Below, in pieces: positions 1-64,000 of a stretch of 64,000 bases of DNA. The translations under genes and the position numbers were made by a program. A model generated the notes under the pieces. That model ran no database searches. It saw nothing but the letters and a program-made list of their open reading frames with translations, and was not told the origin of the DNA. The stretch lies in IMG/VR virus record IMGVR_UViG_2061766007_000025. One strand, given 5' to 3'. The stretch is from an uncultured virus (IMG/VR IMGVR_UViG_2061766007_000025). Its lineage: Duplodnaviria > Heunggongvirae > Uroviricota > Caudoviricetes. The stretch's first letter is position 1. Each line of letters starts with the position of its first letter.

Positions 1-552
1 ATTATAAATGGAATGGTAGTACATGGACATCTGTATCTACATTACCATATAACTTCTATAGTGGTTCTGCTGTAGTATATAATAATGAAATACATATACT
101 TGGTGGTGATAATAGTAGTAATTATACTAAACATTATAAATGGGATGGTAGTACATGGACAGAAGTATCTACATTACCATATGATTTCTATAGAGGTTCT
201 GCTGTAGTATATAATAATGAAATACATATAATGGGCAGTAATAGTAGTATTAAAACTAAGCATTATAAATGGGATGGTAATACATGGACATCTGTATCTA
301 CAATACCATATAACTTTGTTGATGGTTCTGCTGTAGTATATAATAATGAAATACATATATTAGGTAGTAGTTATAGTACTAGTAATAGTCAAACTAAGCA
401 TTATAAATGGAATGGTAGTACATGGACATCTGTATCTACATTAGAATATAACTTCTATTATGGTTCTGCTGTAGTATATAATAATGAAATACATATACTA
501 GGTACATATTATAGTAATAGTCAAAATAAGCATTATAAATGGAATGGTAGTA
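1..552 (+). repeat. Coding tandem repeat, about 4.2 units of 129-138 bp
   Basis: (C)ATTATAAATGG recurs at 1, 132, 261, 399 and 531; GGTTCTGCTGTAGTATATAATAATGAAATACATATA is identical in four units. Confidence 0.95.
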
Positions 553-584
553 TGTGGATTCAAGTAGGATTGTTTTTCTATTAA
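1..584 (+). CDS. 5'-truncated Kelch-repeat beta-propeller protein, possibly a tail fibre/receptor-binding protein
   Basis: Frame is open from position 3 to TAA at 584. Tandem units HYKW(N/D)GxTWTxVSTLPYxFxxGSAVVYNNEIHILG match the Kelch pattern; the ORF-track start at 231 is internal. Confidence 0.75.
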   Translation, partial: YKWNGSTWTSVSTLPYNFYSGSAVVYNNEIHILGGDNSSNYTKHYKWDGSTWTEVSTLPYDFYRGSAVVYNNEIHIMGSNSSIKTKHYKWDGNTWTSVSTIPYNFVDGSAVVYNNEIHILGSSYSTSNSQTKHYKWNGSTWTSVSTLEYNFYYGSAVVYNNEIHILGTYYSNSQNKHYKWNGSMWIQVGLFFY

Positions 585-611
585 ATTAATTATTCTAAAT
601 AATATTAATCT

Positions 612-636
612 CCCTATCGGAGATAATCCGATAGGG
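612..636 (+). terminator. Intrinsic terminator hairpin
   Basis: CCCTATCGGA-GATAA-TCCGATAGGG followed by a T run, downstream of the Kelch gene. Confidence 0.8.
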
Positions 637-664
637 GTTTTAATTGCAGTATATTATATTTCTT

Positions 665-678
665 AACATTTTTATAAT
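665..678 (+). promoter_or_regulatory. AR9-type late promoter motif AACA-N6-TAAT
   Basis: AACA-TTTTTA-TAAT just upstream of the RBS of 703; recurs upstream of many genes. Confidence 0.65.
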
Positions 679-702
679 AAGTTAAAAAGGAGATACAAAA
701 TT

Positions 703-1035
703 ATGGATAACATATTACCTATCTTACAATTAATATTAGCTGCTGGAAATGTATGTATTCTTGGTTATACTCTTATTAAATTTTTAGGAAAGCCTCATAA
801 TAATTTAGAGGCTAGAGTTAAATCATTAGAGGAATGGCGCAAAGATACAAATACAAAATTTGAACGAGATTTAAAGATGTTTGAAAGTTTTGAGCGTGCT
901 AATGAAGCTATAACTAAATCTGTTTTAGCATTAATTGAATTTGAACTAGAATATTGCAATTTGGAACATAAAGAGATATCTCCTATTTTGAAAAAAGCCA
1001 AAGAAGATTTGCATGATTTTTTAGTAATGAAATAA
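703..1035 (+). CDS. Small membrane-anchored coiled-coil protein (holin-like)
   Basis: AGGAG RBS; hydrophobic N-terminal helix followed by a charged coiled coil. Confidence 0.5.
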   Translation: MDNILPILQLILAAGNVCILGYTLIKFLGKPHNNLEARVKSLEEWRKDTNTKFERDLKMFESFERANEAITKSVLALIEFELEYCNLEHKEISPILKKAKEDLHDFLVMK

Positions 1036-1037
1036 AA

Positions 1038-1072
1038 TTTATCCCCATAGGAGATAATCCTATGGGGATAAA
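1038..1072. terminator. Bidirectional terminator between convergent genes
   Basis: TTTATCCCCATAGGA-GATAA-TCCTATGGGGATAAA perfect inverted repeat. Confidence 0.85.
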
Positions 1073-1075
1073 ATA

Positions 1076-1480
1076 TTAATTGTTTACATATACTACTATA
1101 TCTTCACATACATCAATAAAACCATATTCTTTTGTCAGTTCATATAGTTTATTATTCTGAACTATTATAAATATATTTGTTTTGTATTTGTCTTTCATAT
1201 AATTCATCATAGAAGTAAAGTTATCTATAGTATAATATTCTTCATTCTCTATATAGATATTATCTAATGCTATACAATCAGATGTCCAATATCCATTAGA
1301 TGGCACATTATCGCTATTTAGTATACTAAAATATCCTATAATATTATCATTCTTAATTATTCCATATACTTCAAAATTAGAATCATTAAGTAATTCTTCA
1401 CAAATACAATTGCCGGATAATAAATCTAGTTGTTCAAGTCGTTCTTTATAAGTAATATCTAGCTTTTTTATAAAACACAT
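1076..1480 (-). CDS. Hypothetical protein, possible GNAT fold
   Basis: GGAGG RBS; pattern 'YGIIKNDNIIGY...LDNIYI...N..LY....YGF' resembles GNAT acetyltransferases. Confidence 0.4.
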   Translation of the reverse strand: MCFIKKLDITYKERLEQLDLLSGNCICEELLNDSNFEVYGIIKNDNIIGYFSILNSDNVPSNGYWTSDCIALDNIYIENEEYYTIDNFTSMMNYMKDKYKTNIFIIVQNNKLYELTKEYGFIDVCEDIVVYVNN

Positions 1481-1577
1481 ATATTACCTCCTATATTTAA
1501 ACCCGTAATATTAATATGTGCTTAATTCACTTATAATTAATTTTCATTAACATTATATATTCATTTTTATCATCTAG

Positions 1578-1591
1578 AACAATCATATAAA
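1578..1591 (+). promoter_or_regulatory. AR9-type late promoter motif
   Basis: AACA-ATCATA-TAAA upstream of the 1620 RBS. Confidence 0.65.
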
Positions 1592-1619
1592 TAATCTACT
1601 ATATGGGAGGAGATAGAAA

Positions 1620-4379
1620 ATGGCTACAAATACCCAAATAGTCAATTACGGAACACTATCTAAACGGTTAGCATCATGTAATGACAATAAACAGAGTATT
1701 TTTAAAGCAAAAGATGTATTTAAGAAATATGATAATCTAACTAAGATTATGGAAAATACAAATGCATCAGATCAATCACTTAAATCAACTATTAGGGGTG
1801 TATTAGTAGAATTTGCTAATACAAATGTTGCTCAGGATTCTGTAGAACCTATACTTCATTTAGTTGAGGTTTTTAATGAAAAGAATTCTTATATGGCATC
1901 ATATATCGTTAATACATTTACTTCTAATATTCTTCCATGTATAAAGGATTTATCTTATTTACCAGAAACTGTTAGTAGATATGAAGAAGTTCTTTCAGAA
2001 GATCAAAAGAATGAAATATTATCTACTGCTAGTTTATATGAAGCAGCTGATAGAATATTAAAGAATCATGAATTTATATCTAAGAGATTTAATATTTCTT
2101 CTATAGTAGATAAGATTAATTTATATGGCTTAAATAATGTAGTATATGAAGTATCAAAGATGATAGATACTTATGATGTTACTCCATATCAAAAGCTTAA
2201 TATATGTATGGAAGAATTAACTTATCTTTTAGATAAGAAAGGTATAAATTATTCTAGAAAAGATTTAGTATCAGAAGCATTAAAATATTTCTTATTATCT
2301 ACAGAAACTTTAAACCATAAAGATAGAACAGGATATAAAGTTGCTATAAGTGAAAGTTATTGTTTAGGATTAGATGATAATGATATTAAATCTTTCTCTT
2401 ATATATGGAATGAATCTATAGATGGAGAAGAAGCCACTATAGAAAATGCTATACATACATTCTTATCTGCTTCTGAAAAGACACCAGAAGCACTGCAGAT
2501 TTGTTTAAATATAGTTCTTAAGAGTAATCCTGCACATTTTGCTTATAAGTTTGGTGATATTATTGATCTATTATGGTATGTATACAGATCAGAATTAATG
2601 GAATCAGAAGATATATACTTCATAGTTGATGAATTCATAGATGAGTTATCCAATCTGATTAAGCATTATATAGATTCTTCTGATATTATAAACAAAGAAT
2701 ATATTATATCTATCTGCAATGTAATAGAAGAAGTTAGAGTTAATGTATTAAAAGTACCTTCGAATACAGAGATATGTAGTGAGTTTTTATCAGCTTTAGA
2801 TAAGTTTAGAAATGTATTAGATGAATATTTGGATATTGTATATACAGAGTATAACTTAAATATCATTGATAAGATCAATACAAGCAGTAATACTGTTACT
2901 TTAGTTGATGAAGGCAAATTCTTTAAAGGTGGTTTATTAGCAGCTGTTAGAAATTTAGATAAATACCTTAAAGAAAAATGTGATAAGACTAAGAAACAGG
3001 CTAAAGATAAGTTAGATACAGTAACTGATAAGATTAAAAAGGTGTTATGGCCTGAAAATGAATCATATTCTATATATTCATTTATAGGAGATGATACTAA
3101 GGTAGATATGTGTTTATATAGAGCCGAATTAACAGAAGATATGAATACATATTTTATAAGTAAGGAACTGGACACATTATGCCAGGAATTCAATTATCAA
3201 CTAGATCTATCTAATACATATAATGCTAGATGCTATTATCTTATTAACCCAGGCGTAGCAGAGATACATTTAAAGAGTTTAAATAATATTCTTCTTACAG
3301 AGAAAGATTTATCTCTTATAGCAGAATCCGATAAACCAGATTTTGATTTCTATATAGAGAAACTTGCTGAATGTGTAGCTTATTCAGATCTATTAGAAGA
3401 ACATACTCCTGAAGATATTATGCAGGAGGTATATTCTAAAGTAGAATATCTTAATAAAGATTCTTTCGATACTGTATTAGAAGCTTTATCCATTATAGGA
3501 GTTAATAATACAGATATATCTATATTGACTGAAAAATATCTTGATAGTATGTATATTCAAGAATCTGTTGATGCTTATGAATCGGAACAGAAGTTAATTG
3601 AAAACACTGTTAATAGTTGGGAAGCTTGCACCAATATACCATATACTTCTCAGATACAAGCATATCTTGTGTTAGAAGCTATATTATCAGAAGCTGATAG
3701 ACCTACATACTTTAGCACAGTTAAAAGTGATAAAGAAGCTAATGATGCAGCAGCTAAAAAGAAATTAGAAGCCGATAAAGCTAAATTAGCTAAGCAAAAA
3801 GAAGAAGCTAAAGCTAAAGAAGAGAAAGAAGAAGTTAAGAAGAATCCATTTAAAGGTATTAATGTAACTAACCTTAAGTTATTCTTACAAGGACTTAAAG
3901 TTTCTTTTAAAGATATGTCTCAGAAAGAGAAAGAATTATCTCGTAATGTAGATGTTGTAGCTAAACAATTAGTAAAATCTTTCAAAGATGCTATGATATC
4001 TGATAGAAGAGAAGCTATTATAAAAGGATCTGTTATTCCTTCATTCTCTAAATGTATTAAGATAGCTATTGCTTTAGCAGGTATTGGTCACTTTGTTGGA
4101 TTTGGTGCTGCAATAATTACGGCTATTGGTGGATTTGCTATATCTAAGAGACTAACTCAAAAAGAAAGAACTTTATTACTTGATGAAATTGATACAGAAC
4201 TTGAAGTTGTGGATAAAGAGATATCTATAGCTGAAAGTAATAATCAGATGAAGAAGTATAGAGCTCTTCTTAAATATAAGAAAGATCTTCAAAGACAGTA
4301 TCAAAGAATTAGATATAATATCAGAGTTGGTAAAGATATATTACCTGGTTCTACTGTTGGTCTTAAGAATAATGACTAG
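1620..4379 (+). CDS. Large virion/head-associated protein (919 aa)
   Basis: Long ORF with GGAGG RBS and late promoter, upstream of the capsid gene; hydrophobic segment and coiled coil at the C-terminus; several hydrophobic-x-E motifs. Confidence 0.55.
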   Translation: MATNTQIVNYGTLSKRLASCNDNKQSIFKAKDVFKKYDNLTKIMENTNASDQSLKSTIRGVLVEFANTNVAQDSVEPILHLVEVFNEKNSYMASYIVNTFTSNILPCIKDLSYLPETVSRYEEVLSEDQKNEILSTASLYEAADRILKNHEFISKRFNISSIVDKINLYGLNNVVYEVSKMIDTYDVTPYQKLNICMEELTYLLDKKGINYSRKDLVSEALKYFLLSTETLNHKDRTGYKVAISESYCLGLDDNDIKSFSYIWNESIDGEEATIENAIHTFLSASEKTPEALQICLNIVLKSNPAHFAYKFGDIIDLLWYVYRSELMESEDIYFIVDEFIDELSNLIKHYIDSSDIINKEYIISICNVIEEVRVNVLKVPSNTEICSEFLSALDKFRNVLDEYLDIVYTEYNLNIIDKINTSSNTVTLVDEGKFFKGGLLAAVRNLDKYLKEKCDKTKKQAKDKLDTVTDKIKKVLWPENESYSIYSFIGDDTKVDMCLYRAELTEDMNTYFISKELDTLCQEFNYQLDLSNTYNARCYYLINPGVAEIHLKSLNNILLTEKDLSLIAESDKPDFDFYIEKLAECVAYSDLLEEHTPEDIMQEVYSKVEYLNKDSFDTVLEALSIIGVNNTDISILTEKYLDSMYIQESVDAYESEQKLIENTVNSWEACTNIPYTSQIQAYLVLEAILSEADRPTYFSTVKSDKEANDAAAKKKLEADKAKLAKQKEEAKAKEEKEEVKKNPFKGINVTNLKLFLQGLKVSFKDMSQKEKELSRNVDVVAKQLVKSFKDAMISDRREAIIKGSVIPSFSKCIKIAIALAGIGHFVGFGAAIITAIGGFAISKRLTQKERTLLLDEIDTELEVVDKEISIAESNNQMKKYRALLKYKKDLQRQYQRIRYNIRVGKDILPGSTVGLKNND

Positions 4380-4399
4380 AAAGGAGGACTAGATATCTT

Positions 4400-5104
4400 A
4401 TGGGATTCATTAAAAGAAATATGACTTTTACTAATTTACTTGAAGCAGAAGTTGATGATATGAATGCTATATTAACTGGTGGAATGGATGCTGGATCTAA
4501 AGATTATTCTACTAATGATGCTCCACCAGCAAATAATAATCCAGAGAATACAGATCAACCTGCTGAAGATAATACCCCTGCTACGCCAGAAGATAATGCT
4601 GGAGAAGAAAATACAGATGATGGAAATCTTGATGGTGCTAATCCAGATGATGATATTAGTATAGATACATCTCTTGATATAGGAGATGATAGCAATGATA
4701 CAGGTGGGGATACTATACCTACAGATACTACATCATCTACACCAACTACTGGTGAAGGAGAAGAAAATAAAATCAATACAAATATGTTTACTTCTCTTAG
4801 TGCTGAAGAGCAAGCTATAAAGATTACTGAGTTAAAGAGATTATTTACTCAACTTCATTCTTCATGTGAGGATATGTTAGATAAGATTAATAATATAGAT
4901 GTAACCTCTGATAATATTAAACATATCGATAGAATTACTTCTACTTTATCTGATCTGAAAGAATATATAATGGCATATGTTACTAAGAATTTTATTATAA
5001 ATTCATATTATCAGAATGATGTTATGTATAACAGGTTCTTAACTATATTTAATTCAGTATCTGTAGCACTTTCAGACATATCAAACCTATATAAAAAGAA
5101 ATAA
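4400..5104 (+). CDS. Acidic protein, candidate prohead scaffold/core protein
   Basis: AAGGAGG RBS; D/E/N/T-rich linker, LLE motif near the N-terminus, helical C-terminus; immediately precedes the capsid gene. Confidence 0.45.
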   Translation: MGFIKRNMTFTNLLEAEVDDMNAILTGGMDAGSKDYSTNDAPPANNNPENTDQPAEDNTPATPEDNAGEENTDDGNLDGANPDDDISIDTSLDIGDDSNDTGGDTIPTDTTSSTPTTGEGEENKINTNMFTSLSAEEQAIKITELKRLFTQLHSSCEDMLDKINNIDVTSDNIKHIDRITSTLSDLKEYIMAYVTKNFIINSYYQNDVMYNRFLTIFNSVSVALSDISNLYKKK

Positions 5105-5116
5105 CATAATGATAAA
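5103..5116 (+). promoter_or_regulatory. AR9-type late promoter motif
   Basis: AACA-TAATGA-TAAA about 100 nt upstream of the capsid gene. Confidence 0.6.
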
Positions 5117-5215
5117 GATTAGTAGTGCTAATTGTAGGCATTTCTATTCTTAAAATTAGCTATATGAAAGATAATATAATATCTTTTAAAATTCTTTAGA
5201 AGGAGGAATATAACA

Positions 5216-6976
5216 ATGATTGCTGGCGAGAGACAGAAAAAGCTTAACGGTAAAGCTTACCGTAATGATCCGCTTTATGCTTTTGGTAAGGCATTCACAG
5301 AAGCTGCTCAGAATATTTTAACAACTGAGAGCTTTGATATCTTTTCAGAGCCAAAGAAAGCAGTTAGATCTAATGCTGTTAGAGAAGCATTACGTCAGTT
5401 CTTCTGCGAGAACTTTGTAAATGAGGAAGATCCAACTAAGTCCCCTGAGGAGATCGAGGACGAGCTCAATGATGTTAATGAGCAGTTTGAAAATGATATG
5501 GAAGGTATCCAGGAGAATTCAGCTATGAGTGAGTATTCACCTATGGTTGGTATGGCACTTCCAATTCATAAGCTTATCCTTATGAACAACGTATTTGCAC
5601 AGGGTAATGGTATTCAGAAAGTTACCGCTGTACAGCCTTCATTCACAATTTCAATGGAGAGAAGGCTCCTTGTTACTCCTGATGGACAGGAAATTGATAT
5701 GTTCGTAAATCAGAATCAGATTGCTGATGCTATTGATTCTACAGCTCCTACTGTTACTGTAGAACTTTCACTTCCTGAAAAAGGAACAACTGATATCCTT
5801 GGAACATATCTTCATGGTACAGCTCTTGATGAGCTTTCAACAGAGACACATGTTTCTGGTATCTATGTTGCTAACGTTTACATCGCAGAGGGTGATCACC
5901 TTCCAGATGCAGATGGTTGGATGACAACTAAGGGTGAGGTTGCTACTGCTGAAACAGCTGGTACATACAATGTATGGTTCCCAGTTAATATTGGCTTTAC
6001 ACCTGCTTATGGCGGACCTAACAAGCTTGAGAGAACACTCACAAAGCCTGTTACAATTAAGTATAAGACAGATGCAGCTGGTACTATCGCTACACTTCAA
6101 GATACACTCTTTGGTTCAATGAACAATAATAAGATTAATCTTCTTACTGTTCAGGGTGCTATTACTAAGGTTAGACTTGCTGCTAAGCTTAATACTTCAA
6201 ATGCTATGCTTGATACTTGCTCAGTAAAATGGAAAGTTGATTCCGATTACGTTGAGATTCCTGAGGCAACACCTGTTAATACAACCATTAGCCCAGAAGA
6301 GGTTAAGGATATTGCAGCTATGTATGATGCAAATCAGGTAACTAAGATTATGTCTATGACAAAGACAGCTCTTAGTGAGTACAAGGATATGAAGATCAAG
6401 AGACAGCTTGATTCTGAGTTTGATAGAATGGATGAGAGAAGATCATTCCAGGGTGAGTTCGACTTTGCAGTTCCAGAAGGTTATGCACTTGACTGGGTAA
6501 CACATCGTCAGGCTACATTTATGGATTACTTCGATGATCTTGTAACAAGAATGCTCCAGGTTTGGAACGATACTAATATGACAATCTCTGTATTTGGTGA
6601 TCCACGTATCGTACGTAAGATTACTCCTACAGACTATACATATCAGGCTCCTGCAAGCATTGGTCCTGTTACACTTGACTATACTCAGACAATCGTAAAT
6701 ACAAAGGATCAGAGAGTTTATAGCTTCGTTGGTTCCGACAAGCTTCGTAACACAAATGAGCTTATGGTTCTCCTTAATCCTCGTAATACTGAGCGTATTT
6801 GCTTCAGAATTTATGATTATCAGCTTTACATCTCAAATGAGATTCGTAATGCTACTAATCCAGCTCTTCCTGCTATCCACAGCTTCGAGAGATGGAAGAT
6901 GATCAATTACCAGGGCGTAATGGCTAAGGTTAATATCCTTAATCCATCTGGTATGCGTGCACCACAGACATTCTAA
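5216..6976 (+). CDS. Probable major capsid protein precursor (586 aa)
   Basis: Strong RBS, late promoter and terminator; more C-ending codons than neighbours; acidic N-terminal region ending near IQE-NS; size and context fit an AR9/phiKZ-like MCP. Not database-verified. Confidence 0.65.
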   Translation: MIAGERQKKLNGKAYRNDPLYAFGKAFTEAAQNILTTESFDIFSEPKKAVRSNAVREALRQFFCENFVNEEDPTKSPEEIEDELNDVNEQFENDMEGIQENSAMSEYSPMVGMALPIHKLILMNNVFAQGNGIQKVTAVQPSFTISMERRLLVTPDGQEIDMFVNQNQIADAIDSTAPTVTVELSLPEKGTTDILGTYLHGTALDELSTETHVSGIYVANVYIAEGDHLPDADGWMTTKGEVATAETAGTYNVWFPVNIGFTPAYGGPNKLERTLTKPVTIKYKTDAAGTIATLQDTLFGSMNNNKINLLTVQGAITKVRLAAKLNTSNAMLDTCSVKWKVDSDYVEIPEATPVNTTISPEEVKDIAAMYDANQVTKIMSMTKTALSEYKDMKIKRQLDSEFDRMDERRSFQGEFDFAVPEGYALDWVTHRQATFMDYFDDLVTRMLQVWNDTNMTISVFGDPRIVRKITPTDYTYQAPASIGPVTLDYTQTIVNTKDQRVYSFVGSDKLRNTNELMVLLNPRNTERICFRIYDYQLYISNEIRNATNPALPAIHSFERWKMINYQGVMAKVNILNPSGMRAPQTF

Positions 6977-7020
6977 GATAAAAAATAGACGTGTCTTGTC
7001 ATAAACCTCTTTTTATAATA

Positions 7021-7053
7021 AATCCCTCTAGAGGAACAACCTCTAGAGGGATT
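7021..7053. terminator. Bidirectional terminator
   Basis: AATCCCTCTAGAGG-AACAA-CCTCTAGAGGGATT between convergent genes. Confidence 0.85.
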
Positions 7054-7068
7054 ATTACTGTCTTTTTA

Positions 7069-7575
7069 TCACCAAACATACGGTCTAAGTAATGGATACC
7101 ATGTTATAATACTTTCACTAAATCTTTTTGTGGTCTCTGATTCTAATGTAGGATATCCTAATATATAATTTGGATACCATTCATCATAGAATGTACTATA
7201 ATGTGATATAGCTATAGATTCACCATCTAATTTTTCATCAAAGAAACTATTTTTAAATATAACAATATAATCTCCCATATTAGATGGTTTCTTATATGGT
7301 TCACGAGTTTCATCGGTTAATAGATTTGTAATATCACAATATGCTACAGCACAATTCTCTAATAGATAATCTTCTACTTCACTGGTATTTGTATCCCAAC
7401 CAAATCCTTCATAAAAATTATGAAGTAATACGATCCTATTATTACCTGATAGATCTACAAATACTGATCTATGATAATCATGATTTATTTTAACATCATC
7501 AATTAACTTAGAATCTACTGTAATAAGATATACTCCATCTTTTTGTGGTGATTCTGTTTTCCATTCGTAATACAT
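7069..7575 (-). CDS. Hypothetical protein with two DUF551-like units
   Basis: W..ESP.KDG.YLIT ... I.TW.PL..PY pattern occurs twice; paralogous to the upstream gene. Confidence 0.5.
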   Translation of the reverse strand: MYYEWKTESPQKDGVYLITVDSKLIDDVKINHDYHRSVFVDLSGNNRIVLLHNFYEGFGWDTNTSEVEDYLLENCAVAYCDITNLLTDETREPYKKPSNMGDYIVIFKNSFFDEKLDGESIAISHYSTFYDEWYPNYILGYPTLESETTKRFSESIITWYPLLRPYVW

Positions 7576-7590
7576 AATAAAAAGCTTCTC

Positions 7591-8103
7591 CTATTGATAA
7601 ATAATATCTACATTATATGATTCAGACATTTCTGTCCAAGCTATGATAGACTCTGCAAACATCTTTATCATATTTTCATCATCTGAATCGATAAAATCTG
7701 GTGCCCATGTATGTTTACTAGCAATATAAAAACATGGTAAAATATAAATATCGCATCCTACAAAACAGTCATTTGTAAGAGCTAAAAAGTACATACTAGT
7801 TTTTTCTGGTAATTCTTCCATATATTTCCATTCTTTATCATCAGGGTCATAATTAATTTCGAAATCACAATCATCTACATCACAATATACTATTACTACA
7901 TTTATTAATTCATCATAATATTCATCTGGAAAATCTTTGCACATTCCATTTTCAAATTTTACCATATCAACAAAAATTCTTAAGTCATAATTAAAAATTT
8001 CTATATCTTGTTTCATTTTTTCCGATAGATTGCTTGCATCCATAGTAACAAGATATCCACCATCTTTTTCAGATACTCCTGGTATCTAATTAATTTTTTC
8101 CAT
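7591..8103 (-). pseudogene. DUF551-like paralog with an in-frame TAG at codon 6
   Basis: AGAGGA RBS and ATG at 8103 are in frame with 7591..8043; reads MEKIN*IPGVSEKDGGYLVTMDAS versus paralog MYYEWKTESPQKDGVYLITVDS. Confidence 0.55.
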
Positions 8104-8196
8104 ATTTAGATTCCTCTAATATAATTTATTACGTATACATTAATATAATATATATAGTTAAAAGTTATATTATTTTTCAATATGGAGGTATATACT

Positions 8197-8835
8197 ATGA
8201 AAAATGATAAAGAAACAATGTTATGGCAAAGAAAAGTATTAGCTATATATGGATTTCTACTTCCAATATTAGCTCCTTTATTTGGGCTCCTAGCATATGA
8301 TCTTAATGGGCCAACATTCTGGTATTCTATATCAGCAACGTTTTATGCTACATCTAATATCTTAATGATTGGTACATTAGCAATATTTGCTTTCTTCTTG
8401 TGGACATATAAAGGTTATGATATTGGTGATAGTTTTACATGTAAATTCTCTGCTACTATGGCTGCAGGCATATTAGTATTTCCATGTAAGTGCCCAGCAG
8501 CTGGAGAAACTACAGGTATATTAAATATTCCTACAAATATATCTAATATATTCCACTGTACTATAGCTGCATTGTTATTTGCTAGCTTTGCTTATATGAT
8601 AGGATTTAGATTTACCAAATCATCTAGAAGTATTACAGATAAGAAAAAGCAACGTAACAAAGTATACTTAATATGTGCTGGTATAATAGTTTTATTCATG
8701 ATTAGCCAAGTAATAACTTCTTTACTTAAGATATCATGGATGACTATAGTAAATGAAGCATTTATGCTATGGGCTTTTAGTTTTGCATGGTTAGTAAAAT
8801 CAGATAAGATTAAATACTTTACAGATAAAAAATAA
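8197..8835 (+). CDS. Polytopic membrane protein (DUF998-like, about 6 TM)
   Basis: GGAGG RBS favours the start at 8197; about six hydrophobic segments; 'SIS..FY', H and E residues within helices. Confidence 0.6.
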   Translation: MKNDKETMLWQRKVLAIYGFLLPILAPLFGLLAYDLNGPTFWYSISATFYATSNILMIGTLAIFAFFLWTYKGYDIGDSFTCKFSATMAAGILVFPCKCPAAGETTGILNIPTNISNIFHCTIAALLFASFAYMIGFRFTKSSRSITDKKKQRNKVYLICAGIIVLFMISQVITSLLKISWMTIVNEAFMLWAFSFAWLVKSDKIKYFTDKK

Positions 8836-8860
8836 ACTAGAATAATAGATATAGAAGATT

Positions 8861-8894
8861 AATGTAGATGGTGGAATAACCCACCATCTACATT
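8861..8894. terminator. Bidirectional terminator
   Basis: AATGTAGATGGTGG-AATAAC-CCACCATCTACATT between convergent genes. Confidence 0.85.
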
Positions 8895-8902
8895 TTTGTT
8901 TC

Positions 8903-9085
8903 TTACAGTCTTACCTTAGCTTTGTTAACTTTGACAAAGCCAATAGTCTGATCATCTTCTGATACCGGAACATTGTAATTCTCTCCATCATCTGTCATTT
9001 CTGATATATGATATATACGACCATTATTCATATCATAATAATCAGAATTTGTTCCATACATGTTGATTATCTCTGCAATATCCAT
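8903..9085 (-). CDS. Hypothetical protein (60 aa)
   Basis: AAGGAG RBS inside the end of the upstream gene; tightly packed. Confidence 0.65.
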   Translation of the reverse strand: MDIAEIINMYGTNSDYYDMNNGRIYHISEMTDDGENYNVPVSEDDQTIGFVKVNKAKVRL

Positions 9086-9087
9086 AA

Positions 9088-9363
9088 TTATACTACTCCT
9101 TTCTTAAGTGAAGATTTATGATAGAAATAACCATATATTTTTCTTTCATCGATATTTGCTAATACATAAACAACTTTTAATGCAGCATCATCTTTTTTAT
9201 CACGATTAATATCAAGATCAATCTGCTTAAGAAGTTCTTTATCTGATGCATAAATGGTTCCAAACATTTCATCTTTCCAACTTCCATCTGTTTGTCTGCT
9301 ATACCTATCGATATATGTATACTCCTGATCAATTTTAAATACTGCGTTACATTTACTAATCAT
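9088..9363 (-). CDS. Hypothetical protein (91 aa)
   Basis: GAGG RBS; operon packing. Confidence 0.65.
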   Translation of the reverse strand: MISKCNAVFKIDQEYTYIDRYSRQTDGSWKDEMFGTIYASDKELLKQIDLDINRDKKDDAALKVVYVLANIDERKIYGYFYHKSSLKKGVV

Positions 9364-9473
9364 AACTATTACCTCTCTTTTCTTTCGAAATACTATTTGT
9401 AGTTACTTTAAATAGATATTTATATTTCTATTCATGGTAATATTATATACTCAAAATATGTAACTTTTACATT

Positions 9474-10340
9474 TTAACGTAATTTGATTTTCATACCACG
9501 AATTGCCCACACCTTATTATTGTCTTCATTGAGTAAATATGTGCCACAAAGTACTAGATATGCTTTATCTTTGAATTCATTGTATATCTCTCGATCTATT
9601 TCTTTAGTTATATAGACTTTTACTTTTCCTCGTTTAAAATCTATATGCTCTACGACACCTATTGTATTACTCATTTTAACAGTATAATCATTATCATCTT
9701 GATTGCCAATTACATACAACATATCATTATCATATAAATAATGAAGACTTTTATCTTCCATTACTAGCCGCTTAAATTCAGCTTTAGATAATGACACGTT
9801 ATTATATTTAAAATTTAATGGTAAGTATATAATATGTTTTTGTCTCAAGCAATATTTTATAGCATCTTCTAAGCATTGCCCGCTATATATTTGCTTATAT
9901 AAAGAGCCATAATTGATATTAAAACGCCTTGCAATATCTGTATATGTTCCTGTATATTCATTATCTGTACCTTTATATACAGTATGTTTTGCTGTATGTC
10001 TTCTGCTACCTCTTATTGCTTCTTCTAGAGTATAATTAAATCTAGTAACTCTTTGTATGATCTTATAATACTCTATATTAAAATGCTTAGCTATTTCAAT
10101 ATATGTACCAGTAAATTCTTCATCAGTACCTTTAAATACAGTAAACTTATTTTTATAACCAATCTTATTTATAGCATCTTCTACGCATTCTGGTGTATGA
10201 TGAGGAAGTTTACTATCTTTTACTCTTTGATATAAAGTCTTATATTCTAAGCCAAAATGATCGGCTAATTGAACATAGTTGCCGGTAAATTCTTCATCAG
10301 TACCTTTAAATACTGTAATTATATGACCTTTTCTTCCCAT
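9474..10340 (-). CDS. Putative DNA-binding protein with three tandem HTH-like repeats
   Basis: Three copies of TV(F/Y)KGTD(E/N)E(F/Y)TGxYxxIAxxFxIxYxxLxxR...LE(D/E)AI. Confidence 0.6.
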   Translation of the reverse strand: MGRKGHIITVFKGTDEEFTGNYVQLADHFGLEYKTLYQRVKDSKLPHHTPECVEDAINKIGYKNKFTVFKGTDEEFTGTYIEIAKHFNIEYYKIIQRVTRFNYTLEEAIRGSRRHTAKHTVYKGTDNEYTGTYTDIARRFNINYGSLYKQIYSGQCLEDAIKYCLRQKHIIYLPLNFKYNNVSLSKAEFKRLVMEDKSLHYLYDNDMLYVIGNQDDNDYTVKMSNTIGVVEHIDFKRGKVKVYITKEIDREIYNEFKDKAYLVLCGTYLLNEDNNKVWAIRGMKIKLR

Positions 10341-10343
10341 AAA

Positions 10344-11213
10344 TTACCTCTTTAATTTATCCATATACTTAGACATCTTCTCATGTATTTTCTTTAACTT
10401 AAGATATTGATTTTCTGCTGAAGCTAAGCTAGAGCTTAATGAACTAAATATAAGATCTGATAAAATATATTCAGCACATATTAAAGCATCTTCCTCTGTA
10501 GTTACATTTTCTGGAAATTTAGCTTTTCTATCTAACTTTCTTGCTGTTGATGGTGGATAATCCATTATTTCATATGAATACTTACCTTCTTGGTTGTATA
10601 TCATTATTTTAGCACAGCAAGTCTTATTATTAGATAATTTTGCTGTTACAAAGATATCATTTTCTACATAACAATTTCTAGCTATATAGAATTCTACAGT
10701 TCCATCATATAAACTATAGTGTGTAGATTTACCCTTCATAGGTTTATTATTATAAGTAGCAGCATCGATAAGATCTGGTCTATATGGATGAGAACAAATA
10801 TCTCGAAGAGCATAATGAGTTGCACGCATGAATTCATCTGTAATTTGAACCATAGAATATTCAAATAATGATGCACCATTATATCTATTGATATCTTTTT
10901 TAGTTAGCATTATTTTTTGTTCTTTTCCACTATAATAATGTAATTTTAATGATTTATTTTTAGTATCATAATCAGTAAATGTTGCTACATAGTTACCAGA
11001 ATTTTTTCCATTTATTGATCTATATAAATTACAAGTACAATCATAATTTAAACCATATGGTCTAAACTTAAAATAAACAGTTGCTGCTTCCATTTGATTT
11101 TTATAATAGAATTCTGCAGATATATTTAAAGTACCATATGGTGTATACTTAGTGTATATATCATATAATTTATTACATTCTTTCTCTTTACCAAAAAATG
11201 AAACAGTATCCAT
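10344..11213 (-). CDS. Hypothetical protein (289 aa)
   Basis: AAGGAG RBS; long ORF. Confidence 0.7.
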   Translation of the reverse strand: MDTVSFFGKEKECNKLYDIYTKYTPYGTLNISAEFYYKNQMEAATVYFKFRPYGLNYDCTCNLYRSINGKNSGNYVATFTDYDTKNKSLKLHYYSGKEQKIMLTKKDINRYNGASLFEYSMVQITDEFMRATHYALRDICSHPYRPDLIDAATYNNKPMKGKSTHYSLYDGTVEFYIARNCYVENDIFVTAKLSNNKTCCAKIMIYNQEGKYSYEIMDYPPSTARKLDRKAKFPENVTTEEDALICAEYILSDLIFSSLSSSLASAENQYLKLKKIHEKMSKYMDKLKR

Positions 11214-11533
11214 ATTTTTATCTCCTTTTTTATTAATATCATTTGTTTTTATTTGTTACTATTTGTAGGAGCCCGAGATTTCGTGCAATTACAGCACTAA
11301 TATATTAAAATTAGGCATTTTAAGTTATATTCCAGTATAGTCCTACGGAAAACTTATTTTAAACGCTTAAAATGCGAAAAATTCATCTGTTGACTTTTCA
11401 GCCAACAGATGAAAGTATATGTGAATCCTAACTTAGAACAATCATAATATAATAGATATAATAGTGTTTTTATAAGTGATTTGCAATATTCCACCCACAT
11501 CACATTATTATTATATATAATCAATTTATATTA

Positions 11534-12211
11534 TTATTCCGTCACATCCAATAGCTCAGAATAATATGGTAAAGACTTAGCCCAGTTAATGAAATCTTCA
11601 CTCCATTCTCTTAACTTATGACCAGATCTTTGATGAATCATATTTATTACATTCTCATAGTTCATAGTAACCGTTCTCGTTTGTAACCATCCCTGTGGTA
11701 ACCATCTTACTAATTCTCTCCAATACTTCTTATCCTTAGTACTATTATATTTAGCCATTAATGCATTGAGAAATTCAATATAATATGCTACATAAGATGT
11801 AGTTTTAATTTCACCATTATCATCTTTAATATCCATAGTAAACTCAGGTTCTGATAATACAGATAAAGTATCTTCATCTAATTCAAATCTACTAAAATCT
11901 ATAGGTGAAGAAGTAAGTTTATGCATAGTAGATGTAGAATTAGCTACAGTTCCTACTTTGTAAGTATCAAATTCCTTATACCAAAAAATAGGTGCAGTAA
12001 TATCTACAGAAATAAATATCTGTCTTAAGAACTTTCTATGTTCTGAACCAGCTTTGATTAGTTTTCTAGCAAGTTCTTTATCTTTTTCTCCTAAGATAAA
12101 TACATGGTTTGTATCTATCTTACTATCAGATTTATCCCAAGACTCTAATGGATTTCTCATACCTCTTATGGCATTCTCAATATTAAATACATGAGTATTT
12201 TCAAACTTCAT
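11534..12211 (-). CDS. ThyX-like (flavin-dependent thymidylate synthase fold) protein
   Basis: L..AG.EH.KFLR.I......I.AP..W..E..TY....NS.STMH and LP..W.Q.R....NY.N......R..H...EW resemble phage ThyX-like proteins; start moved to 12211 by the GGAGG RBS and promoter at 12237-12250. Confidence 0.6.
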   Translation of the reverse strand: MKFENTHVFNIENAIRGMRNPLESWDKSDSKIDTNHVFILGEKDKELARKLIKAGSEHRKFLRQIFISVDITAPIFWYKEFDTYKVGTVANSTSTMHKLTSSPIDFSRFELDEDTLSVLSEPEFTMDIKDDNGEIKTTSYVAYYIEFLNALMAKYNSTKDKKYWRELVRWLPQGWLQTRTVTMNYENVINMIHQRSGHKLREWSEDFINWAKSLPYYSELLDVTE

Positions 12212-12236
12212 AAATAAACCTCCTACGGTATAATAA

Positions 12237-12250
12237 ATTATAGTATTGTC
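12237..12250 (-). promoter_or_regulatory. AR9-type late promoter motif
   Basis: GACA-ATACTA-TAAT on the minus strand. Confidence 0.5.
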
Positions 12251-12284
12251 AGTATTCATGTAATAATTGACTATCTACAGGTTG

Positions 12285-12298
12285 AACATCTTAATAAT
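12285..12298 (+). promoter_or_regulatory. AR9-type late promoter motif
   Basis: AACA-TCTTAA-TAAT upstream of 12343. Confidence 0.65.
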
Positions 12299-12342
12299 CA
12301 TAATATGGGCAGTATTATAACATTAAGGAGGTCTAAATAGAT

Positions 12343-13551
12343 ATGGAAAACAACTTTTCTTTAATAGAATCCATAGAGAAACTGGAATCTGTTTTTCTTA
12401 ATATTTTATATCTTAAACCGGAAGAATTATTAGTAGCTCCTAATATTAACCATCTTACCAATATCAAGAATGCTTTAAATGAAATCTTTAAAGATATTAT
12501 GTGTACTGATGTTATTTATACATTAAATACAGATAAAACTCAATTCTTGATTAAGATTAATCCTGCTATTACAGGAGCAGATGCATTAAAGATTCTTACT
12601 ACAGATGATGATGTTAAGTTTGATAAATATCAGGTAGAGTTTGATTCTAAATTGTTTGATGTCAGCTTATCTGCTAAAGAATTAGCAGCATTTACAGTAT
12701 ATGAGATTTCATCTATGGTAAATTCTAAGACAAGTGTTAATGATGTAAGAGCTTTAATAGATTTACATGTATTAGCAGATGATGATATTATTCATATTAG
12801 AGATTCTATTAATTATTCACAGCTTATAGTATTTGCTATTAAGGATACATTATTTAAAGTATCATCATTAATGTTTAAAGATGATCCAGAAGATATATTA
12901 CTTAATACTTATATTCAGAATGCAGAATTAGGCGATGATGCTATAGCAGCACAGCAGAGATTGGTAGAAGCTGGATTAATCGGCAATGATTCCTTTAAAT
13001 CTCCTAAAACATATATCTTAAAATGGATGTTTATGGTATATAAGGATATGGCTCATAATGCTAGAATGATTAAAGAAACTCTTAAAGAAGCTAAAGAGTT
13101 TACAGCTTCTGTATTAGAGAAACAGGAAATAGATAAAACATTATCAGCTATTGATAGAATTGATATTCAGTCAGTAGTAGAAAACTGTAGTCTTAAATCA
13201 TTTATAGAAAGTAAAGGTTTATATTCATTAAATGAATTATCATTATTCAAATCTTTAAAAGCTAAAGGATTACGTGGAATAGAAGATGACCTTTATGAAT
13301 ATACATTAAAAGTTAAGACATGTGATATAGAAGATGAAGCTGTATTTGTACTTAGAGGAATTAATTCTAGATTAAGTATTCTTGAAGACTATATCTATAA
13401 TACAGATCTTTCTGAATCTGAAAGAAAGAAATGGGAAGCTGTAGCTGCAGAATATAGAAAGCTTAGAGAGAATTTAGTAAAAAATAAAATTAAGAAGCAG
13501 AAATCTTATGGATTATTCTTTGACTATAGTGCATTAGATAACTTAGATTAA
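12343..13551 (+). CDS. Probable virion structural protein (402 aa)
   Basis: Late promoter, AAGGAGG RBS and own terminator; LNE/VVE motifs. Confidence 0.5.
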   Translation: MENNFSLIESIEKLESVFLNILYLKPEELLVAPNINHLTNIKNALNEIFKDIMCTDVIYTLNTDKTQFLIKINPAITGADALKILTTDDDVKFDKYQVEFDSKLFDVSLSAKELAAFTVYEISSMVNSKTSVNDVRALIDLHVLADDDIIHIRDSINYSQLIVFAIKDTLFKVSSLMFKDDPEDILLNTYIQNAELGDDAIAAQQRLVEAGLIGNDSFKSPKTYILKWMFMVYKDMAHNARMIKETLKEAKEFTASVLEKQEIDKTLSAIDRIDIQSVVENCSLKSFIESKGLYSLNELSLFKSLKAKGLRGIEDDLYEYTLKVKTCDIEDEAVFVLRGINSRLSILEDYIYNTDLSESERKKWEAVAAEYRKLRENLVKNKIKKQKSYGLFFDYSALDNLD

Positions 13552-13559
13552 AAAATAAA

Positions 13560-13586
13560 CCCGATGGAGTAATAAGCTCCATCGGG
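13560..13586. terminator. Bidirectional terminator
   Basis: CCCGATGGAG-TAATAAG-CTCCATCGGG flanked by A and T runs. Confidence 0.85.
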
Positions 13587-13595
13587 ATTTTATTT

Positions 13596-13868
13596 TTATA
13601 TATCTTTATCTAGATACATATAATCAGGTACATATAATTTAGATTCATCATTTTTGTTTTGCTCAAATATATTAATAGCATCTTCACATTTTAATGTAAT
13701 ATTTATTCTTTCGCTATCATACATAATTAAAATGCCTTTAATCTGATCTATTGTACTGATTAGATCTGTTTCCTCATTAAATATCTTTTTGATATTTTCT
13801 ATAGTTCTATTTGCTAATTTGGAAACTTCTCTATCATATTTTTCTTTAATATGTTCTTCTGTAAGCAT
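13596..13868 (-). CDS. Hypothetical protein (90 aa)
   Basis: Operon-packed ORF. Confidence 0.6.
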   Translation of the reverse strand: MLTEEHIKEKYDREVSKLANRTIENIKKIFNEETDLISTIDQIKGILIMYDSERINITLKCEDAINIFEQNKNDESKLYVPDYMYLDKDI

Positions 13869-13871
13869 AAT

Positions 13872-14078
13872 TTAGCCTTTCTTTTTATTAAATATAGATT
13901 TTACTCTTTCTAATAAAGGTTGCTTAGCCTTTGGAGTATCCCTGCGCATATAACAATTATAGTCCTTGTTATAAAACCATCTATCATCTTCTAATAAATC
14001 TTTTTCTAACTCTGGATTATTATCTAATGTCTCTACAACAGGTATTTCACATTCCTCTTTATATTCTTCTTTTGTCAT
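13872..14078 (-). CDS. Hypothetical protein (68 aa)
   Basis: AAGGAG RBS; operon-packed. Confidence 0.6.
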   Translation of the reverse strand: MTKEEYKEECEIPVVETLDNNPELEKDLLEDDRWFYNKDYNCYMRRDTPKAKQPLLERVKSIFNKKKG

Positions 14079-14352
14079 ACATTAGACTCCTTGATCTAGA
14101 TAAAACTAATTACCACTAGTTCCATATGTAGACTGATCGTTATCATCATCATCATCTTTGAAGTTGATTTTGAACTCTAACATTCTCAATGCCCTCCCTC
14201 TTTTGTAGTTTTATTATATATTTTAAGATTTATATANNNNNNNNNNNNNNNNNNNNNNNNNNNNNNNNNNNNNNNNNNNNNNNNNNNNNNNNNNNNNNNN
14301 NNNNNNNNTTTTATCCTAGTATTATTCTAAGATTTTGGGCAGTAATTATATA

Positions 14353-14850
14353 CTAGTTTTTCGAATAATCGTTTCTAGTACTAAAATAAAAATCTCCAGA
14401 ATTTAAATAATCATAATGATCTTCATTATAATTATCTCTTTGGAACCATAATATATCTCTTGGTTCTCCAAATGGATTTGCAGATATGGCATTAAAGCAC
14501 GCAAATTCTGTAGTATCACTTGGAAAATCTGTATACTCCGGAACTAATTCACTAATTGAATTTGCAAATTCATCATCAAGAATACGATAAATCATAACTC
14601 TTGCTATAAGAGTTTTAGTTTCAATATTCTGATCATCAGCAATATCTCTAACATATGCACATAATAATTTAAAATCATGTACAGATATTTCTATTCCAGC
14701 CCATGGAATAGCATATGTTTCTTCAGCTTCAGTATCAGACTTTGTTTCTGTTTGTGGCACTGATCCACATGCTGTTATTATGCTAATAAGCATACCAATT
14801 AGCAGCATCATTGTAATCCCTTTTAATACATTTTGTTTGATCATTTTCAT
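14353..14850 (-). CDS. Lipoprotein with a degenerate SleB/Hydrolase_2-like domain
   Basis: Signal peptide with ITAC-G lipobox; 'KLLCAYVRDIA..Q..ETK.LIA.V..YR..D.EF.NSI.E' and 'LWF...GDFYFS' follow the SleB pattern. Confidence 0.55.
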   Translation of the reverse strand: MKMIKQNVLKGITMMLLIGMLISIITACGSVPQTETKSDTEAEETYAIPWAGIEISVHDFKLLCAYVRDIADDQNIETKTLIARVMIYRILDDEFANSISELVPEYTDFPSDTTEFACFNAISANPFGEPRDILWFQRDNYNEDHYDYLNSGDFYFSTRNDYSKN

Positions 14851-14960
14851 AATTTTTGCTCCTTTATATAATTATAATATTTTTGGCATATTATTATATG
14901 CCTTTTACACTATTATTATATATAAAAGAAAAATCATATTCTTACAATAATGATAAAAAT

Positions 14961-14989
14961 ACCCACTAGGAAGATTATTCCTAGTGGGT
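14961..14989 (-). terminator. Terminator after primase
   Basis: ACCCACTAGGAA-GATTA-TTCCTAGTGGGT with an adjacent A run (U run on minus). Confidence 0.8.
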
Positions 14990-16035
14990 TAATTCATTTG
15001 TATTATTCCTTCTTCGATATTACTTAATGGTACACCGAAATCTTTTTCTCCAAATTTAAGATTTCTATGTATATAAAACGGGAAGTTTAAAGATCTTAAA
15101 AAGTTAGATACTTTTCTCATCTTCTGTGAGCTTCCTGCATCATCATTATCACCATATATATGTACTTCTGCATATGGTATTTTAAATGTAGTTATAAAAT
15201 ACATAATCTGTCCTAGATAATTAGAACCTGCTATACTTGTATATATTCCAGGCTCTCTATGCCTAAGATTAAGATATATACTTAATATGTCGAATGGACC
15301 TTCGGCTATATGTATTTTAAGCGTAGATGGATTAGCAAAATTTATAGTACTAGGTATGGTATAAAATCTTTGTGTAGTATCAAATTTATCTACAATCTTA
15401 TAGTTAATATACCTTTTATCTATTACAGGATTTACTATACCATCTATACATGTTCTTCTCATATTTAGAAATGCTCCGTCTATAGATAAGAATCCTATAA
15501 ATCTGTCATTCAATTGGTCTGATATAGACTTATCTCTTGTTAGCTTTGTAATATTATTATAGTTTAATAAATCGTATAGATTTATAACCACCTTTAGCTG
15601 TATCAAATCCATGTATGTTAATGTAGTTCCCAATCTATCATTAATATATTTTAACTTATGTCTACTAATATCACTATCACTTATATACCCATTTATGATA
15701 TTATAGACTTTAAAATCAAAGAATTTACTATTACTAGCTTTACCGGAACAATTCTTATTATGATTAACTAAATCTATAGCTACTGCCTCATCAAAGATGT
15801 TCCATTCTATTAGTTTCTCATAAGTTACTAAACCTCTACAATTACATTTATGACACCAATATAATGATGGACTATACTCATCTTTAGGGATAGATATATA
15901 AAAATGTCCTATATTTCTTGGATCTCTACTATCTGGACATTCTCTACATCTACATTGTATTTCATTGCCTCCAGATACCAATTTAGCCCCTGGTATCATA
16001 TGTAATAAGAAGTCTTTATACCTCTTTACATCCAT
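14989..16035 (-). CDS. DNA primase (Zn finger + TOPRIM)
   Basis: CRCREC..H...CHKC zinc-binding region; TOPRIM motifs IAEGPFD and YGDND. Confidence 0.85.
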   Translation of the reverse strand: MDVKRYKDFLLHMIPGAKLVSGGNEIQCRCRECPDSRDPRNIGHFYISIPKDEYSPSLYWCHKCNCRGLVTYEKLIEWNIFDEAVAIDLVNHNKNCSGKASNSKFFDFKVYNIINGYISDSDISRHKLKYINDRLGTTLTYMDLIQLKVVINLYDLLNYNNITKLTRDKSISDQLNDRFIGFLSIDGAFLNMRRTCIDGIVNPVIDKRYINYKIVDKFDTTQRFYTIPSTINFANPSTLKIHIAEGPFDILSIYLNLRHREPGIYTSIAGSNYLGQIMYFITTFKIPYAEVHIYGDNDDAGSSQKMRKVSNFLRSLNFPFYIHRNLKFGEKDFGVPLSNIEEGIIQMN

Positions 16036-16041
16036 ATCATT

Positions 16042-16524
16042 TTAGTTATTTTCTTCATATAATCTATACTTATCTTTTACGATATTATAAGATATCAAAT
16101 CAGAATATAACTCTTCCTCCTGATATAATTCTGTTAATCTAATTACATATACTGTAATTCCTCTTACATTACACTGAATTGTAGATTTAAGCTTTACTGC
16201 AGGAGGAGAGATCTTATCTGCTATAAAAGATTTCATCTCTCTATATACAGTATATTTCATTAGATTAGAAATATTAACTAGCTCTTGCTCTTCATTAAAA
16301 ACATCTTTTATCTTCTTAAAGAGTTCGAAACTATCTTGAGGGATATAGATACATGTATCGCCATAGTTCCTTATACATATATATTTCACACTAGAATTTT
16401 CTAATGTGGTATTATAAGTATACTCAGCAGCTTTTACAATATGTTGTGTTATATCCCAGCTATTTTCGGGTAGTCCGCTATTAAGATACCAAGACACTAG
16501 CTTGTCTAGAAGTTTCTTCCGCAT
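16042..16524 (-). CDS. Hypothetical protein (about 160 aa)
   Basis: Start revised from 16647 to the ATG at 16524, because a hairpin (16580-16605) and promoter motif CACA-ATATAA-TAAT (16552-16565) lie within the ORF-track N-terminus. Confidence 0.55.
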   Translation of the reverse strand: MRKKLLDKLVSWYLNSGLPENSWDITQHIVKAAEYTYNTTLENSSVKYICIRNYGDTCIYIPQDSFELFKKIKDVFNEEQELVNISNLMKYTVYREMKSFIADKISPPAVKLKSTIQCNVRGITVYVIRLTELYQEEELYSDLISYNIVKDKYRLYEENN

Positions 16525-16648
16525 AATATATACCACATCCTTTCTATTATGATTATTATATTGTGTGGAGGCAAGACCTGGGATAATACTTATCGTATTA
16601 TCCCAAGTTTTGACTAATTGAAGAAAATACCTAGAAGGTGAAAACAAG

Positions 16649-18709
16649 CTAAATTAATAAAATATATAGTAATGCTTCTTCTATAATAATATCAGTCTCT
16701 ACATTGATAGGTTTACCATGCATAGCCCCTGCATATTTTATAGGTTCTCCATTACAACCTGGCCTCATTTCTGTATTATTCTTATCAAAATCTATAATAC
16801 GGAAACTACTTGTAATTATAGTAGCTATAGTTCCAAGTATCTGTCTTTGAATCTTATCATTCTTATATTTATCCAGTGTTAATTGATAATACTGGGATGC
16901 TTCCATCTTTACTTGCTCTTTCTTATTAAGAGTTTTTCTAGATGCAATCTTATCAACTTTAGATGATATGATATAAGGTAAAAATCCCATCATATTATCT
17001 TTAAGTATCTTCTTAGCAGCTAGCATAAGTTTAATATAATCAATACTATTAATAGCATTAGGAGAAGAAGTATCTCCAAAATACTTATAGAAAAGATTAA
17101 ATACTAGTTGCTTCTGAAATCCATTCATGATTTCACCATTATCATTTCTAAGTTCATGCATATAGAAATTAATTTCATCCTTATCAAAAGGACCCCACTG
17201 TCTTTCTATAATTTCCATAACTTTTTGACAATTAAACTTAGATTGTAAGAATATAGCTTCATCGGCTTTAACAAGATTGGCTTCGTATTTCCTTACATGT
17301 TCACATAAGCTCGTTACACTTATGCGGTTCTCTTATGAACTCCTTCATATCTCTATGAAGAGCAGACTATATCATTATCTCATTATTAAATGAGACAGCT
17401 CCCATTTCCATTTAAAGCGACTTACGTAGATCTAAATACTGCGCTACCACTTGGCTGTACCCTACTCACTTCTCATATATAAATTTCTTTATATATAATG
17501 CTTTCGTTAGTCGTTGAACCTTACCCTTTCGGATCTTGGCTGCTGATTATCCATTTTTACGTACTTTGACCTAGAAGATTACATCTAGCATTTCCATCAC
17601 TAAATAATAAACCTACTATCAACCAAGTTCTAGAAAGCTTGGCTCCACCCGTTTGCTACGAGCAGACTTAGTATAATAACCTTATTTTTAATGCTTTAGG
17701 ACTTCCCAGCAATTAAAGAGCTTTTAACTACATATCACTATGTAGCTGGACTATTACGTCAATCCAGATCTGAAGCACTATCTTCACCATCTCCTGGTGC
17801 TGAACTTAAAGGTATATAGTTATATTCATATGCTATATCTGTTACAGAGAATTTATTACTCTTCTGTATAGAAGTATAATTTAAACTAACCATATTCTGA
17901 TTAAATGCATATTTAGGCATAATGTTTAAGATTATATTTCTTACAGCTTGCATAGAATGAGTAACTACATCTTTACCTCTAATATCTTGTTTTGACCATA
18001 TTACTGCATTATTCTTAGCATTTCTGTTTACATTACTTATTGCTGTTTGATAAAGTTTACTAGATATATCCATATTTGCAAACTCTTGATAATAAAGAAT
18101 ATCATCAAATACATCTAGTATGAAATCATCTATATTTTGTATTCGTCTAGAATATGCAAAATGAGTTATAAGTGGAATACATAGATTCATAAATATACTC
18201 ATAGCTAATAATGTCTTAGCATGTTCATCTGTATATTGAAGCTGTGGGTTATTTATAGACTTATATGATAAACTAAGACTATAATTATATTCTACCATAG
18301 CTCTTATCTTTGCACATAGACTAGGCTGTATTATATATCTTCTTACATCATAAATGAAGTTCTCTTTTTTATATTCCTTTGTATAAACATCTAATAGATA
18401 TTTTATTTTCGCTAAGTTAGTATAATATTCTTTGTCTTCATCAAAGAATCTCTCAAAGTAATTCACGTACTGACAATAATGGTTCCTCAAGTCATCAGAG
18501 TTATATGACTTCTTAGGATTAACCATAAAATAGTTAATACTTATACCTGCATCTTCAGATAGATGAAAGTAACTATTTAGATTTGCTATAATGATATTTT
18601 TAGAATTTGTAAAAAGTATGTCCTCATGTTGAGGTATCCATTCATCTACGAATGGTATATTAGTTTTTGTGTCGCCCATAATCTTTAAGAACTCCTTTAT
18701 AGATTTCAT
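16649..18709 (-). CDS. Intron-split gene, exons 18709-17762 and 17290-16649 (529 aa); candidate sigma-like promoter-specificity subunit of the non-virion RNAP (AR9 gp226-like)
   Basis: Removing the intron fuses ...DSASDLD|KYEANLVKADE... in frame. Function is inferred from size and position two genes from the chaperonin (AR9 gp228/gp226). Confidence 0.55.
17291..17761 (-). ncRNA. Group I intron (471 nt, no ORF)
   Basis: Core elements P AATTGCTGGGAA, Q AATCAGCAGCCAAG, R GTTCAACGACTA, S GATATAGTC; P1 CTGGAT/GTCCAG with U.G; terminal G restores the frame. Confidence 0.92.
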
Positions 18710-18725
18710 ATATATAATATATTAT

Positions 18726-19523
18726 CTATTTTCTTTTTACTGATCTGGTTCTTTTGGTCGTTTTTGCATTTCCATTAGCTGAATTTTTAATCTTTGATAC
18801 GCTCTTAGTAGTTCTAATCTGTAGTCTACTCATATCTGTATCACTATTTGTATACTTCTTAATATTACGAAGTGTGGTTTGATCTACTTCTATCTTTTTA
18901 CGAGTAGATACTTTAGCTCCTTCTTCTTGTCTTTTTCTTATCTTATCATCTGCAGGTTCTATATGATTCATTAAGAATGCTGGATCTAAATCTCTACACT
19001 CTGTTTTAAATCTTGCAATTCTATTTAACTTTTTAGATTTCATTAATAGATATGCAAAATATAATGCTTTAACATATCCTACATCATTAGTAGGATTCTT
19101 TTCTTTAGCATCTTGGGTTAAAGCTTGTCTGCTCATCTTGCCAGATAATTCTTTTATAAAAAGATTATTTTTAGCAAAAGCATGAGCATAAGTAAATACA
19201 AAGGCAGGATCATTACTATAAACTTTCATATTATAGTCAAATAAATCATCTCCGCCACCTTTACTAGCATTAGCACTAAACTTAAATACTACATCATAGT
19301 AGAACCTCTTTACAACTTCAGAAGGTACCTTAATGTATGCCCAGTATTCATTATTCTTATGATTATAGAATAAATGGTATTCTATTTTACCATTTTCTCT
19401 TAGAAGTATATTATCAAACTTCTTACTATATCTAACTCTAAGAATTTCTCTTGTAGAAGCATTCAATACAGCATTATACCTACCCATAGGATTCTTAATA
19501 TAATCATTTAATGTCATATCCAT
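18726..19523 (-). CDS. Hypothetical protein with a basic C-terminal tail
   Basis: AAGGAGG RBS supports the start at 19523; the ORF-track start at 19586 lies inside the GroEL terminator. Confidence 0.7.
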   Translation of the reverse strand: MDMTLNDYIKNPMGRYNAVLNASTREILRVRYSKKFDNILLRENGKIEYHLFYNHKNNEYWAYIKVPSEVVKRFYYDVVFKFSANASKGGGDDLFDYNMKVYSNDPAFVFTYAHAFAKNNLFIKELSGKMSRQALTQDAKEKNPTNDVGYVKALYFAYLLMKSKKLNRIARFKTECRDLDPAFLMNHIEPADDKIRKRQEEGAKVSTRKKIEVDQTTLRNIKKYTNSDTDMSRLQIRTTKSVSKIKNSANGNAKTTKRTRSVKRK

Positions 19524-19559
19524 AGCTGTATAACCTCCTTCATAATTTATCGAGACTTT

Positions 19560-19590
19560 CTGGGTGGAGCATTTACATAACTCCACCCAG
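19560..19590 (-). terminator. Hairpin after the chaperonin gene
   Basis: CTGGGTGGAG...CTCCACCCAG inverted repeat. Confidence 0.7.
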
Positions 19591-19610
19591 TATATGTATT
19601 ATCTAAATGT

Positions 19611-21455
19611 TTACTGTGCCTGGTAAGGTGCTGAAAGGCTAGGGTCCTGTAATAAACACTGATTACATGTAACCATGATAGTAATAATCTTAGCTAATGT
19701 ATCAAGTACATTCATATCAAGAATGATAGAACATTTTACCTTATCATTAATGTCTTCTAATAAAGGAAGATTACCTGAACTGATATCGTATGGTCTACCA
19801 ACTTCTAGACTATGATAAATATGGTTATCAATATTATCATCATCACTATCTACTGTACCATATAATATCTTAGATATTTCTATATAAGCTTTAGAAATAC
19901 ACTGAGCTACATCAAGATCGATACCTTCAGCATCAGAATATTTCTTTAAGTTTTCAATAGAAGCTTTAAGTCCTTCAAAGTTAGCAGCATAGCCTACGCC
20001 ATTACTAGCAGCAGAACTACAGTTCTTAATAGCATCTTCTGCTAAGTCTTTAGTAGCATCTCTATCTGCTATAGTAACACCACCAACTAAGAACTCAGCC
20101 ATATTAGCTTTAAGTGCTGCTAATCTCTTCTTAAGTAATCCAATACTATTAGCATTATCATCTGCTTTTGTATTTTCGATCTCTGTCTCTAAGAAGTTAA
20201 TCATAGAAGTATAAATAGGGTCTTCTACAAACTCACCATCTTCATTCTGTGTATGCATATGAAGAGGATTGATAAACTTAGTTCTTCTAGAATCTGCTGA
20301 TACTAATTCTGCTTTTCCGGCAAATGTAGAGATATTCTCAGGTGTAGGAGCTTTTCCTTCTTCTACTTCTTTAGCATATATCTTAGGATCAATATATTTT
20401 CTAATATCTTTACATCCACAGAGATTGGCAATATCATCCATAATGATTTCATCAGATGCTACAACATTGGTAATTATAAGAATAGGTGGTTTATCGCTTT
20501 CTCTACCAGCTGAATTGAACTGATATAACTGATTAGATAATGCTTTAAGCTGAGAAGATAAATCAGCAGAGATTCTAGGACAAGTAATTACTGTAGGTAC
20601 AGGCGCTTCTCCATTAGATAATGGTTCATAAATATTCTGATCTATAATAGCTTCAAATAAGTTGATCATATTCATATCATCAATAGGATCAACAAAGTGA
20701 TAGATATTAGCATTATAAATATTAGAAGTACCATTAACTTTATTATTTATAAATACTGGGTCACTCATACCTTCAGTAATAGTAAGACCATCATATGTCT
20801 TTACCAAGTTATCAGTAGTATTAGAAATACCAACAGATAAATCTACATCCATGCCATATTGCTTATAAATCTCATAAATATTATTAGAGATTTCTTCATT
20901 ACCATTAGTAGATATCATAGCAATATCATAAATATCATCTAATGTACATTCCTTGGTGTTATTCTTGATAATTTCTTTGATGTCTTCTACCTGCTTCTTA
21001 AATAATCTAATGATCTGGAAAGGAGGAATATTGTATTTCTCCTTAATATCAATAAGATTATTAAATATAATAGAAGAAAGAATAACAGTAGATGTAGTAC
21101 CATCTCCTACTTCTTTTTCTACATGTCTGGTAATCTCTATAAGCTCTTCAATAATAGAAGCTTCAATAGGACCAGAATTAGCAATGTTCTTTAATACTTT
21201 AAGACCATCTTTAGAATATGTAGAAGAAATAGACTTTCTACTTTCTCCACTAATAATCTTAGTATTAGATCCCATAGGACCAAATGTTTTAGATAAAAAA
21301 CTCTTAGCTTCTGCTAAAGTTTTCTTCTGAATCTTTCTTAATGTCTTCTCATCAATAACGTTATTATTATTGGTTCCTATAGTTACACCCATAGGAATCT
21401 CTTCTTTAATTACTGATGATTCTGTTGCAGTTCTGATTAACTGATTAATGTCCAT
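19611..21455 (-). CDS. groEL: Phage GroEL-like chaperonin (614 aa)
   Basis: TFGPMG, SKDG..V, VGDGTTS, IAMISTNG, VGG and EDA motifs of chaperonins. Confidence 0.92.
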   Translation of the reverse strand: MDINQLIRTATESSVIKEEIPMGVTIGTNNNNVIDEKTLRKIQKKTLAEAKSFLSKTFGPMGSNTKIISGESRKSISSTYSKDGLKVLKNIANSGPIEASIIEELIEITRHVEKEVGDGTTSTVILSSIIFNNLIDIKEKYNIPPFQIIRLFKKQVEDIKEIIKNNTKECTLDDIYDIAMISTNGNEEISNNIYEIYKQYGMDVDLSVGISNTTDNLVKTYDGLTITEGMSDPVFINNKVNGTSNIYNANIYHFVDPIDDMNMINLFEAIIDQNIYEPLSNGEAPVPTVITCPRISADLSSQLKALSNQLYQFNSAGRESDKPPILIITNVVASDEIIMDDIANLCGCKDIRKYIDPKIYAKEVEEGKAPTPENISTFAGKAELVSADSRRTKFINPLHMHTQNEDGEFVEDPIYTSMINFLETEIENTKADDNANSIGLLKKRLAALKANMAEFLVGGVTIADRDATKDLAEDAIKNCSSAASNGVGYAANFEGLKASIENLKKYSDAEGIDLDVAQCISKAYIEISKILYGTVDSDDDNIDNHIYHSLEVGRPYDISSGNLPLLEDINDKVKCSIILDMNVLDTLAKIITIMVTCNQCLLQDPSLSAPYQAQ

Positions 21456-21456
21456 G

Positions 21457-22137
21457 TTATTCTCCTTGATTTAGAATAGAATAGTCATACATATCATATA
21501 TAAATATATAATTTCTATTCTCTAATAATGTAATGATGATCTTATCATCAATAAAATCCTCTCGTTCTTCATTCATATTACAACCAAAAGATGATAAATA
21601 AAAAGATTTAGCATTATAATCACTAAAAGGATATAATTCTTCTATATACTTTACATATATCTGATTGAATGTATTCTTATCTTTTAATAAAGCATCTAAA
21701 GATATAAGATCTATATTCTCAAAATTAGAATCATTACTTAATACCTCTTTTTGCCAATCTTCATAATATAATATCTTAGGAGTAAATTCATTAGTAGACT
21801 TTATATACATTACTAATTTAAATATTCCTGTAGATACCGACATATTAAACATATCCATATATTTCTTTTGTTTAAATTCTTCATAATATGAATCAAGTAA
21901 ATTATAATCATCTATTAAAGAGAAGGAAGTTAATGGATTAATCTTCCTTCTCTCATATAATATTTTTATTTTCTTTAGATTTGGAAGTTTAAAGAATTCA
22001 GCATCAAATACTTTCTTATTTAAGTATTCTTTCTCTATAAGATTCATTAAACCTATATCTAAATCAAATAAACTATAGAAACTAAATACTGGTGTTTGCT
22101 TTTTAGATAATGCATTTCTTTCTAAAGCATTTATCAT
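21457..22137 (-). CDS. Hypothetical protein (226 aa)
   Basis: Translationally coupled (TAATG) to the upstream gene. Confidence 0.7.
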   Translation of the reverse strand: MINALERNALSKKQTPVFSFYSLFDLDIGLMNLIEKEYLNKKVFDAEFFKLPNLKKIKILYERRKINPLTSFSLIDDYNLLDSYYEEFKQKKYMDMFNMSVSTGIFKLVMYIKSTNEFTPKILYYEDWQKEVLSNDSNFENIDLISLDALLKDKNTFNQIYVKYIEELYPFSDYNAKSFYLSSFGCNMNEEREDFIDDKIIITLLENRNYIFIYDMYDYSILNQGE

Positions 22138-22919
22138 TATTCCATCAGTCCTTCAATATCATCAATACTTGTCTGATCTATATGCTTAATACCTGAAGTG
22201 AATCCGCCACCTGCACTATAGTTTCTCTGTACATTGCTAAGTCTTTCAATACCAAGCTTATCATAAATAGGATCCATCTTGCCAAGAATACGTGCATGAT
22301 CATAACGTGTAAGATCAGCCTGAGCATATGCAAATGCACCGGTCATACTTCTAGCAAAGTCCTCTAATAATGAAATAAGCTGCTCGATCTCAAGATATGA
22401 ATATGATACAAGAGATACAGTTTCCTTAGTAACATTGTTTACGTCTTCTACTTCAAGTGCTGTATAGTAATCGATAGTATTAAGCTTAATAGAATGAAGA
22501 CTAGTAACTTTTTCATTCTCATCAAGTTTACCAATAGCAAGATATACATTACCATTAGCCTGATAAATATTAGAGAATGTCTCTTTGCCAGGAAGACCAA
22601 CAATAATACCAAATCCATTATTATCTTTTACTTTTCCTGCTTTAAGAAGCTCTAAAAACTTCTTAATCTCATTTGCATAAATCTGAGCCTTGTACTGAGA
22701 GATAAAGATAGATGTTAAACTATCATACTTAAATCCATCAACTAACTGATTGATCTCTAATACAAGAAGACCAGTACTTCTAAATGATACAGATAAAGTA
22801 TTCTTTGTATCATCATCTTTAATCTTGAATCTTGAGTAATAATTTCTCTCTACAGAACCATTCTTATTACCCTGATTTGAAACGTTAGACTCTCCTGTGA
22901 ACCCACTACCAATTGCCAT
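22137..22919 (-). CDS. Hypothetical protein (260 aa)
   Basis: AGGAGG RBS; acidic C-terminus reminiscent of ssDNA-binding proteins (weak). Confidence 0.7.
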   Translation of the reverse strand: MAIGSGFTGESNVSNQGNKNGSVERNYYSRFKIKDDDTKNTLSVSFRSTGLLVLEINQLVDGFKYDSLTSIFISQYKAQIYANEIKKFLELLKAGKVKDNNGFGIIVGLPGKETFSNIYQANGNVYLAIGKLDENEKVTSLHSIKLNTIDYYTALEVEDVNNVTKETVSLVSYSYLEIEQLISLLEDFARSMTGAFAYAQADLTRYDHARILGKMDPIYDKLGIERLSNVQRNYSAGGGFTSGIKHIDQTSIDDIEGLME

Positions 22920-23093
22920 TTTTCTTTCCTCCTGAAAAGTATTTAATGATTTTAAGTTTTAGNNNNNNNNNNNNNNNNNNNNNNNNNNNNNNNNNNNNNN
23001 NNNNNNNNNNNNNNNNNNNNNNNNNNNNNNNNNNNNNNNNNNNNNNNNNNNNNNNNNNNNATTTTACATCTTAGTAATAGGGGTGATTAGGAG

Positions 23094-23858
23094 GTGATTA
23101 GATTGTCATATATACAAGATAATAAACTACTAAATCTTTGTAATGAGAAAGATCATTATGATGTTATAAGTTATATAGTTAGTATATTTACTACAAGCGA
23201 AATAGATACTATAGTGCAAGGTTTATCTAGTATTAATATACTTACTATAAGGGATATACAATATAAAAGTTTTAATATATACTCTATAAGATTTATTAAT
23301 GGTAAGAAGTTAGAGATTAATGATATATTAGATTTAAATAAGTTTAACTTATCATTTAGAAGAATAGAATTAATAATAACTAATAATACTGATGAAAAAA
23401 TTATATATTTTAAATACTGTAGTAGAATATATGATATGTTAAACTGCTTAATGTGTAAATCTTATAATATGTCTAGATATCAAGATATATACAGTATACC
23501 AGGATATAATAGTAATAATATAATAGAAAACTATGCTAAAGAATTAGCATTACTATTAAAAGATGATTATGAATCTTTAAATGATATAAGATTTACTACG
23601 TATGAGATTATAAATAATAAAGCTACATATAACTTCTCTAAAAACTTCTATAAACTATATAAGTTTAAAAAGCATTTAGAAATGGAGATTATTATAAAAT
23701 CTAATCATATAATAAAGATTCAAATTACCGATACTGACAATTGTACTAATCTAATTATGTATACTTCTAGAGATATTATAGGGTTAAATAATATAATACA
23801 TGCTACAGAAATAACTTATAAGAAAATGCAAAGAGAATACCCTACGCCTTTATACTAG
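23094..23858 (+). CDS. Hypothetical, very AT-rich protein (254 aa)
   Basis: Open frame preceded by promoter motif TACA-TCTTAG-TAAT (23065-23078) and followed by a hairpin; exact start uncertain. Confidence 0.6.
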   Translation: MIRLSYIQDNKLLNLCNEKDHYDVISYIVSIFTTSEIDTIVQGLSSINILTIRDIQYKSFNIYSIRFINGKKLEINDILDLNKFNLSFRRIELIITNNTDEKIIYFKYCSRIYDMLNCLMCKSYNMSRYQDIYSIPGYNSNNIIENYAKELALLLKDDYESLNDIRFTTYEIINNKATYNFSKNFYKLYKFKKHLEMEIIIKSNHIIKIQITDTDNCTNLIMYTSRDIIGLNNIIHATEITYKKMQREYPTPLY

Positions 23859-23868
23859 GCGTAGGGCA
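23838..23868. terminator. Bidirectional terminator
   Basis: CCCTACGCCT-TTATACT-AGGCGTAGGG between convergent genes. Confidence 0.8.
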
Positions 23869-23895
23869 TCTCTTTTTGTTAGTACGGAGAATTAT

Positions 23896-26419
23896 TTATG
23901 CAAAAGAAATGTTAGCGGTAATCTTTACATCTGGTAATACTCTGGTTAAAGCATATGATGCTTGTGCACAGTCTGAACATATAGTCTTAGTAGGTCTACA
24001 ACCAAAGTCCATGAAATTTTGTTTAGAATACATAAATTCTTCCAACTCATCATTAGCCTCAGTTGTATAAACACCTTTACATGTAATTTGGTCAATTATC
24101 TTTACCATAAGCCGTGCTAAGTCTTATGATGTGCTTTAATAAAACACCTCATGAATTACCATGAGTTGAGACTATTTGTACACCCAATAAATATATTGGG
24201 GCAGTATTTTTCTTCCTCCATTAAGCACTTGAGGTTTTACTCTCCCGTTAGGAGATAGTCGTTGAACGTTCTTCTATAATATAGAAGCTTCGCTGCTATA
24301 CTAGGCTTGTTAACGATAACTTAGGATTTAACCTTATTATCATCTATATAACTTTTTTCTGCTTTCGCAACATTCACGCTTGATATCACTATCTACGTTG
24401 TAGTGTATATAGTTCTTGACCTTTTCATAGCAATTAACACTGGAAAACATACCTATTACTAGATATGCTGAGCTCCATTACTCCGTCGTAGTCAGCATCC
24501 ATTGCTTTTAGATATATATTAGACATACGCAACGTATCTACAAATGAATTAGTTGTATCTTTTCCTATATCTTCTTCTCTTATCTTAGGATAGTATGGAT
24601 AATATATATTATTAAAATACATAGGTTCGGTATCTATAGTAGAAGCAACTACAGCACCCATAGTAATTTGATTTGTATATTTATCACTTTAAACTCTATA
24701 TATTTCTATATAAACCTGACTATATCATAAGCGTGCATTCTAATAGAATGTTTAGCTTCTCCCTACTTCGAATCTAAAATATTTTAGACCCTACACGGTT
24801 ACACTCATCACCGTTAGTCGATGAACCTTATTCCTTATAATAAGGAATCTTGGCTGCTGATTTTCTATTATATAAGTACTTAGGTTTACACCATATACCA
24901 TCTAATCTATTTTTTCTACTTTCGTCGCATTCACGCTCATCTTTACAGATCACGTTGTAGCTAGATTAGCTTTAAGACGTTCCAGCAATTCAAGGAGTTA
25001 TTTCTTAGCGGTTTCCCTGCTAAGCCGACTGATAAATTTAATCGGAAATCTGGCTATAAGTACTTTCTTATCTTTTAATGCTTCGACTGCAGCTATATAG
25101 AATATATCACACCATGTCATTCTTCTTTGATAGATAGATTCTGGATTATTTTTTGCAGTTCCTGGATTTTGAAATCTTCCTTTAAATGTCATATAGTACT
25201 TTTCCTTAGTATCTTTCAATGGCACTTCTATAGGAATAAATCTATTATTGTATCCATGAATAAATCTTTCCATCTCATGTTTTATACGCTCATCTGAAAA
25301 AAGATTTATTTCTGGATCATCTACTTCGAAATTCTTTACTTTTCCATTCTTATCTATTACAGCATACTGTGTAAGACCATTAAATTCATTTTCAAAGAAA
25401 CTTTTTACATGAAAAGTTACAAAGTCTCTAAATTCTGCTATAGCAGCTGGTAATGGTAAAGCACAATGCTCAAAAGTAACCATCATATCTTGTGGCGTTT
25501 CTGCTTTAAGTTCTGGAGCAGATATTACAAGTCTTGAGGAGAAGTCTGCTGTCTTTGACATATTAGTTCTTCTAATATAACCAAACTTACCAGATAATCC
25601 AGAACCTGCATCTTCTGATAATGTAGGATTATTATTACCACAGAACCAATCATATATAGATAAGATTATCTCTTGTACTCTGCCTTTCATGGCTTCAGAT
25701 GAATCAAACATATAATCTCTTGTAGCGGTAAGTGCATTTGTAGCTACTATAAGATTATTATATATCTTATTTATACCACCTAGACCTACAGTTCTAGATC
25801 CTGTGTTCTTATCTCTATAGTATGGCGGTATTACAATATATTTGTTTATAAACATCTTATCTCTATTAAAATTAAGATATTGTATTTTTATATCTCTCTT
25901 TAGAGATTCTGTAGATTTAAACTTAATCTTATCTATATTCTTTCGTAAGAATTCTATTCCTGTTTGGCCTTTTGGATCTTGTACTAGTTCTCCTCTATCA
26001 TTAATTCTATATGTATCTAATCCATGAACTATATTTTTTACATTAGAATCTATTCTACACCAAGCTTTATAGCAAGAAGGATCTATAAAGTAGCCATGTA
26101 AATCTATATAAGCAAAAGTTCCTGCTCTATCAGCTTGTGTAACACCAAATATCTCCTGACTTAATAATCCTTCAGGACTAGGTATAGCTTCTCTAATAAA
26201 AGCTCTAGGATCTGATACAGGTTTACAATTATTTACATGAACAAATCTATCTACATCTAATACTTCTAGTTGTAAATGCTCAACTACCTTATCATACTGA
26301 GCTTCTGTTAATATTTCAGAATTTAGATAACTATTAGCTTCATCAAAGAAATCTACAACATCTGTAGTATTTTTTTCTATATGCGCTAGCTCTCTAAGTA
26401 TGTTTTGAGTACTTAACAT
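23896..26419 (-). CDS. rpoC: Phage multisubunit RNA polymerase beta'-like subunit carrying the catalytic motif; exons 26419-25041, 24686-24481 and 24092-23896 (about 593 aa)
   Basis: EGLLSQEIFG, VIPPYYRD, GKFGYIRR...K..DFSSR.VI, R.P and the spliced ADYDGD motif; AAGGAG RBS favours the start at 26419. Confidence 0.9.
24093..24480 (-). ncRNA. Group I intron (about 388 nt, no ORF) inside the DYDGD motif
   Basis: P AATTGCTATGAA, Q TAGCAGCGAAG, R GTTCAACGACTA, S AAATAGTC, three P9-type hairpins, ends AATTG. 5' boundary uncertain by 1 nt. Confidence 0.85.
24687..25040 (-). ncRNA. Group I intron (354 nt, no ORF)
   Basis: P AATTGCTGGAA, Q AATCAGCAGCCAAG, R GTTCATCGACTA, S GATATAGTC; P1 CCGAT/GTCGG with U.G; splicing gives RFPI-DKYTNQ in frame. 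Confidence 0.92.
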
Positions 26420-26441
26420 AATGCTTCTCCTTTCTTTATGC

Positions 26442-26455
26442 ATTATATTAATGTA
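26442..26455 (-). promoter_or_regulatory. AR9-type late promoter motif
   Basis: TACA-TTAATA-TAAT upstream of the RNAP gene RBS. Confidence 0.55.
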
Positions 26456-26459
26456 AAAA

Positions 26460-26487
26460 TCGGATACCTCTTTTCTGAGGTATCCGA
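26460..26487 (-). terminator. Terminator hairpin
   Basis: TCGGATACCTC-TTTTCT-GAGGTATCCGA with a U run on minus. Confidence 0.8.
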
Positions 26488-26493
26488 CTATTA

Positions 26494-26793
26494 TTACTGT
26501 AAAATAATGTTTAGTGATGAATCAGTTGGTTCGTTAACTTGTACGTTTATTGGACGTTGATAAATAATTACAACCCCATTTAATGAATTTATAAAATCTA
26601 ATACATATTTACGAGATGATTGATCTTTGAATTCTATATTAGCTGATATATATGTATCAGAAGAACTATTTATAGTTACTACCCCTCTATTATCAATCAT
26701 CTCTTTCAGGGCTACAAATTGATCAAAGAAATCCACTAACATGTTAGGATATACGATACCAGAGACTGACTCAAAGAATTCAAGTCTATTCAT
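26494..26793 (-). CDS. Hypothetical protein (99 aa)
   Basis: GGAGG RBS; last gene of the baseplate operon. Confidence 0.7.
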   Translation of the reverse strand: MNRLEFFESVSGIVYPNMLVDFFDQFVALKEMIDNRGVVTINSSSDTYISANIEFKDQSSRKYVLDFINSLNGVVIIYQRPINVQVNEPTDSSLNIILQ

Positions 26794-26800
26794 ATATTAT

Positions 26801-26980
26801 TTAGCCTCCCATAGCTTCTTCTAACATATCTTGCATTTGATCACCTGCCATTGCCTGCTGTTTGTCAGGATCTTTAGAACTATCTACAAATTCTTTATAA
26901 ATAGTCTGAATAAAACTACAAGGCAGATTCTGCAATTCCCCAATTGTAGTGCTACCTTTTAAAAATTTAGCTAAATTCAT
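26801..26980 (-). CDS. 59-aa protein absent from the ORF track; possible T4 gp51-like hub assembly partner
   Basis: MNLAKFLKGSTTIGELQNLP...EEAMGG; ATG overlaps the upstream stop (TAATG) and the ORF fills the gap exactly. Confidence 0.65.
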   Translation of the reverse strand: MNLAKFLKGSTTIGELQNLPCSFIQTIYKEFVDSSKDPDKQQAMAGDQMQDMLEEAMGG

Positions 26981-28740
26981 TAATTTAACGTAGTAGTGAC
27001 GAGACTCGCCAACTGATGACGTGTAAAAACCATATTCTCTGCAGTAACTTCAAGTTCTGCACTAAGAGTCTTACACTTAGGACATTCAAACTGTGGATAG
27101 ATATAGTGGAATCCAGGAGATCTAGATTCAGCAATAGATCTAATATATGCATTCATAGGATTAAGCTCATCTACATTAAGTACTTTAAGTACAGAATCAA
27201 ACTTCTGAATCTTAGACTTAACTGTCTTTACAGCATTATCTGCATATACTTTATATCCAACAGGATCAAGTGATTGTGTATCCATATTGATAAGATACAA
27301 TGTATCAATATATGGTACAAGATCAATAATTGAACTATACTTATCCTTAAAAGCGTCATCAAGAGAAGCTACTTCCATAAGTGAATAAATTGATGGCTCT
27401 TTAAATCCAACAGCAATCTTATAACTAAGAGGAACTACCTCTGATACATATAATCCTTTTGGATTAGCCATAGTAGATTCATCATGATAAATCTTTTCAA
27501 ATTTCTTCTTAGCTTCATTAGAATCAAACTTAATCATATCCATGATAGGTACATCATCTGTAAGGAATGTTTCATTACATGATCTATTCTGGCAATCTAC
27601 AGGAATATAGTTAGAATCCTTGAATGAAGCAATATAAATAGCGAAGAAATAATGATCAATATCCTGGTATGGGGTAGCTTTAAGCCAAGCTTCAAATGTA
27701 GATGGTTTAGGTGATACGATATGATCATAAATCGATCTATATTTCTTTGTAAGTGAAGAAATAGAAGTATTATCTGCAGAATACTCTCTAAGATCTTCAA
27801 GTTCTGTGCCAAGATACTGTTTCATATGTACAACAGATTCCTGTGCAGGAAGAACCCATTTAGCTGATCTAACCTGCTGCTGCTGTAAGAACTTAGTATT
27901 TGTAGTTGGCTTTACATTGATTGTAAATGAAGAAATATCAAGCCTAGTAGAGATAGGTTTAAACTTCTCTGTAGCAATCTTTTGAAGATGCTTTAATAAT
28001 TCATTATCATCATTAGCTTTAGCTTCTTCTACTTCCTCTTCATCATCTACATAATCAAATTCTGTAGTAGCAGAATCTGTTTCAAGTTCAATATTAGATT
28101 TAATTGCAGGAGCAGGTTCTGGTTTATTCTTCTCTTCTTTCTTAAATTCATAAACCTTTGTATTATCTTTTACAGGAGTATCTACAGCAGGTTCTTCATC
28201 TACTTCTACAGAAATGTCTTCAGTATCTTCAAGTTCATCTTCTACTACTTCTACTTCATCTAATACATCAACTGTATTATATACTGTTTCACCATCTTCA
28301 TCGTCTATCTCAATAACTTCTTCATCATCTGTCGCTGCTTCTTTTGCAATAGAATCAAGATCTGTAGGCATATCAGATTTCTCATCTTCTATTTCAAATT
28401 CATCTTCTTTTTCAGTAACCCAGTCATTCATCTCTTCAGTCTTTTCTTTTACATACTTAGCAAATGGAGAATTCGCTCCTTCAAGAATGTCTTTAGCAAG
28501 ACTTTCATGAAGATCTTCTGTTTCCTTAGGATCTTGTGGAATTGAAGTAGGATTAAATTCAACTCTTTCTTCTGACTTAGGTTCAGCTGGTCTCTTAGCT
28601 CTTACTACTGTTTTACCCTTAGACATATTAACAACCTTAGCAGCTTCTTTTTCCTCTGACTGTTTTAATGAAGAAGTATTGGTAGCATCAATTACAACTT
28701 CACTATCATCAGTAGGTCTTAAATCATCAATACTTGCCAT
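26980..28740 (-). CDS. Baseplate hub assembly-like protein (T4 gp26-like) with an acidic N-terminal half
   Basis: CQNRSC and CPKC motifs, 'GFKEPS'; follows the gp25-like gene. Confidence 0.55.
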   Translation of the reverse strand: MASIDDLRPTDDSEVVIDATNTSSLKQSEEKEAAKVVNMSKGKTVVRAKRPAEPKSEERVEFNPTSIPQDPKETEDLHESLAKDILEGANSPFAKYVKEKTEEMNDWVTEKEDEFEIEDEKSDMPTDLDSIAKEAATDDEEVIEIDDEDGETVYNTVDVLDEVEVVEDELEDTEDISVEVDEEPAVDTPVKDNTKVYEFKKEEKNKPEPAPAIKSNIELETDSATTEFDYVDDEEEVEEAKANDDNELLKHLQKIATEKFKPISTRLDISSFTINVKPTTNTKFLQQQQVRSAKWVLPAQESVVHMKQYLGTELEDLREYSADNTSISSLTKKYRSIYDHIVSPKPSTFEAWLKATPYQDIDHYFFAIYIASFKDSNYIPVDCQNRSCNETFLTDDVPIMDMIKFDSNEAKKKFEKIYHDESTMANPKGLYVSEVVPLSYKIAVGFKEPSIYSLMEVASLDDAFKDKYSSIIDLVPYIDTLYLINMDTQSLDPVGYKVYADNAVKTVKSKIQKFDSVLKVLNVDELNPMNAYIRSIAESRSPGFHYIYPQFECPKCKTLSAELEVTAENMVFTRHQLASLVTTTLN

Positions 28741-28766
28741 TATAAGTATTCCTCCTTAAATAGATA

Positions 28767-29153
28767 TTAATTTCCTTGAATATCTGATAAATAGATTGGC
28801 ACAGGTGCTACTGCTGAGTCGTAGACATAAACAGTATCATCAATAGAAATTTCAATATTACATACCTTATCTGATTCGATTTCTTTAATTTCTACGGTAG
28901 CATTCTGAAACTCTGGTAAATAGGTTATAATTTGCTCTTGTATTCTAGATGCCAATTCATCTAACTTATTAAGAGCATATCTATAATTAGCTATGCCAAC
29001 TCCCATTTCAGGTCTTAAAGGATCAGCACCTGGTTGTAATAGAATTAGCCTCATAAGTAGTAAACCTATAGCTTCTTTTCCTGTAGCTACAGCAGGATTA
29101 TTGAAATCATTTACTGTTAAAGTGTACTCTTTCTGATGGACTGCCATATGCAC
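28767..29153 (-). CDS. Baseplate wedge protein, gp25-like
   Basis: L..LIL..PG..P.RPEMGVGI..Y ... I..QI..YLP is the gp25/GPW pattern. Confidence 0.75.
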   Translation of the reverse strand: MHMAVHQKEYTLTVNDFNNPAVATGKEAIGLLLMRLILLQPGADPLRPEMGVGIANYRYALNKLDELASRIQEQIITYLPEFQNATVEIKEIESDKVCNIEISIDDTVYVYDSAVAPVPIYLSDIQGN

Positions 29154-29166
29154 ATCTCCTTTATAG

Positions 29167-29238
29167 ATTATTATAATGTCTTTATTGTAAGTTTTTACAT
29201 TATATAAGAGTTGAATTCAAAGTCCACATCTTATTAAT
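29167..29238. promoter_or_regulatory. Divergent pair of late promoter motifs
   Basis: GACA-TTATAA-TAAT (minus, 29167-29180) and CACA-TCTTAT-TAAT (plus, 29225-29238). Confidence 0.6.
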
Positions 29239-29267
29239 GGACTATTTATAGGAAGGAGATAATACCT

Positions 29268-30674
29268 ATGGGAAAAAGAATAGTTAGATATAAATGCCCA
29301 TATTGTGATCTGAGAACTACAAAGCAAGAATTAGTTACTCATATAGAAGATTCTCACTCAGAAATGATTCCTGAAGGTTATTCTTCATTTAGAGTTGTAT
29401 TTGATTATGTAAATCATAAGCCTCCTGGATTTAATGGCAGATGTACTGAATGTGGTGCACCATCAGGATGGGACGAAAATAAAGGTAGATATAATAGACA
29501 ATGTTCTAATCCATCATGTCAAAAGAGTTATATAAAGAAGTTTGAAAATAATATGACTAAGAAATTAGGAGTATCTAGAATTACTAAAACTCCTGATGGA
29601 TTAGAGAAGATGTTATCTAACCGAAAAATCAGCGGTTCATACAAATTTTGCAATGGAGAGAGTAAAACTTATACAGGTTCTTATGAGAAAACTACATTAG
29701 AATTTATGGATAAAGTACTTCATTGTGATCCTAATGATATAATGACTCCTGGTCCTATATTAGAGTATGAATTTGAAGGACAAAAGCATCTCTATATTAC
29801 AGATATTTATTATATACCATATAATCTTATTATAGAAGTAAAAGATGGTGGTAAAAGACCTAATGGTAGAGAAATGAAAGAGTATAGACAAAAACAGATG
29901 GCTAAAGAAAGATTTATTATAGAGAATACTAACTATAATTATCTTAGATTAACCGATAATGATCAGTCTCAATTATTAGCTGTTTTTGCTGATCTCAAGT
30001 TACAGATGGTAGAGCATTCAGGAGAGAGAGTGATTCATGTGAATGAAGCTGTAAATGCTCTTACTACAGGATATATGCCAGGATTTGCAGATGCTGGTTG
30101 TGTATATGTAGTAAACTATATGCAAAATAATGCTTTCTCTGGTGAAAAAGAAACTAACTATGGTGTATCATTTGATCCTAAGTTAGATACTATGTTTGCT
30201 AGAGATAAAGAAGGTATACTTAGAAAAAATAAACATGACGATTTATTTGATTCTTTAAGTTATTCTATATTCTTAGCTAATAAGAAAAAGAAAGAAGAGG
30301 TAGAAGAAGCTGTATCTAAAAATCTTGATAAGTTTGTAGATGAGAGTTTCTTATATAGAACTTTATTTGATAAGAATATGGATTCTTATGATCAAATATA
30401 TACAGAAGAGAATGCTGTAGAGATAAAGAGCTTTGAAGATAACTGTAATTATATATTTGAAGCTGCAACCAACTATCTTAATTATGACCCAGATAAGTTC
30501 AAAGATATGATTAAAATACAAGAATTCTTTATGGCTAATGAATTATTTAGTTTAGATGAAAATAAATATTATCTTCAAAGTATAAAAAATCCAGAATTAT
30601 ATATTACATCAGATAAAGAATTTTCATTAAAAGAAGTTCATCAATTTATAAACTTTGTAGGGGGAATAAATTAA
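29268..30674 (+). CDS. Zn-finger + PD-(D/E)xK nuclease (TnsA/T4 gp4 head-completion-like)
   Basis: CPYC...H...H, CTEC...C..C, and SYE...YITD...IIEVKD. Confidence 0.6.
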   Translation: MGKRIVRYKCPYCDLRTTKQELVTHIEDSHSEMIPEGYSSFRVVFDYVNHKPPGFNGRCTECGAPSGWDENKGRYNRQCSNPSCQKSYIKKFENNMTKKLGVSRITKTPDGLEKMLSNRKISGSYKFCNGESKTYTGSYEKTTLEFMDKVLHCDPNDIMTPGPILEYEFEGQKHLYITDIYYIPYNLIIEVKDGGKRPNGREMKEYRQKQMAKERFIIENTNYNYLRLTDNDQSQLLAVFADLKLQMVEHSGERVIHVNEAVNALTTGYMPGFADAGCVYVVNYMQNNAFSGEKETNYGVSFDPKLDTMFARDKEGILRKNKHDDLFDSLSYSIFLANKKKKEEVEEAVSKNLDKFVDESFLYRTLFDKNMDSYDQIYTEENAVEIKSFEDNCNYIFEAATNYLNYDPDKFKDMIKIQEFFMANELFSLDENKYYLQSIKNPELYITSDKEFSLKEVHQFINFVGGIN

Positions 30675-32860
30675 TGGATAAGTATTATGTAATAGATATC
30701 ACCAATAATATTGATGAGCTCAATATTGATATGACCAATTGGTGTAATCTTCCACATGAAATAAGAATGATGTCCAATGATGCATGTATTCGTCGTTATG
30801 GTATGACTAATATAGACTTATACAATAAGCTTAAAGCTATTCTTATTGGTAATAAGCCTGTGGAAGATCCAGAAATGATAGGCGCAATGATATCAGAAGA
30901 TGTATCATTCTCACAGTATGAATATAATGAAGAAGAGATGCAGTATAAATGGAAGTTAGATATATCTAAACAGCTATGTGAATCTCCTATTATTGCTATT
31001 ATAGATCCTTCTGTAGAAACTATGGAAGAATTAGATATAATGTATAATAAGTATATCTTGCTCCCTCAGAATGATAAAGATTTCTCTAATTCATATTCAT
31101 TAAAGTTATGGAACTATAATGTTCCTAATATGTATACTATCATGTCTTCAAAGATTCAAACTAAGAATGCAGATAAAGAAGAACCACTTACCATGCTTTC
31201 TAATTCGATATCTTCAGATCCATTATTTGAAAATGCTATGGATAAATTTATACAGAAGGATTTGATTGGATTAAATATGCTTAAACTTGACACAATTGAT
31301 AAAGACTCAGAATACAATTCAGTATTTACAGAAATAAATAGAGCTAATAATAATGATAGATTAGAATTAGAATCTATAGTTCCTTATTATACACCAGATG
31401 AAATGGATAACTTTGTATCAGGTCCTAATGGTAAGGTTATTACTGCAGAAAACTATAGTGGTACTCTATATAATACTATATATAGATATACTCATTCTAA
31501 TTCTGATTATGAAAGAGAATCTTTAAGAGAAGATATTAAGAACTTAGGATGGAATCCTAATGTAGAACTTACTAAAGAGAATATAGAGTTTGCTAAACGG
31601 AGACAGAATAACTGGCTTAAGAATTATGGAGCTAGAATTATAGATGTTTCTAACATGAAAGTATCTCCTGAAGTGATACAAGAATCTAGTGCTGGTATGA
31701 ATGCTATGTATAAGAAACAGAATTTATATCCTATCTATATAGTACTAAGCTTTTCTAATACTATATTTGGTAAGATTATTACCAGAATTAAACACTGTAC
31801 TTATAGCCATGCTGGATTATCATTAGATTCTGATTTGTCCCAGATTATGACATTTAAATATGATCAGGATAAAACACATAATGGATTCCATGTAGAAAGA
31901 TTAGATAAATATATAGCTAATTCTGATGAATCCATAATTTGTGTATGTTGCATATTTGTAGATGGTGCTACTAGAGATTCTATTAAATATACTCTAGAAG
32001 ACTTTGTAAAGAAACAACCATTTACTACATATAACTTTGGCAATCTGATTAATATTCTTATAGGTAAAGAGAAAACAGCTAAGGATAATCTTTCTTTAGT
32101 ATGCAGCCAGTTTGTAGATACAGTACTAAAGTTATCTAAGATTAACTTAACTCATAAATCTTCAAACTTAGTTATTCCTCAAGATTTTTATGCTGCTAAG
32201 AATCCTAAAGTATTTAAGATTTATGAAGGTTTAGCTAAAGAATATGATGATCACAGAACAGAAGATATTATTAAGTCTCTTTATAAATCTCATAAGAAAT
32301 CTGGATTAATGTATACAGAAGTTATGGAATCATTAATTGGAGGATATACTTCTACATCATTTGATTATATAACAGAGAATGAAGAAGCTAATAGTATATT
32401 AGATGAGTTAGCTAGTATGGTTACTCCTAGTACAGTAATTTATGAGAGAAAGTTGCCATTTACTATAAAAGACAATGGTGATGTATCTATTAAATTATTT
32501 AAATCTATGGAATCAGAATATCAAGAAGCTCATAAGTTATTAACTACTTATAATAAGAATAATGTAGTTGGTATTAAACATGAACTCGCTAGACTATTCT
32601 ATGTAATATCTTGTGCTGAGAAGAAGATTAAGAAGATGGAAAAAGCTGATGAGAATTATCAGAAAATGATTAATCTTCGTGCTAGAGCTTTGAACGATTT
32701 CAAGAAATATCTAAAACAGATTCAGGATATAGAATCTAATTTTGATTTTGCTAAGTATTATAAAGAGTCTGAATATTCTGATGATTCTATAGAAATAGAT
32801 AAGAATATATTTAAATACGGAGCAAAACTTATTTCAACAATATTAACCAAGGGTAAGTAA
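30674..32860 (+). CDS. Probable virion protein with a permuted papain-like (YiiX/YebB-type) amidase domain
   Basis: I......YSHAGL precedes Y and LVCSQFV (His before Cys). Confidence 0.65.
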   Translation: MDKYYVIDITNNIDELNIDMTNWCNLPHEIRMMSNDACIRRYGMTNIDLYNKLKAILIGNKPVEDPEMIGAMISEDVSFSQYEYNEEEMQYKWKLDISKQLCESPIIAIIDPSVETMEELDIMYNKYILLPQNDKDFSNSYSLKLWNYNVPNMYTIMSSKIQTKNADKEEPLTMLSNSISSDPLFENAMDKFIQKDLIGLNMLKLDTIDKDSEYNSVFTEINRANNNDRLELESIVPYYTPDEMDNFVSGPNGKVITAENYSGTLYNTIYRYTHSNSDYERESLREDIKNLGWNPNVELTKENIEFAKRRQNNWLKNYGARIIDVSNMKVSPEVIQESSAGMNAMYKKQNLYPIYIVLSFSNTIFGKIITRIKHCTYSHAGLSLDSDLSQIMTFKYDQDKTHNGFHVERLDKYIANSDESIICVCCIFVDGATRDSIKYTLEDFVKKQPFTTYNFGNLINILIGKEKTAKDNLSLVCSQFVDTVLKLSKINLTHKSSNLVIPQDFYAAKNPKVFKIYEGLAKEYDDHRTEDIIKSLYKSHKKSGLMYTEVMESLIGGYTSTSFDYITENEEANSILDELASMVTPSTVIYERKLPFTIKDNGDVSIKLFKSMESEYQEAHKLLTTYNKNNVVGIKHELARLFYVISCAEKKIKKMEKADENYQKMINLRARALNDFKKYLKQIQDIESNFDFAKYYKESEYSDDSIEIDKNIFKYGAKLISTILTKGK

Positions 32861-32872
32861 TTACCCTTGGTT
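32845..32872 (+). terminator. Terminator hairpin overlapping the stop codon
   Basis: AACCAAGGGTAA-GTAA-TTACCCTTGGTT followed by a T run. Confidence 0.8.
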
Positions 32873-32997
32873 TTTATATGCATTTGTAATTTTATACAAT
32901 TAGCAACTTTATAAATAATAATATACTATATTTATATAATNNNNNNNNNNNNNNNNNNNNNNNNNNNNNNNNNNNNNNNNNNNNNNNNNNNNNNNNT

Positions 32998-33138
32998 ATG
33001 ACATTCGAATTATGGTTATTTACCATAAAGAGGCTAGGGCAAACTTTTGATACTGCTAAGATGATATATGACCAGTTACCAGAAGATAGAAAAGATGAGC
33101 TCAAAAAAGAATATGAAAAATATAAAGGAGAAGCATAA
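32998..33138 (+). CDS. Small protein (at least 46 aa) absent from the ORF track
   Basis: MTFELWLFTIKRLG...KGEA*; ends 2 nt before the next ATG; upstream region lies in an N gap. Confidence 0.55.
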   Translation: MTFELWLFTIKRLGQTFDTAKMIYDQLPEDRKDELKKEYEKYKGEA

Positions 33139-33140
33139 TA

Positions 33141-34199
33141 ATGGAACTTGCTAGAATGGTTGGGTGTAAACTATTTAAAGTAAATGAAGATGATACTATA
33201 GATATGCTTAGAATCAAATATGTTAAAAAATATCCTAAGGGTGGTTCTCCTAGTGAGATAACTATATATAACTATAACTCAGAAACTACTGAAAAAGTTA
33301 GAGTAGATTCTTTAAAAGATTATAGTCCATTGGAGCCAGATGGTATATGTACTTTTAATATAGCTAAGGTTAGAGATAATAATGGTAAGATCTTTAAGGA
33401 TATTATAGTTACAGGTAATAAATTTTTAAATATGAAAATTGGTGATATTAAACCATATTGTATTTGTAGACAAGCAGCTATAGATATATTCTATAGTTTA
33501 TTCCATCCAGAGCATGTAGAAGAAAGAGATAAAAATTCTATGGTAGGAATATCGGTAAATATGGATTCTGTTCCAGTTGGTTATGACTGGGGGGAACTAT
33601 TATGCTGTGAAGAGATAGAATATTTTGATTTCATAAATTTCTATAGAACAGATACATTAAACGACATTCTTAATCTAGTAGATATAAAGAAGTTTGATAA
33701 AGTATTAGAAGATCTTTATAATAGACATGTAGAAGCTGTAGGAGATCCAACTCTACAGTTTAAGAAAGAAGATCATGGATGGTGCAGAACTTTAAAGAAG
33801 TTATTAGAAGATAATAATTTCCAGAGTGATCTTAATGATATGCTTGGAATAACTGATGTTGGTTTTAACATTGACGAATACATAATTAATAAAAGATTAC
33901 CTAATTCTGAAGAAGAATATGAATCTTTTTCTGATGATCTTAGATATTGGTTAAGTTCTATATATAAGCTTAATATTAAAGAGACTTATGTATTTGTATT
34001 TAACCATGATATAAATCTTGCAGACTATAATGATTCTAGATATTTCTTATTAAGGGATATTAATAATATTCTATATTTAGTGGTTTATACTTTAGATGGA
34101 GAGTACAAGGAAGCTGAGTTAGCCAGACTCGATAAGCAATTAAGCTTTAGTGAAAAGTTCCGTATTGACTTCTATAATAAGTATAATAAACTATCATAA
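33141..34199 (+). CDS. Hypothetical protein (352 aa)
   Basis: AAGGAG RBS; long ORF. Confidence 0.75.
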   Translation: MELARMVGCKLFKVNEDDTIDMLRIKYVKKYPKGGSPSEITIYNYNSETTEKVRVDSLKDYSPLEPDGICTFNIAKVRDNNGKIFKDIIVTGNKFLNMKIGDIKPYCICRQAAIDIFYSLFHPEHVEERDKNSMVGISVNMDSVPVGYDWGELLCCEEIEYFDFINFYRTDTLNDILNLVDIKKFDKVLEDLYNRHVEAVGDPTLQFKKEDHGWCRTLKKLLEDNNFQSDLNDMLGITDVGFNIDEYIINKRLPNSEEEYESFSDDLRYWLSSIYKLNIKETYVFVFNHDINLADYNDSRYFLLRDINNILYLVVYTLDGEYKEAELARLDKQLSFSEKFRIDFYNKYNKLS

Positions 34200-34225
34200 G
34201 AATATTATCGATATTATATAATATA

Positions 34226-34589
34226 TAGTTACCGTGTATTGAAACTTACAACTACCTACGTTTAATGATTGTTAAAAATTGAATACGAAACGCCTGTCTA
34301 AAAATAAAAACTCTTGAAGTTTCATTAGAAGATTCAGTTATTTTCCCCTTTCGTAAATAAATATAGAAAATAATTCTTCTAACTTTATATAGAGTTTTTA
34401 TTTAAAGACGCAATTGAGTAAAAATAATTATAGTTATATATAATTACTATGTCATGTAGGAATATGTGACTAGTTACTTTTACCACAATTGAAACTTCCA
34501 TGTCTTACCAACTTTTACATGGAGCATGATTCACAAGTTTCATTATATGATTTAGAGTTTGATGTATTTCACTAAATTATATAACTTTA
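34226..34589 (+). ncRNA. Candidate structured RNA/DNA element in two tandem diverged copies (34226-34387, 34471-34589)
   Basis: Both copies have TAGTTAC..ATTGAAACTT..TACC..AAGTTTCATTA..TAACTTTA with sequence-variable stems between the blocks. Confidence 0.5.
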
Positions 34590-34668
34590 AAGCGATCAAT
34601 TTTAATTTTTGATATAGAGAGTTAATCTCTATAAATATATTAATATTATATAAAGGAGGGCATAAATC

Positions 34669-35415
34669 ATGAGTGAGCAGAACGAAACCACTAAGAGGGA
34701 AAAGTTCGCAATCGAGCCAGATGAGTTTTTCGAATTTGGCGGTATTGCTGAGACTTCTTTCATGACCTCTAGAGAGTTATCTAGTATGGCAGCAGATTTA
34801 TTCCGCAGTGTATTTTCAGATTTTGAGGGTGTAACATTTGATGTTTCTCCATCACCAAATGGTAATGGTGGCAAAGAAGCATACTTATCAATCATCTTCA
34901 ATCACAATGAAAATGAGGTCGAGGGCAAGGTTAAAGGATGCAAACCAAATGGTGTTGAATCATCTGGTAGCAGCGTTCTTGATCGTGTTCGCGCAAGAGA
35001 CAATCGTCTTAGAGAGGGAGATCGTTATATCCTTACAGACGATGCAAAAGATGTTGTAAAGTCTCTTCTTGTACCAAGAGCTTTCAATAACGGTAACGTT
35101 AATTGGAAGAATATTACTACAGAGATCGCAGATCAGGGTCCTAGTTCACTTTATTATCGTCCAGATAGTCCTAAGTATACTAAGGTATTCTACATTGACC
35201 TTAATAGACTTTGTGGACTTCTCTTTGGTTCCAAAGATGGTGATGATGATTTAGTTTATGATGTAAGACTCGCAGCTGCTGTTCCATCATTTGGCGGAAT
35301 TCCAGGAAATAATTATATTCTCAATATCATTAAGGTATCTGAGAAGAATATCAAAGAGTTCTGTAGTAAGATCGGTCTTGAAGGCTATACAGGATCACTC
35401 GATATCATTAGATAA
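34669..35415 (+). CDS. Hypothetical protein (248 aa), probably highly expressed
   Basis: AAGGAGG RBS; codon usage less AT-skewed, like the capsid gene. Confidence 0.8.
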   Translation: MSEQNETTKREKFAIEPDEFFEFGGIAETSFMTSRELSSMAADLFRSVFSDFEGVTFDVSPSPNGNGGKEAYLSIIFNHNENEVEGKVKGCKPNGVESSGSSVLDRVRARDNRLREGDRYILTDDAKDVVKSLLVPRAFNNGNVNWKNITTEIADQGPSSLYYRPDSPKYTKVFYIDLNRLCGLLFGSKDGDDDLVYDVRLAAAVPSFGGIPGNNYILNIIKVSEKNIKEFCSKIGLEGYTGSLDIIR

Positions 35416-35493
35416 TTTTATATTATCTAATACTATCAGGGTATACTAAGGATACCCAAAAGTAGATCAGGTTATTAACCGCAAGTAGATCAA

Positions 35494-35521
35494 GGGAAGG
35501 GTGTTGTGAAGCACCCTTCCC
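35494..35521 (+). terminator. Terminator hairpin
   Basis: GGGAAGGGTG...CACCCTTCCC followed by a T-rich tract. Confidence 0.75.
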
Positions 35522-35582
35522 AAATTTTTAACTTGCAACTTTAATATAATTTTATTTTTAATATTTTAAGGAGAATAAGGGT

Positions 35583-36005
35583 ATGTTTGATGGTGGATTT
35601 AATTATCATGTATTTAAAGACTATAATATTAGTTTTGATGAAAAACAGAATACCTATGGTACTGTAAGATTGGCTCAGTGGGTAAAACCAGGAGAAGAAC
35701 CAGATATTAATAAAGCTAAAGTTGAAATTAGAAAAATGTTAGTTAAACCTGATGGAGAACAACCTATGAAAGGTTGTGCTATTACACCAGATGCTACTAA
35801 TGATCTTACTGATGGTTTAGTAGATGTTGGATTTGGACATACAAAGAATATCTTAAAGAGTGTATCTAAAAGAGAAGACTTTAAGGATTCTATTGAGCAT
35901 ATAAATGATAATGATGAAGGTGATGATGATGGTGAGATGTTTGATATGAGAGACTTACTATTGGGAATATCGCCTAATGAAGAAGTTACAGAGGATGATG
36001 AATAA
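35583..36005 (+). CDS. PC4/YdbC-like single-stranded nucleic-acid-binding protein
   Basis: 'VRLAQW.....K.EIRK......PMKG..IT' pattern with an acidic tail; motif AACT-TTAATA-TAAT upstream (35537-35550). Confidence 0.55.
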   Translation: MFDGGFNYHVFKDYNISFDEKQNTYGTVRLAQWVKPGEEPDINKAKVEIRKMLVKPDGEQPMKGCAITPDATNDLTDGLVDVGFGHTKNILKSVSKREDFKDSIEHINDNDEGDDDGEMFDMRDLLLGISPNEEVTEDDE

Positions 36006-37135
36006 TGGGCAATGAGAATCTATTCCAAATAGAAAGTATGTTATATGGATACTATGTAAAGAATAATAGATTACAACGTATAGTAAATGAAACATTTGTT
36101 GATTCATCATTAGCAGCTGCTACAGAATTGAATATATTTGTAGATCTTAATTCTATATTACATAGAGTTTTCTCTGAGCACTACAGAACGGTTATAGGAG
36201 AGTATACTTCTATAACTAGTTCTATTATAAACCTCTGTGGACATTATCGAGAATTTTTTAGACATCTTGGAGTTACTACAAGGTTCTATTTGATATTCAG
36301 TTATAACTGCTGCGATATAAATAGGAAGTTTGTAAGTGGCTACAATGATATATTCTACAATAAGTCCCAGATAAAAATGTTTAGAGAATTAGCAGATAAT
36401 AACTTTGAGTTATTAAATACATTAACTCCTTATCTTCCCGGAATATATTTTATAAAGAGTACAAGAAATTATGAAGTATCTGTAATAATGGCTCATATTA
36501 TAAATACATATTGTAATGGTCAACCTAATATGATATTATCTACAGATGTTTATGCTATGCAACTATGTACTATGTTTCCTAATACTTGTTATCTTTATCC
36601 TAAGAAATCAAAAATGGTACAAGCGGATGGAAGTTATGCATCTGATGATGTATCTATAATGATTCCTATAATAGAAAGATCAGATTTTAGAAATAAATTC
36701 TGGACGGCATATGATTATAGAATAGTAAGAAATAACGATTTACGTATGCATCAAACTAGAATATCTAGATTAGGAAACATATCTCCTGTAAATATGCCAT
36801 TGTTATTAGCTATGACTAAATTTGAATACAGAGATATAGGTACTATTATGGGTATACCAGATGCAGTAAAGATAATAAGTTCTATGGTAGGTAGTGAAGA
36901 TATTAAAATTATACCAGAGCAATTATATACTAATGAACATCTTATATCTAATTATCCTGTAGCTCAAATAGAATCTAGATATAAAGCATTGGATGTATCA
37001 TTTATGCTTAGCTATTATTCTATGGATCCTGAAGCTAAATCTTTACAGTTTAAAGATTTGAGAGATGATGCTGCAGTAAATACTATAAATGCCAAGTTCT
37101 TTCAGAATGATCCTATATATTTACATAGACTATAA
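36005..37135 (+). CDS. Possible PIN-fold 5'-3' exonuclease/RNase H-like protein
   Basis: N-terminal IFVDLNS, 'YE...I', 'ILSTD..Q'; weak resemblance to T4 RNase H/FEN. Confidence 0.4.
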   Translation: MGNENLFQIESMLYGYYVKNNRLQRIVNETFVDSSLAAATELNIFVDLNSILHRVFSEHYRTVIGEYTSITSSIINLCGHYREFFRHLGVTTRFYLIFSYNCCDINRKFVSGYNDIFYNKSQIKMFRELADNNFELLNTLTPYLPGIYFIKSTRNYEVSVIMAHIINTYCNGQPNMILSTDVYAMQLCTMFPNTCYLYPKKSKMVQADGSYASDDVSIMIPIIERSDFRNKFWTAYDYRIVRNNDLRMHQTRISRLGNISPVNMPLLLAMTKFEYRDIGTIMGIPDAVKIISSMVGSEDIKIIPEQLYTNEHLISNYPVAQIESRYKALDVSFMLSYYSMDPEAKSLQFKDLRDDAAVNTINAKFFQNDPIYLHRL

Positions 37136-37172
37136 ATAAACCGGCTGGTAGATAATACCAGCTGGTTTATTT
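37134..37172 (+). terminator. Terminator hairpin
   Basis: AAATAAACCGGCTGGTA-GATAA-TACCAGCTGGTTTATTT followed by a T run. Confidence 0.8.
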
Positions 37173-37219
37173 TTTGTACCTTAAGCACATTTTAGTAATT
37201 ATGAGAGGAGGAATCATAA

Positions 37220-38572
37220 ATGCCTACAGTAACAAAAAAGAAATCTAATCCTACCACAAAAAGATTATCTTATAATGCTACGGTAAATTTATCTTTTGAT
37301 TATCCTAAAGGTAGAATTGATATAGAGCCAGAGAAAATATCTTATATTATGATAGAGTCTGATTATGAAAATAATGTATTACCGGTAATATATGTATCAC
37401 TTGCAGTTAATGATAATTTATATAATAATATNNNNNNNNNNNNNNNNNNNNNNNNNNNNNNNNNNNNNNNNNNNNNNNNNNNNNNNNNNNNNNNNNNNNN
37501 TACTATGAATACAAAAACCCCATTATACAAGACAATATTATCAGATTCATTTAATTATATACCATCTACAAATAGTGCTAACTATACTGAGGATCTTAAT
37601 AAAGATACATTAGCTGATGATTCATATAAAAGAATTATGATTGGTCTAGTTTCTGCTACATTAACTAATACTCTTAGAAGAGATTTTAATGGAAATGCAG
37701 TTAATACAGATCAGGCTACACTTATATCTTATGCTCTGGAAGGAACTAAGCCTATAATAGAGCCATTATATAAGAATAAAGCATATAAATCTATAATAGT
37801 ACCTCCTCTAAGTACTATATATCAGTTTTTAAGATTTCTTTTTGAAAGAGATGCTTATTATGAAACCAATTTTAGATTCTTTATGGATTTTAATAGATCT
37901 TATCTTACTTCCACTAAAGGAGAAGGTGTAGATGCTAAAGATGGCCATCCCAATAATGTAATTATAGATATACAGAATGTAACATCTAATACCGCATATT
38001 ATGATGGAATAAATTTAGGTAATGATGCATACTATGTATATGTAAATCCAGCAGATACTAATGTAATTGCTGATGAAGGCAAAGGTCAAATAGTAACTAA
38101 TGTTGTTACTGTAGATGAAGATGAAGGTAATAGTAATATGGATCTTGATATTAGTGCTACTAATGGAATGAAAAAGAAAACTACATATGTAAGGTCTAAA
38201 ATGCCAGGAGTTATTAAGAATGAAGCAGAACTTGGTTTAACTATTATAGAAATAGTAAAGAAGCATATTGATGGCTCAGTATTTACACCTGATAAGAAAT
38301 ACACTATAAAGAACTTTGGTGATAACTCTGCATATAATGGAACATATTTAATGTCATATAAAAGAGAATTCTTTAAATGTTCTGCAGGCGATTTCTCTAT
38401 GACATGTAATATAGGTCTTAAGATGGTTGGTAAACTTAATGATACTATAAAGAATCCTAATACTAAAAATACTACATATAAACGTACAGAGAATAAAGCT
38501 CTTAAATCTAGTTCTAAGAAAACATCTACTGCAGCAAAAAGGAACGTACTAAATTCTGTAAAAGTTAAATAA
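37220..38572 (+). CDS. Probable virion structural protein (baseplate hub-like); spans an N gap
   Basis: Late motif CACA-TTTTAG-TAAT (37186-37199); GGAGG RBS; C-terminal 'NGTYLM....F' recalls hub proteins; gap at 37432-37500. Confidence 0.45.
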   Translation: MPTVTKKKSNPTTKRLSYNATVNLSFDYPKGRIDIEPEKISYIMIESDYENNVLPVIYVSLAVNDNLYNNXXXXXXXXXXXXXXXXXXXXXXXXTMNTKTPLYKTILSDSFNYIPSTNSANYTEDLNKDTLADDSYKRIMIGLVSATLTNTLRRDFNGNAVNTDQATLISYALEGTKPIIEPLYKNKAYKSIIVPPLSTIYQFLRFLFERDAYYETNFRFFMDFNRSYLTSTKGEGVDAKDGHPNNVIIDIQNVTSNTAYYDGINLGNDAYYVYVNPADTNVIADEGKGQIVTNVVTVDEDEGNSNMDLDISATNGMKKKTTYVRSKMPGVIKNEAELGLTIIEIVKKHIDGSVFTPDKKYTIKNFGDNSAYNGTYLMSYKREFFKCSAGDFSMTCNIGLKMVGKLNDTIKNPNTKNTTYKRTENKALKSSSKKTSTAAKRNVLNSVKVK

Positions 38573-38576
38573 AAAG

Positions 38577-38603
38577 TCCCGATAGGATTAACTCCTATCG
38601 GGA
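38577..38603. terminator. Bidirectional terminator
   Basis: TCCCGATAGGA-TTAAC-TCCTATCGGGA between convergent genes. Confidence 0.85.
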
Positions 38604-38610
38604 TTATTTT

Positions 38611-39585
38611 TTATACATTAGCCGTTATGTCTACTTGTTTAGTTTGAGTTTGTTGTTGAGCTACAGGTTCCTCTTTACTAGTATTAGGGTTTTTCTTTAA
38701 TACAGATGACACTGGAATATATGTCCTTAATATTTCTAATCTAGTTCTAAATAGATCTTTAATAATATTCATCTTAGCAGTAAGTATCTGCATAGATGCT
38801 GACATATAAACATTAACAGATTTTAACATGCTTTTAGCACCATCTTTATTCTGTTGATTATCTGCACCTTCACCTTGATTCTGATCATTATTCTGATCTT
38901 CTTTAGGTTTTTCTATATCTTGCTTTTCTATAGCTTCTAAGAATAATGCTGATTCTTTTAAAGTATTTGCTACCTGAGCTATAGCTTGATTAGATTGATT
39001 GACTTTTCCTATATCATCTTTAATCTTTGTAATCTCATTCTTTGCACCAGTCTTGCAGAACTCATAAGCCGAAGTTATCATTTTTGCATCTGCTTTAACA
39101 TTATCTGTTACAGTATATACATATTTTTCTACTCTAGCCTTAGTTCCACCTTCCTGAACTTCTGGAAGCATATTATAATACTTCTTCATAAAATCATCTA
39201 CAGAAGTAAGATCTTCTTTCATAGCTTCATAGTTCATCGGCTGTATATGAATAGATTGTAGTTTATTAAAGTCACATGTTGTATATTTACCAACTGTAAA
39301 ATTTGGATTAGGAGTAGTTATCTTTCCTTCAATAGCTTTAAGATATGGTTGAGCTGGTCCTGTTGTTATAATACCCATTATCGTAGCATAAGCTTTTTCA
39401 AGTGCAGTGGTTATCTTTCCTAAATATTGCATTACTGTATCTTTTACAGCTTCCTCAATATAAACTAAACCAACACTTTCGTTCATTATATAAGAAGAAC
39501 TTATATTAGTTAAAGTTTCTATAAGTTCTTGTTCTGCTATAAATACAGAATATTCAAACTCATATTCTTCTAATGAAACTCCCAT
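38611..39585 (-). CDS. Internal head protein-like paralog 4
   Basis: Acidic leader, hydrophobic-x-E, amphipathic helix, helical C-terminus. Confidence 0.5.
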   Translation of the reverse strand: MGVSLEEYEFEYSVFIAEQELIETLTNISSSYIMNESVGLVYIEEAVKDTVMQYLGKITTALEKAYATIMGIITTGPAQPYLKAIEGKITTPNPNFTVGKYTTCDFNKLQSIHIQPMNYEAMKEDLTSVDDFMKKYYNMLPEVQEGGTKARVEKYVYTVTDNVKADAKMITSAYEFCKTGAKNEITKIKDDIGKVNQSNQAIAQVANTLKESALFLEAIEKQDIEKPKEDQNNDQNQGEGADNQQNKDGAKSMLKSVNVYMSASMQILTAKMNIIKDLFRTRLEILRTYIPVSSVLKKNPNTSKEEPVAQQQTQTKQVDITANV

Positions 39586-40640
39586 TATAAATCCTCCTCT
39601 ATTGCATAATGTACTGCTTGATTTAAAATATACTTATTCTGTTGAAATTCTTCTTTAAGTGCATCCATTTTTGCTCCGTAGAAATGAAGATAGATATCAC
39701 ATATATTTTTTATTCTTACTATAGAAGATTGAATAATACTGTTAAATAAATTAGTAGCATTCTCTGTAGCATCTAATCCTGCTGGAATATAATCTACAAG
39801 TTTTAATCTATTAATATCATTCTTGACTTTTCTTGATACATTGGTAACATTCATCTTTTCTCTATTAACCTGATCTAAGGTACGTCTATAATTATCAAAT
39901 TGGGTTAATCTATTTATTATTTCTTCTGGCTGAATTATAGTATCAGATTGTACTGCTCCACCATTACGAAAATAATTATATAACTTACCTACAAATTCAT
40001 CTTTAGTAATAGATCCATCTGAAGTTCCTAATATTCTTCCACGTAAAGAATCAAAATAAGATTCTTCTACATTGACTTCATCTTTTAAAAAGTTTACCTT
40101 ATCATAAATTTCATCAGAACGCTTTATAAGGCGAAATTCTTGAAGTCCTCGTAGGAGTATACTGGACTGTGTTTCTAACTCGTTTCTGTACGAAGTAGGT
40201 GCTGTATCTACACGTAAATTCGTATAGATATGAAGGTCTTTTGAAATTGGAATAGCCTTATTAAGATTTTTAAGTTTATTTCTATTCAAATTTATAGTAT
40301 TTGACTCATTGAATAGATATAGCAGCATAGACTTAAATTTATTAAATAAGGTTTCCATTATTTCTATAAATTTAGATATAATACTATCTATAATTTTTAA
40401 AGGATTAAACTTAGATATGGATTTCTTAAAATGCTCTTTAAGCTTATTAGATATAAATCCTTCATTTAATGTAGTATTATACTCTGATATCATATTTATG
40501 AAAGATACATTCTCTTCATATACACATCTTAGTGATTCAGTAAATAGAGATGAATCTATTACTGGTTCACTCATATCTTTATCAGCAATAAATGAAGTAT
40601 CTATAGCTGATATCTTTAAAATATCTCTTGAAAAACTCAT
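39585..40640 (-). CDS. Internal head protein-like paralog 3
   Basis: LNE-G followed by an 'IIDSIISKFIEIMETLFNKF' helix. Confidence 0.5.
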   Translation of the reverse strand: MSFSRDILKISAIDTSFIADKDMSEPVIDSSLFTESLRCVYEENVSFINMISEYNTTLNEGFISNKLKEHFKKSISKFNPLKIIDSIISKFIEIMETLFNKFKSMLLYLFNESNTINLNRNKLKNLNKAIPISKDLHIYTNLRVDTAPTSYRNELETQSSILLRGLQEFRLIKRSDEIYDKVNFLKDEVNVEESYFDSLRGRILGTSDGSITKDEFVGKLYNYFRNGGAVQSDTIIQPEEIINRLTQFDNYRRTLDQVNREKMNVTNVSRKVKNDINRLKLVDYIPAGLDATENATNLFNSIIQSSIVRIKNICDIYLHFYGAKMDALKEEFQQNKYILNQAVHYAIEEDL

Positions 40641-40663
40641 ACCTAATTATCTCCTTAAAATAA

Positions 40664-40692
40664 AAGCAGGTAGGAAACAATCCTACCTGCTT
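40664..40692 (-). terminator. Intra-operon hairpin/terminator
   Basis: AAGCAGGTAGGA-AACAA-TCCTACCTGCTT. Confidence 0.75.
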
Positions 40693-40699
40693 AAATATT

Positions 40700-41725
40700 T
40701 TACCAATCAAAAGCCTCTGCTACGAGATCAACCTGAGTTGTAACTGACTCATATGACTCGTTCTTTGCAGTTGTTTTTCCTTTAGCCTTTGCTACAGCAG
40801 AAACTACTCTAGAAAGAACTACTTTATAGTCAACATATCTCTTTCTGTATACATCAACAAGAACAGCATGTGCTGCATGGAAAGCATTTGAAAGATTTGT
40901 GTAGCATAAAAGTTTGTCTTTTGCAAAACGAACTTCATCATCACCTTTAATCTTCTTAAACTCTTTGATTGCATCATCGATGAACTTCTTCTGATCTTTG
41001 TATGCAACTGAGATATCTGAAAGATCTGCTCCATTGATAACTACAGCATTAAGATCATTAATGCCTGATCTAAGCCAATCCTTAGTTACTTCAATAGAAC
41101 CTTCGCCTAAAGCATACTCTTTCATCTTATTCTTCATGTCAGCAACAGTACCAACAGCATCATTGTCAGCAAGAGTTCTAGGAATAGCAGCAAGGATCTC
41201 ATCCTTTGTATCCTTGAGAGCTTCAGGATCATCAACTCTAATGAGCTTATCAAAGTCAGCAGCAATCTTATTGGCTAATCTACCAGCTCTATCATTTACC
41301 ATATTGATATCTTTCTTTGAGCAATGAGTAAATTTAGCAAGTGTACCAAACTTCTTCTCACTATCAAGAAGATCAATATCAGCAGCAGTAACTTTAGAAC
41401 CAAGTTCTTTGTTAGATTCTTTTACTTTATCTTTGAAGAACTTAACAACTTTCTCAAACCAGCCTTTAATAGCTGACCAGATATTCTTAAATACATTAAT
41501 TACCTGCTTCTTGAAAGCGTCAAGCTTTGCACCTTCATAAACAACCTGAACACCAGTGCTTTCATAAACTGCAAGTTCATCAACACCGATTGCTTCCATA
41601 GCTTCATTAAATACTTTCTGAGTATATTCTGCTACATAGAGAGAACTCTCAGCAAAAGTTAAGCAATGATCTGGAATTACATTCTTTGAAGGTACATCTG
41701 ATAACATTTTATAAGTATCTTCCAT
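40700..41725 (-). CDS. Internal head protein-like paralog 2
   Basis: AAGGAGG RBS supports the start at 41725; VYE-G then 'FKNIWSAIKGWFEKV'; ends AEAFDW. Confidence 0.55.
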   Translation of the reverse strand: MEDTYKMLSDVPSKNVIPDHCLTFAESSLYVAEYTQKVFNEAMEAIGVDELAVYESTGVQVVYEGAKLDAFKKQVINVFKNIWSAIKGWFEKVVKFFKDKVKESNKELGSKVTAADIDLLDSEKKFGTLAKFTHCSKKDINMVNDRAGRLANKIAADFDKLIRVDDPEALKDTKDEILAAIPRTLADNDAVGTVADMKNKMKEYALGEGSIEVTKDWLRSGINDLNAVVINGADLSDISVAYKDQKKFIDDAIKEFKKIKGDDEVRFAKDKLLCYTNLSNAFHAAHAVLVDVYRKRYVDYKVVLSRVVSAVAKAKGKTTAKNESYESVTTQVDLVAEAFDW

Positions 41726-41744
41726 AACTAATATACCTCCTTTA

Positions 41745-42956
41745 TTAATATCCAAATGCTTCAGTGATAAACTGATCGTTAGCTTCAGAAATAGCAGCGA
41801 TCATTGCAGACTCGCCAGCAACTGTAGCTTCAGCTTTACCTACAGTATTACCATTCTTATCTTCTACAGTAGCATCAACCTTTTCTGGGTTAGCATGGTT
41901 CTTAGCATATCTACCAAGAATGATATATGCTTTACGGCAAGCACCAAACATCTTAACGAGTGTGTTTACCCAACCGCTAATAACCTTAGAAAGAAGTTTA
42001 GATGTTTCTGAGCAGATAGCAAATACTTCTTTAGCTTTAAGAGATGCAAATTCATCATCTTTCTTAGCCTTAAGAGTTTCTTTAGACTTAGCTGCGCATT
42101 TATCAATTAAAGCCTGAGTTCTCTTAAGAGCTTCTTTTGTTGTCTGAATGTATCCTTTAGCGCCAACAACTTCAGCTTTAATAAGCTGAACATCTTCTGC
42201 TTTAAATACATACTTAGCACCATCAGCTGGAGCCTCATTGAAACCTACCTTAGGGAACTGCTCAAGAATCTTTGCGTGCTCTTCTAACTTCTTATCATAC
42301 TCAGCCTTAGCAGCAGCTACAGCATCAGCATTAGCAGCATCCTGAACTGCCTGATTAGCTACAAACATATCATACTGAATCTTATTAACCTGATCTTCTA
42401 CAACCTTAAATGCTTCAGCAGAAGCCTTAGGCATAGCAAATCCTGCAAGTCCTTCAAAGCCTTCATAATTCTTAGCATCAGAAAGAACCTTATCATACAT
42501 ATCAACAAGCTTCTTATCTGTATGAGTAATCTCGATAAGCTTATTAAGTACTGCATTAAATGCATTAGTAATAGCTTTCTTTACAGCTTCCCAAAGCTTA
42601 GCAAGTTTGTCAAGGATGCTTTCTTTTGTCTTTTCTGAAACCTGATCATTGGTCTTCTTAGCTTCTTCTGTTGCAGATGTATCTCCATCAGCTTCAAGAA
42701 GAGCAGCTTCATTTAAATTCTCAGCTGTTGTAAAATCAAGTCTGATAAGACTATCAAACATCTTGCCTTCATTCTCAGTAAGAGTGATACATGTTTCCAT
42801 AATATGAGCAAAAGACTCTTCAACATCTACAGGAGCATCTGACTCTGTGTCATCAACCTGAACTTCAGCATCAACAACTTCGTCTTCTTCATTAAATGGC
42901 TCTGGTGCTTCTGTCTCAAGCAATGAATTAACTCTATTTTTTGAATAAAGTCCCAT
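41745..42956 (-). CDS. Internal head protein-like paralog 1
   Basis: LLE motifs, 'LAKLWEAVKKAITNAF'; ends TEAFGY. Confidence 0.55.
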   Translation of the reverse strand: MGLYSKNRVNSLLETEAPEPFNEEDEVVDAEVQVDDTESDAPVDVEESFAHIMETCITLTENEGKMFDSLIRLDFTTAENLNEAALLEADGDTSATEEAKKTNDQVSEKTKESILDKLAKLWEAVKKAITNAFNAVLNKLIEITHTDKKLVDMYDKVLSDAKNYEGFEGLAGFAMPKASAEAFKVVEDQVNKIQYDMFVANQAVQDAANADAVAAAKAEYDKKLEEHAKILEQFPKVGFNEAPADGAKYVFKAEDVQLIKAEVVGAKGYIQTTKEALKRTQALIDKCAAKSKETLKAKKDDEFASLKAKEVFAICSETSKLLSKVISGWVNTLVKMFGACRKAYIILGRYAKNHANPEKVDATVEDKNGNTVGKAEATVAGESAMIAAISEANDQFITEAFGY

Positions 42957-43054
42957 GTGAATTTCCTCCTTAATAAAAATATTTGATTTTAGAGGTATGC
43001 AAATGCTTGAAGATTTACATACCTCATTATAATTAATGTTCTTTCGTCATCTGA

Positions 43055-44536
43055 TTAGAATAATACACTCTTATCATAGATTTCTGTAGGAACATTTCCT
43101 CTTAAATCATCAATTTTCATCTTCTTAGCTTCTGCTTTTGCAAGAGCTTTAGCTTCCTTTTCTGCTTTCTTTCTATCAATAGAAATAATATTAGCAAATT
43201 TCTTTAATGAATCAGCAATCTTAAGCTGTCTTCCAACAACTTTATTACGCTTATCATCAGGAAGTTCAGATGAAGTACTATACTGAAGTTTATATGCATT
43301 CATTTCTATAAACTGAGCCTGCACATTAAGAGACTCTGAAATTGATACTCTTGTATTTACAAAGAAGTATGTAATAGAACGAAGCATAGGAATTAAGCAT
43401 GTAAGTAAAAACTTAATAGCTTTGAATCCTAATACTGCACCACCAGCAGCAGCCGCAAGTCCAAGAGATGCTAATACAGGCGAAGCACTATATAATCCAG
43501 CAATTGTTGCACCTATAGTCCCAATAACTTCATTTACAGGTTCTTCTTTATTAGAATCGCATGCACCATTAATAGGCATTGTTGGAGTAGGATCACATTC
43601 TGGTTCTTCTTTCTCTGGAACATCTGAACCAGCACATGGTACATCACATTCATCATTAGGAACGTCAGCATCCTGTTCTACAGGAGTTTCTTCTGCAGAT
43701 TCTACATCTTCTGGTGCAACATCATCATCTTCAAATGGAGATGGGCAATGATGATCTTCACCTTCTTCAAAGTTACATCCACAATGAGGACATACTAAAG
43801 TCTTCTTAGCTTTAATATCTGCACCAGCTCTTCCAGGGCCTACATTAATATTTATTGTATTAACTCCAGAACCTGGCTGATCGATACCAGTAATTTCCTG
43901 TGGTTCTCCACATTCAGCAACTTTACCACCATTCTTCATAGTATCACGAAGAATAATTTCTAAATCTCCAGAAGCGCACGACTTATTAAATGATACTAAC
44001 TGTTCATAAAGCATATTATCCTTTGCATTATTATAAGCAACCTTATCAAATGCAGCTTCCATTGTCTGACTTGACGGATCTTTTACATACTGGATTGTAG
44101 TGGAAATAAGTAATGATACTGACTGCTCAATAGCCATTACAATAAGATTATAAATTACCATAGGAAGTTCTACTCCTAAAGAGTAAGCCTTCATAAAGAT
44201 AGTTTTATATTTCTTAACGTTATCAATAGCTGTTAATACAGTATCAACTATAGTAGTATCTTCTTTATATTCTACTACCATCTTTCTGATAATATTGAGA
44301 CACTCTACAGTGTTATCAAATCCATCAACCTTAGTAATATCTCCTCTAGATTGAGGAATAGTACCAAAATCAATCTTATCAACTTTCTCTACAATCTTAT
44401 CATATAATGCAGAAGAAAGAGCCATAAGAAGTTGTGATTGCTGAGCATCCTCTAATGCAATAATGCATTTTCTTGTACCAGTATCAGAGATATCGAAAAA
44501 TTCTCTAATAATCTGATTATACTCATTAAGAATCAT
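43055..44536 (-). CDS. Probable virion/head protein (493 aa)
   Basis: Starts MILNE; CPHC...HC motif and acidic Cys-rich linker, then a hydrophobic segment. Confidence 0.5.
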   Translation of the reverse strand: MILNEYNQIIREFFDISDTGTRKCIIALEDAQQSQLLMALSSALYDKIVEKVDKIDFGTIPQSRGDITKVDGFDNTVECLNIIRKMVVEYKEDTTIVDTVLTAIDNVKKYKTIFMKAYSLGVELPMVIYNLIVMAIEQSVSLLISTTIQYVKDPSSQTMEAAFDKVAYNNAKDNMLYEQLVSFNKSCASGDLEIILRDTMKNGGKVAECGEPQEITGIDQPGSGVNTININVGPGRAGADIKAKKTLVCPHCGCNFEEGEDHHCPSPFEDDDVAPEDVESAEETPVEQDADVPNDECDVPCAGSDVPEKEEPECDPTPTMPINGACDSNKEEPVNEVIGTIGATIAGLYSASPVLASLGLAAAAGGAVLGFKAIKFLLTCLIPMLRSITYFFVNTRVSISESLNVQAQFIEMNAYKLQYSTSSELPDDKRNKVVGRQLKIADSLKKFANIISIDRKKAEKEAKALAKAEAKKMKIDDLRGNVPTEIYDKSVLF

Positions 44537-44557
44537 TTCTTTATACCTCCAATATTA

Positions 44558-46051
44558 TTATCTATTATTCATCTTACTAATAAGATTAATAACCTTCTTG
44601 TAAGAATTTCCATTCTCTTCTCTTTCAAGGAATGAATAAGCCTGATGCTCGAACGAATCATTACCAGCATATAAGAACTTAGCAACTTCGAGAGACTCAT
44701 CACAAATTACAATACCTAAAAGATTATAAGAATCCATAATAAGTTTTGCATTCTTAACCTGTTCAAGATCGAAGTCATATTCTTTACGCATAAGATTAAC
44801 TGTTTCCTGATTTACAACAAGAACTGTGATACTAGAAGCATCATTACCCTTCTTATTAATCTTATTCCAGTTATTCTTAATAGAACGATTCTCAAGAACT
44901 CTCCACATTCTAGCGGCATAACCACGTTTAGCAGCATTCTTAGCATCAATCTTTGCCTGCTTAATACCTAAAAGGAAATCTTTTACAAATCCAATTTCAC
45001 CAGTTGTAGCTCTGATAAAATTGAGGAATGAAACTTTAGTCTTATTCTTTGAAATGAGTCTTTCAATAATATCTGTAGCATCTACAGGAATAAGACGAGA
45101 CTTAACACCAGCAACGAATGCTTTAGAATCATAAATAGTTCCATCAGGATTCTGCTCATTATATCTAACAACCATAAGAGTAGGTGTAAGTTCATTACAC
45201 TTTTTAACATCCTGATCTATAAGCATTCTTCCAAGAGAAGCAACTTGATCTGCTGAATTCTGAATCTGATTTCTAAGAATATCAGAATTAGCTTTATCAT
45301 TTTTGATCTTATCAGATTCGATATCTCTTTCTTCTTTTCTTTGCTTCCTTAACTCATCTGAGATCTTAATTTCGGCATCATCTTTAGCAAAAGTATTTTT
45401 AGTAAATTGATCACCTTTTCCGCCAACATCAGATGTAGTGCTATCATATCTCTTCTTATCATATTTATACTGATGCTTTTTATCAGAACTAAGTTTCTCT
45501 GTTACTACTATCTGTCCATTAGCACCATTATTAACTACAAAATCATTAACTGATGTTTCGTTAAGACTATTTACAGGGAAACTAAAATTCTGTTCTTTAA
45601 GAAGCTGAGTTAACTTTTTAGCAGCTCTTTCAAGATCAGCGCTATTTTCAAAAAGCTTTCCGTCTTTAGATTTTTCATAAAGATCACCTAATGCATCAAT
45701 ATAATCATCCATAGCAATATTAGAAGAAATATTCTTATGAACTGTTGCAAGAATATCTGCACCATTGCTTCCATTAAACTGGATAGAAGCAAATAACATT
45801 TCAAGCATAGCAACAATGTTTCTCTCATTAGCTTTACTGATCATAGATGCAGTAGATGCTGGAAGAGAACTATCACACATTGTTGGGAAAGTCATAATGA
45901 GATCTTTTGTATAGTTTGAAATTGATCCTTTAAGATATTTATCTGCATTTACATCTTTTTTATCTGATGCTTTTTTAGTAACTGTCATGTAGTTACTTAA
46001 ACTATCAATTATATCTCTTAAAGGTCCTTGACCTTCTAAAAGGTAGTTCAT
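44558..46051 (-). CDS. Probable virion/head protein (497 aa)
   Basis: Late motif AACA-CTAAGA-TAAA (46077-46090); starts MNYLLE. Confidence 0.5.
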   Translation of the reverse strand: MNYLLEGQGPLRDIIDSLSNYMTVTKKASDKKDVNADKYLKGSISNYTKDLIMTFPTMCDSSLPASTASMISKANERNIVAMLEMLFASIQFNGSNGADILATVHKNISSNIAMDDYIDALGDLYEKSKDGKLFENSADLERAAKKLTQLLKEQNFSFPVNSLNETSVNDFVVNNGANGQIVVTEKLSSDKKHQYKYDKKRYDSTTSDVGGKGDQFTKNTFAKDDAEIKISDELRKQRKEERDIESDKIKNDKANSDILRNQIQNSADQVASLGRMLIDQDVKKCNELTPTLMVVRYNEQNPDGTIYDSKAFVAGVKSRLIPVDATDIIERLISKNKTKVSFLNFIRATTGEIGFVKDFLLGIKQAKIDAKNAAKRGYAARMWRVLENRSIKNNWNKINKKGNDASSITVLVVNQETVNLMRKEYDFDLEQVKNAKLIMDSYNLLGIVICDESLEVAKFLYAGNDSFEHQAYSFLEREENGNSYKKVINLISKMNNR

Positions 46052-46076
46052 ATGTTAACCTCCTTTATGGTATTAA

Positions 46077-46149
46077 TTTATCTTAGTGTTCAGAATTATA
46101 ATATTTATATCATTATATAAACTCTGATTATCGGGAACATCTAAGTAAA
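46077..46149. promoter_or_regulatory. Divergent pair of late promoter motifs
   Basis: AACA-CTAAGA-TAAA (minus, 46077-46090) and AACA-TCTAAG-TAAA (plus, 46136-46149). Confidence 0.65.
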
Positions 46150-46193
46150 TATCAGTACTATATTTTATTATTTTAGGAAGGAGGAAACTAATA

Positions 46194-47330
46194 TTGGCTA
46201 AGTCAAAAAACACTATCAATGGTATAATACCCATTGATAATTATGTAGATGATGATGGATATTCATCTAGTACTATATCTGGTAATATGATATACGGTGC
46301 AAAAGATGATCCTTATCAAAAAGCTCCGTATAATGATGGTAATACCATATATACTGGTCCAATGCATTCAGCTAAATTATTTAGACGTGATGAAATAGAC
46401 TTATTTAATAAGACTTATAGATTCGGTCTTTATAATCCTTATGGACAAGTAAATACAACCAGAGAATTTGTATTCTTTACTAAACCAGATTTACATATAC
46501 TACAGGTAAGTGATACTACAGGTAGAGTAGAAAATGCAGGTGTATTAAATGATGGTCTTAAAAATGAATTCTGGAGAGATATGCTTAAAAGTAAGAGACG
46601 TATCATAGATCAATTACAATCTTCAGCTTCTACTTCAGAAGATCCATTTATACATTTACTACAGAATCAAATTAGTTCTCCATTGGAAATTCCTGGTATT
46701 TCAGCACAAACAATAGATACTGCAGTTAATATGTATGGTGTTGGTTTCTCATATAGAGGAAGTTCTGAAGATTCTGATGATAATCCTGAATTTTCTATAG
46801 AATTTAGAGATGATAGATGGTTAAATACATATTATTTCTTTAAAGCATATGAAGAATATGAAACAGAAAAACATCATGGTACTATAAGACCTTGGAAGTA
46901 TTATATAGTAAATAAGATTATTCATGATCAGTTTGCTATATATAAATTTATAGTAGATGAAGATATGGAAACTATATTATATTATGGTAAGTATTATGGT
47001 GTAATGCCATTATCACTTCCTAGAGATGTATTCTCAGGTGAAGGATTTATAGATGGATTAAAATATAATATAAACTTTAAAGCAGCATTCTATGAAGATA
47101 TGAAACCAGAAATTCTTCAAGACTATAATGATCTTGTAGATAGAAATAATAATGGGTTTTATAGTAATCTAAAATATGATATAGACATATATAATCAAGT
47201 TACTGGTAGAAGTGATGGTAGAGCAGCACAAGCTGCTAAAGTTATTAAAGAAATTAATACTCCTAGAGCTAGAATATCTCCAAATGAATATATTTATAAG
47301 CTCAAATGGAAAGGAAGTGACCAAGTATAA
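46194..47330 (+). CDS. Virion structural protein (tail-tube-like/baseplate)
   Basis: TTG start with AAGGAGG; 'FVFFTKPDL', 'FSIEFRD', 'GVMPLSLP' tube-fold-like pattern; coupled to the wedge gene. Confidence 0.5.
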   Translation: MAKSKNTINGIIPIDNYVDDDGYSSSTISGNMIYGAKDDPYQKAPYNDGNTIYTGPMHSAKLFRRDEIDLFNKTYRFGLYNPYGQVNTTREFVFFTKPDLHILQVSDTTGRVENAGVLNDGLKNEFWRDMLKSKRRIIDQLQSSASTSEDPFIHLLQNQISSPLEIPGISAQTIDTAVNMYGVGFSYRGSSEDSDDNPEFSIEFRDDRWLNTYYFFKAYEEYETEKHHGTIRPWKYYIVNKIIHDQFAIYKFIVDEDMETILYYGKYYGVMPLSLPRDVFSGEGFIDGLKYNINFKAAFYEDMKPEILQDYNDLVDRNNNGFYSNLKYDIDIYNQVTGRSDGRAAQAAKVIKEINTPRARISPNEYIYKLKWKGSDQV

Positions 47331-49996
47331 TGGCTATAACTCCACAAGATACAGCAGATGTTTGGAATATATCTACTGATATTTACGATATTGCGGATTC
47401 TATTACTAAACTTAAAGCTAGATATATAGAAAATGAAAATGAAGATACACTTGCTGTAGGTATTTTCGGTTTTATTGGTGATGTAGAAGCTAAGAAGATA
47501 CAGTCATCTGCTATTTATGCTGCTCAGATGGGAAATGAGATGTTTCCAACAAGAGCAAAACTTACAAAGAATGTAATTACTCATGCTATCTATAATAATA
47601 TTACTGATATAAATGCAGTACCAGCTACTATGACTGTAAATATTGGTATAAAAGTATCCGATCTTGATAATTATATGGTAGATGGAGTATTTACATTTGA
47701 TTGTACTTGCCCAATATTTATATCAGATTATGAATTTCACTTCGAGTATGATATTGTGCTTGTAAGAACTTTAACATCTGCTGGAACTTATGCATATTCT
47801 GCTCATTATAATGTATCAGTTCCTAATAGATTATCTCAAACTAAAGATCCTTATCTTAAACAGCCATTTGCTATAAAGATAGAGAATGATGATTATGTAG
47901 TATTCCAAGCTCAGATTAGACAATATACTATAGAAACAACTTCTGATAAACTTATATCTGAATCTATAATTGAAAATAAGACATTTACATTTGAATTTGA
48001 GAATCAAATTGCAGATTTTGATGTATATGCAACTAGAGATGGTATAGAAACTAGACTTACACCATTAATTTATGGATCAGACTATGGTGATGTAGAAAAT
48101 TATTGCTGGTATTTGTTTATTTCTGATAATACTATAAGAATTACATTTGATTCTGTATCTTATACACCTGGATTAAACTCTGATATTAGAGTTGAGGCAT
48201 ATACTACTCTTGGATCTGCTGGTAATTTTACTTATAAGAATATCGATGATAGTGATTCTGGTTTCTATGTAGACATACAGTCAGATAAATATAATTATAA
48301 TAAGATTACTTGCTATATGGTTGCAGTTACCAATTCTCAATTTGGCACTGATAAAAAATCAAAAGCAGAATTACAATCGTTAATTCCTAAAATGGCTCAT
48401 TCTAGAGGATCAATTACTACAGAGCAAGATGTCATTAATTACTTTAATCTTATTAATACTAAAGATAATAGATTGGTAGTAAGAAAGAAAATGGATAACC
48501 AATTTGCCAGAGTATGGTATGCATATTTCTTACTTAAAGATAGTAATAATAATGTATTACCTACAAATACTATCAAGATAAAGTTAAATATTAATGATGG
48601 TACCATGTATCTGGCAGAAGATGGAAGACATATACTTCCTGCTGGTTCTGTAATTAAATATGATGGTAATGCTGGAATAGGTACAGTAATTGATGAGTCA
48701 GAGGTGCCTCCTATTTATAGTGAAGAATACTTTGCTAATAATATGTATTATTATATGACTCTTTATAATATTATTCTTGATGAAGAACCATTATATGCTG
48801 CATATTATATGACTATCAGCAATACTGATCAGTTCTATACATTTATCTGGGTTAATGAATTATCTAAGTTGCAGTATGTAGTAAATAAGTGTAACTTCAA
48901 AAGAAGCCTTCTTACAGATCAATCAGAGTATAAATATTCATTTAAGATGGCTCAATCTATAGCTGCAGATTATGGAATGTATAGTGTAAATACAGAAACT
49001 GGTATAGTTGCCAATAATATGAAAACTATAATTGTATTATATAGAGAAGGAGTTCCTTATAGATGGCAAGAAGCTACATTAACTAGCTATGATGAAGTTA
49101 ACTTTGTATCATCTTGGGAATTATCTCTTGATACCGATAATGGCTTCGATTCTGAGAATAATATTAAGATTAATAATCTTCATGTTGCTGGTTCTGGAAC
49201 TGATATAAACTATGGATATTTTGCACCTAATACAAAAGCAGTAATGTATATCCTTAGTAAATTCGATGAGCAATATGGTAGGTATGATCTTGATCTTATT
49301 GCTCCTGGAGCATTTAATGGTTACTCTGTAACCAATGTTTATGAAGTTGATGGTGGTTTCTTATTCTATGAGAACTATACCAACGTAGTAAACACAAAGA
49401 TTACTCCTATAGTAGGAGCAGCAGCTGGAACTTATTCATTGGCTGGTTTACCTGTATCAGGAATGCATTTCATGGTTGATGAAGATGCTGTAGTATATTT
49501 TACCAATCAGCTTAATGATAAGAAGGCATATATTGATAATTGTCTTAAGTTATTAGAGAATTCTATGGATATAGATTTCAAGTTCTTTAATACATATGGT
49601 AATTCTCTTACATATATTACAGACAATGAATCAAGAACACCTATTGGTCATATTGATATTAGTATGAACTTTAAGATGGCTCTTAAGAATCTTAATGATG
49701 TTTATACAAAAGATGATGTTACTAACTACATTAAGAAGTATATTGAGAACCTTGAAGATATAGGTGATTTACATATTCCTAATCTTATTACAGATATCAC
49801 TAATGAATTTTCATCACGTATTACATATATCGAGTTCGTAAACTTTAATGATTTCTCTCTCGGTATTCAGCATATTATAGTTGATGATTTATTAGATGAT
49901 ATAGATGTAGTACCTGAGTTCTTGAATATAAGAAATACTTATGATAATGCAGGAGTATTAGTTCCTAATATTAATATCGAAGTATTATATTCTTAA
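47330..49996 (+). CDS. Baseplate wedge protein (T4 gp6-like, 888 aa)
   Basis: NE.FP.RA....V..HA...A.PA; 'YTTLGSAGN'; 'G.D..S..EL.......R..I.T..D' baseplate-J/gp6 pattern. Confidence 0.75.
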   Translation: MAITPQDTADVWNISTDIYDIADSITKLKARYIENENEDTLAVGIFGFIGDVEAKKIQSSAIYAAQMGNEMFPTRAKLTKNVITHAIYNNITDINAVPATMTVNIGIKVSDLDNYMVDGVFTFDCTCPIFISDYEFHFEYDIVLVRTLTSAGTYAYSAHYNVSVPNRLSQTKDPYLKQPFAIKIENDDYVVFQAQIRQYTIETTSDKLISESIIENKTFTFEFENQIADFDVYATRDGIETRLTPLIYGSDYGDVENYCWYLFISDNTIRITFDSVSYTPGLNSDIRVEAYTTLGSAGNFTYKNIDDSDSGFYVDIQSDKYNYNKITCYMVAVTNSQFGTDKKSKAELQSLIPKMAHSRGSITTEQDVINYFNLINTKDNRLVVRKKMDNQFARVWYAYFLLKDSNNNVLPTNTIKIKLNINDGTMYLAEDGRHILPAGSVIKYDGNAGIGTVIDESEVPPIYSEEYFANNMYYYMTLYNIILDEEPLYAAYYMTISNTDQFYTFIWVNELSKLQYVVNKCNFKRSLLTDQSEYKYSFKMAQSIAADYGMYSVNTETGIVANNMKTIIVLYREGVPYRWQEATLTSYDEVNFVSSWELSLDTDNGFDSENNIKINNLHVAGSGTDINYGYFAPNTKAVMYILSKFDEQYGRYDLDLIAPGAFNGYSVTNVYEVDGGFLFYENYTNVVNTKITPIVGAAAGTYSLAGLPVSGMHFMVDEDAVVYFTNQLNDKKAYIDNCLKLLENSMDIDFKFFNTYGNSLTYITDNESRTPIGHIDISMNFKMALKNLNDVYTKDDVTNYIKKYIENLEDIGDLHIPNLITDITNEFSSRITYIEFVNFNDFSLGIQHIIVDDLLDDIDVVPEFLNIRNTYDNAGVLVPNINIEVLYS

Positions 49997-50034
49997 AAAC
50001 ATCATTATAATACTATAAGGAGGTATAATACCAA

Positions 50035-51528
50035 ATGAGAATGCATGAACGCTTAGAGCAGAGTAAATCACTCCGCGAAAATAAAGCTAAAAGAGAAGAA
50101 GCTAGAAATAGCAAGATTCAAGCAATGGTTGAACAGAAACAGAAGTTTGTAAATGAATATTATGATCTTCTTGATAACAGAGAAACAAAAGAAAGAGCTC
50201 ATGGTAAGATCATGAATGAAGCAAGAGATGCTAACTTTGCTACATGTCTTAAAGCCATTTATGTTACAGCTATGCAGCCAGAAACTCTTACAGATAATGG
50301 TTTAGCTATTGCTGAGAATATGGTTGATAGTTATATCAAAGAAAATGGTGGAGCTCAGAATATTCTTTTAAGAGATAAGAATAAATCTTATCTCTTAGCA
50401 AGAATTCAGAAGATTGTAGAAGATACTTCAGAAGTAGATGTTAAAGAAGTAGAAGACATTGCTGATGATGTAGAATCAGATACAAATGAGACTCCTAGCG
50501 ATACCCCAGCAGAAGAACCAAAGAACCCAGATGAAGAATCTGAAGATCTTGTTGCTAAACTTAATAGCCTCGGATATGATGTTACAATTAAGAAAGTTTC
50601 TACAGTTAAAGATGTTCAGAATAATCCAGATGGATCGCAGACAACAGAAGCTACACCAGATGTACCACAAGCAGAAGTAAGTGATACTGCTTCTGTAGAT
50701 AATCTTCCTACAGATAATAATACTGAAGAAGCTGAAGCTACTCCTGAAGAGCCATCTACAGAGGAAATTCCTACTGAAGAACCAGTTGCTGAAGAGCCTA
50801 CTGAGGAAGAGCCGGTAGAAACTCCTGAAGAGGAACCAACTGCTGAGGTTGACGTTGATGATGAAGCTTTAGCTGCCGCTCAAGGTAATGGCGAAGATAA
50901 CTCTACAGAGGAAGAAGCTCCTGAAGAGCCAGCTGGTGCTGAAGAAGTAGAATCTGATGATGATCTTCCAGATGATATTGAAGAGGAACCAGAAAATCCA
51001 GAGGATAATGAGATTGGTTCTATTAACCATGAAGAAGATAAGAATGGTAATATGTTTGATGAGCTTGATCAGGAAGAAGATGTTCAGAAAGCTATCGAAG
51101 TTATTAGAACTAGAGTAGCAGATGCAGAAGAAGCTTTCATTAAGAAGAATGAAGAGGATAAGAAGAAAATTGAAAACCTTCTTGGAAAGATTTCTGATAA
51201 TGTAAAGACTGTAGAAGCTATAGCTAATGAAGATAATCCTGAAAGTAAAGTAGCTCAGGAATCAGCAATTCTCTATAAGAGAGCAATCAATGATATTACT
51301 GAAAATAGACCTCAGTCAGTATATGAGAAATTTGTTAGAAAGCTTTCTGAAAGTGTAGTTAAAGATGAATCTATCAGAGAATCATATACAGAAGAGAATG
51401 GTCATCTTGATATGTATGCTATCAATGAAGCAGCTAAGGTTATGTATGGTTTCCTTGAAACTTTAAATACTCTTAAACTTGAAAAAGTTGATGCTGCTTA
51501 TATTACAAAGATATTAAATGAATTATAA
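50035..51528 (+). CDS. Acidic, probably virion/prohead-associated protein (497 aa)
   Basis: Late motif AACA-TCATTA-TAAT (49998-50011); E/P/T-rich repeats (EEP). Confidence 0.55.
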   Translation: MRMHERLEQSKSLRENKAKREEARNSKIQAMVEQKQKFVNEYYDLLDNRETKERAHGKIMNEARDANFATCLKAIYVTAMQPETLTDNGLAIAENMVDSYIKENGGAQNILLRDKNKSYLLARIQKIVEDTSEVDVKEVEDIADDVESDTNETPSDTPAEEPKNPDEESEDLVAKLNSLGYDVTIKKVSTVKDVQNNPDGSQTTEATPDVPQAEVSDTASVDNLPTDNNTEEAEATPEEPSTEEIPTEEPVAEEPTEEEPVETPEEEPTAEVDVDDEALAAAQGNGEDNSTEEEAPEEPAGAEEVESDDDLPDDIEEEPENPEDNEIGSINHEEDKNGNMFDELDQEEDVQKAIEVIRTRVADAEEAFIKKNEEDKKKIENLLGKISDNVKTVEAIANEDNPESKVAQESAILYKRAINDITENRPQSVYEKFVRKLSESVVKDESIRESYTEENGHLDMYAINEAAKVMYGFLETLNTLKLEKVDAAYITKILNEL

Positions 51529-51536
51529 AATTAAAA

Positions 51537-51563
51537 CCCCGATAGGATTATCTCCTATCGGGG
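51537..51563. terminator. Bidirectional terminator
   Basis: CCCCGATAGGA-TTATC-TCCTATCGGGG; nearly identical to 38577-38603. Confidence 0.85.
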
Positions 51564-51584
51564 TATTTTATTAGAAACACAAAA

Positions 51585-51956
51585 TCATAGAATGAATTTA
51601 ATAGTAGTTCCTACAAGGAAGTATTCACACGATAGACCACTATCTAATAATTTTTTAATAGAAGATTCATCACTGTACTTAGCAATACTTGGTAAAATAG
51701 TATATAAATATTTATTATAAGCATCTTTAACAATAGAACCAATAATATTCTTATTCTCCATAGTAGCCGATTCATTATTCAATTCAATACCAATATAAAA
51801 TTCTTCAGGTCTAATATCAAAATCATTAATTTGTGACTTATACTTCTTTAATGATTCTTTTATACATTTATCTAGTCCTGGTAGTGAATTATTAATGTAA
51901 TAAGATCTTAAAGCAGATCTTGCATCATAAGTTGATTTTGCAGTTTCCATATACAA
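51585..51956 (-). CDS. Hypothetical protein (123 aa)
   Basis: AGGAGG RBS upstream. Confidence 0.65.
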   Translation of the reverse strand: MYMETAKSTYDARSALRSYYINNSLPGLDKCIKESLKKYKSQINDFDIRPEEFYIGIELNNESATMENKNIIGSIVKDAYNKYLYTILPSIAKYSDESSIKKLLDSGLSCEYFLVGTTIKFIL

Positions 51957-52001
51957 TTATAAGCTCTCCTCCTAGTGATGTAATTTTCATAATATTCCCT
52001 T

Positions 52002-52487
52002 TTATTTGATTTCTTCTAGATGAATCTCTACTCTTGGTTCATCAGAATAATATTTTCTACCATTCATTATAATAATCTGAGAGTCATCATTATATGCTAA
52101 GCCATTAAGAGCATCAAATACAGATTTATATACATTATCCAAATCTGGTTTATGTATATGCTTAATCTTATCTTTTAACATTAATTCTCTCTGTTTCTTA
52201 GTACTAGACTTAGGTATAGGAAAGAATGCTTTAACTTCAGTTTTTATAGGTCCTTCTAGTTTAGTTCCTACTCCAATCTGATTAAAGTATGATTGCTGTA
52301 CTTGTTTTTCATAATTCTTTGTTCTCTTAGGAGTATAAGCATGAGCAAATGAACCACGATTAGTAACTCGTGGTCTTCCTTTACCTATAGGCTCTCCATC
52401 TATTATAATATTCATAGAATGTACTATTAAACTTTCATCAAATAATATAGGGCATATTATGATTCGATCATTTTTAGTTTCCACCAT
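52002..52487 (-). CDS. rusA: RusA-family Holliday junction resolvase
   Basis: GEPIGKGRPR, YTPKRT, KPDLDNVYKSVFDALNGLAYNDDSQI. Confidence 0.9.
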   Translation of the reverse strand: MVETKNDRIIICPILFDESLIVHSMNIIIDGEPIGKGRPRVTNRGSFAHAYTPKRTKNYEKQVQQSYFNQIGVGTKLEGPIKTEVKAFFPIPKSSTKKQRELMLKDKIKHIHKPDLDNVYKSVFDALNGLAYNDDSQIIIMNGRKYYSDEPRVEIHLEEIK

Positions 52488-52548
52488 CTACCCTCCTCTA
52501 TCTAATAATAGATATTATTAAAAAGTGACATATATAGTTAAAAAGTAC

Positions 52549-52577
52549 ATGGAAGGTGCATCATTTGCACCTTCCAT
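52549..52577 (-). terminator. Terminator hairpin
   Basis: ATGGAAGGTGCA-TCATT-TGCACCTTCCAT. Confidence 0.75.
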
Positions 52578-52586
52578 AATAATTGT

Positions 52587-53981
52587 TTAAAATGTTCTAT
52601 ATAACTTTCCAATTACTGAACTTAAGTACTGGCTAGCTCTAGTTGTAAGTGTAGCAGGCGATGTAAGTAAATCTGTTTTAGCAAGATAATAATATAACTT
52701 AACTTTCTTACCAATCTCCATAGCATTTATATTTAATCCTGCCATATTAGCTAAGAAATCCATATAAGAAGTATTTTGAATTACATTTTTTATTTTATCA
52801 CCAAATCCAGACATTGCTAAACTACTATACATATCTTTTATATCAAGAGATATATCAAGTTGTGTAGGTAAACCATCATCATTCCAGCAGCATGTAGCGC
52901 CTTTTGTTACATTAATACCAGTTATAATTCCCATATCTATAGCAAACATGCCTTTACAATATGCTTTTACTAGGAATGGTGATCTGTATCCATTAGGATT
53001 ATCATCTATAAGTCTAGGTAAAGCCATAGCTAATATTTTACAATATGGTTTAATTACATTTAAGAATATACTTAAACTATCATGATCTGGTGAACGTAAT
53101 TTAATATTTAATGAATAAGATTTATCATAACTAGAATCCGACCAAATCTCTGGAAATACTATCTTGCCGCCATTAATAACTGTATTTACACCTTTGTCCA
53201 TCAATGATTCTACTATACCACCACCTAAATTACCCATTGCTTCTGATAATCCTGAACTCATTGAACTTGTAATTTCTGTAGCGCTATCTATAATATTTCC
53301 TATAGCAGAACCCTTTTGCCCAAATAAGAATCTGATTTCATTAGCTTGATCACTGAAACCATTAATCTGTGATGCTAATGATGATTGTGTTGTACTATTT
53401 GAAAAGCTTTCGCTTACTGAATCTAATCCATCAAGGTAAAATACTACATTTTCCATTGCATTGAAATATGTTTTAAGTGAAGAGTTCTTCATTTCATATT
53501 GCCATGGTATATCAGATATCTTTGGATTGCCAGTAAGATATGGAAATGGAATAGTCTCATTTGCTATACCTAAGAAAGATGATACAGCAGATAACATACA
53601 GTTTACATATTCATAGTATTCTTTATATGCAAATCTTACACTATAGTATCTACCTTTTCCTTCTATAAGATCATTAAGGTTGCCATCACTTATAGCACCT
53701 GATATAAGCGCATCTGTTAATATAGATTTATCTTTATCTGTAAAATCATCCATGAATAATGGAGTACATGGAGTAAGAAATAATAAAGGTACTCTAGTAA
53801 TAATCTTTTCTGCATATTTTCTTCCTACTGTAGCATCTTTATCTCTGGTAGTACCTCTTTTTTCATTATCTGAAGTTGTATCTAGTAATCGTCTATCTAC
53901 ACTAGGCAAGAATTGATATGGCATACCTTCTACGCCTTTTAAGTTATCGAATTTTATATTTCTAGTATAAACGGTAGGCAT
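52587..53981 (-). CDS. Virion structural protein (baseplate tail-tube cap/initiator-like)
   Basis: 'FPEIWSDSSY..SY...L.SP', 'SPFLV', 'GLPTQLDISL.I.D' recall gp48/gp54-type proteins; late motif AACA-CTTATA-TAAA (54017-54030). Confidence 0.55.
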   Translation of the reverse strand: MPTVYTRNIKFDNLKGVEGMPYQFLPSVDRRLLDTTSDNEKRGTTRDKDATVGRKYAEKIITRVPLLFLTPCTPLFMDDFTDKDKSILTDALISGAISDGNLNDLIEGKGRYYSVRFAYKEYYEYVNCMLSAVSSFLGIANETIPFPYLTGNPKISDIPWQYEMKNSSLKTYFNAMENVVFYLDGLDSVSESFSNSTTQSSLASQINGFSDQANEIRFLFGQKGSAIGNIIDSATEITSSMSSGLSEAMGNLGGGIVESLMDKGVNTVINGGKIVFPEIWSDSSYDKSYSLNIKLRSPDHDSLSIFLNVIKPYCKILAMALPRLIDDNPNGYRSPFLVKAYCKGMFAIDMGIITGINVTKGATCCWNDDGLPTQLDISLDIKDMYSSLAMSGFGDKIKNVIQNTSYMDFLANMAGLNINAMEIGKKVKLYYYLAKTDLLTSPATLTTRASQYLSSVIGKLYRTF

Positions 53982-54035
53982 ATATTATTCCACCTTTCTA
54001 TAGTTTAACTTTATAATTTATATAAGTGTTTAAAT

Positions 54036-54064
54036 ATGGAGGTGGCCATTAAAACCACCTCCAT
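54036..54064 (-). terminator. Terminator hairpin
   Basis: ATGGAGGTGG...CCACCTCCAT after the 2913-aa gene. Confidence 0.7.
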
Positions 54065-54071
54065 TAATTAT

Positions 54072-57000
54072 TTAACCTTTAGCAAGTGCAGCTAAAGTTC
54101 CAGCAAGTGCTTTAATATTAGAATCTACGTCTTCTGGTACATTCTTCTGTACATCTTGTTTAGTATTAGCTTTCTTGGTAGCAACCTCACCATAAGCAGA
54201 TAATGCTGTATAAATCTTCTCAACCGGAGCAGTATTATTAGCAATAGCTGTAAGAAGTTCTATAATAGCAGTTATAAGCTGCTGTAAGAGATCAGCAGGA
54301 ATAGAACCATTAGATGATACATTTGTAGCTATGTTATTAAGCATAGATGTTGTAGCACCCGTCATAGCTCTATTAAGACTAGATGCTCCACCAGACATAG
54401 CTCTAAGTGAAGGTCTAAGTCTTCTAATTCCAGATCTTCCGCCAGAGAAGTTATCAGCAGATACATAGTTCTTTTTAGTACTAGCAGTTGCTTTAACTTT
54501 CTTAGTATTTTTAGAACTAGTTCCATACTGATTAAGCAATGTTTGATAAGTCTTATAAGTATCCGTATCAGCATATGGATTTCCACTATTATACTTAGCA
54601 ATATCTTTATATCTCATAGACATGATATAATTATGACCATGGGTATTAGCCCAATTTACATAACCAGAAAGATCTTGTTCCTGAGGACCAATTCCACTAC
54701 CATGCCCAATTGTAGTATTTTCACCACTGTATACTTCAACATGCCCTACATTATAATCTCTACCATTAGGCTTATTTGACTTATAAAACATAAGATCGCC
54801 AGGTTCAAGATTAGCAACATTAGGAACAGTACCTGAATCTACAGCAACAAGTTGATTTGACTTAATCTGTGCGCCTGTATATGCACCAGGATCAACATTA
54901 AGACCTTGTTTATATACCCACTGAGCAAATGATGAACAGTCTGAGTATCCTTGACCGACTTTTCCACGAAGAGAACCATCTTGTGAATACTGATCTCTAC
55001 CAATAATAGATCTAGCATACTGTACAAGTTTCTTCTGCATTGGATTGCCTTTGCCCTTAGGAGCATTTCCAAGAGTAATAGGACCAGTAGCTAAGCTTGC
55101 ACCACTGATTGAATCAGCAGATCCACTATTTCCTGAGAGAGCACCAAAGATCTTAGAGAAGATACCTCCAATACTTGATAATAAGTTTGCAAATGTAATC
55201 TTCTCTTCGCCTCCACTAGAAGATGTTGAATCGTTAATAGAAGTAGGTGATATATAGTTTGGATCAAACTTAACATCAGAACCACTATAAAGATTATAGT
55301 ATTCTTTAGCCATCTTAATTCTATTAGCCATATTAGGTTTACCAGCACGTTCAAATCCACCTTCAAATTGTCTGGTAGCCATCTCGACACCAGCTTCAGT
55401 ATTAGGTGATTGCTTCCACTGATCAACTGTAGTAAATGATGCACCAGCAGGAGACATTCTACTACCTTCTCTAAAGTAATAGTTCTGAGCAGGAAGATCT
55501 TTTTCATGTAAGAAAGCAAGCTGTGTATTAAGGTCTGTCCAGTTCTTTCCTCTAGCTTTAGCAAATTGACTAAGTGCTAACCATCTAGACTCCTTAGTAT
55601 TATAGTTCTCCCATTGCGCAATACCAGCAGCAGGACCTTTTCCACCACCCTGAATAATTGCAGGATCAAGATGTGATTCTTGATAGAGGTTACCCATAAG
55701 ACCAGCAATAGCGGCATTAGAATAACCTTGGTTCTTGAAGTAAGCCCATACTTGTCTTGCATTAGAAGTATCATAATTACCAGCACCACCAGCTTGTATA
55801 CCGAGAGATGCTGATTTAAGTATAGCAGGATTATAAAGCATTGTCTTCGAAGATTCTGGATCTTGTACAACAATTCTACCGGATTTATCAAATCCTCTAG
55901 CAAGTACATAATGCTTAGAAGGTCCAAAAGGTGATCTTGCTTTAGAAGTATTTTTAGCATCACTACCAAGAAGAATTACCTGGTGACCTGAAGCTAATTG
56001 ATTAACTATTTCTGGGGCACCCTTTACATAATTGGTCCTAATGCCTCTAGAACCTAAAGCTTCTTTAAAGTAATCAACAGATACACCATCATTATTCTGA
56101 TATTTTTGACTAAGTTTAATAGCATCTTTTACAGGAAGATCTTTACCATAAGCACTAGCAGCCATAGAAGCTACAGCAGGCCCACAACCTTTCTCTCCAA
56201 AGGTACTACCACTCATAGGAATATCTTTATAACGTGTATCATATTGAGATACATGCTCACCTATTCCAGAAGCACCACCACCAGTAACCCAATTCCAAGC
56301 TTGTTTAATTCCACTACCAAAATCGCTAGCAGATTGTTTTACATTTTGGAAAAACTCAGAATTTGTTATTTTCTGTACAAGTTCAGAATTTTTAAACTTA
56401 TCCCAGATATCACCAATCCATCCGAAGAGTTTCTTAAATAATGCACTAATAGTATATCCAATCTTACTTGTAAAGAAGCTAAAGCTATATAAACCTTTCA
56501 TGAAACTATTAAACTCAGGCCCTTGTTCATTCCAGATAGATCCTACATCACCTTCATCAGCATATTTAGCAAGAACTTCACGAGATCCATTTAAAGTTTG
56601 CTGATCTTTTACAATAGGTTCAGATAAAGTTTTTACTCCATCCCAAATCTTATGTCCTAACCAAGACATACTAGCAAGAGGAGTATTGTATACCTTCTGG
56701 AAAGTAGCTATACCTTTCATCATTCCATTTAAAGGATTATCAGGATTATCTTCAGGCTCAAGTTCCCACATACCTGAAATATCTCCTTCAAGAGCTTTCT
56801 TCTTTATTTCTATTTCATTAGTACCTATAGAAATAAATGAATTCTTAATACCAGTACCAACAGCTTTTACTCCATCCCAAATCTTATGTCCTAACCAAGA
56901 AACAGCAGTAAGAGGAGTAGCAAATACAGATTGAACTATATTGATACCCTTCATTATACCATTTAATGGATTATCAGGATTATCTTCAGGTTGACGGCTC

Positions 57001-60000
57001 CATAAGCCTTCTAAATCGCCAGCAGCTGTCATCTTAGCAATTTCTATTTGATTTTGACCTATAGCAATAAATGAATTCTTAATACCAGTACCAAGAGCTT
57101 TTAATCCATCCCAAATCTTATGTCCAAGAAGTGATACTAAGGTAATAGGAGTAAGTAATATCTTCTGTACTGTACATATAGCTTTATTAACGCCAGTTAA
57201 AGGATTATCTTCATCTTCTTCAGGACGTACACCCCATAAGTTAGTAAGATCACCTTTAATAGCCATTTTAAGAAGCTGAGCAGTCTGAGTTGCAAGACCA
57301 ATAGCACCCTGACCAATCTTCGATTCTTTAATGCCAGTAACTACATTACCTACAGCTTGTCCAATCTTAGTTGAGCTTAAAGCACTACCAATACCTTTTT
57401 CTTTAGCATGTGTCATGAAACTCTTAATTCCATGCTTAGCTTTAGATATAATACCAGCATTACCTTTAACTGCAAGATTATATTCTTCGATAGTATATGA
57501 AGTTCCATTAGCTTCGTTATATGCTTCAACTTCTTCAGTTGCTCTTGCTCTTTGATCTGCTAATTCGGATACATCAATACCAATCTTAGGTGCTATTTCC
57601 ATAAAGATATTTACAAGTACCTTATTAGGAATAAGGTTACCAATTACAGGAATCAATGCATTAACTACAGCAATAAGAGTAGCAATTACTCTTTGACCTA
57701 TTGTAGGTTTATCAGTAATTCCAAGGATAGATGCAGCATCACCCCAAGCATTAATACCAACGCCTGCAATATAAACAACCTGAGCAACAGCAAAAGCTGT
57801 TTTTAAACCTTTAGCAATGACATCAAGTTTAGAACTTAAGCCTTTTACAGCATCATCAAGATGATTATAAAGTGTATTAACGATAGTATCAGCATTTGCT
57901 TTAACGCTATCGGGTAAGAAAGGAATTTTAGATAAAATGGCAGGTATTTTATCAAGTAAGCTTTTAATTGTAGCCATTACACCTTTAGCCATAGCTGGGC
58001 TTGTAGCAAGATCTTTAGCTGCTTCTGAAGCTAATTTCTTTGCACCACCTGCTGTTACTACATTCTTTACTCCATTAACTGCTTTCTTAGCAACGAATGA
58101 TGTTACAGATCCACCACCTGTCATTACTCCATTCACTAAGTTTTTCTTTAATAGTGTAGAGAATCTTGTATCTTCACCAGCTGATTGATAATTAGATACT
58201 TGATCTTTAGATATAGTAGATCCATCTATTCCTATATAATTACCATTAGCATCTTTGAGAATATTACCTTTAGCATCAAGCTGTACTTCTCTCTTAGATC
58301 CATCTGATAATGTAACGGTCATAGATCGATTATCATCTAATGTAGAATTACCTTCTGTCTCATTACCTTTTAATGCAGGAATTATCTCTCCAAGTTTCTT
58401 AAAAAGACCATCGAATTTACCAGCAAATCCAGCAGCAAGTAATGCAACACCTAAAGCAGGCCCAGCAATATTAGTAATTAAAGATTTAAGAGTCAAACCT
58501 TCAGATCCGAATAAGAAATTCTTAATCTTATCTAAGAAAGTTTCTTTTTTATCACCTTTTTCATCTTTTTTCTTACCAAATAATCCACCAAACCATCCAC
58601 CAATCTTATTAAATAGACTAGGAAGACCAATAACTGCACCCATGAACCCATTAAGCTTTTCAGTTACATTACTGGTTTCTTTATCAGTATTATCAACATC
58701 AACAGATCCATCACTGTTTTCACGAAGTTCAACTACGCTGTTAGTAAACTGATTATATTCAGTTCTATATTTTGCTTTATCTTCTGCAGAAGAATTAAAT
58801 ATACTCTTCATTCTACCATCAGCAGTAGTAGCAATCTTTTCACCAGTAATCTTAGATACAATCTTAGAAACCATAGTTTCAAGATTTTGTAATGATGCAG
58901 CTTCTGGAGATAATAACTTCCTTGTAGCTCTTTCACTCTTAGCAAGTCCTATAGCAGATACAAGATTATTCTTATTAAGTTTTAAACCTTTTTTATTTAA
59001 TGCTTCAAGAACTCTTTGGCTTTCAGCAGAACCATTACCAGCTCTTTCAAGATCTGCAATAAGCTGGTTCATTTCTTCTTCACTCTGAACTCCTGCTAAA
59101 ATCTGGTCAAATGTACCAAATGTACCACCTAAACCATTTCTACCTCCGATCTCTTTTCTTAATCCAAGTCTCTCTTCAGCAGTAAGATTTCTTCCAGCTC
59201 TTTTATCATAAACATCATAACCTTTTCTAAGATTACCACGTTTAACAGAAGTTCCTATACCTTTAACTAAACCGCCAACTTTATTTACAGCTCCAAAAGT
59301 TAAAGCATTAGCAACTCTACCAGCACCACGAAGTCCTTTACCTAATAATGAATTACCACTAGCTGTCTTCTTTGCAAAGTCTGTAAGCTTTCCAACAGCA
59401 GCAGATAATAATAACTTAGTATCATTAAGAAGTTTTCTACCTACACCTTTTAAAGCATTACCAATATTGGCAAATAATTCAACAAGATGACCAAAAAGTT
59501 TCTCTTGTAATGTAGGAAGTAAACCTTTCTTACTCTTATCATCAGGATCACCAAAGAACCATTTATGGAACTTATCTGTACTTGTAAGAAGTCCAACAGC
59601 AGAACCAATTACAGCTCCGCCAAGAATACCAAACGGACTACCAGTAAGCATACCAATAATTCCACCAATAGCCATATTAGGTGCAGCTTTCTTAACACTC
59701 TTCTGAAGTTCTTTAGATATTAATCCACCTGCACGTCCTGTAGGATTGCCTTTTTCATCTACTTCCATCTTTCCAAATAAGAATTCCTTAGCTGATTCAG
59801 AAGAAGAAATATATCCTACAGTAGATCCAAGAACAGCACCAAGTATAGGTGAACCCATAAACACTCCACCTATAGTACCAACTGCTCCACCTTTAGCCAT
59901 GCTAGGTACATTCTTAGTTAAAAAGTTAGACATATCTTTAGAAATAAGTCCACCTTTTCTACCTATAGGTTTACCATCTTTATCTACTTCCATTTCTCCA

Positions 60001-62813
60001 AAAAGAAGATCTTGAGCAGCTTTAGATTTAGCAATATACCCTATTCCAGCACCAACAGCAGCACCAAGTAATGGTCCTCCAAGCAAACCAGTTAATGCAG
60101 AAGTTCCGGCACCAATTAAAGCACCAGCACCTATACCACCAGTAGTTTCTTTAAACTCTGATTGTAATTTCTTCATTACATCAGAAGTAGCTTTTTTATC
60201 TTTCTTAGGATCTCCAAAGAAATTCATTACAGCTGCAGCAACTCTCTTTGCTCCATCTTTAATACTTCCTCCAATGAGTCCTAATAATGAATCAGGTCGT
60301 ATCTTTAACGTGACCCCGGGGCCATCATCATCAGATTTTGATCCAGATTTAGAATCATCTGATGATAATGTTTCAGATTCTCTACCTACAGATCCAGTAC
60401 CTTTATAAAATGCTCCATAAAACTGATTAATAGCTTTTCTTTCTTTTCTATTTTCTTCACGTTTATTAACATGACCATGATAGAAAGGATTAAACTCTGC
60501 AGGAATAATTAGTTCTCCAGCAGATACAGCAGCTATACCAGTTCTAGTTATTTTTCTACCTCTATAAGCTTGTTGCGGTTCTATATCTAAACCAACAAAA
60601 GAAGCAAGTGATCTACCAATATCTTTAAATGTATTTTTAGTCTTTTGCTTTGCATCTTTGAAGAAATCTCCAGCAGAGGTGCCACCAAATAATCTATCAA
60701 AAGTATCTTTAAATCTATCTCTTAAATCTCCAAACATTTTAGAAAAATTAGATTTTATATTTTCCTTTAAAGTATCAAGTACACCATTCTTTCCGAATAA
60801 TACACCATTCATAGATTTACTAAGATTATCTAATAAATTAGCAGCTGCTTTAAATGGTACATCAAATAAACCGGCTAATGCCTTAGGAATCTTAAATAAT
60901 CTTTGAAGTTTTCCTTTGATACCTTTAGCTTCTTTAGAAAGTTCACTCTCTTCTTCAGAATCATCATTAAGAACAGAATTAATGTAATCATTATCTATAT
61001 CAGATCTTCTATCAGCTGCAGATGTAGCACCAATAATTTTATCTTCAGCTGCTGAAGCTTTTGATGATGGACTAACATTAGATTTATTCTTCTTTTTAAC
61101 TTTAGTAACTTTTTTACCTCTAGAATATGTAGTAGTAAATTCTACTTCAACATTTGTAGACATAGAATTAAGGTCATCAAGATAGCCTAAAGGTGACATT
61201 CCTTCAGCTTCCATACTTCTATATCTATCACCCATAGCATTTCTTTCTCGATCTCTATCAATTAAATACCCATTAGCATATCCTTCAATAATAGCTTTTT
61301 CAAAAGCTTGTCTTACATTAGGATCTAAGTCATATTTATCGAGATCTTTAAGAGAAGGAACTCTATCACCTCTAAATAATTCTACAAATGCTTTCTTTGC
61401 TTGGTCTTGTTGTCTCTTAGTAGATAATCTACCAATTACATTTGTTCTAAATTCACCGCCAGCTCTAGTTGCAGCATTTTCTATTTCTGCAGTTTGTAAT
61501 GCTTGAAGTGTCTTCTTTGCATTTCTTATAACTACACCTTTGTTATAGTCATATCTAGAAGGTGCTGTATGTGTAATTGCTGCATAAATATCAAATAATA
61601 CATTAGGTATTACTGTAGTTAATACTCTTCTAGCGACACCATCCCAAGGTACAGGACCCTTATCATATTTAGAATTATTTATTTTATCTTTATAATTATC
61701 TTTAGGTAAAAATAATCCAGCTATTTCTCCAAACAGACCGCCTTTATCTTTAGCAGCTTGTCTAGCTCTAACTAATAAACCGCCAAACAGCTTACCTAAT
61801 TCTTTATTGAAGTTTTCCATAGATTTTCCAAGACCGGTTTTATCTACGTAACCTCTAAACATAGAAGTCATAATAATCTGTAATGGTGATATATTTTTTA
61901 ACATGTTTTTGATTCCACCACCTTGTTTGATGTAATCTCTTCCCATGTCATATAAATCTTTATAATCTTTAATATTATCCTTAATCATCTCTTTATATGC
62001 ACTAAGATTAAGCGCACCATTAGAGTCCAGGATACTATCAAGACCACCTTTACCATACTTAATATCTTTCTTGGATGGCGGTGTAGTATTCTTTACCAAT
62101 ATAGCAATATTCTTATCTATATTTTTAAGAGTCTCTGTAGTACTAGCAAAGAATTTAAATGAGTTCTGCATATGCTCTGTTAATGGTTTTCCTATAGCAG
62201 CAAAACCAGCAATAGAACTATTAACAGTAGCTAAAGCCTGTGTAACTTGACTAAATCCCTTTTGATTGAGATTATATAAAGCTCTACTAGATTCTCTTGA
62301 AGCAGAAACAATATAGTTAGCTGAAGCGGCAGTAGCTTCTGATACAGCACCTGCAACTTGCTTACCAACCATATCCATAGATAGAATAACAGATTTAGTA
62401 TTCTGCTGATCTGAATCTATTTGAGCTTGAGTATCAGAATCACCAAAGTCATCTTCACCCCAGTCGTCAAAATTAAGATCGAAGTCAAAATCCATTCCCA
62501 TAGCTTTAGCTAAGTCTGATGACATAGCTTCTTGTCTTTGTTTATTATACCATGTACCATGTTTGAGGTCATCTTTAATATTCTTCCAAAGAGTATTTAC
62601 TATGGACTTACTATTATCTCCATCAAGATTCTGCTCTGCTACAGATTTCTTATCATAGATAAAATCTTTTATAGCTTCATATCCAGATACTGATGCTTCT
62701 TTGGCAGTAGATGCCATAGAAGTAACAACTGGATTATATTCTTTGAATATATCTGAAGCTGTATAACCAAAAGATTTAGCTACATTTTTAAGGTATGTAA
62801 CAGCTGAAGCCAT
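54072..62813 (-). CDS. Tape-measure-like tail protein (2913 aa) with C-terminal C39-like peptidase, phage tail lysozyme and NlpC/P60 domains
   Basis: SQ.D..Y...GCGP...HYVL...DP; AGLMGNLYQES...GIAQW...FERAG; DCSSF...PGDL.FY...GHVE; G/A-rich helical body; late motif AACA-TCTATA-TAAT (62862-62875). Confidence 0.85.
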   Translation of the reverse strand: MASAVTYLKNVAKSFGYTASDIFKEYNPVVTSMASTAKEASVSGYEAIKDFIYDKKSVAEQNLDGDNSKSIVNTLWKNIKDDLKHGTWYNKQRQEAMSSDLAKAMGMDFDFDLNFDDWGEDDFGDSDTQAQIDSDQQNTKSVILSMDMVGKQVAGAVSEATAASANYIVSASRESSRALYNLNQKGFSQVTQALATVNSSIAGFAAIGKPLTEHMQNSFKFFASTTETLKNIDKNIAILVKNTTPPSKKDIKYGKGGLDSILDSNGALNLSAYKEMIKDNIKDYKDLYDMGRDYIKQGGGIKNMLKNISPLQIIMTSMFRGYVDKTGLGKSMENFNKELGKLFGGLLVRARQAAKDKGGLFGEIAGLFLPKDNYKDKINNSKYDKGPVPWDGVARRVLTTVIPNVLFDIYAAITHTAPSRYDYNKGVVIRNAKKTLQALQTAEIENAATRAGGEFRTNVIGRLSTKRQQDQAKKAFVELFRGDRVPSLKDLDKYDLDPNVRQAFEKAIIEGYANGYLIDRDRERNAMGDRYRSMEAEGMSPLGYLDDLNSMSTNVEVEFTTTYSRGKKVTKVKKKNKSNVSPSSKASAAEDKIIGATSAADRRSDIDNDYINSVLNDDSEEESELSKEAKGIKGKLQRLFKIPKALAGLFDVPFKAAANLLDNLSKSMNGVLFGKNGVLDTLKENIKSNFSKMFGDLRDRFKDTFDRLFGGTSAGDFFKDAKQKTKNTFKDIGRSLASFVGLDIEPQQAYRGRKITRTGIAAVSAGELIIPAEFNPFYHGHVNKREENRKERKAINQFYGAFYKGTGSVGRESETLSSDDSKSGSKSDDDGPGVTLKIRPDSLLGLIGGSIKDGAKRVAAAVMNFFGDPKKDKKATSDVMKKLQSEFKETTGGIGAGALIGAGTSALTGLLGGPLLGAAVGAGIGYIAKSKAAQDLLFGEMEVDKDGKPIGRKGGLISKDMSNFLTKNVPSMAKGGAVGTIGGVFMGSPILGAVLGSTVGYISSSESAKEFLFGKMEVDEKGNPTGRAGGLISKELQKSVKKAAPNMAIGGIIGMLTGSPFGILGGAVIGSAVGLLTSTDKFHKWFFGDPDDKSKKGLLPTLQEKLFGHLVELFANIGNALKGVGRKLLNDTKLLLSAAVGKLTDFAKKTASGNSLLGKGLRGAGRVANALTFGAVNKVGGLVKGIGTSVKRGNLRKGYDVYDKRAGRNLTAEERLGLRKEIGGRNGLGGTFGTFDQILAGVQSEEEMNQLIADLERAGNGSAESQRVLEALNKKGLKLNKNNLVSAIGLAKSERATRKLLSPEAASLQNLETMVSKIVSKITGEKIATTADGRMKSIFNSSAEDKAKYRTEYNQFTNSVVELRENSDGSVDVDNTDKETSNVTEKLNGFMGAVIGLPSLFNKIGGWFGGLFGKKKDEKGDKKETFLDKIKNFLFGSEGLTLKSLITNIAGPALGVALLAAGFAGKFDGLFKKLGEIIPALKGNETEGNSTLDDNRSMTVTLSDGSKREVQLDAKGNILKDANGNYIGIDGSTISKDQVSNYQSAGEDTRFSTLLKKNLVNGVMTGGGSVTSFVAKKAVNGVKNVVTAGGAKKLASEAAKDLATSPAMAKGVMATIKSLLDKIPAILSKIPFLPDSVKANADTIVNTLYNHLDDAVKGLSSKLDVIAKGLKTAFAVAQVVYIAGVGINAWGDAASILGITDKPTIGQRVIATLIAVVNALIPVIGNLIPNKVLVNIFMEIAPKIGIDVSELADQRARATEEVEAYNEANGTSYTIEEYNLAVKGNAGIISKAKHGIKSFMTHAKEKGIGSALSSTKIGQAVGNVVTGIKESKIGQGAIGLATQTAQLLKMAIKGDLTNLWGVRPEEDEDNPLTGVNKAICTVQKILLTPITLVSLLGHKIWDGLKALGTGIKNSFIAIGQNQIEIAKMTAAGDLEGLWSRQPEDNPDNPLNGIMKGINIVQSVFATPLTAVSWLGHKIWDGVKAVGTGIKNSFISIGTNEIEIKKKALEGDISGMWELEPEDNPDNPLNGMMKGIATFQKVYNTPLASMSWLGHKIWDGVKTLSEPIVKDQQTLNGSREVLAKYADEGDVGSIWNEQGPEFNSFMKGLYSFSFFTSKIGYTISALFKKLFGWIGDIWDKFKNSELVQKITNSEFFQNVKQSASDFGSGIKQAWNWVTGGGASGIGEHVSQYDTRYKDIPMSGSTFGEKGCGPAVASMAASAYGKDLPVKDAIKLSQKYQNNDGVSVDYFKEALGSRGIRTNYVKGAPEIVNQLASGHQVILLGSDAKNTSKARSPFGPSKHYVLARGFDKSGRIVVQDPESSKTMLYNPAILKSASLGIQAGGAGNYDTSNARQVWAYFKNQGYSNAAIAGLMGNLYQESHLDPAIIQGGGKGPAAGIAQWENYNTKESRWLALSQFAKARGKNWTDLNTQLAFLHEKDLPAQNYYFREGSRMSPAGASFTTVDQWKQSPNTEAGVEMATRQFEGGFERAGKPNMANRIKMAKEYYNLYSGSDVKFDPNYISPTSINDSTSSSGGEEKITFANLLSSIGGIFSKIFGALSGNSGSADSISGASLATGPITLGNAPKGKGNPMQKKLVQYARSIIGRDQYSQDGSLRGKVGQGYSDCSSFAQWVYKQGLNVDPGAYTGAQIKSNQLVAVDSGTVPNVANLEPGDLMFYKSNKPNGRDYNVGHVEVYSGENTTIGHGSGIGPQEQDLSGYVNWANTHGHNYIMSMRYKDIAKYNSGNPYADTDTYKTYQTLLNQYGTSSKNTKKVKATASTKKNYVSADNFSGGRSGIRRLRPSLRAMSGGASSLNRAMTGATTSMLNNIATNVSSNGSIPADLLQQLITAIIELLTAIANNTAPVEKIYTALSAYGEVATKKANTKQDVQKNVPEDVDSNIKALAGTLAALAKG
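56640..57290 (-). repeat. Three coding repeats with 234-bp (78-aa) spacing in the tail protein
   Basis: TCCCAAATCTTATGTCC at 56641, 56875 and 57109; GD..GLW...PED..DNPLNG...LGHKIWDG.K three times. Confidence 0.9.
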
Positions 62814-62886
62814 ATGGTTATTCTCCTTCCTTATATAGTTTAATAAAGAGAAAATATCTTAATTATATAGATGTTTCACGGATAAA

Positions 62887-62917
62887 AACCCTTAGGAGCT
62901 TACAACTCCTAAGGGTT
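62887..62917 (-). terminator. Terminator hairpin
   Basis: AACCCTTAGGAG-CTTACAA-CTCCTAAGGGTT with a U run on minus. Confidence 0.8.
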
Positions 62918-62921
62918 ATTT

Positions 62922-63749
62922 TTACACTACAATGTCTAAATGATTAACTAATTCTAATCCATCTTTTACATATTGAAACTGTGGAAATAACTTATAAAAT
63001 TGATATGGGCCGATACCAGAACCATAAATCTTATAATCTACTAATTCATATGTAAAATGTATAATAGAAGGATTAGTGTAGCAAGTAAGTAAGTTCTTCA
63101 TATATACAAATGTATCTGGTAATTGTTTTACTGTACCCTTAGCATCGCTTAAAGCGTACTGATCAGGATATGTATATCTATTCTTATTATATAAATATAA
63201 TGCTTTATCAAGAAATCCTGTTTCTTTCATTAGTTTTATATTCATCATCATTACACCAGATACCATTTCACCATCATCTACATCATTGTTAAATGCAGCA
63301 TAGTAATGAGTATTTTTATCATTCATACAATTATGATACATCTTATAGATATCACCACAACATGCAGTATCGCAATCTAAGTATAATAGATAATTTATAT
63401 GAGGTAATACTTTATCTACTATTAGTCTTAATCCAGCATACGGTGTAAACCCAGTTCCTTTATTTACACTATTATCAAGATATTTAAGATAATGATCATG
63501 CACATCTACAAATTCTATAGTAGAATTAGGTGATAAATACTTTACTATTTTCTTTAATAAACGCTGATGATCAGGAGTTATACCAACATATCTTACCCAT
63601 TTACCTTCAGAAGGATCTACTTCTACATCTATATCCATAGTAAATATATAGAAATGAATAGGTTCAGTATGATTATTGTATAATATAGAATATACAGCAA
63701 GATTTATACCATTTATAACTCCATCATTACCACAAAGAAGGATATTCAT
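62922..63749 (-). CDS. Glycosyltransferase family 8
   Basis: MNILLC.N..., YSIL, Y..LRL, YLDCD (DxD), SGVMMMN, PDQ.AL, IIHF. Confidence 0.85.
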   Translation of the reverse strand: MNILLCGNDGVINGINLAVYSILYNNHTEPIHFYIFTMDIDVEVDPSEGKWVRYVGITPDHQRLLKKIVKYLSPNSTIEFVDVHDHYLKYLDNSVNKGTGFTPYAGLRLIVDKVLPHINYLLYLDCDTACCGDIYKMYHNCMNDKNTHYYAAFNNDVDDGEMVSGVMMMNIKLMKETGFLDKALYLYNKNRYTYPDQYALSDAKGTVKQLPDTFVYMKNLLTCYTNPSIIHFTYELVDYKIYGSGIGPYQFYKLFPQFQYVKDGLELVNHLDIVV

Positions 63750-63751
63750 AA

Positions 63752-64000
63752 TTATTCACCTTCTTTTCTGTTTTTATCATTATACGCTTTAACCAGTATA
63801 TTAAATGTATCCTGACATTTATGAGGAACAAATTGCTCTGATTTATTAAAGATCACATAATCAAAGTTATATCTATTCAATTCATCTATTATGTCTTTGG
63901 GATAATGTATATAATTAACATAAGTTGAATCTTGACTATCAGCTGTATCAGGATTAGTATAAGCTCCATCTAATCTATTAGTGAAATACCATACTGCTTT
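63752..64000 (-). CDS. C-terminal part of a hypothetical protein running off the window
   Basis: Open frame KAVWYFTNRLDG...RKEGE* ending 2 nt before the GT8 start. Confidence 0.65.
   Translation of the reverse strand, partial: KAVWYFTNRLDGAYTNPDTADSQDSTYVNYIHYPKDIIDELNRYNFDYVIFNKSEQFVPHKCQDTFNILVKAYNDKNRKEGE

Follow-up and report, generated by a model that had tools for sequence, protein, structure and literature searches.

Known systems

Group I chemistry uses a terminal intron G, and the phage introns in T4 td and Twort orf142, which have a short P1, a guide near the 5′ end, a P2 and a P7.1/P7.2 core, are inserted in conserved codons of essential genes. The last base of their 5′ exons, unlike that of the intron described here, is the U of the U-G pair. 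The same RNA polymerase gene in AR9 (g145) and in metagenomic relatives is interrupted in the same two target regions as the gene considered below, and AR9 has its second intron in the same motif, at a point 4 nt upstream of the site of our second intron (GAU/GGU; slashes mark splice sites throughout). These AR9-type introns differ from ours in having canonical ends, a U-ending exon together with the terminal G, and their ribozymes are of other subfamilies; those of AR9 itself encode homing endonucleases, whereas ours has none.

The closest described anatomy is that of the group B IStrons, namely BcISt1 of Bacillus cereus ATCC 10987 and CbISt3/4 of the C. botulinum phages c-st and D-1873. Tourasse, Stabell and Kolsto (2014, PMC4227781) describe the last exon base of group I introns as 'virtually always a U (or exceptionally a C)' and report that group B IStrons have G as the final base of the 5′ exon and U at the start of the intron, with the U-G pair directly before the P1 loop and one base pair off the splice site. 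In RT-PCR of BcISt1 the same authors found that ligated exons had lost this U, which full-length circles retained. A preliminary description of our locus had presented its 5′ site as apparently new; such a site is rare but was already described for group B IStrons, and the intron reported here would be a new, transposon-free case of it.

The host gene and its introns

The gene lies on the minus strand of a 64,000-nt window (the whole stretch of viral DNA that was analysed) and begins with exon 1 (25041..26443), whose 3′ end reads ...CGA UUU CCG AU. Exon 1 matched rpoC1 of Listeria phage LPJP1 (tblastn, E 3e-47), AR9 g145 (E 1e-42) and PHROG 2986, 'RNA polymerase beta subunit' (E 3e-45), while a Pfam search with exons 1 and 3 matched no family. 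Judged by these similarities, the gene is that of the N-terminal beta′ subunit (the N-terminal half of beta′) of an AR9-like jumbo-phage virion RNA polymerase. Exon 2 (24481..24686, minus), with limits taken from tblastn alignment with intronless relatives, ends in GAC UAC GAC GGA G, that is, D Y D G and the first base of an Asp codon. Exon 3 (23896..24092, minus) starts AC CAA AUU ACA UGU, which completes the Asp and continues Q I T C K, and it ends at the stop codon; its identity to relative L015 is 62% (tblastn, E 2e-21). Exons 2 (24686..24481) and 3 (24092..23896) align without gaps to the intronless LPJP1 (...GADYDGDTLSIRGVFSAEAN), L015 and others. The nearest relatives, L034 and L035, are intronless and read DYDGDQITCK, and D[YF]DGD is uninterrupted in 91 intronless relatives (90 single-match loci plus LPJP1).

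Intron 1 (24687..25040, minus) is a canonical group I intron (RF00028, 58.4 bits, E 7e-14), in which the exon-final U25041 pairs with the G of GUCGG and the final base is G24687. Its junction, CCGAU/UAAAUUU...UUUAAAG/UGAUAAA, yields RFPIDKYTNQ, against RFPIDSYTNQ in the L015 counterpart.

Intron 2 (24093..24480, minus, 388 nt) splits the DYDGD codons, with the boundaries GAC TAC GAC GGA G(24481)/T(24480)AATGGAGCTCAGC ... AAAGATAATTG(24093)/A(24092)CCAAATTACATGT. It is ORF-less: the only reading frames of at least 40 aa within its 388 nt belong to its neighbours, one running on from exon 2 and the other being the beginning of the exon 3 frame, and it contains neither a homing endonuclease gene nor an IS607-type module (ORF A serine recombinase and/or ORF B/TnpB). 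The P1 hairpin (24470..24483, minus), read from the sequence, consists of G24483-C24470, A24482-U24471, G24481-C24472 and U24480.G24473 around a 6-nt loop, AAUGGA (A24479-A24474), whose UGG can pair with the exon 3 CCA as P10. The preliminary description had likewise placed the U-G pair of a GAGU/GCUC P1 one base beyond the inferred exon end, as is seen here. As to the pairing capacity of the guide, UGGAGCUC pairs, under the usual rule and as judged by helix continuity, better with GAGU+ACCA (8 nt, one A-A mismatch) than with GAG+ACCA, where one guide base is left over unpaired; this counts against splicing after G. A single base, A24469, separates the internal guide sequence (IGS) from P2 (24447..24468, minus; GCAUAUCUA-GUAA-UAGGUAUGU), a hairpin present in both the minimum free energy (MFE) fold and the consensus fold of five relatives.

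The P7 region (24170..24260, minus) is formed in the consensus fold by GACUAU (24260-24255) with AUAGUC (24175-24170), all six pairs being retained in each sequence that has the column. Between the two strands lie the P7.1 and P7.2 hairpins, the P3 3′ strand and P8, and this modelled arrangement, with helix names assigned by inspection, is the layout of subgroup IA. The 3′ domain (24093..24165, minus) comprises P9 (24165-24160 with 24153-24148) and two more hairpins, including CAUAAG/CUUAUG (24128-24123 with 24111-24106). It closes with the tail AAAGAUAAUU and the terminal G24093, resembling the AR9 (..GGAAGAUUUUG/GGU) and L026 (..GAAGAUUCG/GAU) tails, introns that have a final G at unambiguous junctions; G24093 aligns with the terminal G of the AR9, L026 and L006 introns.

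The score of intron 2 against RF00028 is low (19.5 bits, E 0.033, when 1.5 kb was searched), far below the gathering score of 50, and whole-window Rfam searches returned neither RNA polymerase intron, since with that much sequence the search filters remove both. The whole-window search in E-value mode gave no hit at all, and the one in gathering mode gave a third intron, at 17343-17773, and nothing else. The same model gives 45.9 bits for the closest phage relative of intron 2, in Staphylococcus phage vB-SscS-F1, and no match at E 0.01 for its IStron relatives; since these go unmatched as well, RF00028 covers the lineage poorly. The MFE z-score of intron 2 is −4.4 (0 of 100 shuffles fold as well), and the consensus fold of five relatives holds 71 pairs, shows compensatory changes at 31 of these, and retains P4, P6, P7 and the P7.1 hairpin. 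Intron 2 can also be aligned to its relatives over its full length. By sequence comparison and predicted fold, 24480..24093 is thus a real group I intron despite the weak Rfam score, and it would be self-splicing and subgroup IA-like. It has the terminal intron G of the group (G24093); the U of the P1 U-G pair would be its first base rather than the last base of the exon.

Relatives of the ribozyme

Intron 2 shares with group B IStrons an exon-final G and a first base U that is paired with a guide G and adjacent to the P1 loop (GGAG/U AAUGGA GCUC, compared with GAGG/U...GCCUC in D-1873). Their ribozymes are likewise of IA type and of alignable sequence: blastn of intron 2 against the D-1873 element, CbISt4, gave 84% over 63 nt (E 1e-7), and a full-length alignment of intron 2 includes that element and IStron-like elements of Staphylococcus phages. 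Among the latter, intron 2 aligns end to end with those of Romulus and DELF3 (72% over 282 nt, E 9e-29), which have an IS605 OrfB transposase downstream. The Romulus portal gene has a U on both sides of the element, so that its junction is non-discriminating, and the guide of the DELF3 element in the tail-lysin gene does not match its flank.

Several features set intron 2 apart from the IStrons. It lacks both an ORF and the IS607/IS605 module that group B IStrons have, its P1 loop is 6 nt instead of long and AU-rich, its 3′ end is UUG (AAUUG) instead of CGG, and its target ends in AG, as for CsISt1, instead of GG. No long AU-rich inverted-repeat stem was found in it, its 3′ hairpins being short. 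Its position in an essential phage gene is also fixed, and this, together with the HNH homing endonuclease of its homologue in L006, points to a spread resembling that of homing introns rather than that of transposons. As far as sequence goes, intron 2 belongs to the group B IStron ribozyme lineage yet is no IStron.

The preliminary description had proposed a comparison with introns at the same site in related phages, and L006, whose host protein is 59% identical to that of the window, provides one. Its homologous intron occupies the same site with the same offset (GAC GGA G/CUAAUUAC...AUAUUCG/AUCAAAUU) and encodes a 292-aa ORF with an HNH_3 domain (E 1.2e-8). The L006 guide is ACUC-A-P2, compared with GCUC-A-P2 in the window, so that a C-A replaces the U-G and there is no U after the exon-final G.

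The closest ribozyme in the phage collection is that of the intron in the major tail protein gene of phage F1 (MW589261.1, L129), with 79.6% identity to intron 2 over 202 nt and 76.7% over 242 nt in a second search. Like intron 2, the F1 intron has the guide GCUC, a 6-nt P1 loop and no ORF; unlike intron 2, it sits in a siphovirus tail gene, which the record presents as two separate CDS with no intron. At the empty site, the intronless F1 relatives TPWB06 (99% identical) and PG-2021_4 (96%) read AGA GGA ACA and AGA GGT ACT, respectively. These fit AGAG/U...UUUG/GAACA and not the canonical GAGU/...GG/AACA, which would give Val; the sequences therefore fit splicing of the F1 intron after G, as judged from one codon, Gly versus Val. 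Two further intronless phages, S-CoN_Ph7 and LP-101, have Ala at the junction codon and do not discriminate between Gly and Val.

The P1 layout of intron 2 is found again in F1, Romulus, CbISt4 and L006, with exon and IGS co-varying. Across the elements, exon and guide change together (GAG with CUC, AGAG with CUCU, CGG with CCG, GAGG with CCUC), each followed by a U opposite G. An nhmmer search of 134 sequences (1.04 Mb) with a family profile, built with the window sequence included, returned as full members the window, L006 and the profile sources only. The idea that intron 2 is an L026-type intron (GGU/GAU) slid by one base was rejected, the two ribozymes being of different subfamilies. A listing-level literature search, which is weak evidence, found nothing on IStron-type splicing in Staphylococcus or jumbo-phage introns.

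Position of the 5′ splice site

The claim of an intron in the RNA polymerase catalytic motif with a non-canonical 5′ site is borne out by the reading frames, the relatives and an exhaustive trial of 98,406 combinations of exon end and intron end. The trial left 11,871 open frames, of which 19 restore D[YFW]DGD. The exon ends of these 19 pairs are 24483, 24482 or 24481, and none ends in U, so that the search for an alternative canonical pair that would restore DxDGD came back empty. Only with the pair 24481 and 24093 does the intron end in G and the product of exons 2+3 have the same length as in intronless relatives (133 aa), in agreement with the earlier claim that DYDGDQ is restored by a cut after GGAG. 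Joining G24481 to A24092 gives DYDGDQITCK, at the length found in the 91 intronless relatives. The coding constraint, with the third Asp kept in relatives, argues for splicing after G24481, and we consider it probable that intron 2, with an IStron-lineage ribozyme, splices there, one base before the U-G pair.

Three readings of the locus had been offered, a shifted splice register, downstream frameshifting and a 1-nt assembly error; the first is supported and the other two are disfavoured. The shifted register draws on the splice-pair test, L006, the F1 empty sites and the RT-PCR precedent of BcISt1 (PMC4227781). Were intron 2 instead cut canonically after U24480 and joined to A24092 (junction GGAGUACCAA), the extra U would leave a dead gene, a truncated subunit or a need for recoding. 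For U24480.G24473 the P1 geometry is indeed the canonical one, and GAGU+ACCA forms an unbroken pairing with the guide. The product, however, reproduced here as it had been predicted, is GGA GUA CCA AAU UAC AUG UAA, in which the frame ends after six codons and the third Asp, kept in 91/91 intronless relatives, is lost. Frameshifting is disfavoured as a remedy, as a +1 shift would put Tyr (window) or His (L006), not Asp, at that position. L006 moreover has the same offset without a U, BcISt1, whose P1 is built in the same way, was shown to splice after G (PMC4227781), and the same DNA recurs in runs of 2011 and 2015 and in another study's run of 2025, which suggests a phage still in circulation. 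The search for sequencing runs that contain the stretch listed no RNA run. Canonical cleavage is, on this evidence, very improbable.

The same mRNA would also arise from other boundaries, with the exon ending at A24482 (or G24483), the intron ending at U24094 (or U24095) and G24093 exonic. Both pairs, 24482 with 24094 and 24483 with 24095, are open and contain DYDGD, and all other introns in the motif lie at codon boundaries. Such an intron would, however, lack the terminal G required by group I chemistry, the 3′ tails of the AR9, L026 and L006 introns put G at the aligned position, and U was shown to be the first base of the intron in BcISt1 (PMC4227781); we hold these boundaries to be highly improbable.

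Production of two polypeptides without productive splicing, one ending soon after DYDG and the other starting at the in-frame ATG 24108 (MVKIIDQITCKG..., ORF 23896..24108), 15 nt before the 3′ junction, is extremely improbable: by eye there is no recognisable ribosome-binding site upstream of that ATG, L006 has no in-frame start codon there, a catalytic loop split across chains was seen in 0/126 sources, and the ribozyme in this stretch is complete.

A one-base assembly or sequencing error is barely credible, even though the window is a metagenome assembly checked by assembled Logan contigs (X1, X2 and X5) rather than raw reads. X1 and X2 (depth 13-16) show 0 differences over 23850-25100 (1,251 nt), and X5, from another study, spans 24232-24485 with one difference, at 24433, and agrees at the 5′ junction, at a depth of 2.1 and with 5 nt of exon covered. 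Since the window probably derives from X1 and X2, the independent check is X5, for the 5′ junction only. Assembly error is unlikely because three assemblies, one of them from another study, agree at that junction; L006 and F1 also show the same offset independently.

With splicing after G24481, the guide base C24472 would pair with this exon-final G, and U24480, at the start of the intron, would wobble with G24473 next to the P1 loop. The first cleavage would then fall one phosphate 5′ of U24480, and exon joining to A24092, after G24093, would produce GAC GGA GAC CAA (ligated junction GGAGACCAA) and rebuild the Mg-binding DYDGD loop of the beta′ subunit. The U-G pair (C-A in L006) may still serve as the recognition mark, with the scissile bond offset by one, and this offset may let the lineage occupy G-ending sites without a U.

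Implications

The placing of the cut one base before the U-G pair may be an inherited trait of the ribozyme lineage and not of the IS607 transposon with which it was first seen, in which case the lineage has shed the transposon and now persists as ORF-less (window, F1) and HNH-bearing (L006) phage introns, the offset opening G-ending sites without a U to it, such as GGA-G in the RNA polymerase catalytic loop; we see the chances of this as evenly balanced. Canonical introns already occupy the five neighbouring U-ending codon boundaries in the catalytic loop. That L006 has C-A in place of U-G suggests a core that goes on recognising a wobble pair and breaks the bond on its 5′ side. If this is true, natural sequences could serve to examine the way in which a group I ribozyme gauges the position of its 5′ splice site, and the natural variants, with U-G, C-A and different P1 loops, would serve experiments on 5′ splice-site choice.

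For annotation, the rule that the exon ends in U would misplace the intron 2 junction by one base, and an essential virion RNA polymerase subunit would then be called frameshifted or split into ORFs. The tail gene of phage F1, annotated as two CDS, seems to have fallen to such miscalling. The G-ending 5′ site of group B IStrons, an observation seldom cited, would not be tied to a transposon, recurring in compact phage introns in two genes whose junctions are fixed by the coding sequence or the empty site. The stretch of about 16 nt that encodes GG-DYDGD, with six different intron insertion points across relatives, is a clear case of introns crowding an active-site motif.

Gene structure and identity

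Intron 2 (24480..24093, 388 nt) interrupts a three-exon gene on the minus strand, in which exon 1 (26443..25041), intron 1 (25040..24687; a canonical group I intron, RF00028, 58.4 bits) and exon 2 (24686..24481, ending GAC UAC GAC GGA G) precede it and exon 3 (24092..23896, starting AC CAA AUU ACA UGU) follows. Exon 1 aligns in tblastn with rpoC1 of Listeria phage LPJP1 (E 3e-47) and g145 of phage AR9 (E 1e-42), and matches PHROG 2986 (E 3e-45); a Pfam search of exon 1 matched no family. These similarities place exon 1 with the N-terminal beta' subunit of virion RNA polymerases from AR9-like jumbo phages. Window DNA is present in bovine gut metagenome runs. Intron 1 splits RFPI/DKY (slashes mark junctions). 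An intron of g145 lies a few codons downstream (RYPIEQYR/NIYPSK), and no intron occupies the intron 1 site in the nearest relatives (L034, L035) or in the related locus L006. The Rfam score of intron 2 is low, and these searches are sensitive to search size: with the same library, intron 1 reached 58 bits in a 1.5-kb search and escaped both searches at 64 kb, where the whole-window 'evalue' run returned zero matches.

Elsewhere in the window, a third group I intron (17343-17773, minus; RF00028, 76 bits, E 1.7e-17) is flanked by ORFs 17759..18709 and 16649..17218, and its 5' junction (CUGGAU/UGACG, pairing with GUCCAG) looks canonical. A 614-aa ORF (19611-21455, minus) with GDGTTS looks by eye like a phage GroEL-type chaperonin, and a similar ORF, again by eye, holds the same relative position in the related locus L004. 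Just downstream of the gene cluster, a masked-base run at about 22960-23060 leaves X in ORF 22913..23074.

Coding constraint on the junction

Intronless genes are uninterrupted across the catalytic motif in LPJP1 (GADYDGDTLSIRGVFSAEAN) and in locus L015 (GGDYDGDQCTVKGVYTTEAN), and the nearest relatives, also intronless, read DYDGDQITCK (exon 1 identity 63% for L034 and 62% for L035). Every possible pairing of an exon end with an intron end around intron 2 was evaluated (98,406 pairs); the frame is open in 11,871, and D[YFW]DGD is present in 19 of these, every one with its exon end at 24483, 24482 or 24481 and none with a U-ending exon. Only 24481/24093 has both a terminal intron G and an exon 2+3 length equal to that in intronless genes. 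The pair 24481/24123 also offers a terminal G, but adds 10 residues found in 0 of the 91 intronless relatives, and G24123 lies within a hairpin stem. P1 pairs GAGU with GCUC, and U24480 opposite G24473 closes the 6-nt loop AAUGGA; the U.G pair does fall one base past GGAG. The junction test and the intact motif of the intronless relatives confirm that the oddity is real and was correctly described from the sequence.

Introns at the catalytic loop of relatives

Loci in metagenomes, IMG/VR and species genomes were gathered by means of the exon-1 protein and an alignment of 13 sequences, and 126 sources were examined, the window, AR9 and LPJP1 included. The motif is uninterrupted in 91 (90 single-match loci and LPJP1) and interrupted with both sides visible in 29, three of them duplicates of two contigs; in three further sources an intron is visible from its 5' side only, and in three the C-terminal probe had no match. 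The 29 interrupted sources reveal six insertion points in the catalytic-loop codons GGN GGN GAY UAY GAY GGN GAY, spread over about 16 nt, and the introns in this stretch come from several unrelated ribozyme subfamilies. Insertions lie after the second GGU (L004, L005, L009, L010, L030, L043, L044, L088, first intron of L028 and L029), immediately after the first GAU or one base beyond it (L007, L025, L124, L122), after UAU (L031, L033, L045, L098, L103, L105, L106, L112, L116, second intron of L028 and L029), after the second GAU (AR9), after GGU (L026) and after GGA-G (the window and L006). A U-ending exon with a terminal intron G is readable in 25 of the 29; this canonical reading is impossible in the window, L006 and the identical pair L049/L050.

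Comparison with related phages, as the preliminary description had proposed, yielded a homologous intron at the same GGA-G junction in L006, whose host protein shares 59% identity with that of the window. Its junctions read GAC GGA G/CUAAUUAC...AUAUUCG/AUCAAAUU, and homology to intron 2 extends over the whole length, with ACUC-A-P2 (GUAA loop) in place of GCUC-A-P2 (GUAA loop) and, in addition, a 40-nt P1-loop insertion and a 292-aa HNH_3 endonuclease ORF. Because no U follows the G, L006 has no canonical reading at all. The counterpart of the U-G pair is C opposite A, a single case that would fit continued recognition of a wobble-shaped pair.

The L049/L050 intron (about 4950-6245, UAU/GAU site) reads GAC UAU G/AACCUAAUC...UUAAAUAG/AUGGAGAU. 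Only two readings restore DYDGD: either the exon ends in G, one base 3' of the U-G pair, and the intron keeps its terminal G, or the 5' cut is canonical and the last intron base is A. The offset runs opposite to the window's. Sibling introns (L112, L045, L116, L031) read UAU/AAACC...G/GAUGG. Two group I introns (Rfam scores 79.3 and 69.7 bits) stand back to back in L028 (4956-5551) and in L029 (4956-5544), with a micro-exon of 6 nt, GACUAU (D-Y of DYDGD), between them; the first occurs alone in L030 and the second alone in L031 and L033.

Ribozyme family and the IStron lineage

The intron 2 core resembles part of the major tail gene of Staphylococcus phage F1 that carries no annotation (79.6% over 202 nt), Staphylococcus Silviavirus elements (72% over 282 nt, E 9e-29) in which an IS605 OrfB transposase follows the ribozyme (Romulus portal gene, L127/L133; DELF3 tail lysin gene, L128), and a 'Group I catalytic intron' beside a transposase in C. 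botulinum phage D-1873 (84% over 63 nt). These align end to end, with a consensus fold of 71 pairs, 31 with compensatory changes, that includes P4, P6, P7 and the P7-P3 hairpins that mark subgroup IA. In every member, the guide (the internal strand that pairs with the 5' exon) is matched by a flank ending in G, and the next base lies opposite the base preceding the guide: GAG then U with G-CUC in the window, AGAG then U with G-CUCU in F1, CGG then U with G-CCG in Romulus, GAGG then U with G-CCUC in D-1873, and GAG then C with A-CUC in L006.

The account of group B IStrons by Tourasse, Stabell and Kolsto (2014; PMC4227781), which counts the D-1873 element among them, gives G as the last exon base and assigns the junction U, which forms the U-G pair, to the element itself, as in intron 2; elsewhere the exon's final base is 'virtually always a U (or exceptionally a C)'. 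On that account, a G-ending 5' splice site is not new in kind, having been shown for this lineage in 2014. Intron 2 has neither an IS nor a CGG end, and is therefore a relative of the IStron ribozyme, not an IStron; by sequence, it is a transposon-free member of that lineage. The Romulus portal element has U as its first base, directly after GG, and GG at its 3' end, as in group B IStrons; Staphylococcus has 0 occurrences in the text of that paper. Just past the D-1873 transposase gene, near the IStron 3' end, lies a RAGATH-18 RNA match (L132 4342-4411, RF03064, 61.7 bits).

The F1 intron (L129, MW589261.1, 432-812, about 381 nt) is an ORF-less group I intron in the major tail protein gene; the record annotates no intron, only one CDS named 'hypothetical protein' and another, shortened, named 'major tail protein'. 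Two in-frame options exist, AGAG/U...UUUG/GAACAUAC (Arg-Gly-Thr) and GAGU/...UUGG/AACAUAC (Arg-Val-Thr). The empty sites of TPWB06 (AAA AGA GGA ACA TAC; tail protein 99% identical) and PG-2021_4 (AGA GGT ACT TAC; 96%), both intronless, encode Gly, so F1 fits splicing after G, as far as one codon can suggest. The Romulus portal element has the base in question on both of its sides and is compatible with either cut.

Rival readings and proposed splicing

A canonical cut after U24480 would draw on a better guide match (GAGU+ACCA rather than GAG+ACCA), but the frame would stop six codons later with the third Asp gone, as originally stated; the downstream frameshift suggested as a correction fares poorly, since shifting by +1 would yield Tyr (window) or His (L006) at that position. 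Moving both boundaries one or two bases towards the 5' end would leave the mRNA identical, but the last intron base would be U and the terminal G would be lost. A split protein could start its second part at ATG 24108, a codon without a counterpart in L006. The remaining suggestion, a 1-nt assembly error, is contradicted by Logan contigs from runs X1 and X2 (both from one sample, the window's probable source; 0 differences over 23850-25100, depth 13-16), by the 254-nt contig of run X5 from another study (24232-24485; one difference, at 24433), which agrees at the 5' junction as thin independent support (depth 2.1, entering exon 2 by only 5 nt), and by the same arrangement in L006 and F1, which makes the stronger case.

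A splice register shifted to after G, the first of the three explanations offered in the preliminary description, is likely, given the coding constraint, the relatives and the group B IStron precedent. By analogy and coding constraint, the cut most likely falls between G24481 and U24480. Exon GAG would pair with guide CUC, the U24480-G24473 pair would top this short helix next to the loop, and guanosine would attack the G24481-U24480 bond; loop UGG would then pair with exon 3 CCA, G24093 would occupy the guanosine site, and exon joining would give GGA GAC. Intron 2 sits where the protein code fixes the junction.

Follow-up and report, generated by a model that had tools for sequence, protein, structure and literature searches.

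Two related hairpin-rich units before a conserved gene of an uncultured rumen jumbo phage: a likely duplicated promoter-leader segment

A 470-bp gap (34200-34668) in the 64-kb stretch of viral DNA analyzed here, hereafter the window, contains two related units that are most likely a duplicated promoter-plus-leader segment placed before a conserved early gene. Unit 2 most likely belongs to the start of the 218-nt structured 5′ UTR of a 248-aa gene, predicted at 34451-34668, and unit 1 would be a diverged copy of the same module. The fuller account, which we favor tentatively, is that the gap is a lineage-specific expansion of the promoter-leader region and that its structures act in cis on the RNA. 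The features discussed are compiled in Table 1.

Table 1. Positions of promoters, repeat blocks, hairpins, and flanking genes in the window
Feature	Position	Strand	Basis or remark
Upstream 352-aa ORF	33141..34199	+	ORF list; function not assigned
Promoter P1 (first promoter-like copy)	34213..34228	+	ATTATATAAT; G after 5 nt, not 6 (T at 6 nt)
Unit 1 (bounds of the preliminary description)	34226..34392	+	Repeat blocks; putative diverged copy of leader module
Block X, unit 1 (ATTGAAACTT)	34238..34247	+	Complementary to 34317-34324, 8/8 pairs
HP-A, 116-nt near-perfect hairpin, ~40 bp	34295..34410	+	Helix probabilities 0.89-0.99; inverted repeat I1
Block X′, unit 1 (AAGTTTCATTA.A.GATT.AG)	34317..34337	+	18/21 identical to 34535-34555
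HP-B, 81-nt imperfect hairpin centered on predicted start site	34411..34491	+	Probabilities 0.93-0.97
Promoter P2 (second promoter)	34416..34451	+	GAGTAAAAATAATTATAGTTATATATAAT-N6-G; predicted start G34451; counterpart of the relatives' motif at 34434-34451
5′-terminal hairpin, 8 bp, from predicted +1 G	34451..34470	+	Leader folding
Unit 2 (bounds of the preliminary description)	34471..34594	+	Repeat blocks; inner part of predicted 218-nt 5′ UTR
Unit 2 hairpin (X 34488-34497, CCATGT/ACATGG stem, TACCAACTTTTA loop, X′ 34535-34545)	34488..34545	+	z −2.37 (+), −1.75 (−)
Unit 2 hairpin P3, 13 bp plus 3 bp	34543..34584	+	z −2.03 (+), −1.41 (−)
Two small hairpins (34595-34613 and 34614-34632)	34595..34632	+	Leader fold; between unit 2 and ribosome-binding site
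Ribosome-binding site GGAGGG	34655..34660	+	8 nt before ATG; read from sequence
248-aa ORF	34669..35415	+	Large uncharacterized phage protein family

The source is an uncultured, AT-rich rumen jumbo phage that encodes multisubunit RNA polymerase subunits. PHROG matches in the window comprise RNA polymerase subunits, the major head protein, a primase, and GroEL; a group I intron is present, and the GC content is ∼26 to 37%. Sequencing runs in which the region occurs are catalogued as gut metagenomes of bovine, goat, or other animal origin; runs with a small share of the stretch are no evidence of habitat. Among the publications listed for rumen jumbo phages, none pointed to this element. The gap had been described as noncoding, and it is so on the plus strand, which lacks any ORF of at least 40 aa; the ORF list holds only frames of 23 to 38 aa that start in or reach into the gap, and a 90-aa frame on the minus strand overlaps the next gene. 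A 28-aa TTG frame (34489-34575) was considered as a small ORF and rejected; it has no ribosome-binding site, and the corresponding frame of unit 1 runs for just 8 codons before a stop. The product of the upstream 352-aa ORF had no match in PHROG and Pfam searches. The 248-aa protein belongs to a family with 584 representative clusters at an E value of ≤0.001 and had no sequence match in Pfam, PHROG, or PDB. Its first AF2 model was poor (pLDDT 39.6), and the second, with a mean pLDDT of 90.3, resembled no clear PDB fold (Foldseek E value of 0.013 or worse; best VIA Z of 4.2). Matches of this model in BFVD were restricted to uncharacterized Myoviridae proteins, and the protein atlas gave nothing usable.

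Similarity between the two units is above chance. The five blocks that the preliminary description had listed are real and collinear, and they lie where it placed them: TAGTTAC (34226 and 34471), ATTGAAACTT (block X; 34238 and 34488), a TACC match, AAGTTTCATTA (block X′; 34317 and 34535), and TAACTTTA (34380 and 34582). Identity around block X extends to 12/13 positions, that around block X′ is given in Table 1, and the TACC match widens to TACCNACNTTTA (10/12) in the unit alignment. The chained local score of the two gap halves was 91.1, compared with 66.3 ± 6.8 for shuffled sequence; this score was reached by 1 of 500 shuffles and also, when 129 other pairs of neighboring segments in the window were scored, by 4 of them. 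When unit 2 was compared with 3,126 segments of 200 nt on both strands, its best match was the unit 1 region (z 4.2). Since a block-by-block alignment of the units was not achieved with MAFFT, pairs were read by coordinates, with no alignment-based pair count. Two results weigh against the duplication: alignment of the unit ends gave no clear boundaries, and a covariance model built from unit 2 (R1) did not retrieve unit 1 among its 49 window hits at an E value of ≤10 and scored it at only 6.1 bits when searched alone. A blastn search of the gap against the window returned short chance matches only, e.g., 15/15 with the start of the ORF at 38611-39585. A candidate third member behind the minus-strand promoter at 11503 scored 16.7 bits (E value of 0.24) with the unit 2 model but was not counted, since it was absent from the top 8 chained matches. 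Two putative fossil signals were also dropped, namely, a ribosome-binding site or start codon where unit 1 ends, for which the alignment was unconvincing, and a stop codon (GAGTAA at 34416), because the relative L008 has the same AGTAAAAATA away from any stop.

Five relatives (L005 to L009; 30 to 40% protein identity) keep both flanking genes, with the 3′ end of the 352-aa ORF homologue located upstream of the 248-aa gene homologue. One of these loci came from an alignment-based IMG/VR scan and four came from a JGI metagenome scan, whereas the IMG/VR single-protein scan and the species-genome protein scan found no relative. Likewise, neither blastn of 33000-36000 nor tblastn of both flanking proteins gave a match in 50,697 phage records. 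The motif TATATATTAT-N6-G precedes the 248-aa gene homologue in four of the five relatives (L005, L007, L008, and L009; L006 deviates), and L005 has two further near-consensus copies (3 sites in 6.7 kb). Promoter P2 is the counterpart of this conserved motif, as evidenced by the alignment, in which 34408-34470 aligns, and by blastn matches between the gap and L005 and L008. It follows that unit 2 most likely belongs to the leader of the 248-aa gene. The early promoter consensus published for jumbo phage AR9 is AAATATATATTAT-(6N)-G+1, it is read by the virion RNA polymerase, and this enzyme is sensitive to promoter deviations (PMC5312081); the relatives' motif fits this consensus. Promoter P2 reads TATATATAAT, one position off the motif of the relatives (TAAT for TTAT), which counts against the leader reading. 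Compared with the AR9 consensus ending ATATATTAT, promoter P2 has TTATATATAAT, with one change in the last four bases, and promoter P1 has the element given in Table 1. A start G 6 nt downstream of the element was found for promoter P2, L005, L007, L008, and L009 but not for promoter P1.

The octamer T[TA]TATAAT alone is no promoter evidence, because it occurs 81 times in the window. The extended pattern TATATA[AT]T-N6-G has 11 matches, 5 of which are intergenic, and 4 of these 5 face the next gene (34451, 14908, 11503, and 1545). Recurrence of the motif before several genes of the same genome was thus found in the window, as it was in L005. The claim that each unit stands behind its own promoter is supported for one unit only. 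An AR9-type early promoter ahead of unit 2 is credible, as judged from the relatives' motif and from the AR9 consensus. Promoter P1 begins 14 nt past the stop codon of the upstream ORF and can be aligned to the motif of the relatives while keeping this stop codon in register, but it is off-consensus, escapes the extended pattern, and would give transcripts (from G34228 or G34236) that fold with no 5′ hairpin.

The spacers of the relatives (∼90 to 220 bp) lack the units in all five cases, and the units appear so far to be restricted to this lineage. Pattern scans of IMG/VR gave 4 loci for ATTGAAACTT-N30-60-AAGTTTCATTA, all chance-like, coding-looking, and devoid of the other blocks; 11 coding-looking loci for AAGTTTCATTANANGATTNAG, none with an upstream TGAAACTT in place or a downstream AACTTTA; and 0 loci for CTCTTGAAGTTTCATTAGAAG. 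In the Rfam scan that had been proposed as a check, no known family of Rfam 15 reached its gathering threshold in the gap, the best scores below threshold being those of cow-rumen-4 (18.4 of 48.5 bits; 34612-34665) and caiA (15.8 of 55.5 bits). With the units absent in the five relatives, chance matches or nothing in IMG/VR, and no Rfam family at threshold, the notion of an undescribed phage small-RNA family did not gain ground, and nothing in the analysis pointed to the ribozyme that had also been suggested.

It is unlikely, in our judgment, that the units are two separate small-RNA genes, each with its own AT-rich promoter and with a product that ends or is processed after hairpin P3 and acts in trans as a regulator or decoy. 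Conserved blocks do alternate with stems that differ in sequence yet pair, and folding is biased toward the plus strand (whole-gap z of −5.55 versus −3.78 on the minus strand). Moreover, a variant contig assembled from an RNA library of a related strain keeps the X′ block (34303-34332; 1 change in 30 nt) between flanks that are unlike. The word depth of this contig was 7.4, compared with 2 to 2.5 for coding contigs of the same run, contig depth being a poor measure; public-run data consist of contigs only, which show no transcript start, end, or strand, and the parts without contig cover in runs X5, X6, X8, and X16 are uninformative. At 11503 on the minus strand, a promoter of the same type is followed by a 5′ hairpin and, ∼120 nt downstream, by a good intrinsic terminator, so short early transcripts may exist in this phage. 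The gap itself looks different: no terminator-like site was detected in 33900-34900, and P3 is followed by CUUUA, with only three U residues, and does not have a GC stem with a direct U-run, whereas the real terminators in the window are GC-rich stems followed by T-runs. The off-consensus promoter P1 and its predicted transcripts also argue against independent genes, as does the lack of any further copy elsewhere in the window, in the relatives, in the IMG/VR pattern and protein scans, and in the JGI metagenome and species-genome protein scans.

Under the promoter-leader account, transcription from TATATATAAT-N6-G, an AR9 virion-polymerase-type promoter, would start at G34451. The resulting 218-nt 5′ UTR would carry five hairpins, namely, one at the 5′ terminus, two of larger size, and two small ones. 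The hairpin of the window at the predicted +1 G has a folding energy of −7.3 kcal/mol. L007, L008, and L009 place a 9- to 10-bp hairpin with differing stem sequences at the equivalent position (−10.3, −10.0, and −8.1 kcal/mol; z of −4.0, −7.1, and −3.0, respectively). The corresponding hairpin of L005 is weak (−1.8 kcal/mol; z −0.25), which counts against the leader reading, as does the deviation of L006 from the promoter motif. So does the predicted leader length, given that most 5′ UTRs of phiKZ measure 31 to 40 nt (PMC8244752). The inner stem of unit 2 (CCATGT/ACATGG) has a probability of 0.9 in the whole gap. Of the two small hairpins, only that at 34614-34632 forms in the whole-gap fold (0.94), and 34601-34613 goes to a long-range helix. 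Folded in isolation, unit 2 reached −21.8 kcal/mol (z −2.36) and unit 1 was close to shuffled sequence (z −0.53); the "P2" domain of unit 1 (34236-34328) was likewise no better than shuffles (z −0.23).

Two long hairpins, HP-A and HP-B, had been overlooked in the preliminary description. HP-A (−30.5 kcal/mol and z −6.81 on the plus strand; −31.8 kcal/mol and z −5.93 on the minus strand) takes in hairpin P3 and the TAACTTTA block of unit 1. HP-B (−21.1 kcal/mol and z −3.83; −16.0 kcal/mol and z −3.55, respectively) spans promoter P2 and could form only in RNA reading through from upstream.

The claimed conserved multi-stem fold is only partly supported. Direct reading of both units gave complete pairing for stem P1 (AGTTA/TAACT; 5/5), stem P2 (TGAAACTT/AAGTTTCA; 8/8), and the base of P3 (8/8), with 4/4 pairs for P2b in unit 1; in unit 2, CCATGT/ACATGG lies inside an 8-pair helix (34496-34503/34517-34524). 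What stands is P3, which forms in both units: 2 of its 8 aligned pairs are changed on both sides, 1 is changed on one side, and none is broken. In the strain of run X6, 34578 T>C replaces a G·U pair with G-C, and 34571 A>G replaces U-A with U·G, both in P3 of unit 2. Pairing in P3 is thus kept despite the changes that separate the units and those in a second strain; the comparison covers two copies plus near-identical strains, which are too few for a real covariation test. The remaining stems fared less well. AGTTA/TAACT shares TAA with the base of P3 and has a probability of 0 in the whole-gap partition function. The TGAAACTT/AAGTTTCA stem is context-dependent, i.e., it is part of the minimum-energy fold of isolated unit 2, is absent in the leader (34451-34690), and has a probability of ≤0.07 in the whole gap.

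These data also bear on the possibility, improbable in our view, that the similarity is simply left over from tandem duplication within an AT-rich spacer prone to hairpins, with no function beyond one working promoter. Five relatives manage without the units, unit 1 folds like shuffles and is missed by the unit 2 model, and one related strain has 72 unlike letters in place of 88 nt of unit 1. Stems of 8 bp are frequent by chance; an 8-bp Watson-Crick stem with a 20- to 90-nt loop occurred in 30% (U1) and 14% (U2) of mononucleotide shuffles. Template switching without selection can, in addition, produce paired changes in quasi-palindromes. Against this reading stand runs of 10 to 11 identical nucleotides in otherwise unalignable sequence and P3 pairing that survives two double changes and the two single changes in X6. 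The X6 contig has 6 substitutions, all within 34564-34603 and none within 34451-34563, and the folding score of HP-A (z −6.8) is far from that of shuffles.

It appears quite improbable that the element acts as DNA, either through four WTGAAACTT sites (two per unit, inverted) that would be operator-like around an early promoter or through palindromes in a replication or packaging signal. The four sites lie within one mismatch of ATTGAAACTT in 300 bp, compared with 15 such sites on both strands of the 64-kb window, and the centers of the half-sites are spaced 79 and 47 bp apart, a difference of 32 bp or about three helical turns. A DNA-level role was kept under consideration because folding of HP-A and HP-B is nearly as favorable for the minus strand; HP-B is, in addition, centered on the predicted start site. 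The spacing is nevertheless unequal between the units, several G·U pairs exist on the plus strand only, and the plus strand folds better. The sites are missing in the relatives, and no known DNA-binding function was found among the neighboring proteins in PHROG, Pfam, and further protein searches. Regarding a replication origin, the cumulative GC skew has no extremum at 34 kb, although the skew follows gene direction, and the relatives lack the element at this position.

Mimicry of a CRISPR repeat or crRNA had also been put forward; ATTGAAAC would then be a 5′ handle through which a decoy is loaded onto Cas proteins. Many type I and type III repeats have ATTGAAAC at their 3′ end, and both units contain it. 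However, it is not enriched in the window (5 occurrences versus 3.6 ± 2.1 expected), and the segments preceding it differ in letters and in length (12 versus 17 nt from the start of TAGTTAC). Exact matches to the 18-mer ending in ATTGAAAC, the only ones sought, amounted to 39 single loci in 185,579 species genomes, none of them in an array. The two units share no full repeat-length segment, but only TAGTTAC and ATTGAAACTT, 5 versus 10 nt apart with differing letters in between. This explanation is hardly credible.

Taken as a promoter-leader duplication, the locus would work as follows. Unit 1 would be a diverged tandem copy of the promoter-plus-leader module, with a period of ∼215 to 250 bp, located between the upstream stop codon and the real promoter, with its promoter copy off-consensus and its 3′ half recruited into HP-A. 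The 5′ hairpin and the leader hairpins may protect and tune the early mRNA. HP-A and HP-B would form only in readthrough transcripts from upstream genes, where they might mark a 3′ end or a site of double-strand-specific cleavage, thereby uncoupling the two messages. Three conserved blocks, namely, X (TGAAACTT), X′ (AAGTTTCA), and X″ with the sequence AACTTT, offer two mutually exclusive pairings of X′, a possible switch; in unit 1, block X′ can pair with the upstream X or, via AAGT, with a downstream ACTT. An RNA-level function of the units is plausible on this sequence evidence. A bolder version, to which we assign a low likelihood, envisages the units as early-transcribed structured RNAs private to the lineage, in which AAGUUUCA would switch between upstream UGAAACUU and downstream AACUU, setting the fate of the early message or releasing a stable decoy RNA. 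An RNA switch of this kind, carried by a phage and transcribed by a virion RNA polymerase, would have no described counterpart. Support for a new class of RNA is weak. If the promoter-leader account is correct, an AR9-type early promoter grammar (AT-rich box, G six bases on, and hairpin at the first transcribed base) would reach uncultured rumen jumbo phages, and promoter-leader modules in such phages would be capable of duplication and remodeling within a lineage. This grammar could assist early-gene annotation in jumbo-phage metagenome contigs. For work on how mRNA is processed in phages with an RNA polymerase of their own, the unusually long leader with its many hairpins and the 116-nt hairpin would be reasonable subjects.

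Several known systems resemble parts of this locus. Solitary repeat units and RNA anti-CRISPRs likewise feature a short motif like a CRISPR repeat end, but here the units share no full-length repeat segment and correspond to no array. The Rfam family cow-rumen-4 (RF02948), for which a literature search found no papers, has a counterpart in a hairpin AUAGAGA/UCUCUAU followed by UAAAUAUAUU and AGGAGG before the start codon; its score is well below threshold, most pairs in the second stem (5 of 7) are nonstandard, and the match lies outside both units. In phage T7 and the Bacillus phage SP82, RNase III processing hairpins lie between early genes. Similarly to these, the gap has imperfect hairpins of 30 to 40 bp with internal loops, in an intergenic position within a same-strand early gene block. 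There is, however, no sequence similarity, the relatives do without the hairpins, and the comparison concerns the predicted folds of one intergenic spacer. Stem-loops at the 5′ terminus stabilize bacterial and phage mRNAs, e.g., the ompA leader, and a hairpin sits exactly at the predicted first mRNA base in the window and in three relatives, with unlike stem sequences. Stabilization would be by analogy here, and the leader differs in having four further hairpins and in being ∼4-fold longer than those of L007 to L009. A further parallel is provided by the early promoters of AR9, read by the virion RNA polymerase, and the AT-rich early promoters of phiKZ-related phages. AR9 gave no DNA or protein match to the locus (blastn and tblastn), and the window has TATATATAAT instead of TATATATTAT. 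The putative promoter of the window resembles these in its extended AT-rich element that ends in TATA(T/A)AT with a G six bases downstream and that recurs before several genes, often right after the stop codon of the previous gene, and the genome in the window likewise has multisubunit RNA polymerase subunits and introns.

The window is AT-rich (GC 26 to 37% per 2 kb) and resembles a portion of a large phage genome. Besides the polymerase matches listed in the table, PHROG matches include a major head protein, a DNA primase, a GroEL-like chaperonin, RusA, and several virion proteins; no tRNA genes were found in the window. The public sequencing runs in which the region occurs are catalogued as gut metagenomes of bovine, goat, or other animal origin. 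The group I intron adjoins ORFs 17759-18709 and 16649-17218, one of which matches a phage RNA polymerase PHROG, and a polymerase gene is probably split by this intron. Stretches of N, where sequence is masked or withheld, occur near 14170-14200 and 22920-23090 and from 32941 and 37447 onward, one of them within the 32860-33141 spacer just upstream of the 352-aa gene. The open-ended ORF 3-584 carries a coding repeat containing GTTCTGCTGTAGTATATAATAATGAAATACATATA (four tandem copies ~130 nt apart, window 1-584), and the sole PHROG matches of a 2913-aa ORF (54072-62813, minus) cover ~170 residues (2342-2515), one of them being to a tape-measure-like family.

Coordinates of the spacer, its flanking genes and hairpins, and the polymerase-related features
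Feature	Coordinates	Strand	Remarks
RNA polymerase beta subunit	24998-26443	minus	PHROG match
Second RNA polymerase piece	17759-18709	minus	PHROG match
Group I intron	17343-17773	minus	Rfam RF00028, 76 bits
352-aa ORF flanking the spacer	33141-34199	plus	
Spacer with both units	34200-34668		469 bp
Unit 1	34226-34392		
Unit 2	34471-34594		
Hairpin HP-A	34295-34410		~40 bp, z -6.81
Hairpin HP-B	34411-34491		~31 bp, z -3.83
248-aa ORF flanking the spacer	34669-35415	plus	strong ribosome-binding site

The preliminary description of the two look-alike elements in this spacer, units 1 and 2, is partly confirmed. All five sequence blocks that it listed were found in both units, several being longer than first reported, with identities of 12/13 for the ATTGAAACTT.CA block, 18/21 for the AAGTTTCATTA.A.GATT.AG block, and 14/17 for the third pair (ATATATAGTTACCGTGT and ATATATAATTACTATGT), which spans the promoter-like boxes. 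The chained local score of the units was 91.1 versus 66.3 ± 6.8 in dinucleotide shuffles, a value reached by 1 of 500 shuffles and, among the other adjacent segment pairs in the window, by 4 of 129. When unit 2 was compared without bias against 3126 200-nt windows from both strands, unit 1 came out as the best match (z 4.2). The collinear likeness of the units thus exceeds chance.

A word-based search recovered 3 relatives of the 248-aa protein and a profile search 584 representative clusters (50% identity; E up to 0.001), the family being uncharacterised. Five relatives at 30 to 40% identity were compared at the DNA level: L005, taken from a 225-kb IMG/VR contig, and L006 to L009, from metagenomes. 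The homologue of the 352-aa gene lies directly upstream of that of the 248-aa gene in all five, and both units are missing from their spacers, which are only ~90 to 220 bp long. The motif (G/A)T(T/C)ATATATTAT-N6-G occurs in the spacers of L005, L007, L008, and L009; that of L006 departs from it past TATATATT and was not matched in the motif scan. This motif fits the early promoter consensus of the virion RNA polymerase of jumbo phage AR9, AAATATATATTAT-(6N)-G+1 (PMC5312081). Hairpins of 9 to 10 bp with differing stem sequences start at the motif G in L007, L008, and L009 (z -3.0 to -7.1); the one in L005 is only weak. Two more near-consensus copies of the motif in the 6.7 kb of L005 each precede another gene. 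Near-consensus boxes of this type (TATATATTAT-N6) lie at L005 1015, 2757, and 5466, L007 1907, L008 2916, and L009 156, followed by G at every position except L005 5466, and often begin ~10 to 20 nt past the stop codon of the preceding gene. Such boxes are useful for early-gene calling in jumbo-phage metagenome contigs.

A candidate promoter had been placed before each unit, which is credible for unit 2 but less so for unit 1. The relatives' motif, together with the AGTAAAAATA that precedes it, aligns with window positions 34408-34470 (alignment; blastn). The unit 2 promoter reads TTATATATAAT-TACTAT-G and therefore predicts a start at G34451, where an 8-bp hairpin begins, so that unit 2 falls inside a predicted 218-nt 5′ UTR. 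The strict pattern TATATA[AT]T-N6-G is matched at 11 places in the window, 5 of them intergenic; four of these face the next gene (34451, 14908, 11503, and 1545), and the fifth is inside the intron region. Unit 1 lies upstream of the G34451 promoter. Its box, ATTATATAAT, begins 14 nt past the stop codon, the site of the promoter in relatives, but falls outside the strict pattern, the G following after 5 nt rather than 6, and RNAs starting there are predicted to be devoid of the 5′ hairpin. The simplest history for the units is that promoter and leader were duplicated in tandem and the copies then diverged. We tentatively favor reading the spacer as the promoter-leader region of an early gene, tandemly duplicated in this lineage specifically; unit 2 would then belong to a long, structured 5′ UTR, and unit 1 would be a copy, decaying or put to new use, that sits within a long hairpin. 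That each unit, behind its own box, is an independent small RNA is unlikely: nothing in 33900-34900 scored as terminator-like, and the real terminators found in other parts of the window consist of GC-rich hairpins followed by T-runs.

Another long spacer, 11214-11533 (minus), has a TATATATAAT-N6-G promoter from which transcription is predicted to begin at G11503, with a possible +1 hairpin and, ~85 to 125 nt downstream, a good intrinsic terminator (CATCTGTTG...CAACAGATG, then AATTTTT); the next ATG lies a further ~170 nt away. An early small RNA of 120 nt, or an attenuator, may be encoded here. The covariance model built from unit 2 matches this spacer weakly (16.7 bits, E 0.24) and does not find unit 1.

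The pairings listed for the units are all present letter for letter, but the overall fold is less secure. P1 (AGTTA/TAACT) and P3, the hairpin near the 3′ end of each unit, compete for the same TAA, and P1 has zero probability in the whole-gap fold. The P2 stem, formed by blocks X (34238/34488) and X′ (34317/34535), appears in the minimum-energy fold only for unit 2 folded alone; it is absent from the fold of the full leader, with a probability of ≤0.07 in the whole gap. The unit 1 P2 domain folds no better than shuffles (z -0.23), and an 8-bp stem like P2 arises in 14 to 30% of shuffled units. The two strongest structures in the spacer are HP-A and HP-B, missed in the preliminary description. 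Whole-gap folding gave z -5.55 on the plus strand and z -3.78 on the minus strand; an element acting as DNA is quite improbable. On the favored reading, the structures probably work in cis at the RNA level; they might protect ends, help to process read-through transcripts, and possibly let X′ pair in an alternative way.

That the units lack function, as the shuffled P2 stems would allow, is doubtful in view of P3. AAGU-UUCAU-[P3]-ACUU is common to both units, and among the 8 aligned P3 base pairs, 2 differ in both bases (G-C to U-A; A-U to U-A), 1 differs in a single base (G-C to G.U), and none is broken. A DNA contig of run X6, from another gut sample (34451-34687), carries one inserted base and six substitutions, the latter all within 34564-34603; 34578 T>C converts the G.U pair to G-C, 34571 A>G converts a U-A pair to U.G, and the 34564 change is in the loop. 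In a contig of run X16, an RNA library, the end of the 352-aa gene is connected to 34303-34332 (1 change), with 72 unlike letters in place of 88 nt of unit 1 and different sequence past 34332. These variants represent few events in close strains, on contigs that show neither transcript ends nor strand.

As to a new RNA family, nothing supports a widespread one. An Rfam scan at permissive thresholds gave only sub-threshold matches, all at 34611-34671, outside the units (cow-rumen-4, 18.4 bits against a gathering score of 48.5; caiA, 15.8 against 55.5). The cow-rumen-4 likeness at 34612-34665 comprises a hairpin, then UAAAUAUAUU, then AGGAGG, a motif that rumen phages might use as a leader element. 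The suggested crRNA 5′ handle, ATTGAAAC, is not enriched, and exact matches to the 18-mer ending in it occur at 39 loci of the species-genome collection, always single and never in an array; a crRNA mimic is accordingly highly improbable.

The 248-aa protein has a confident alpha/beta model (pLDDT 90.3). Solved structures gave no clear counterpart to it (Foldseek E values of 0.013 or worse; top VIA Z 4.2), its BFVD matches are only to uncharacterised Myoviridae proteins, and the protein hence offers no clue to the role of the leader. Genes of AR9 are described as intron-split, as the polymerase gene of the window probably is. The predicted 218-nt 5′ UTR differs from those of phiKZ, most of which measure 31 to 40 nt (PMC8244752).
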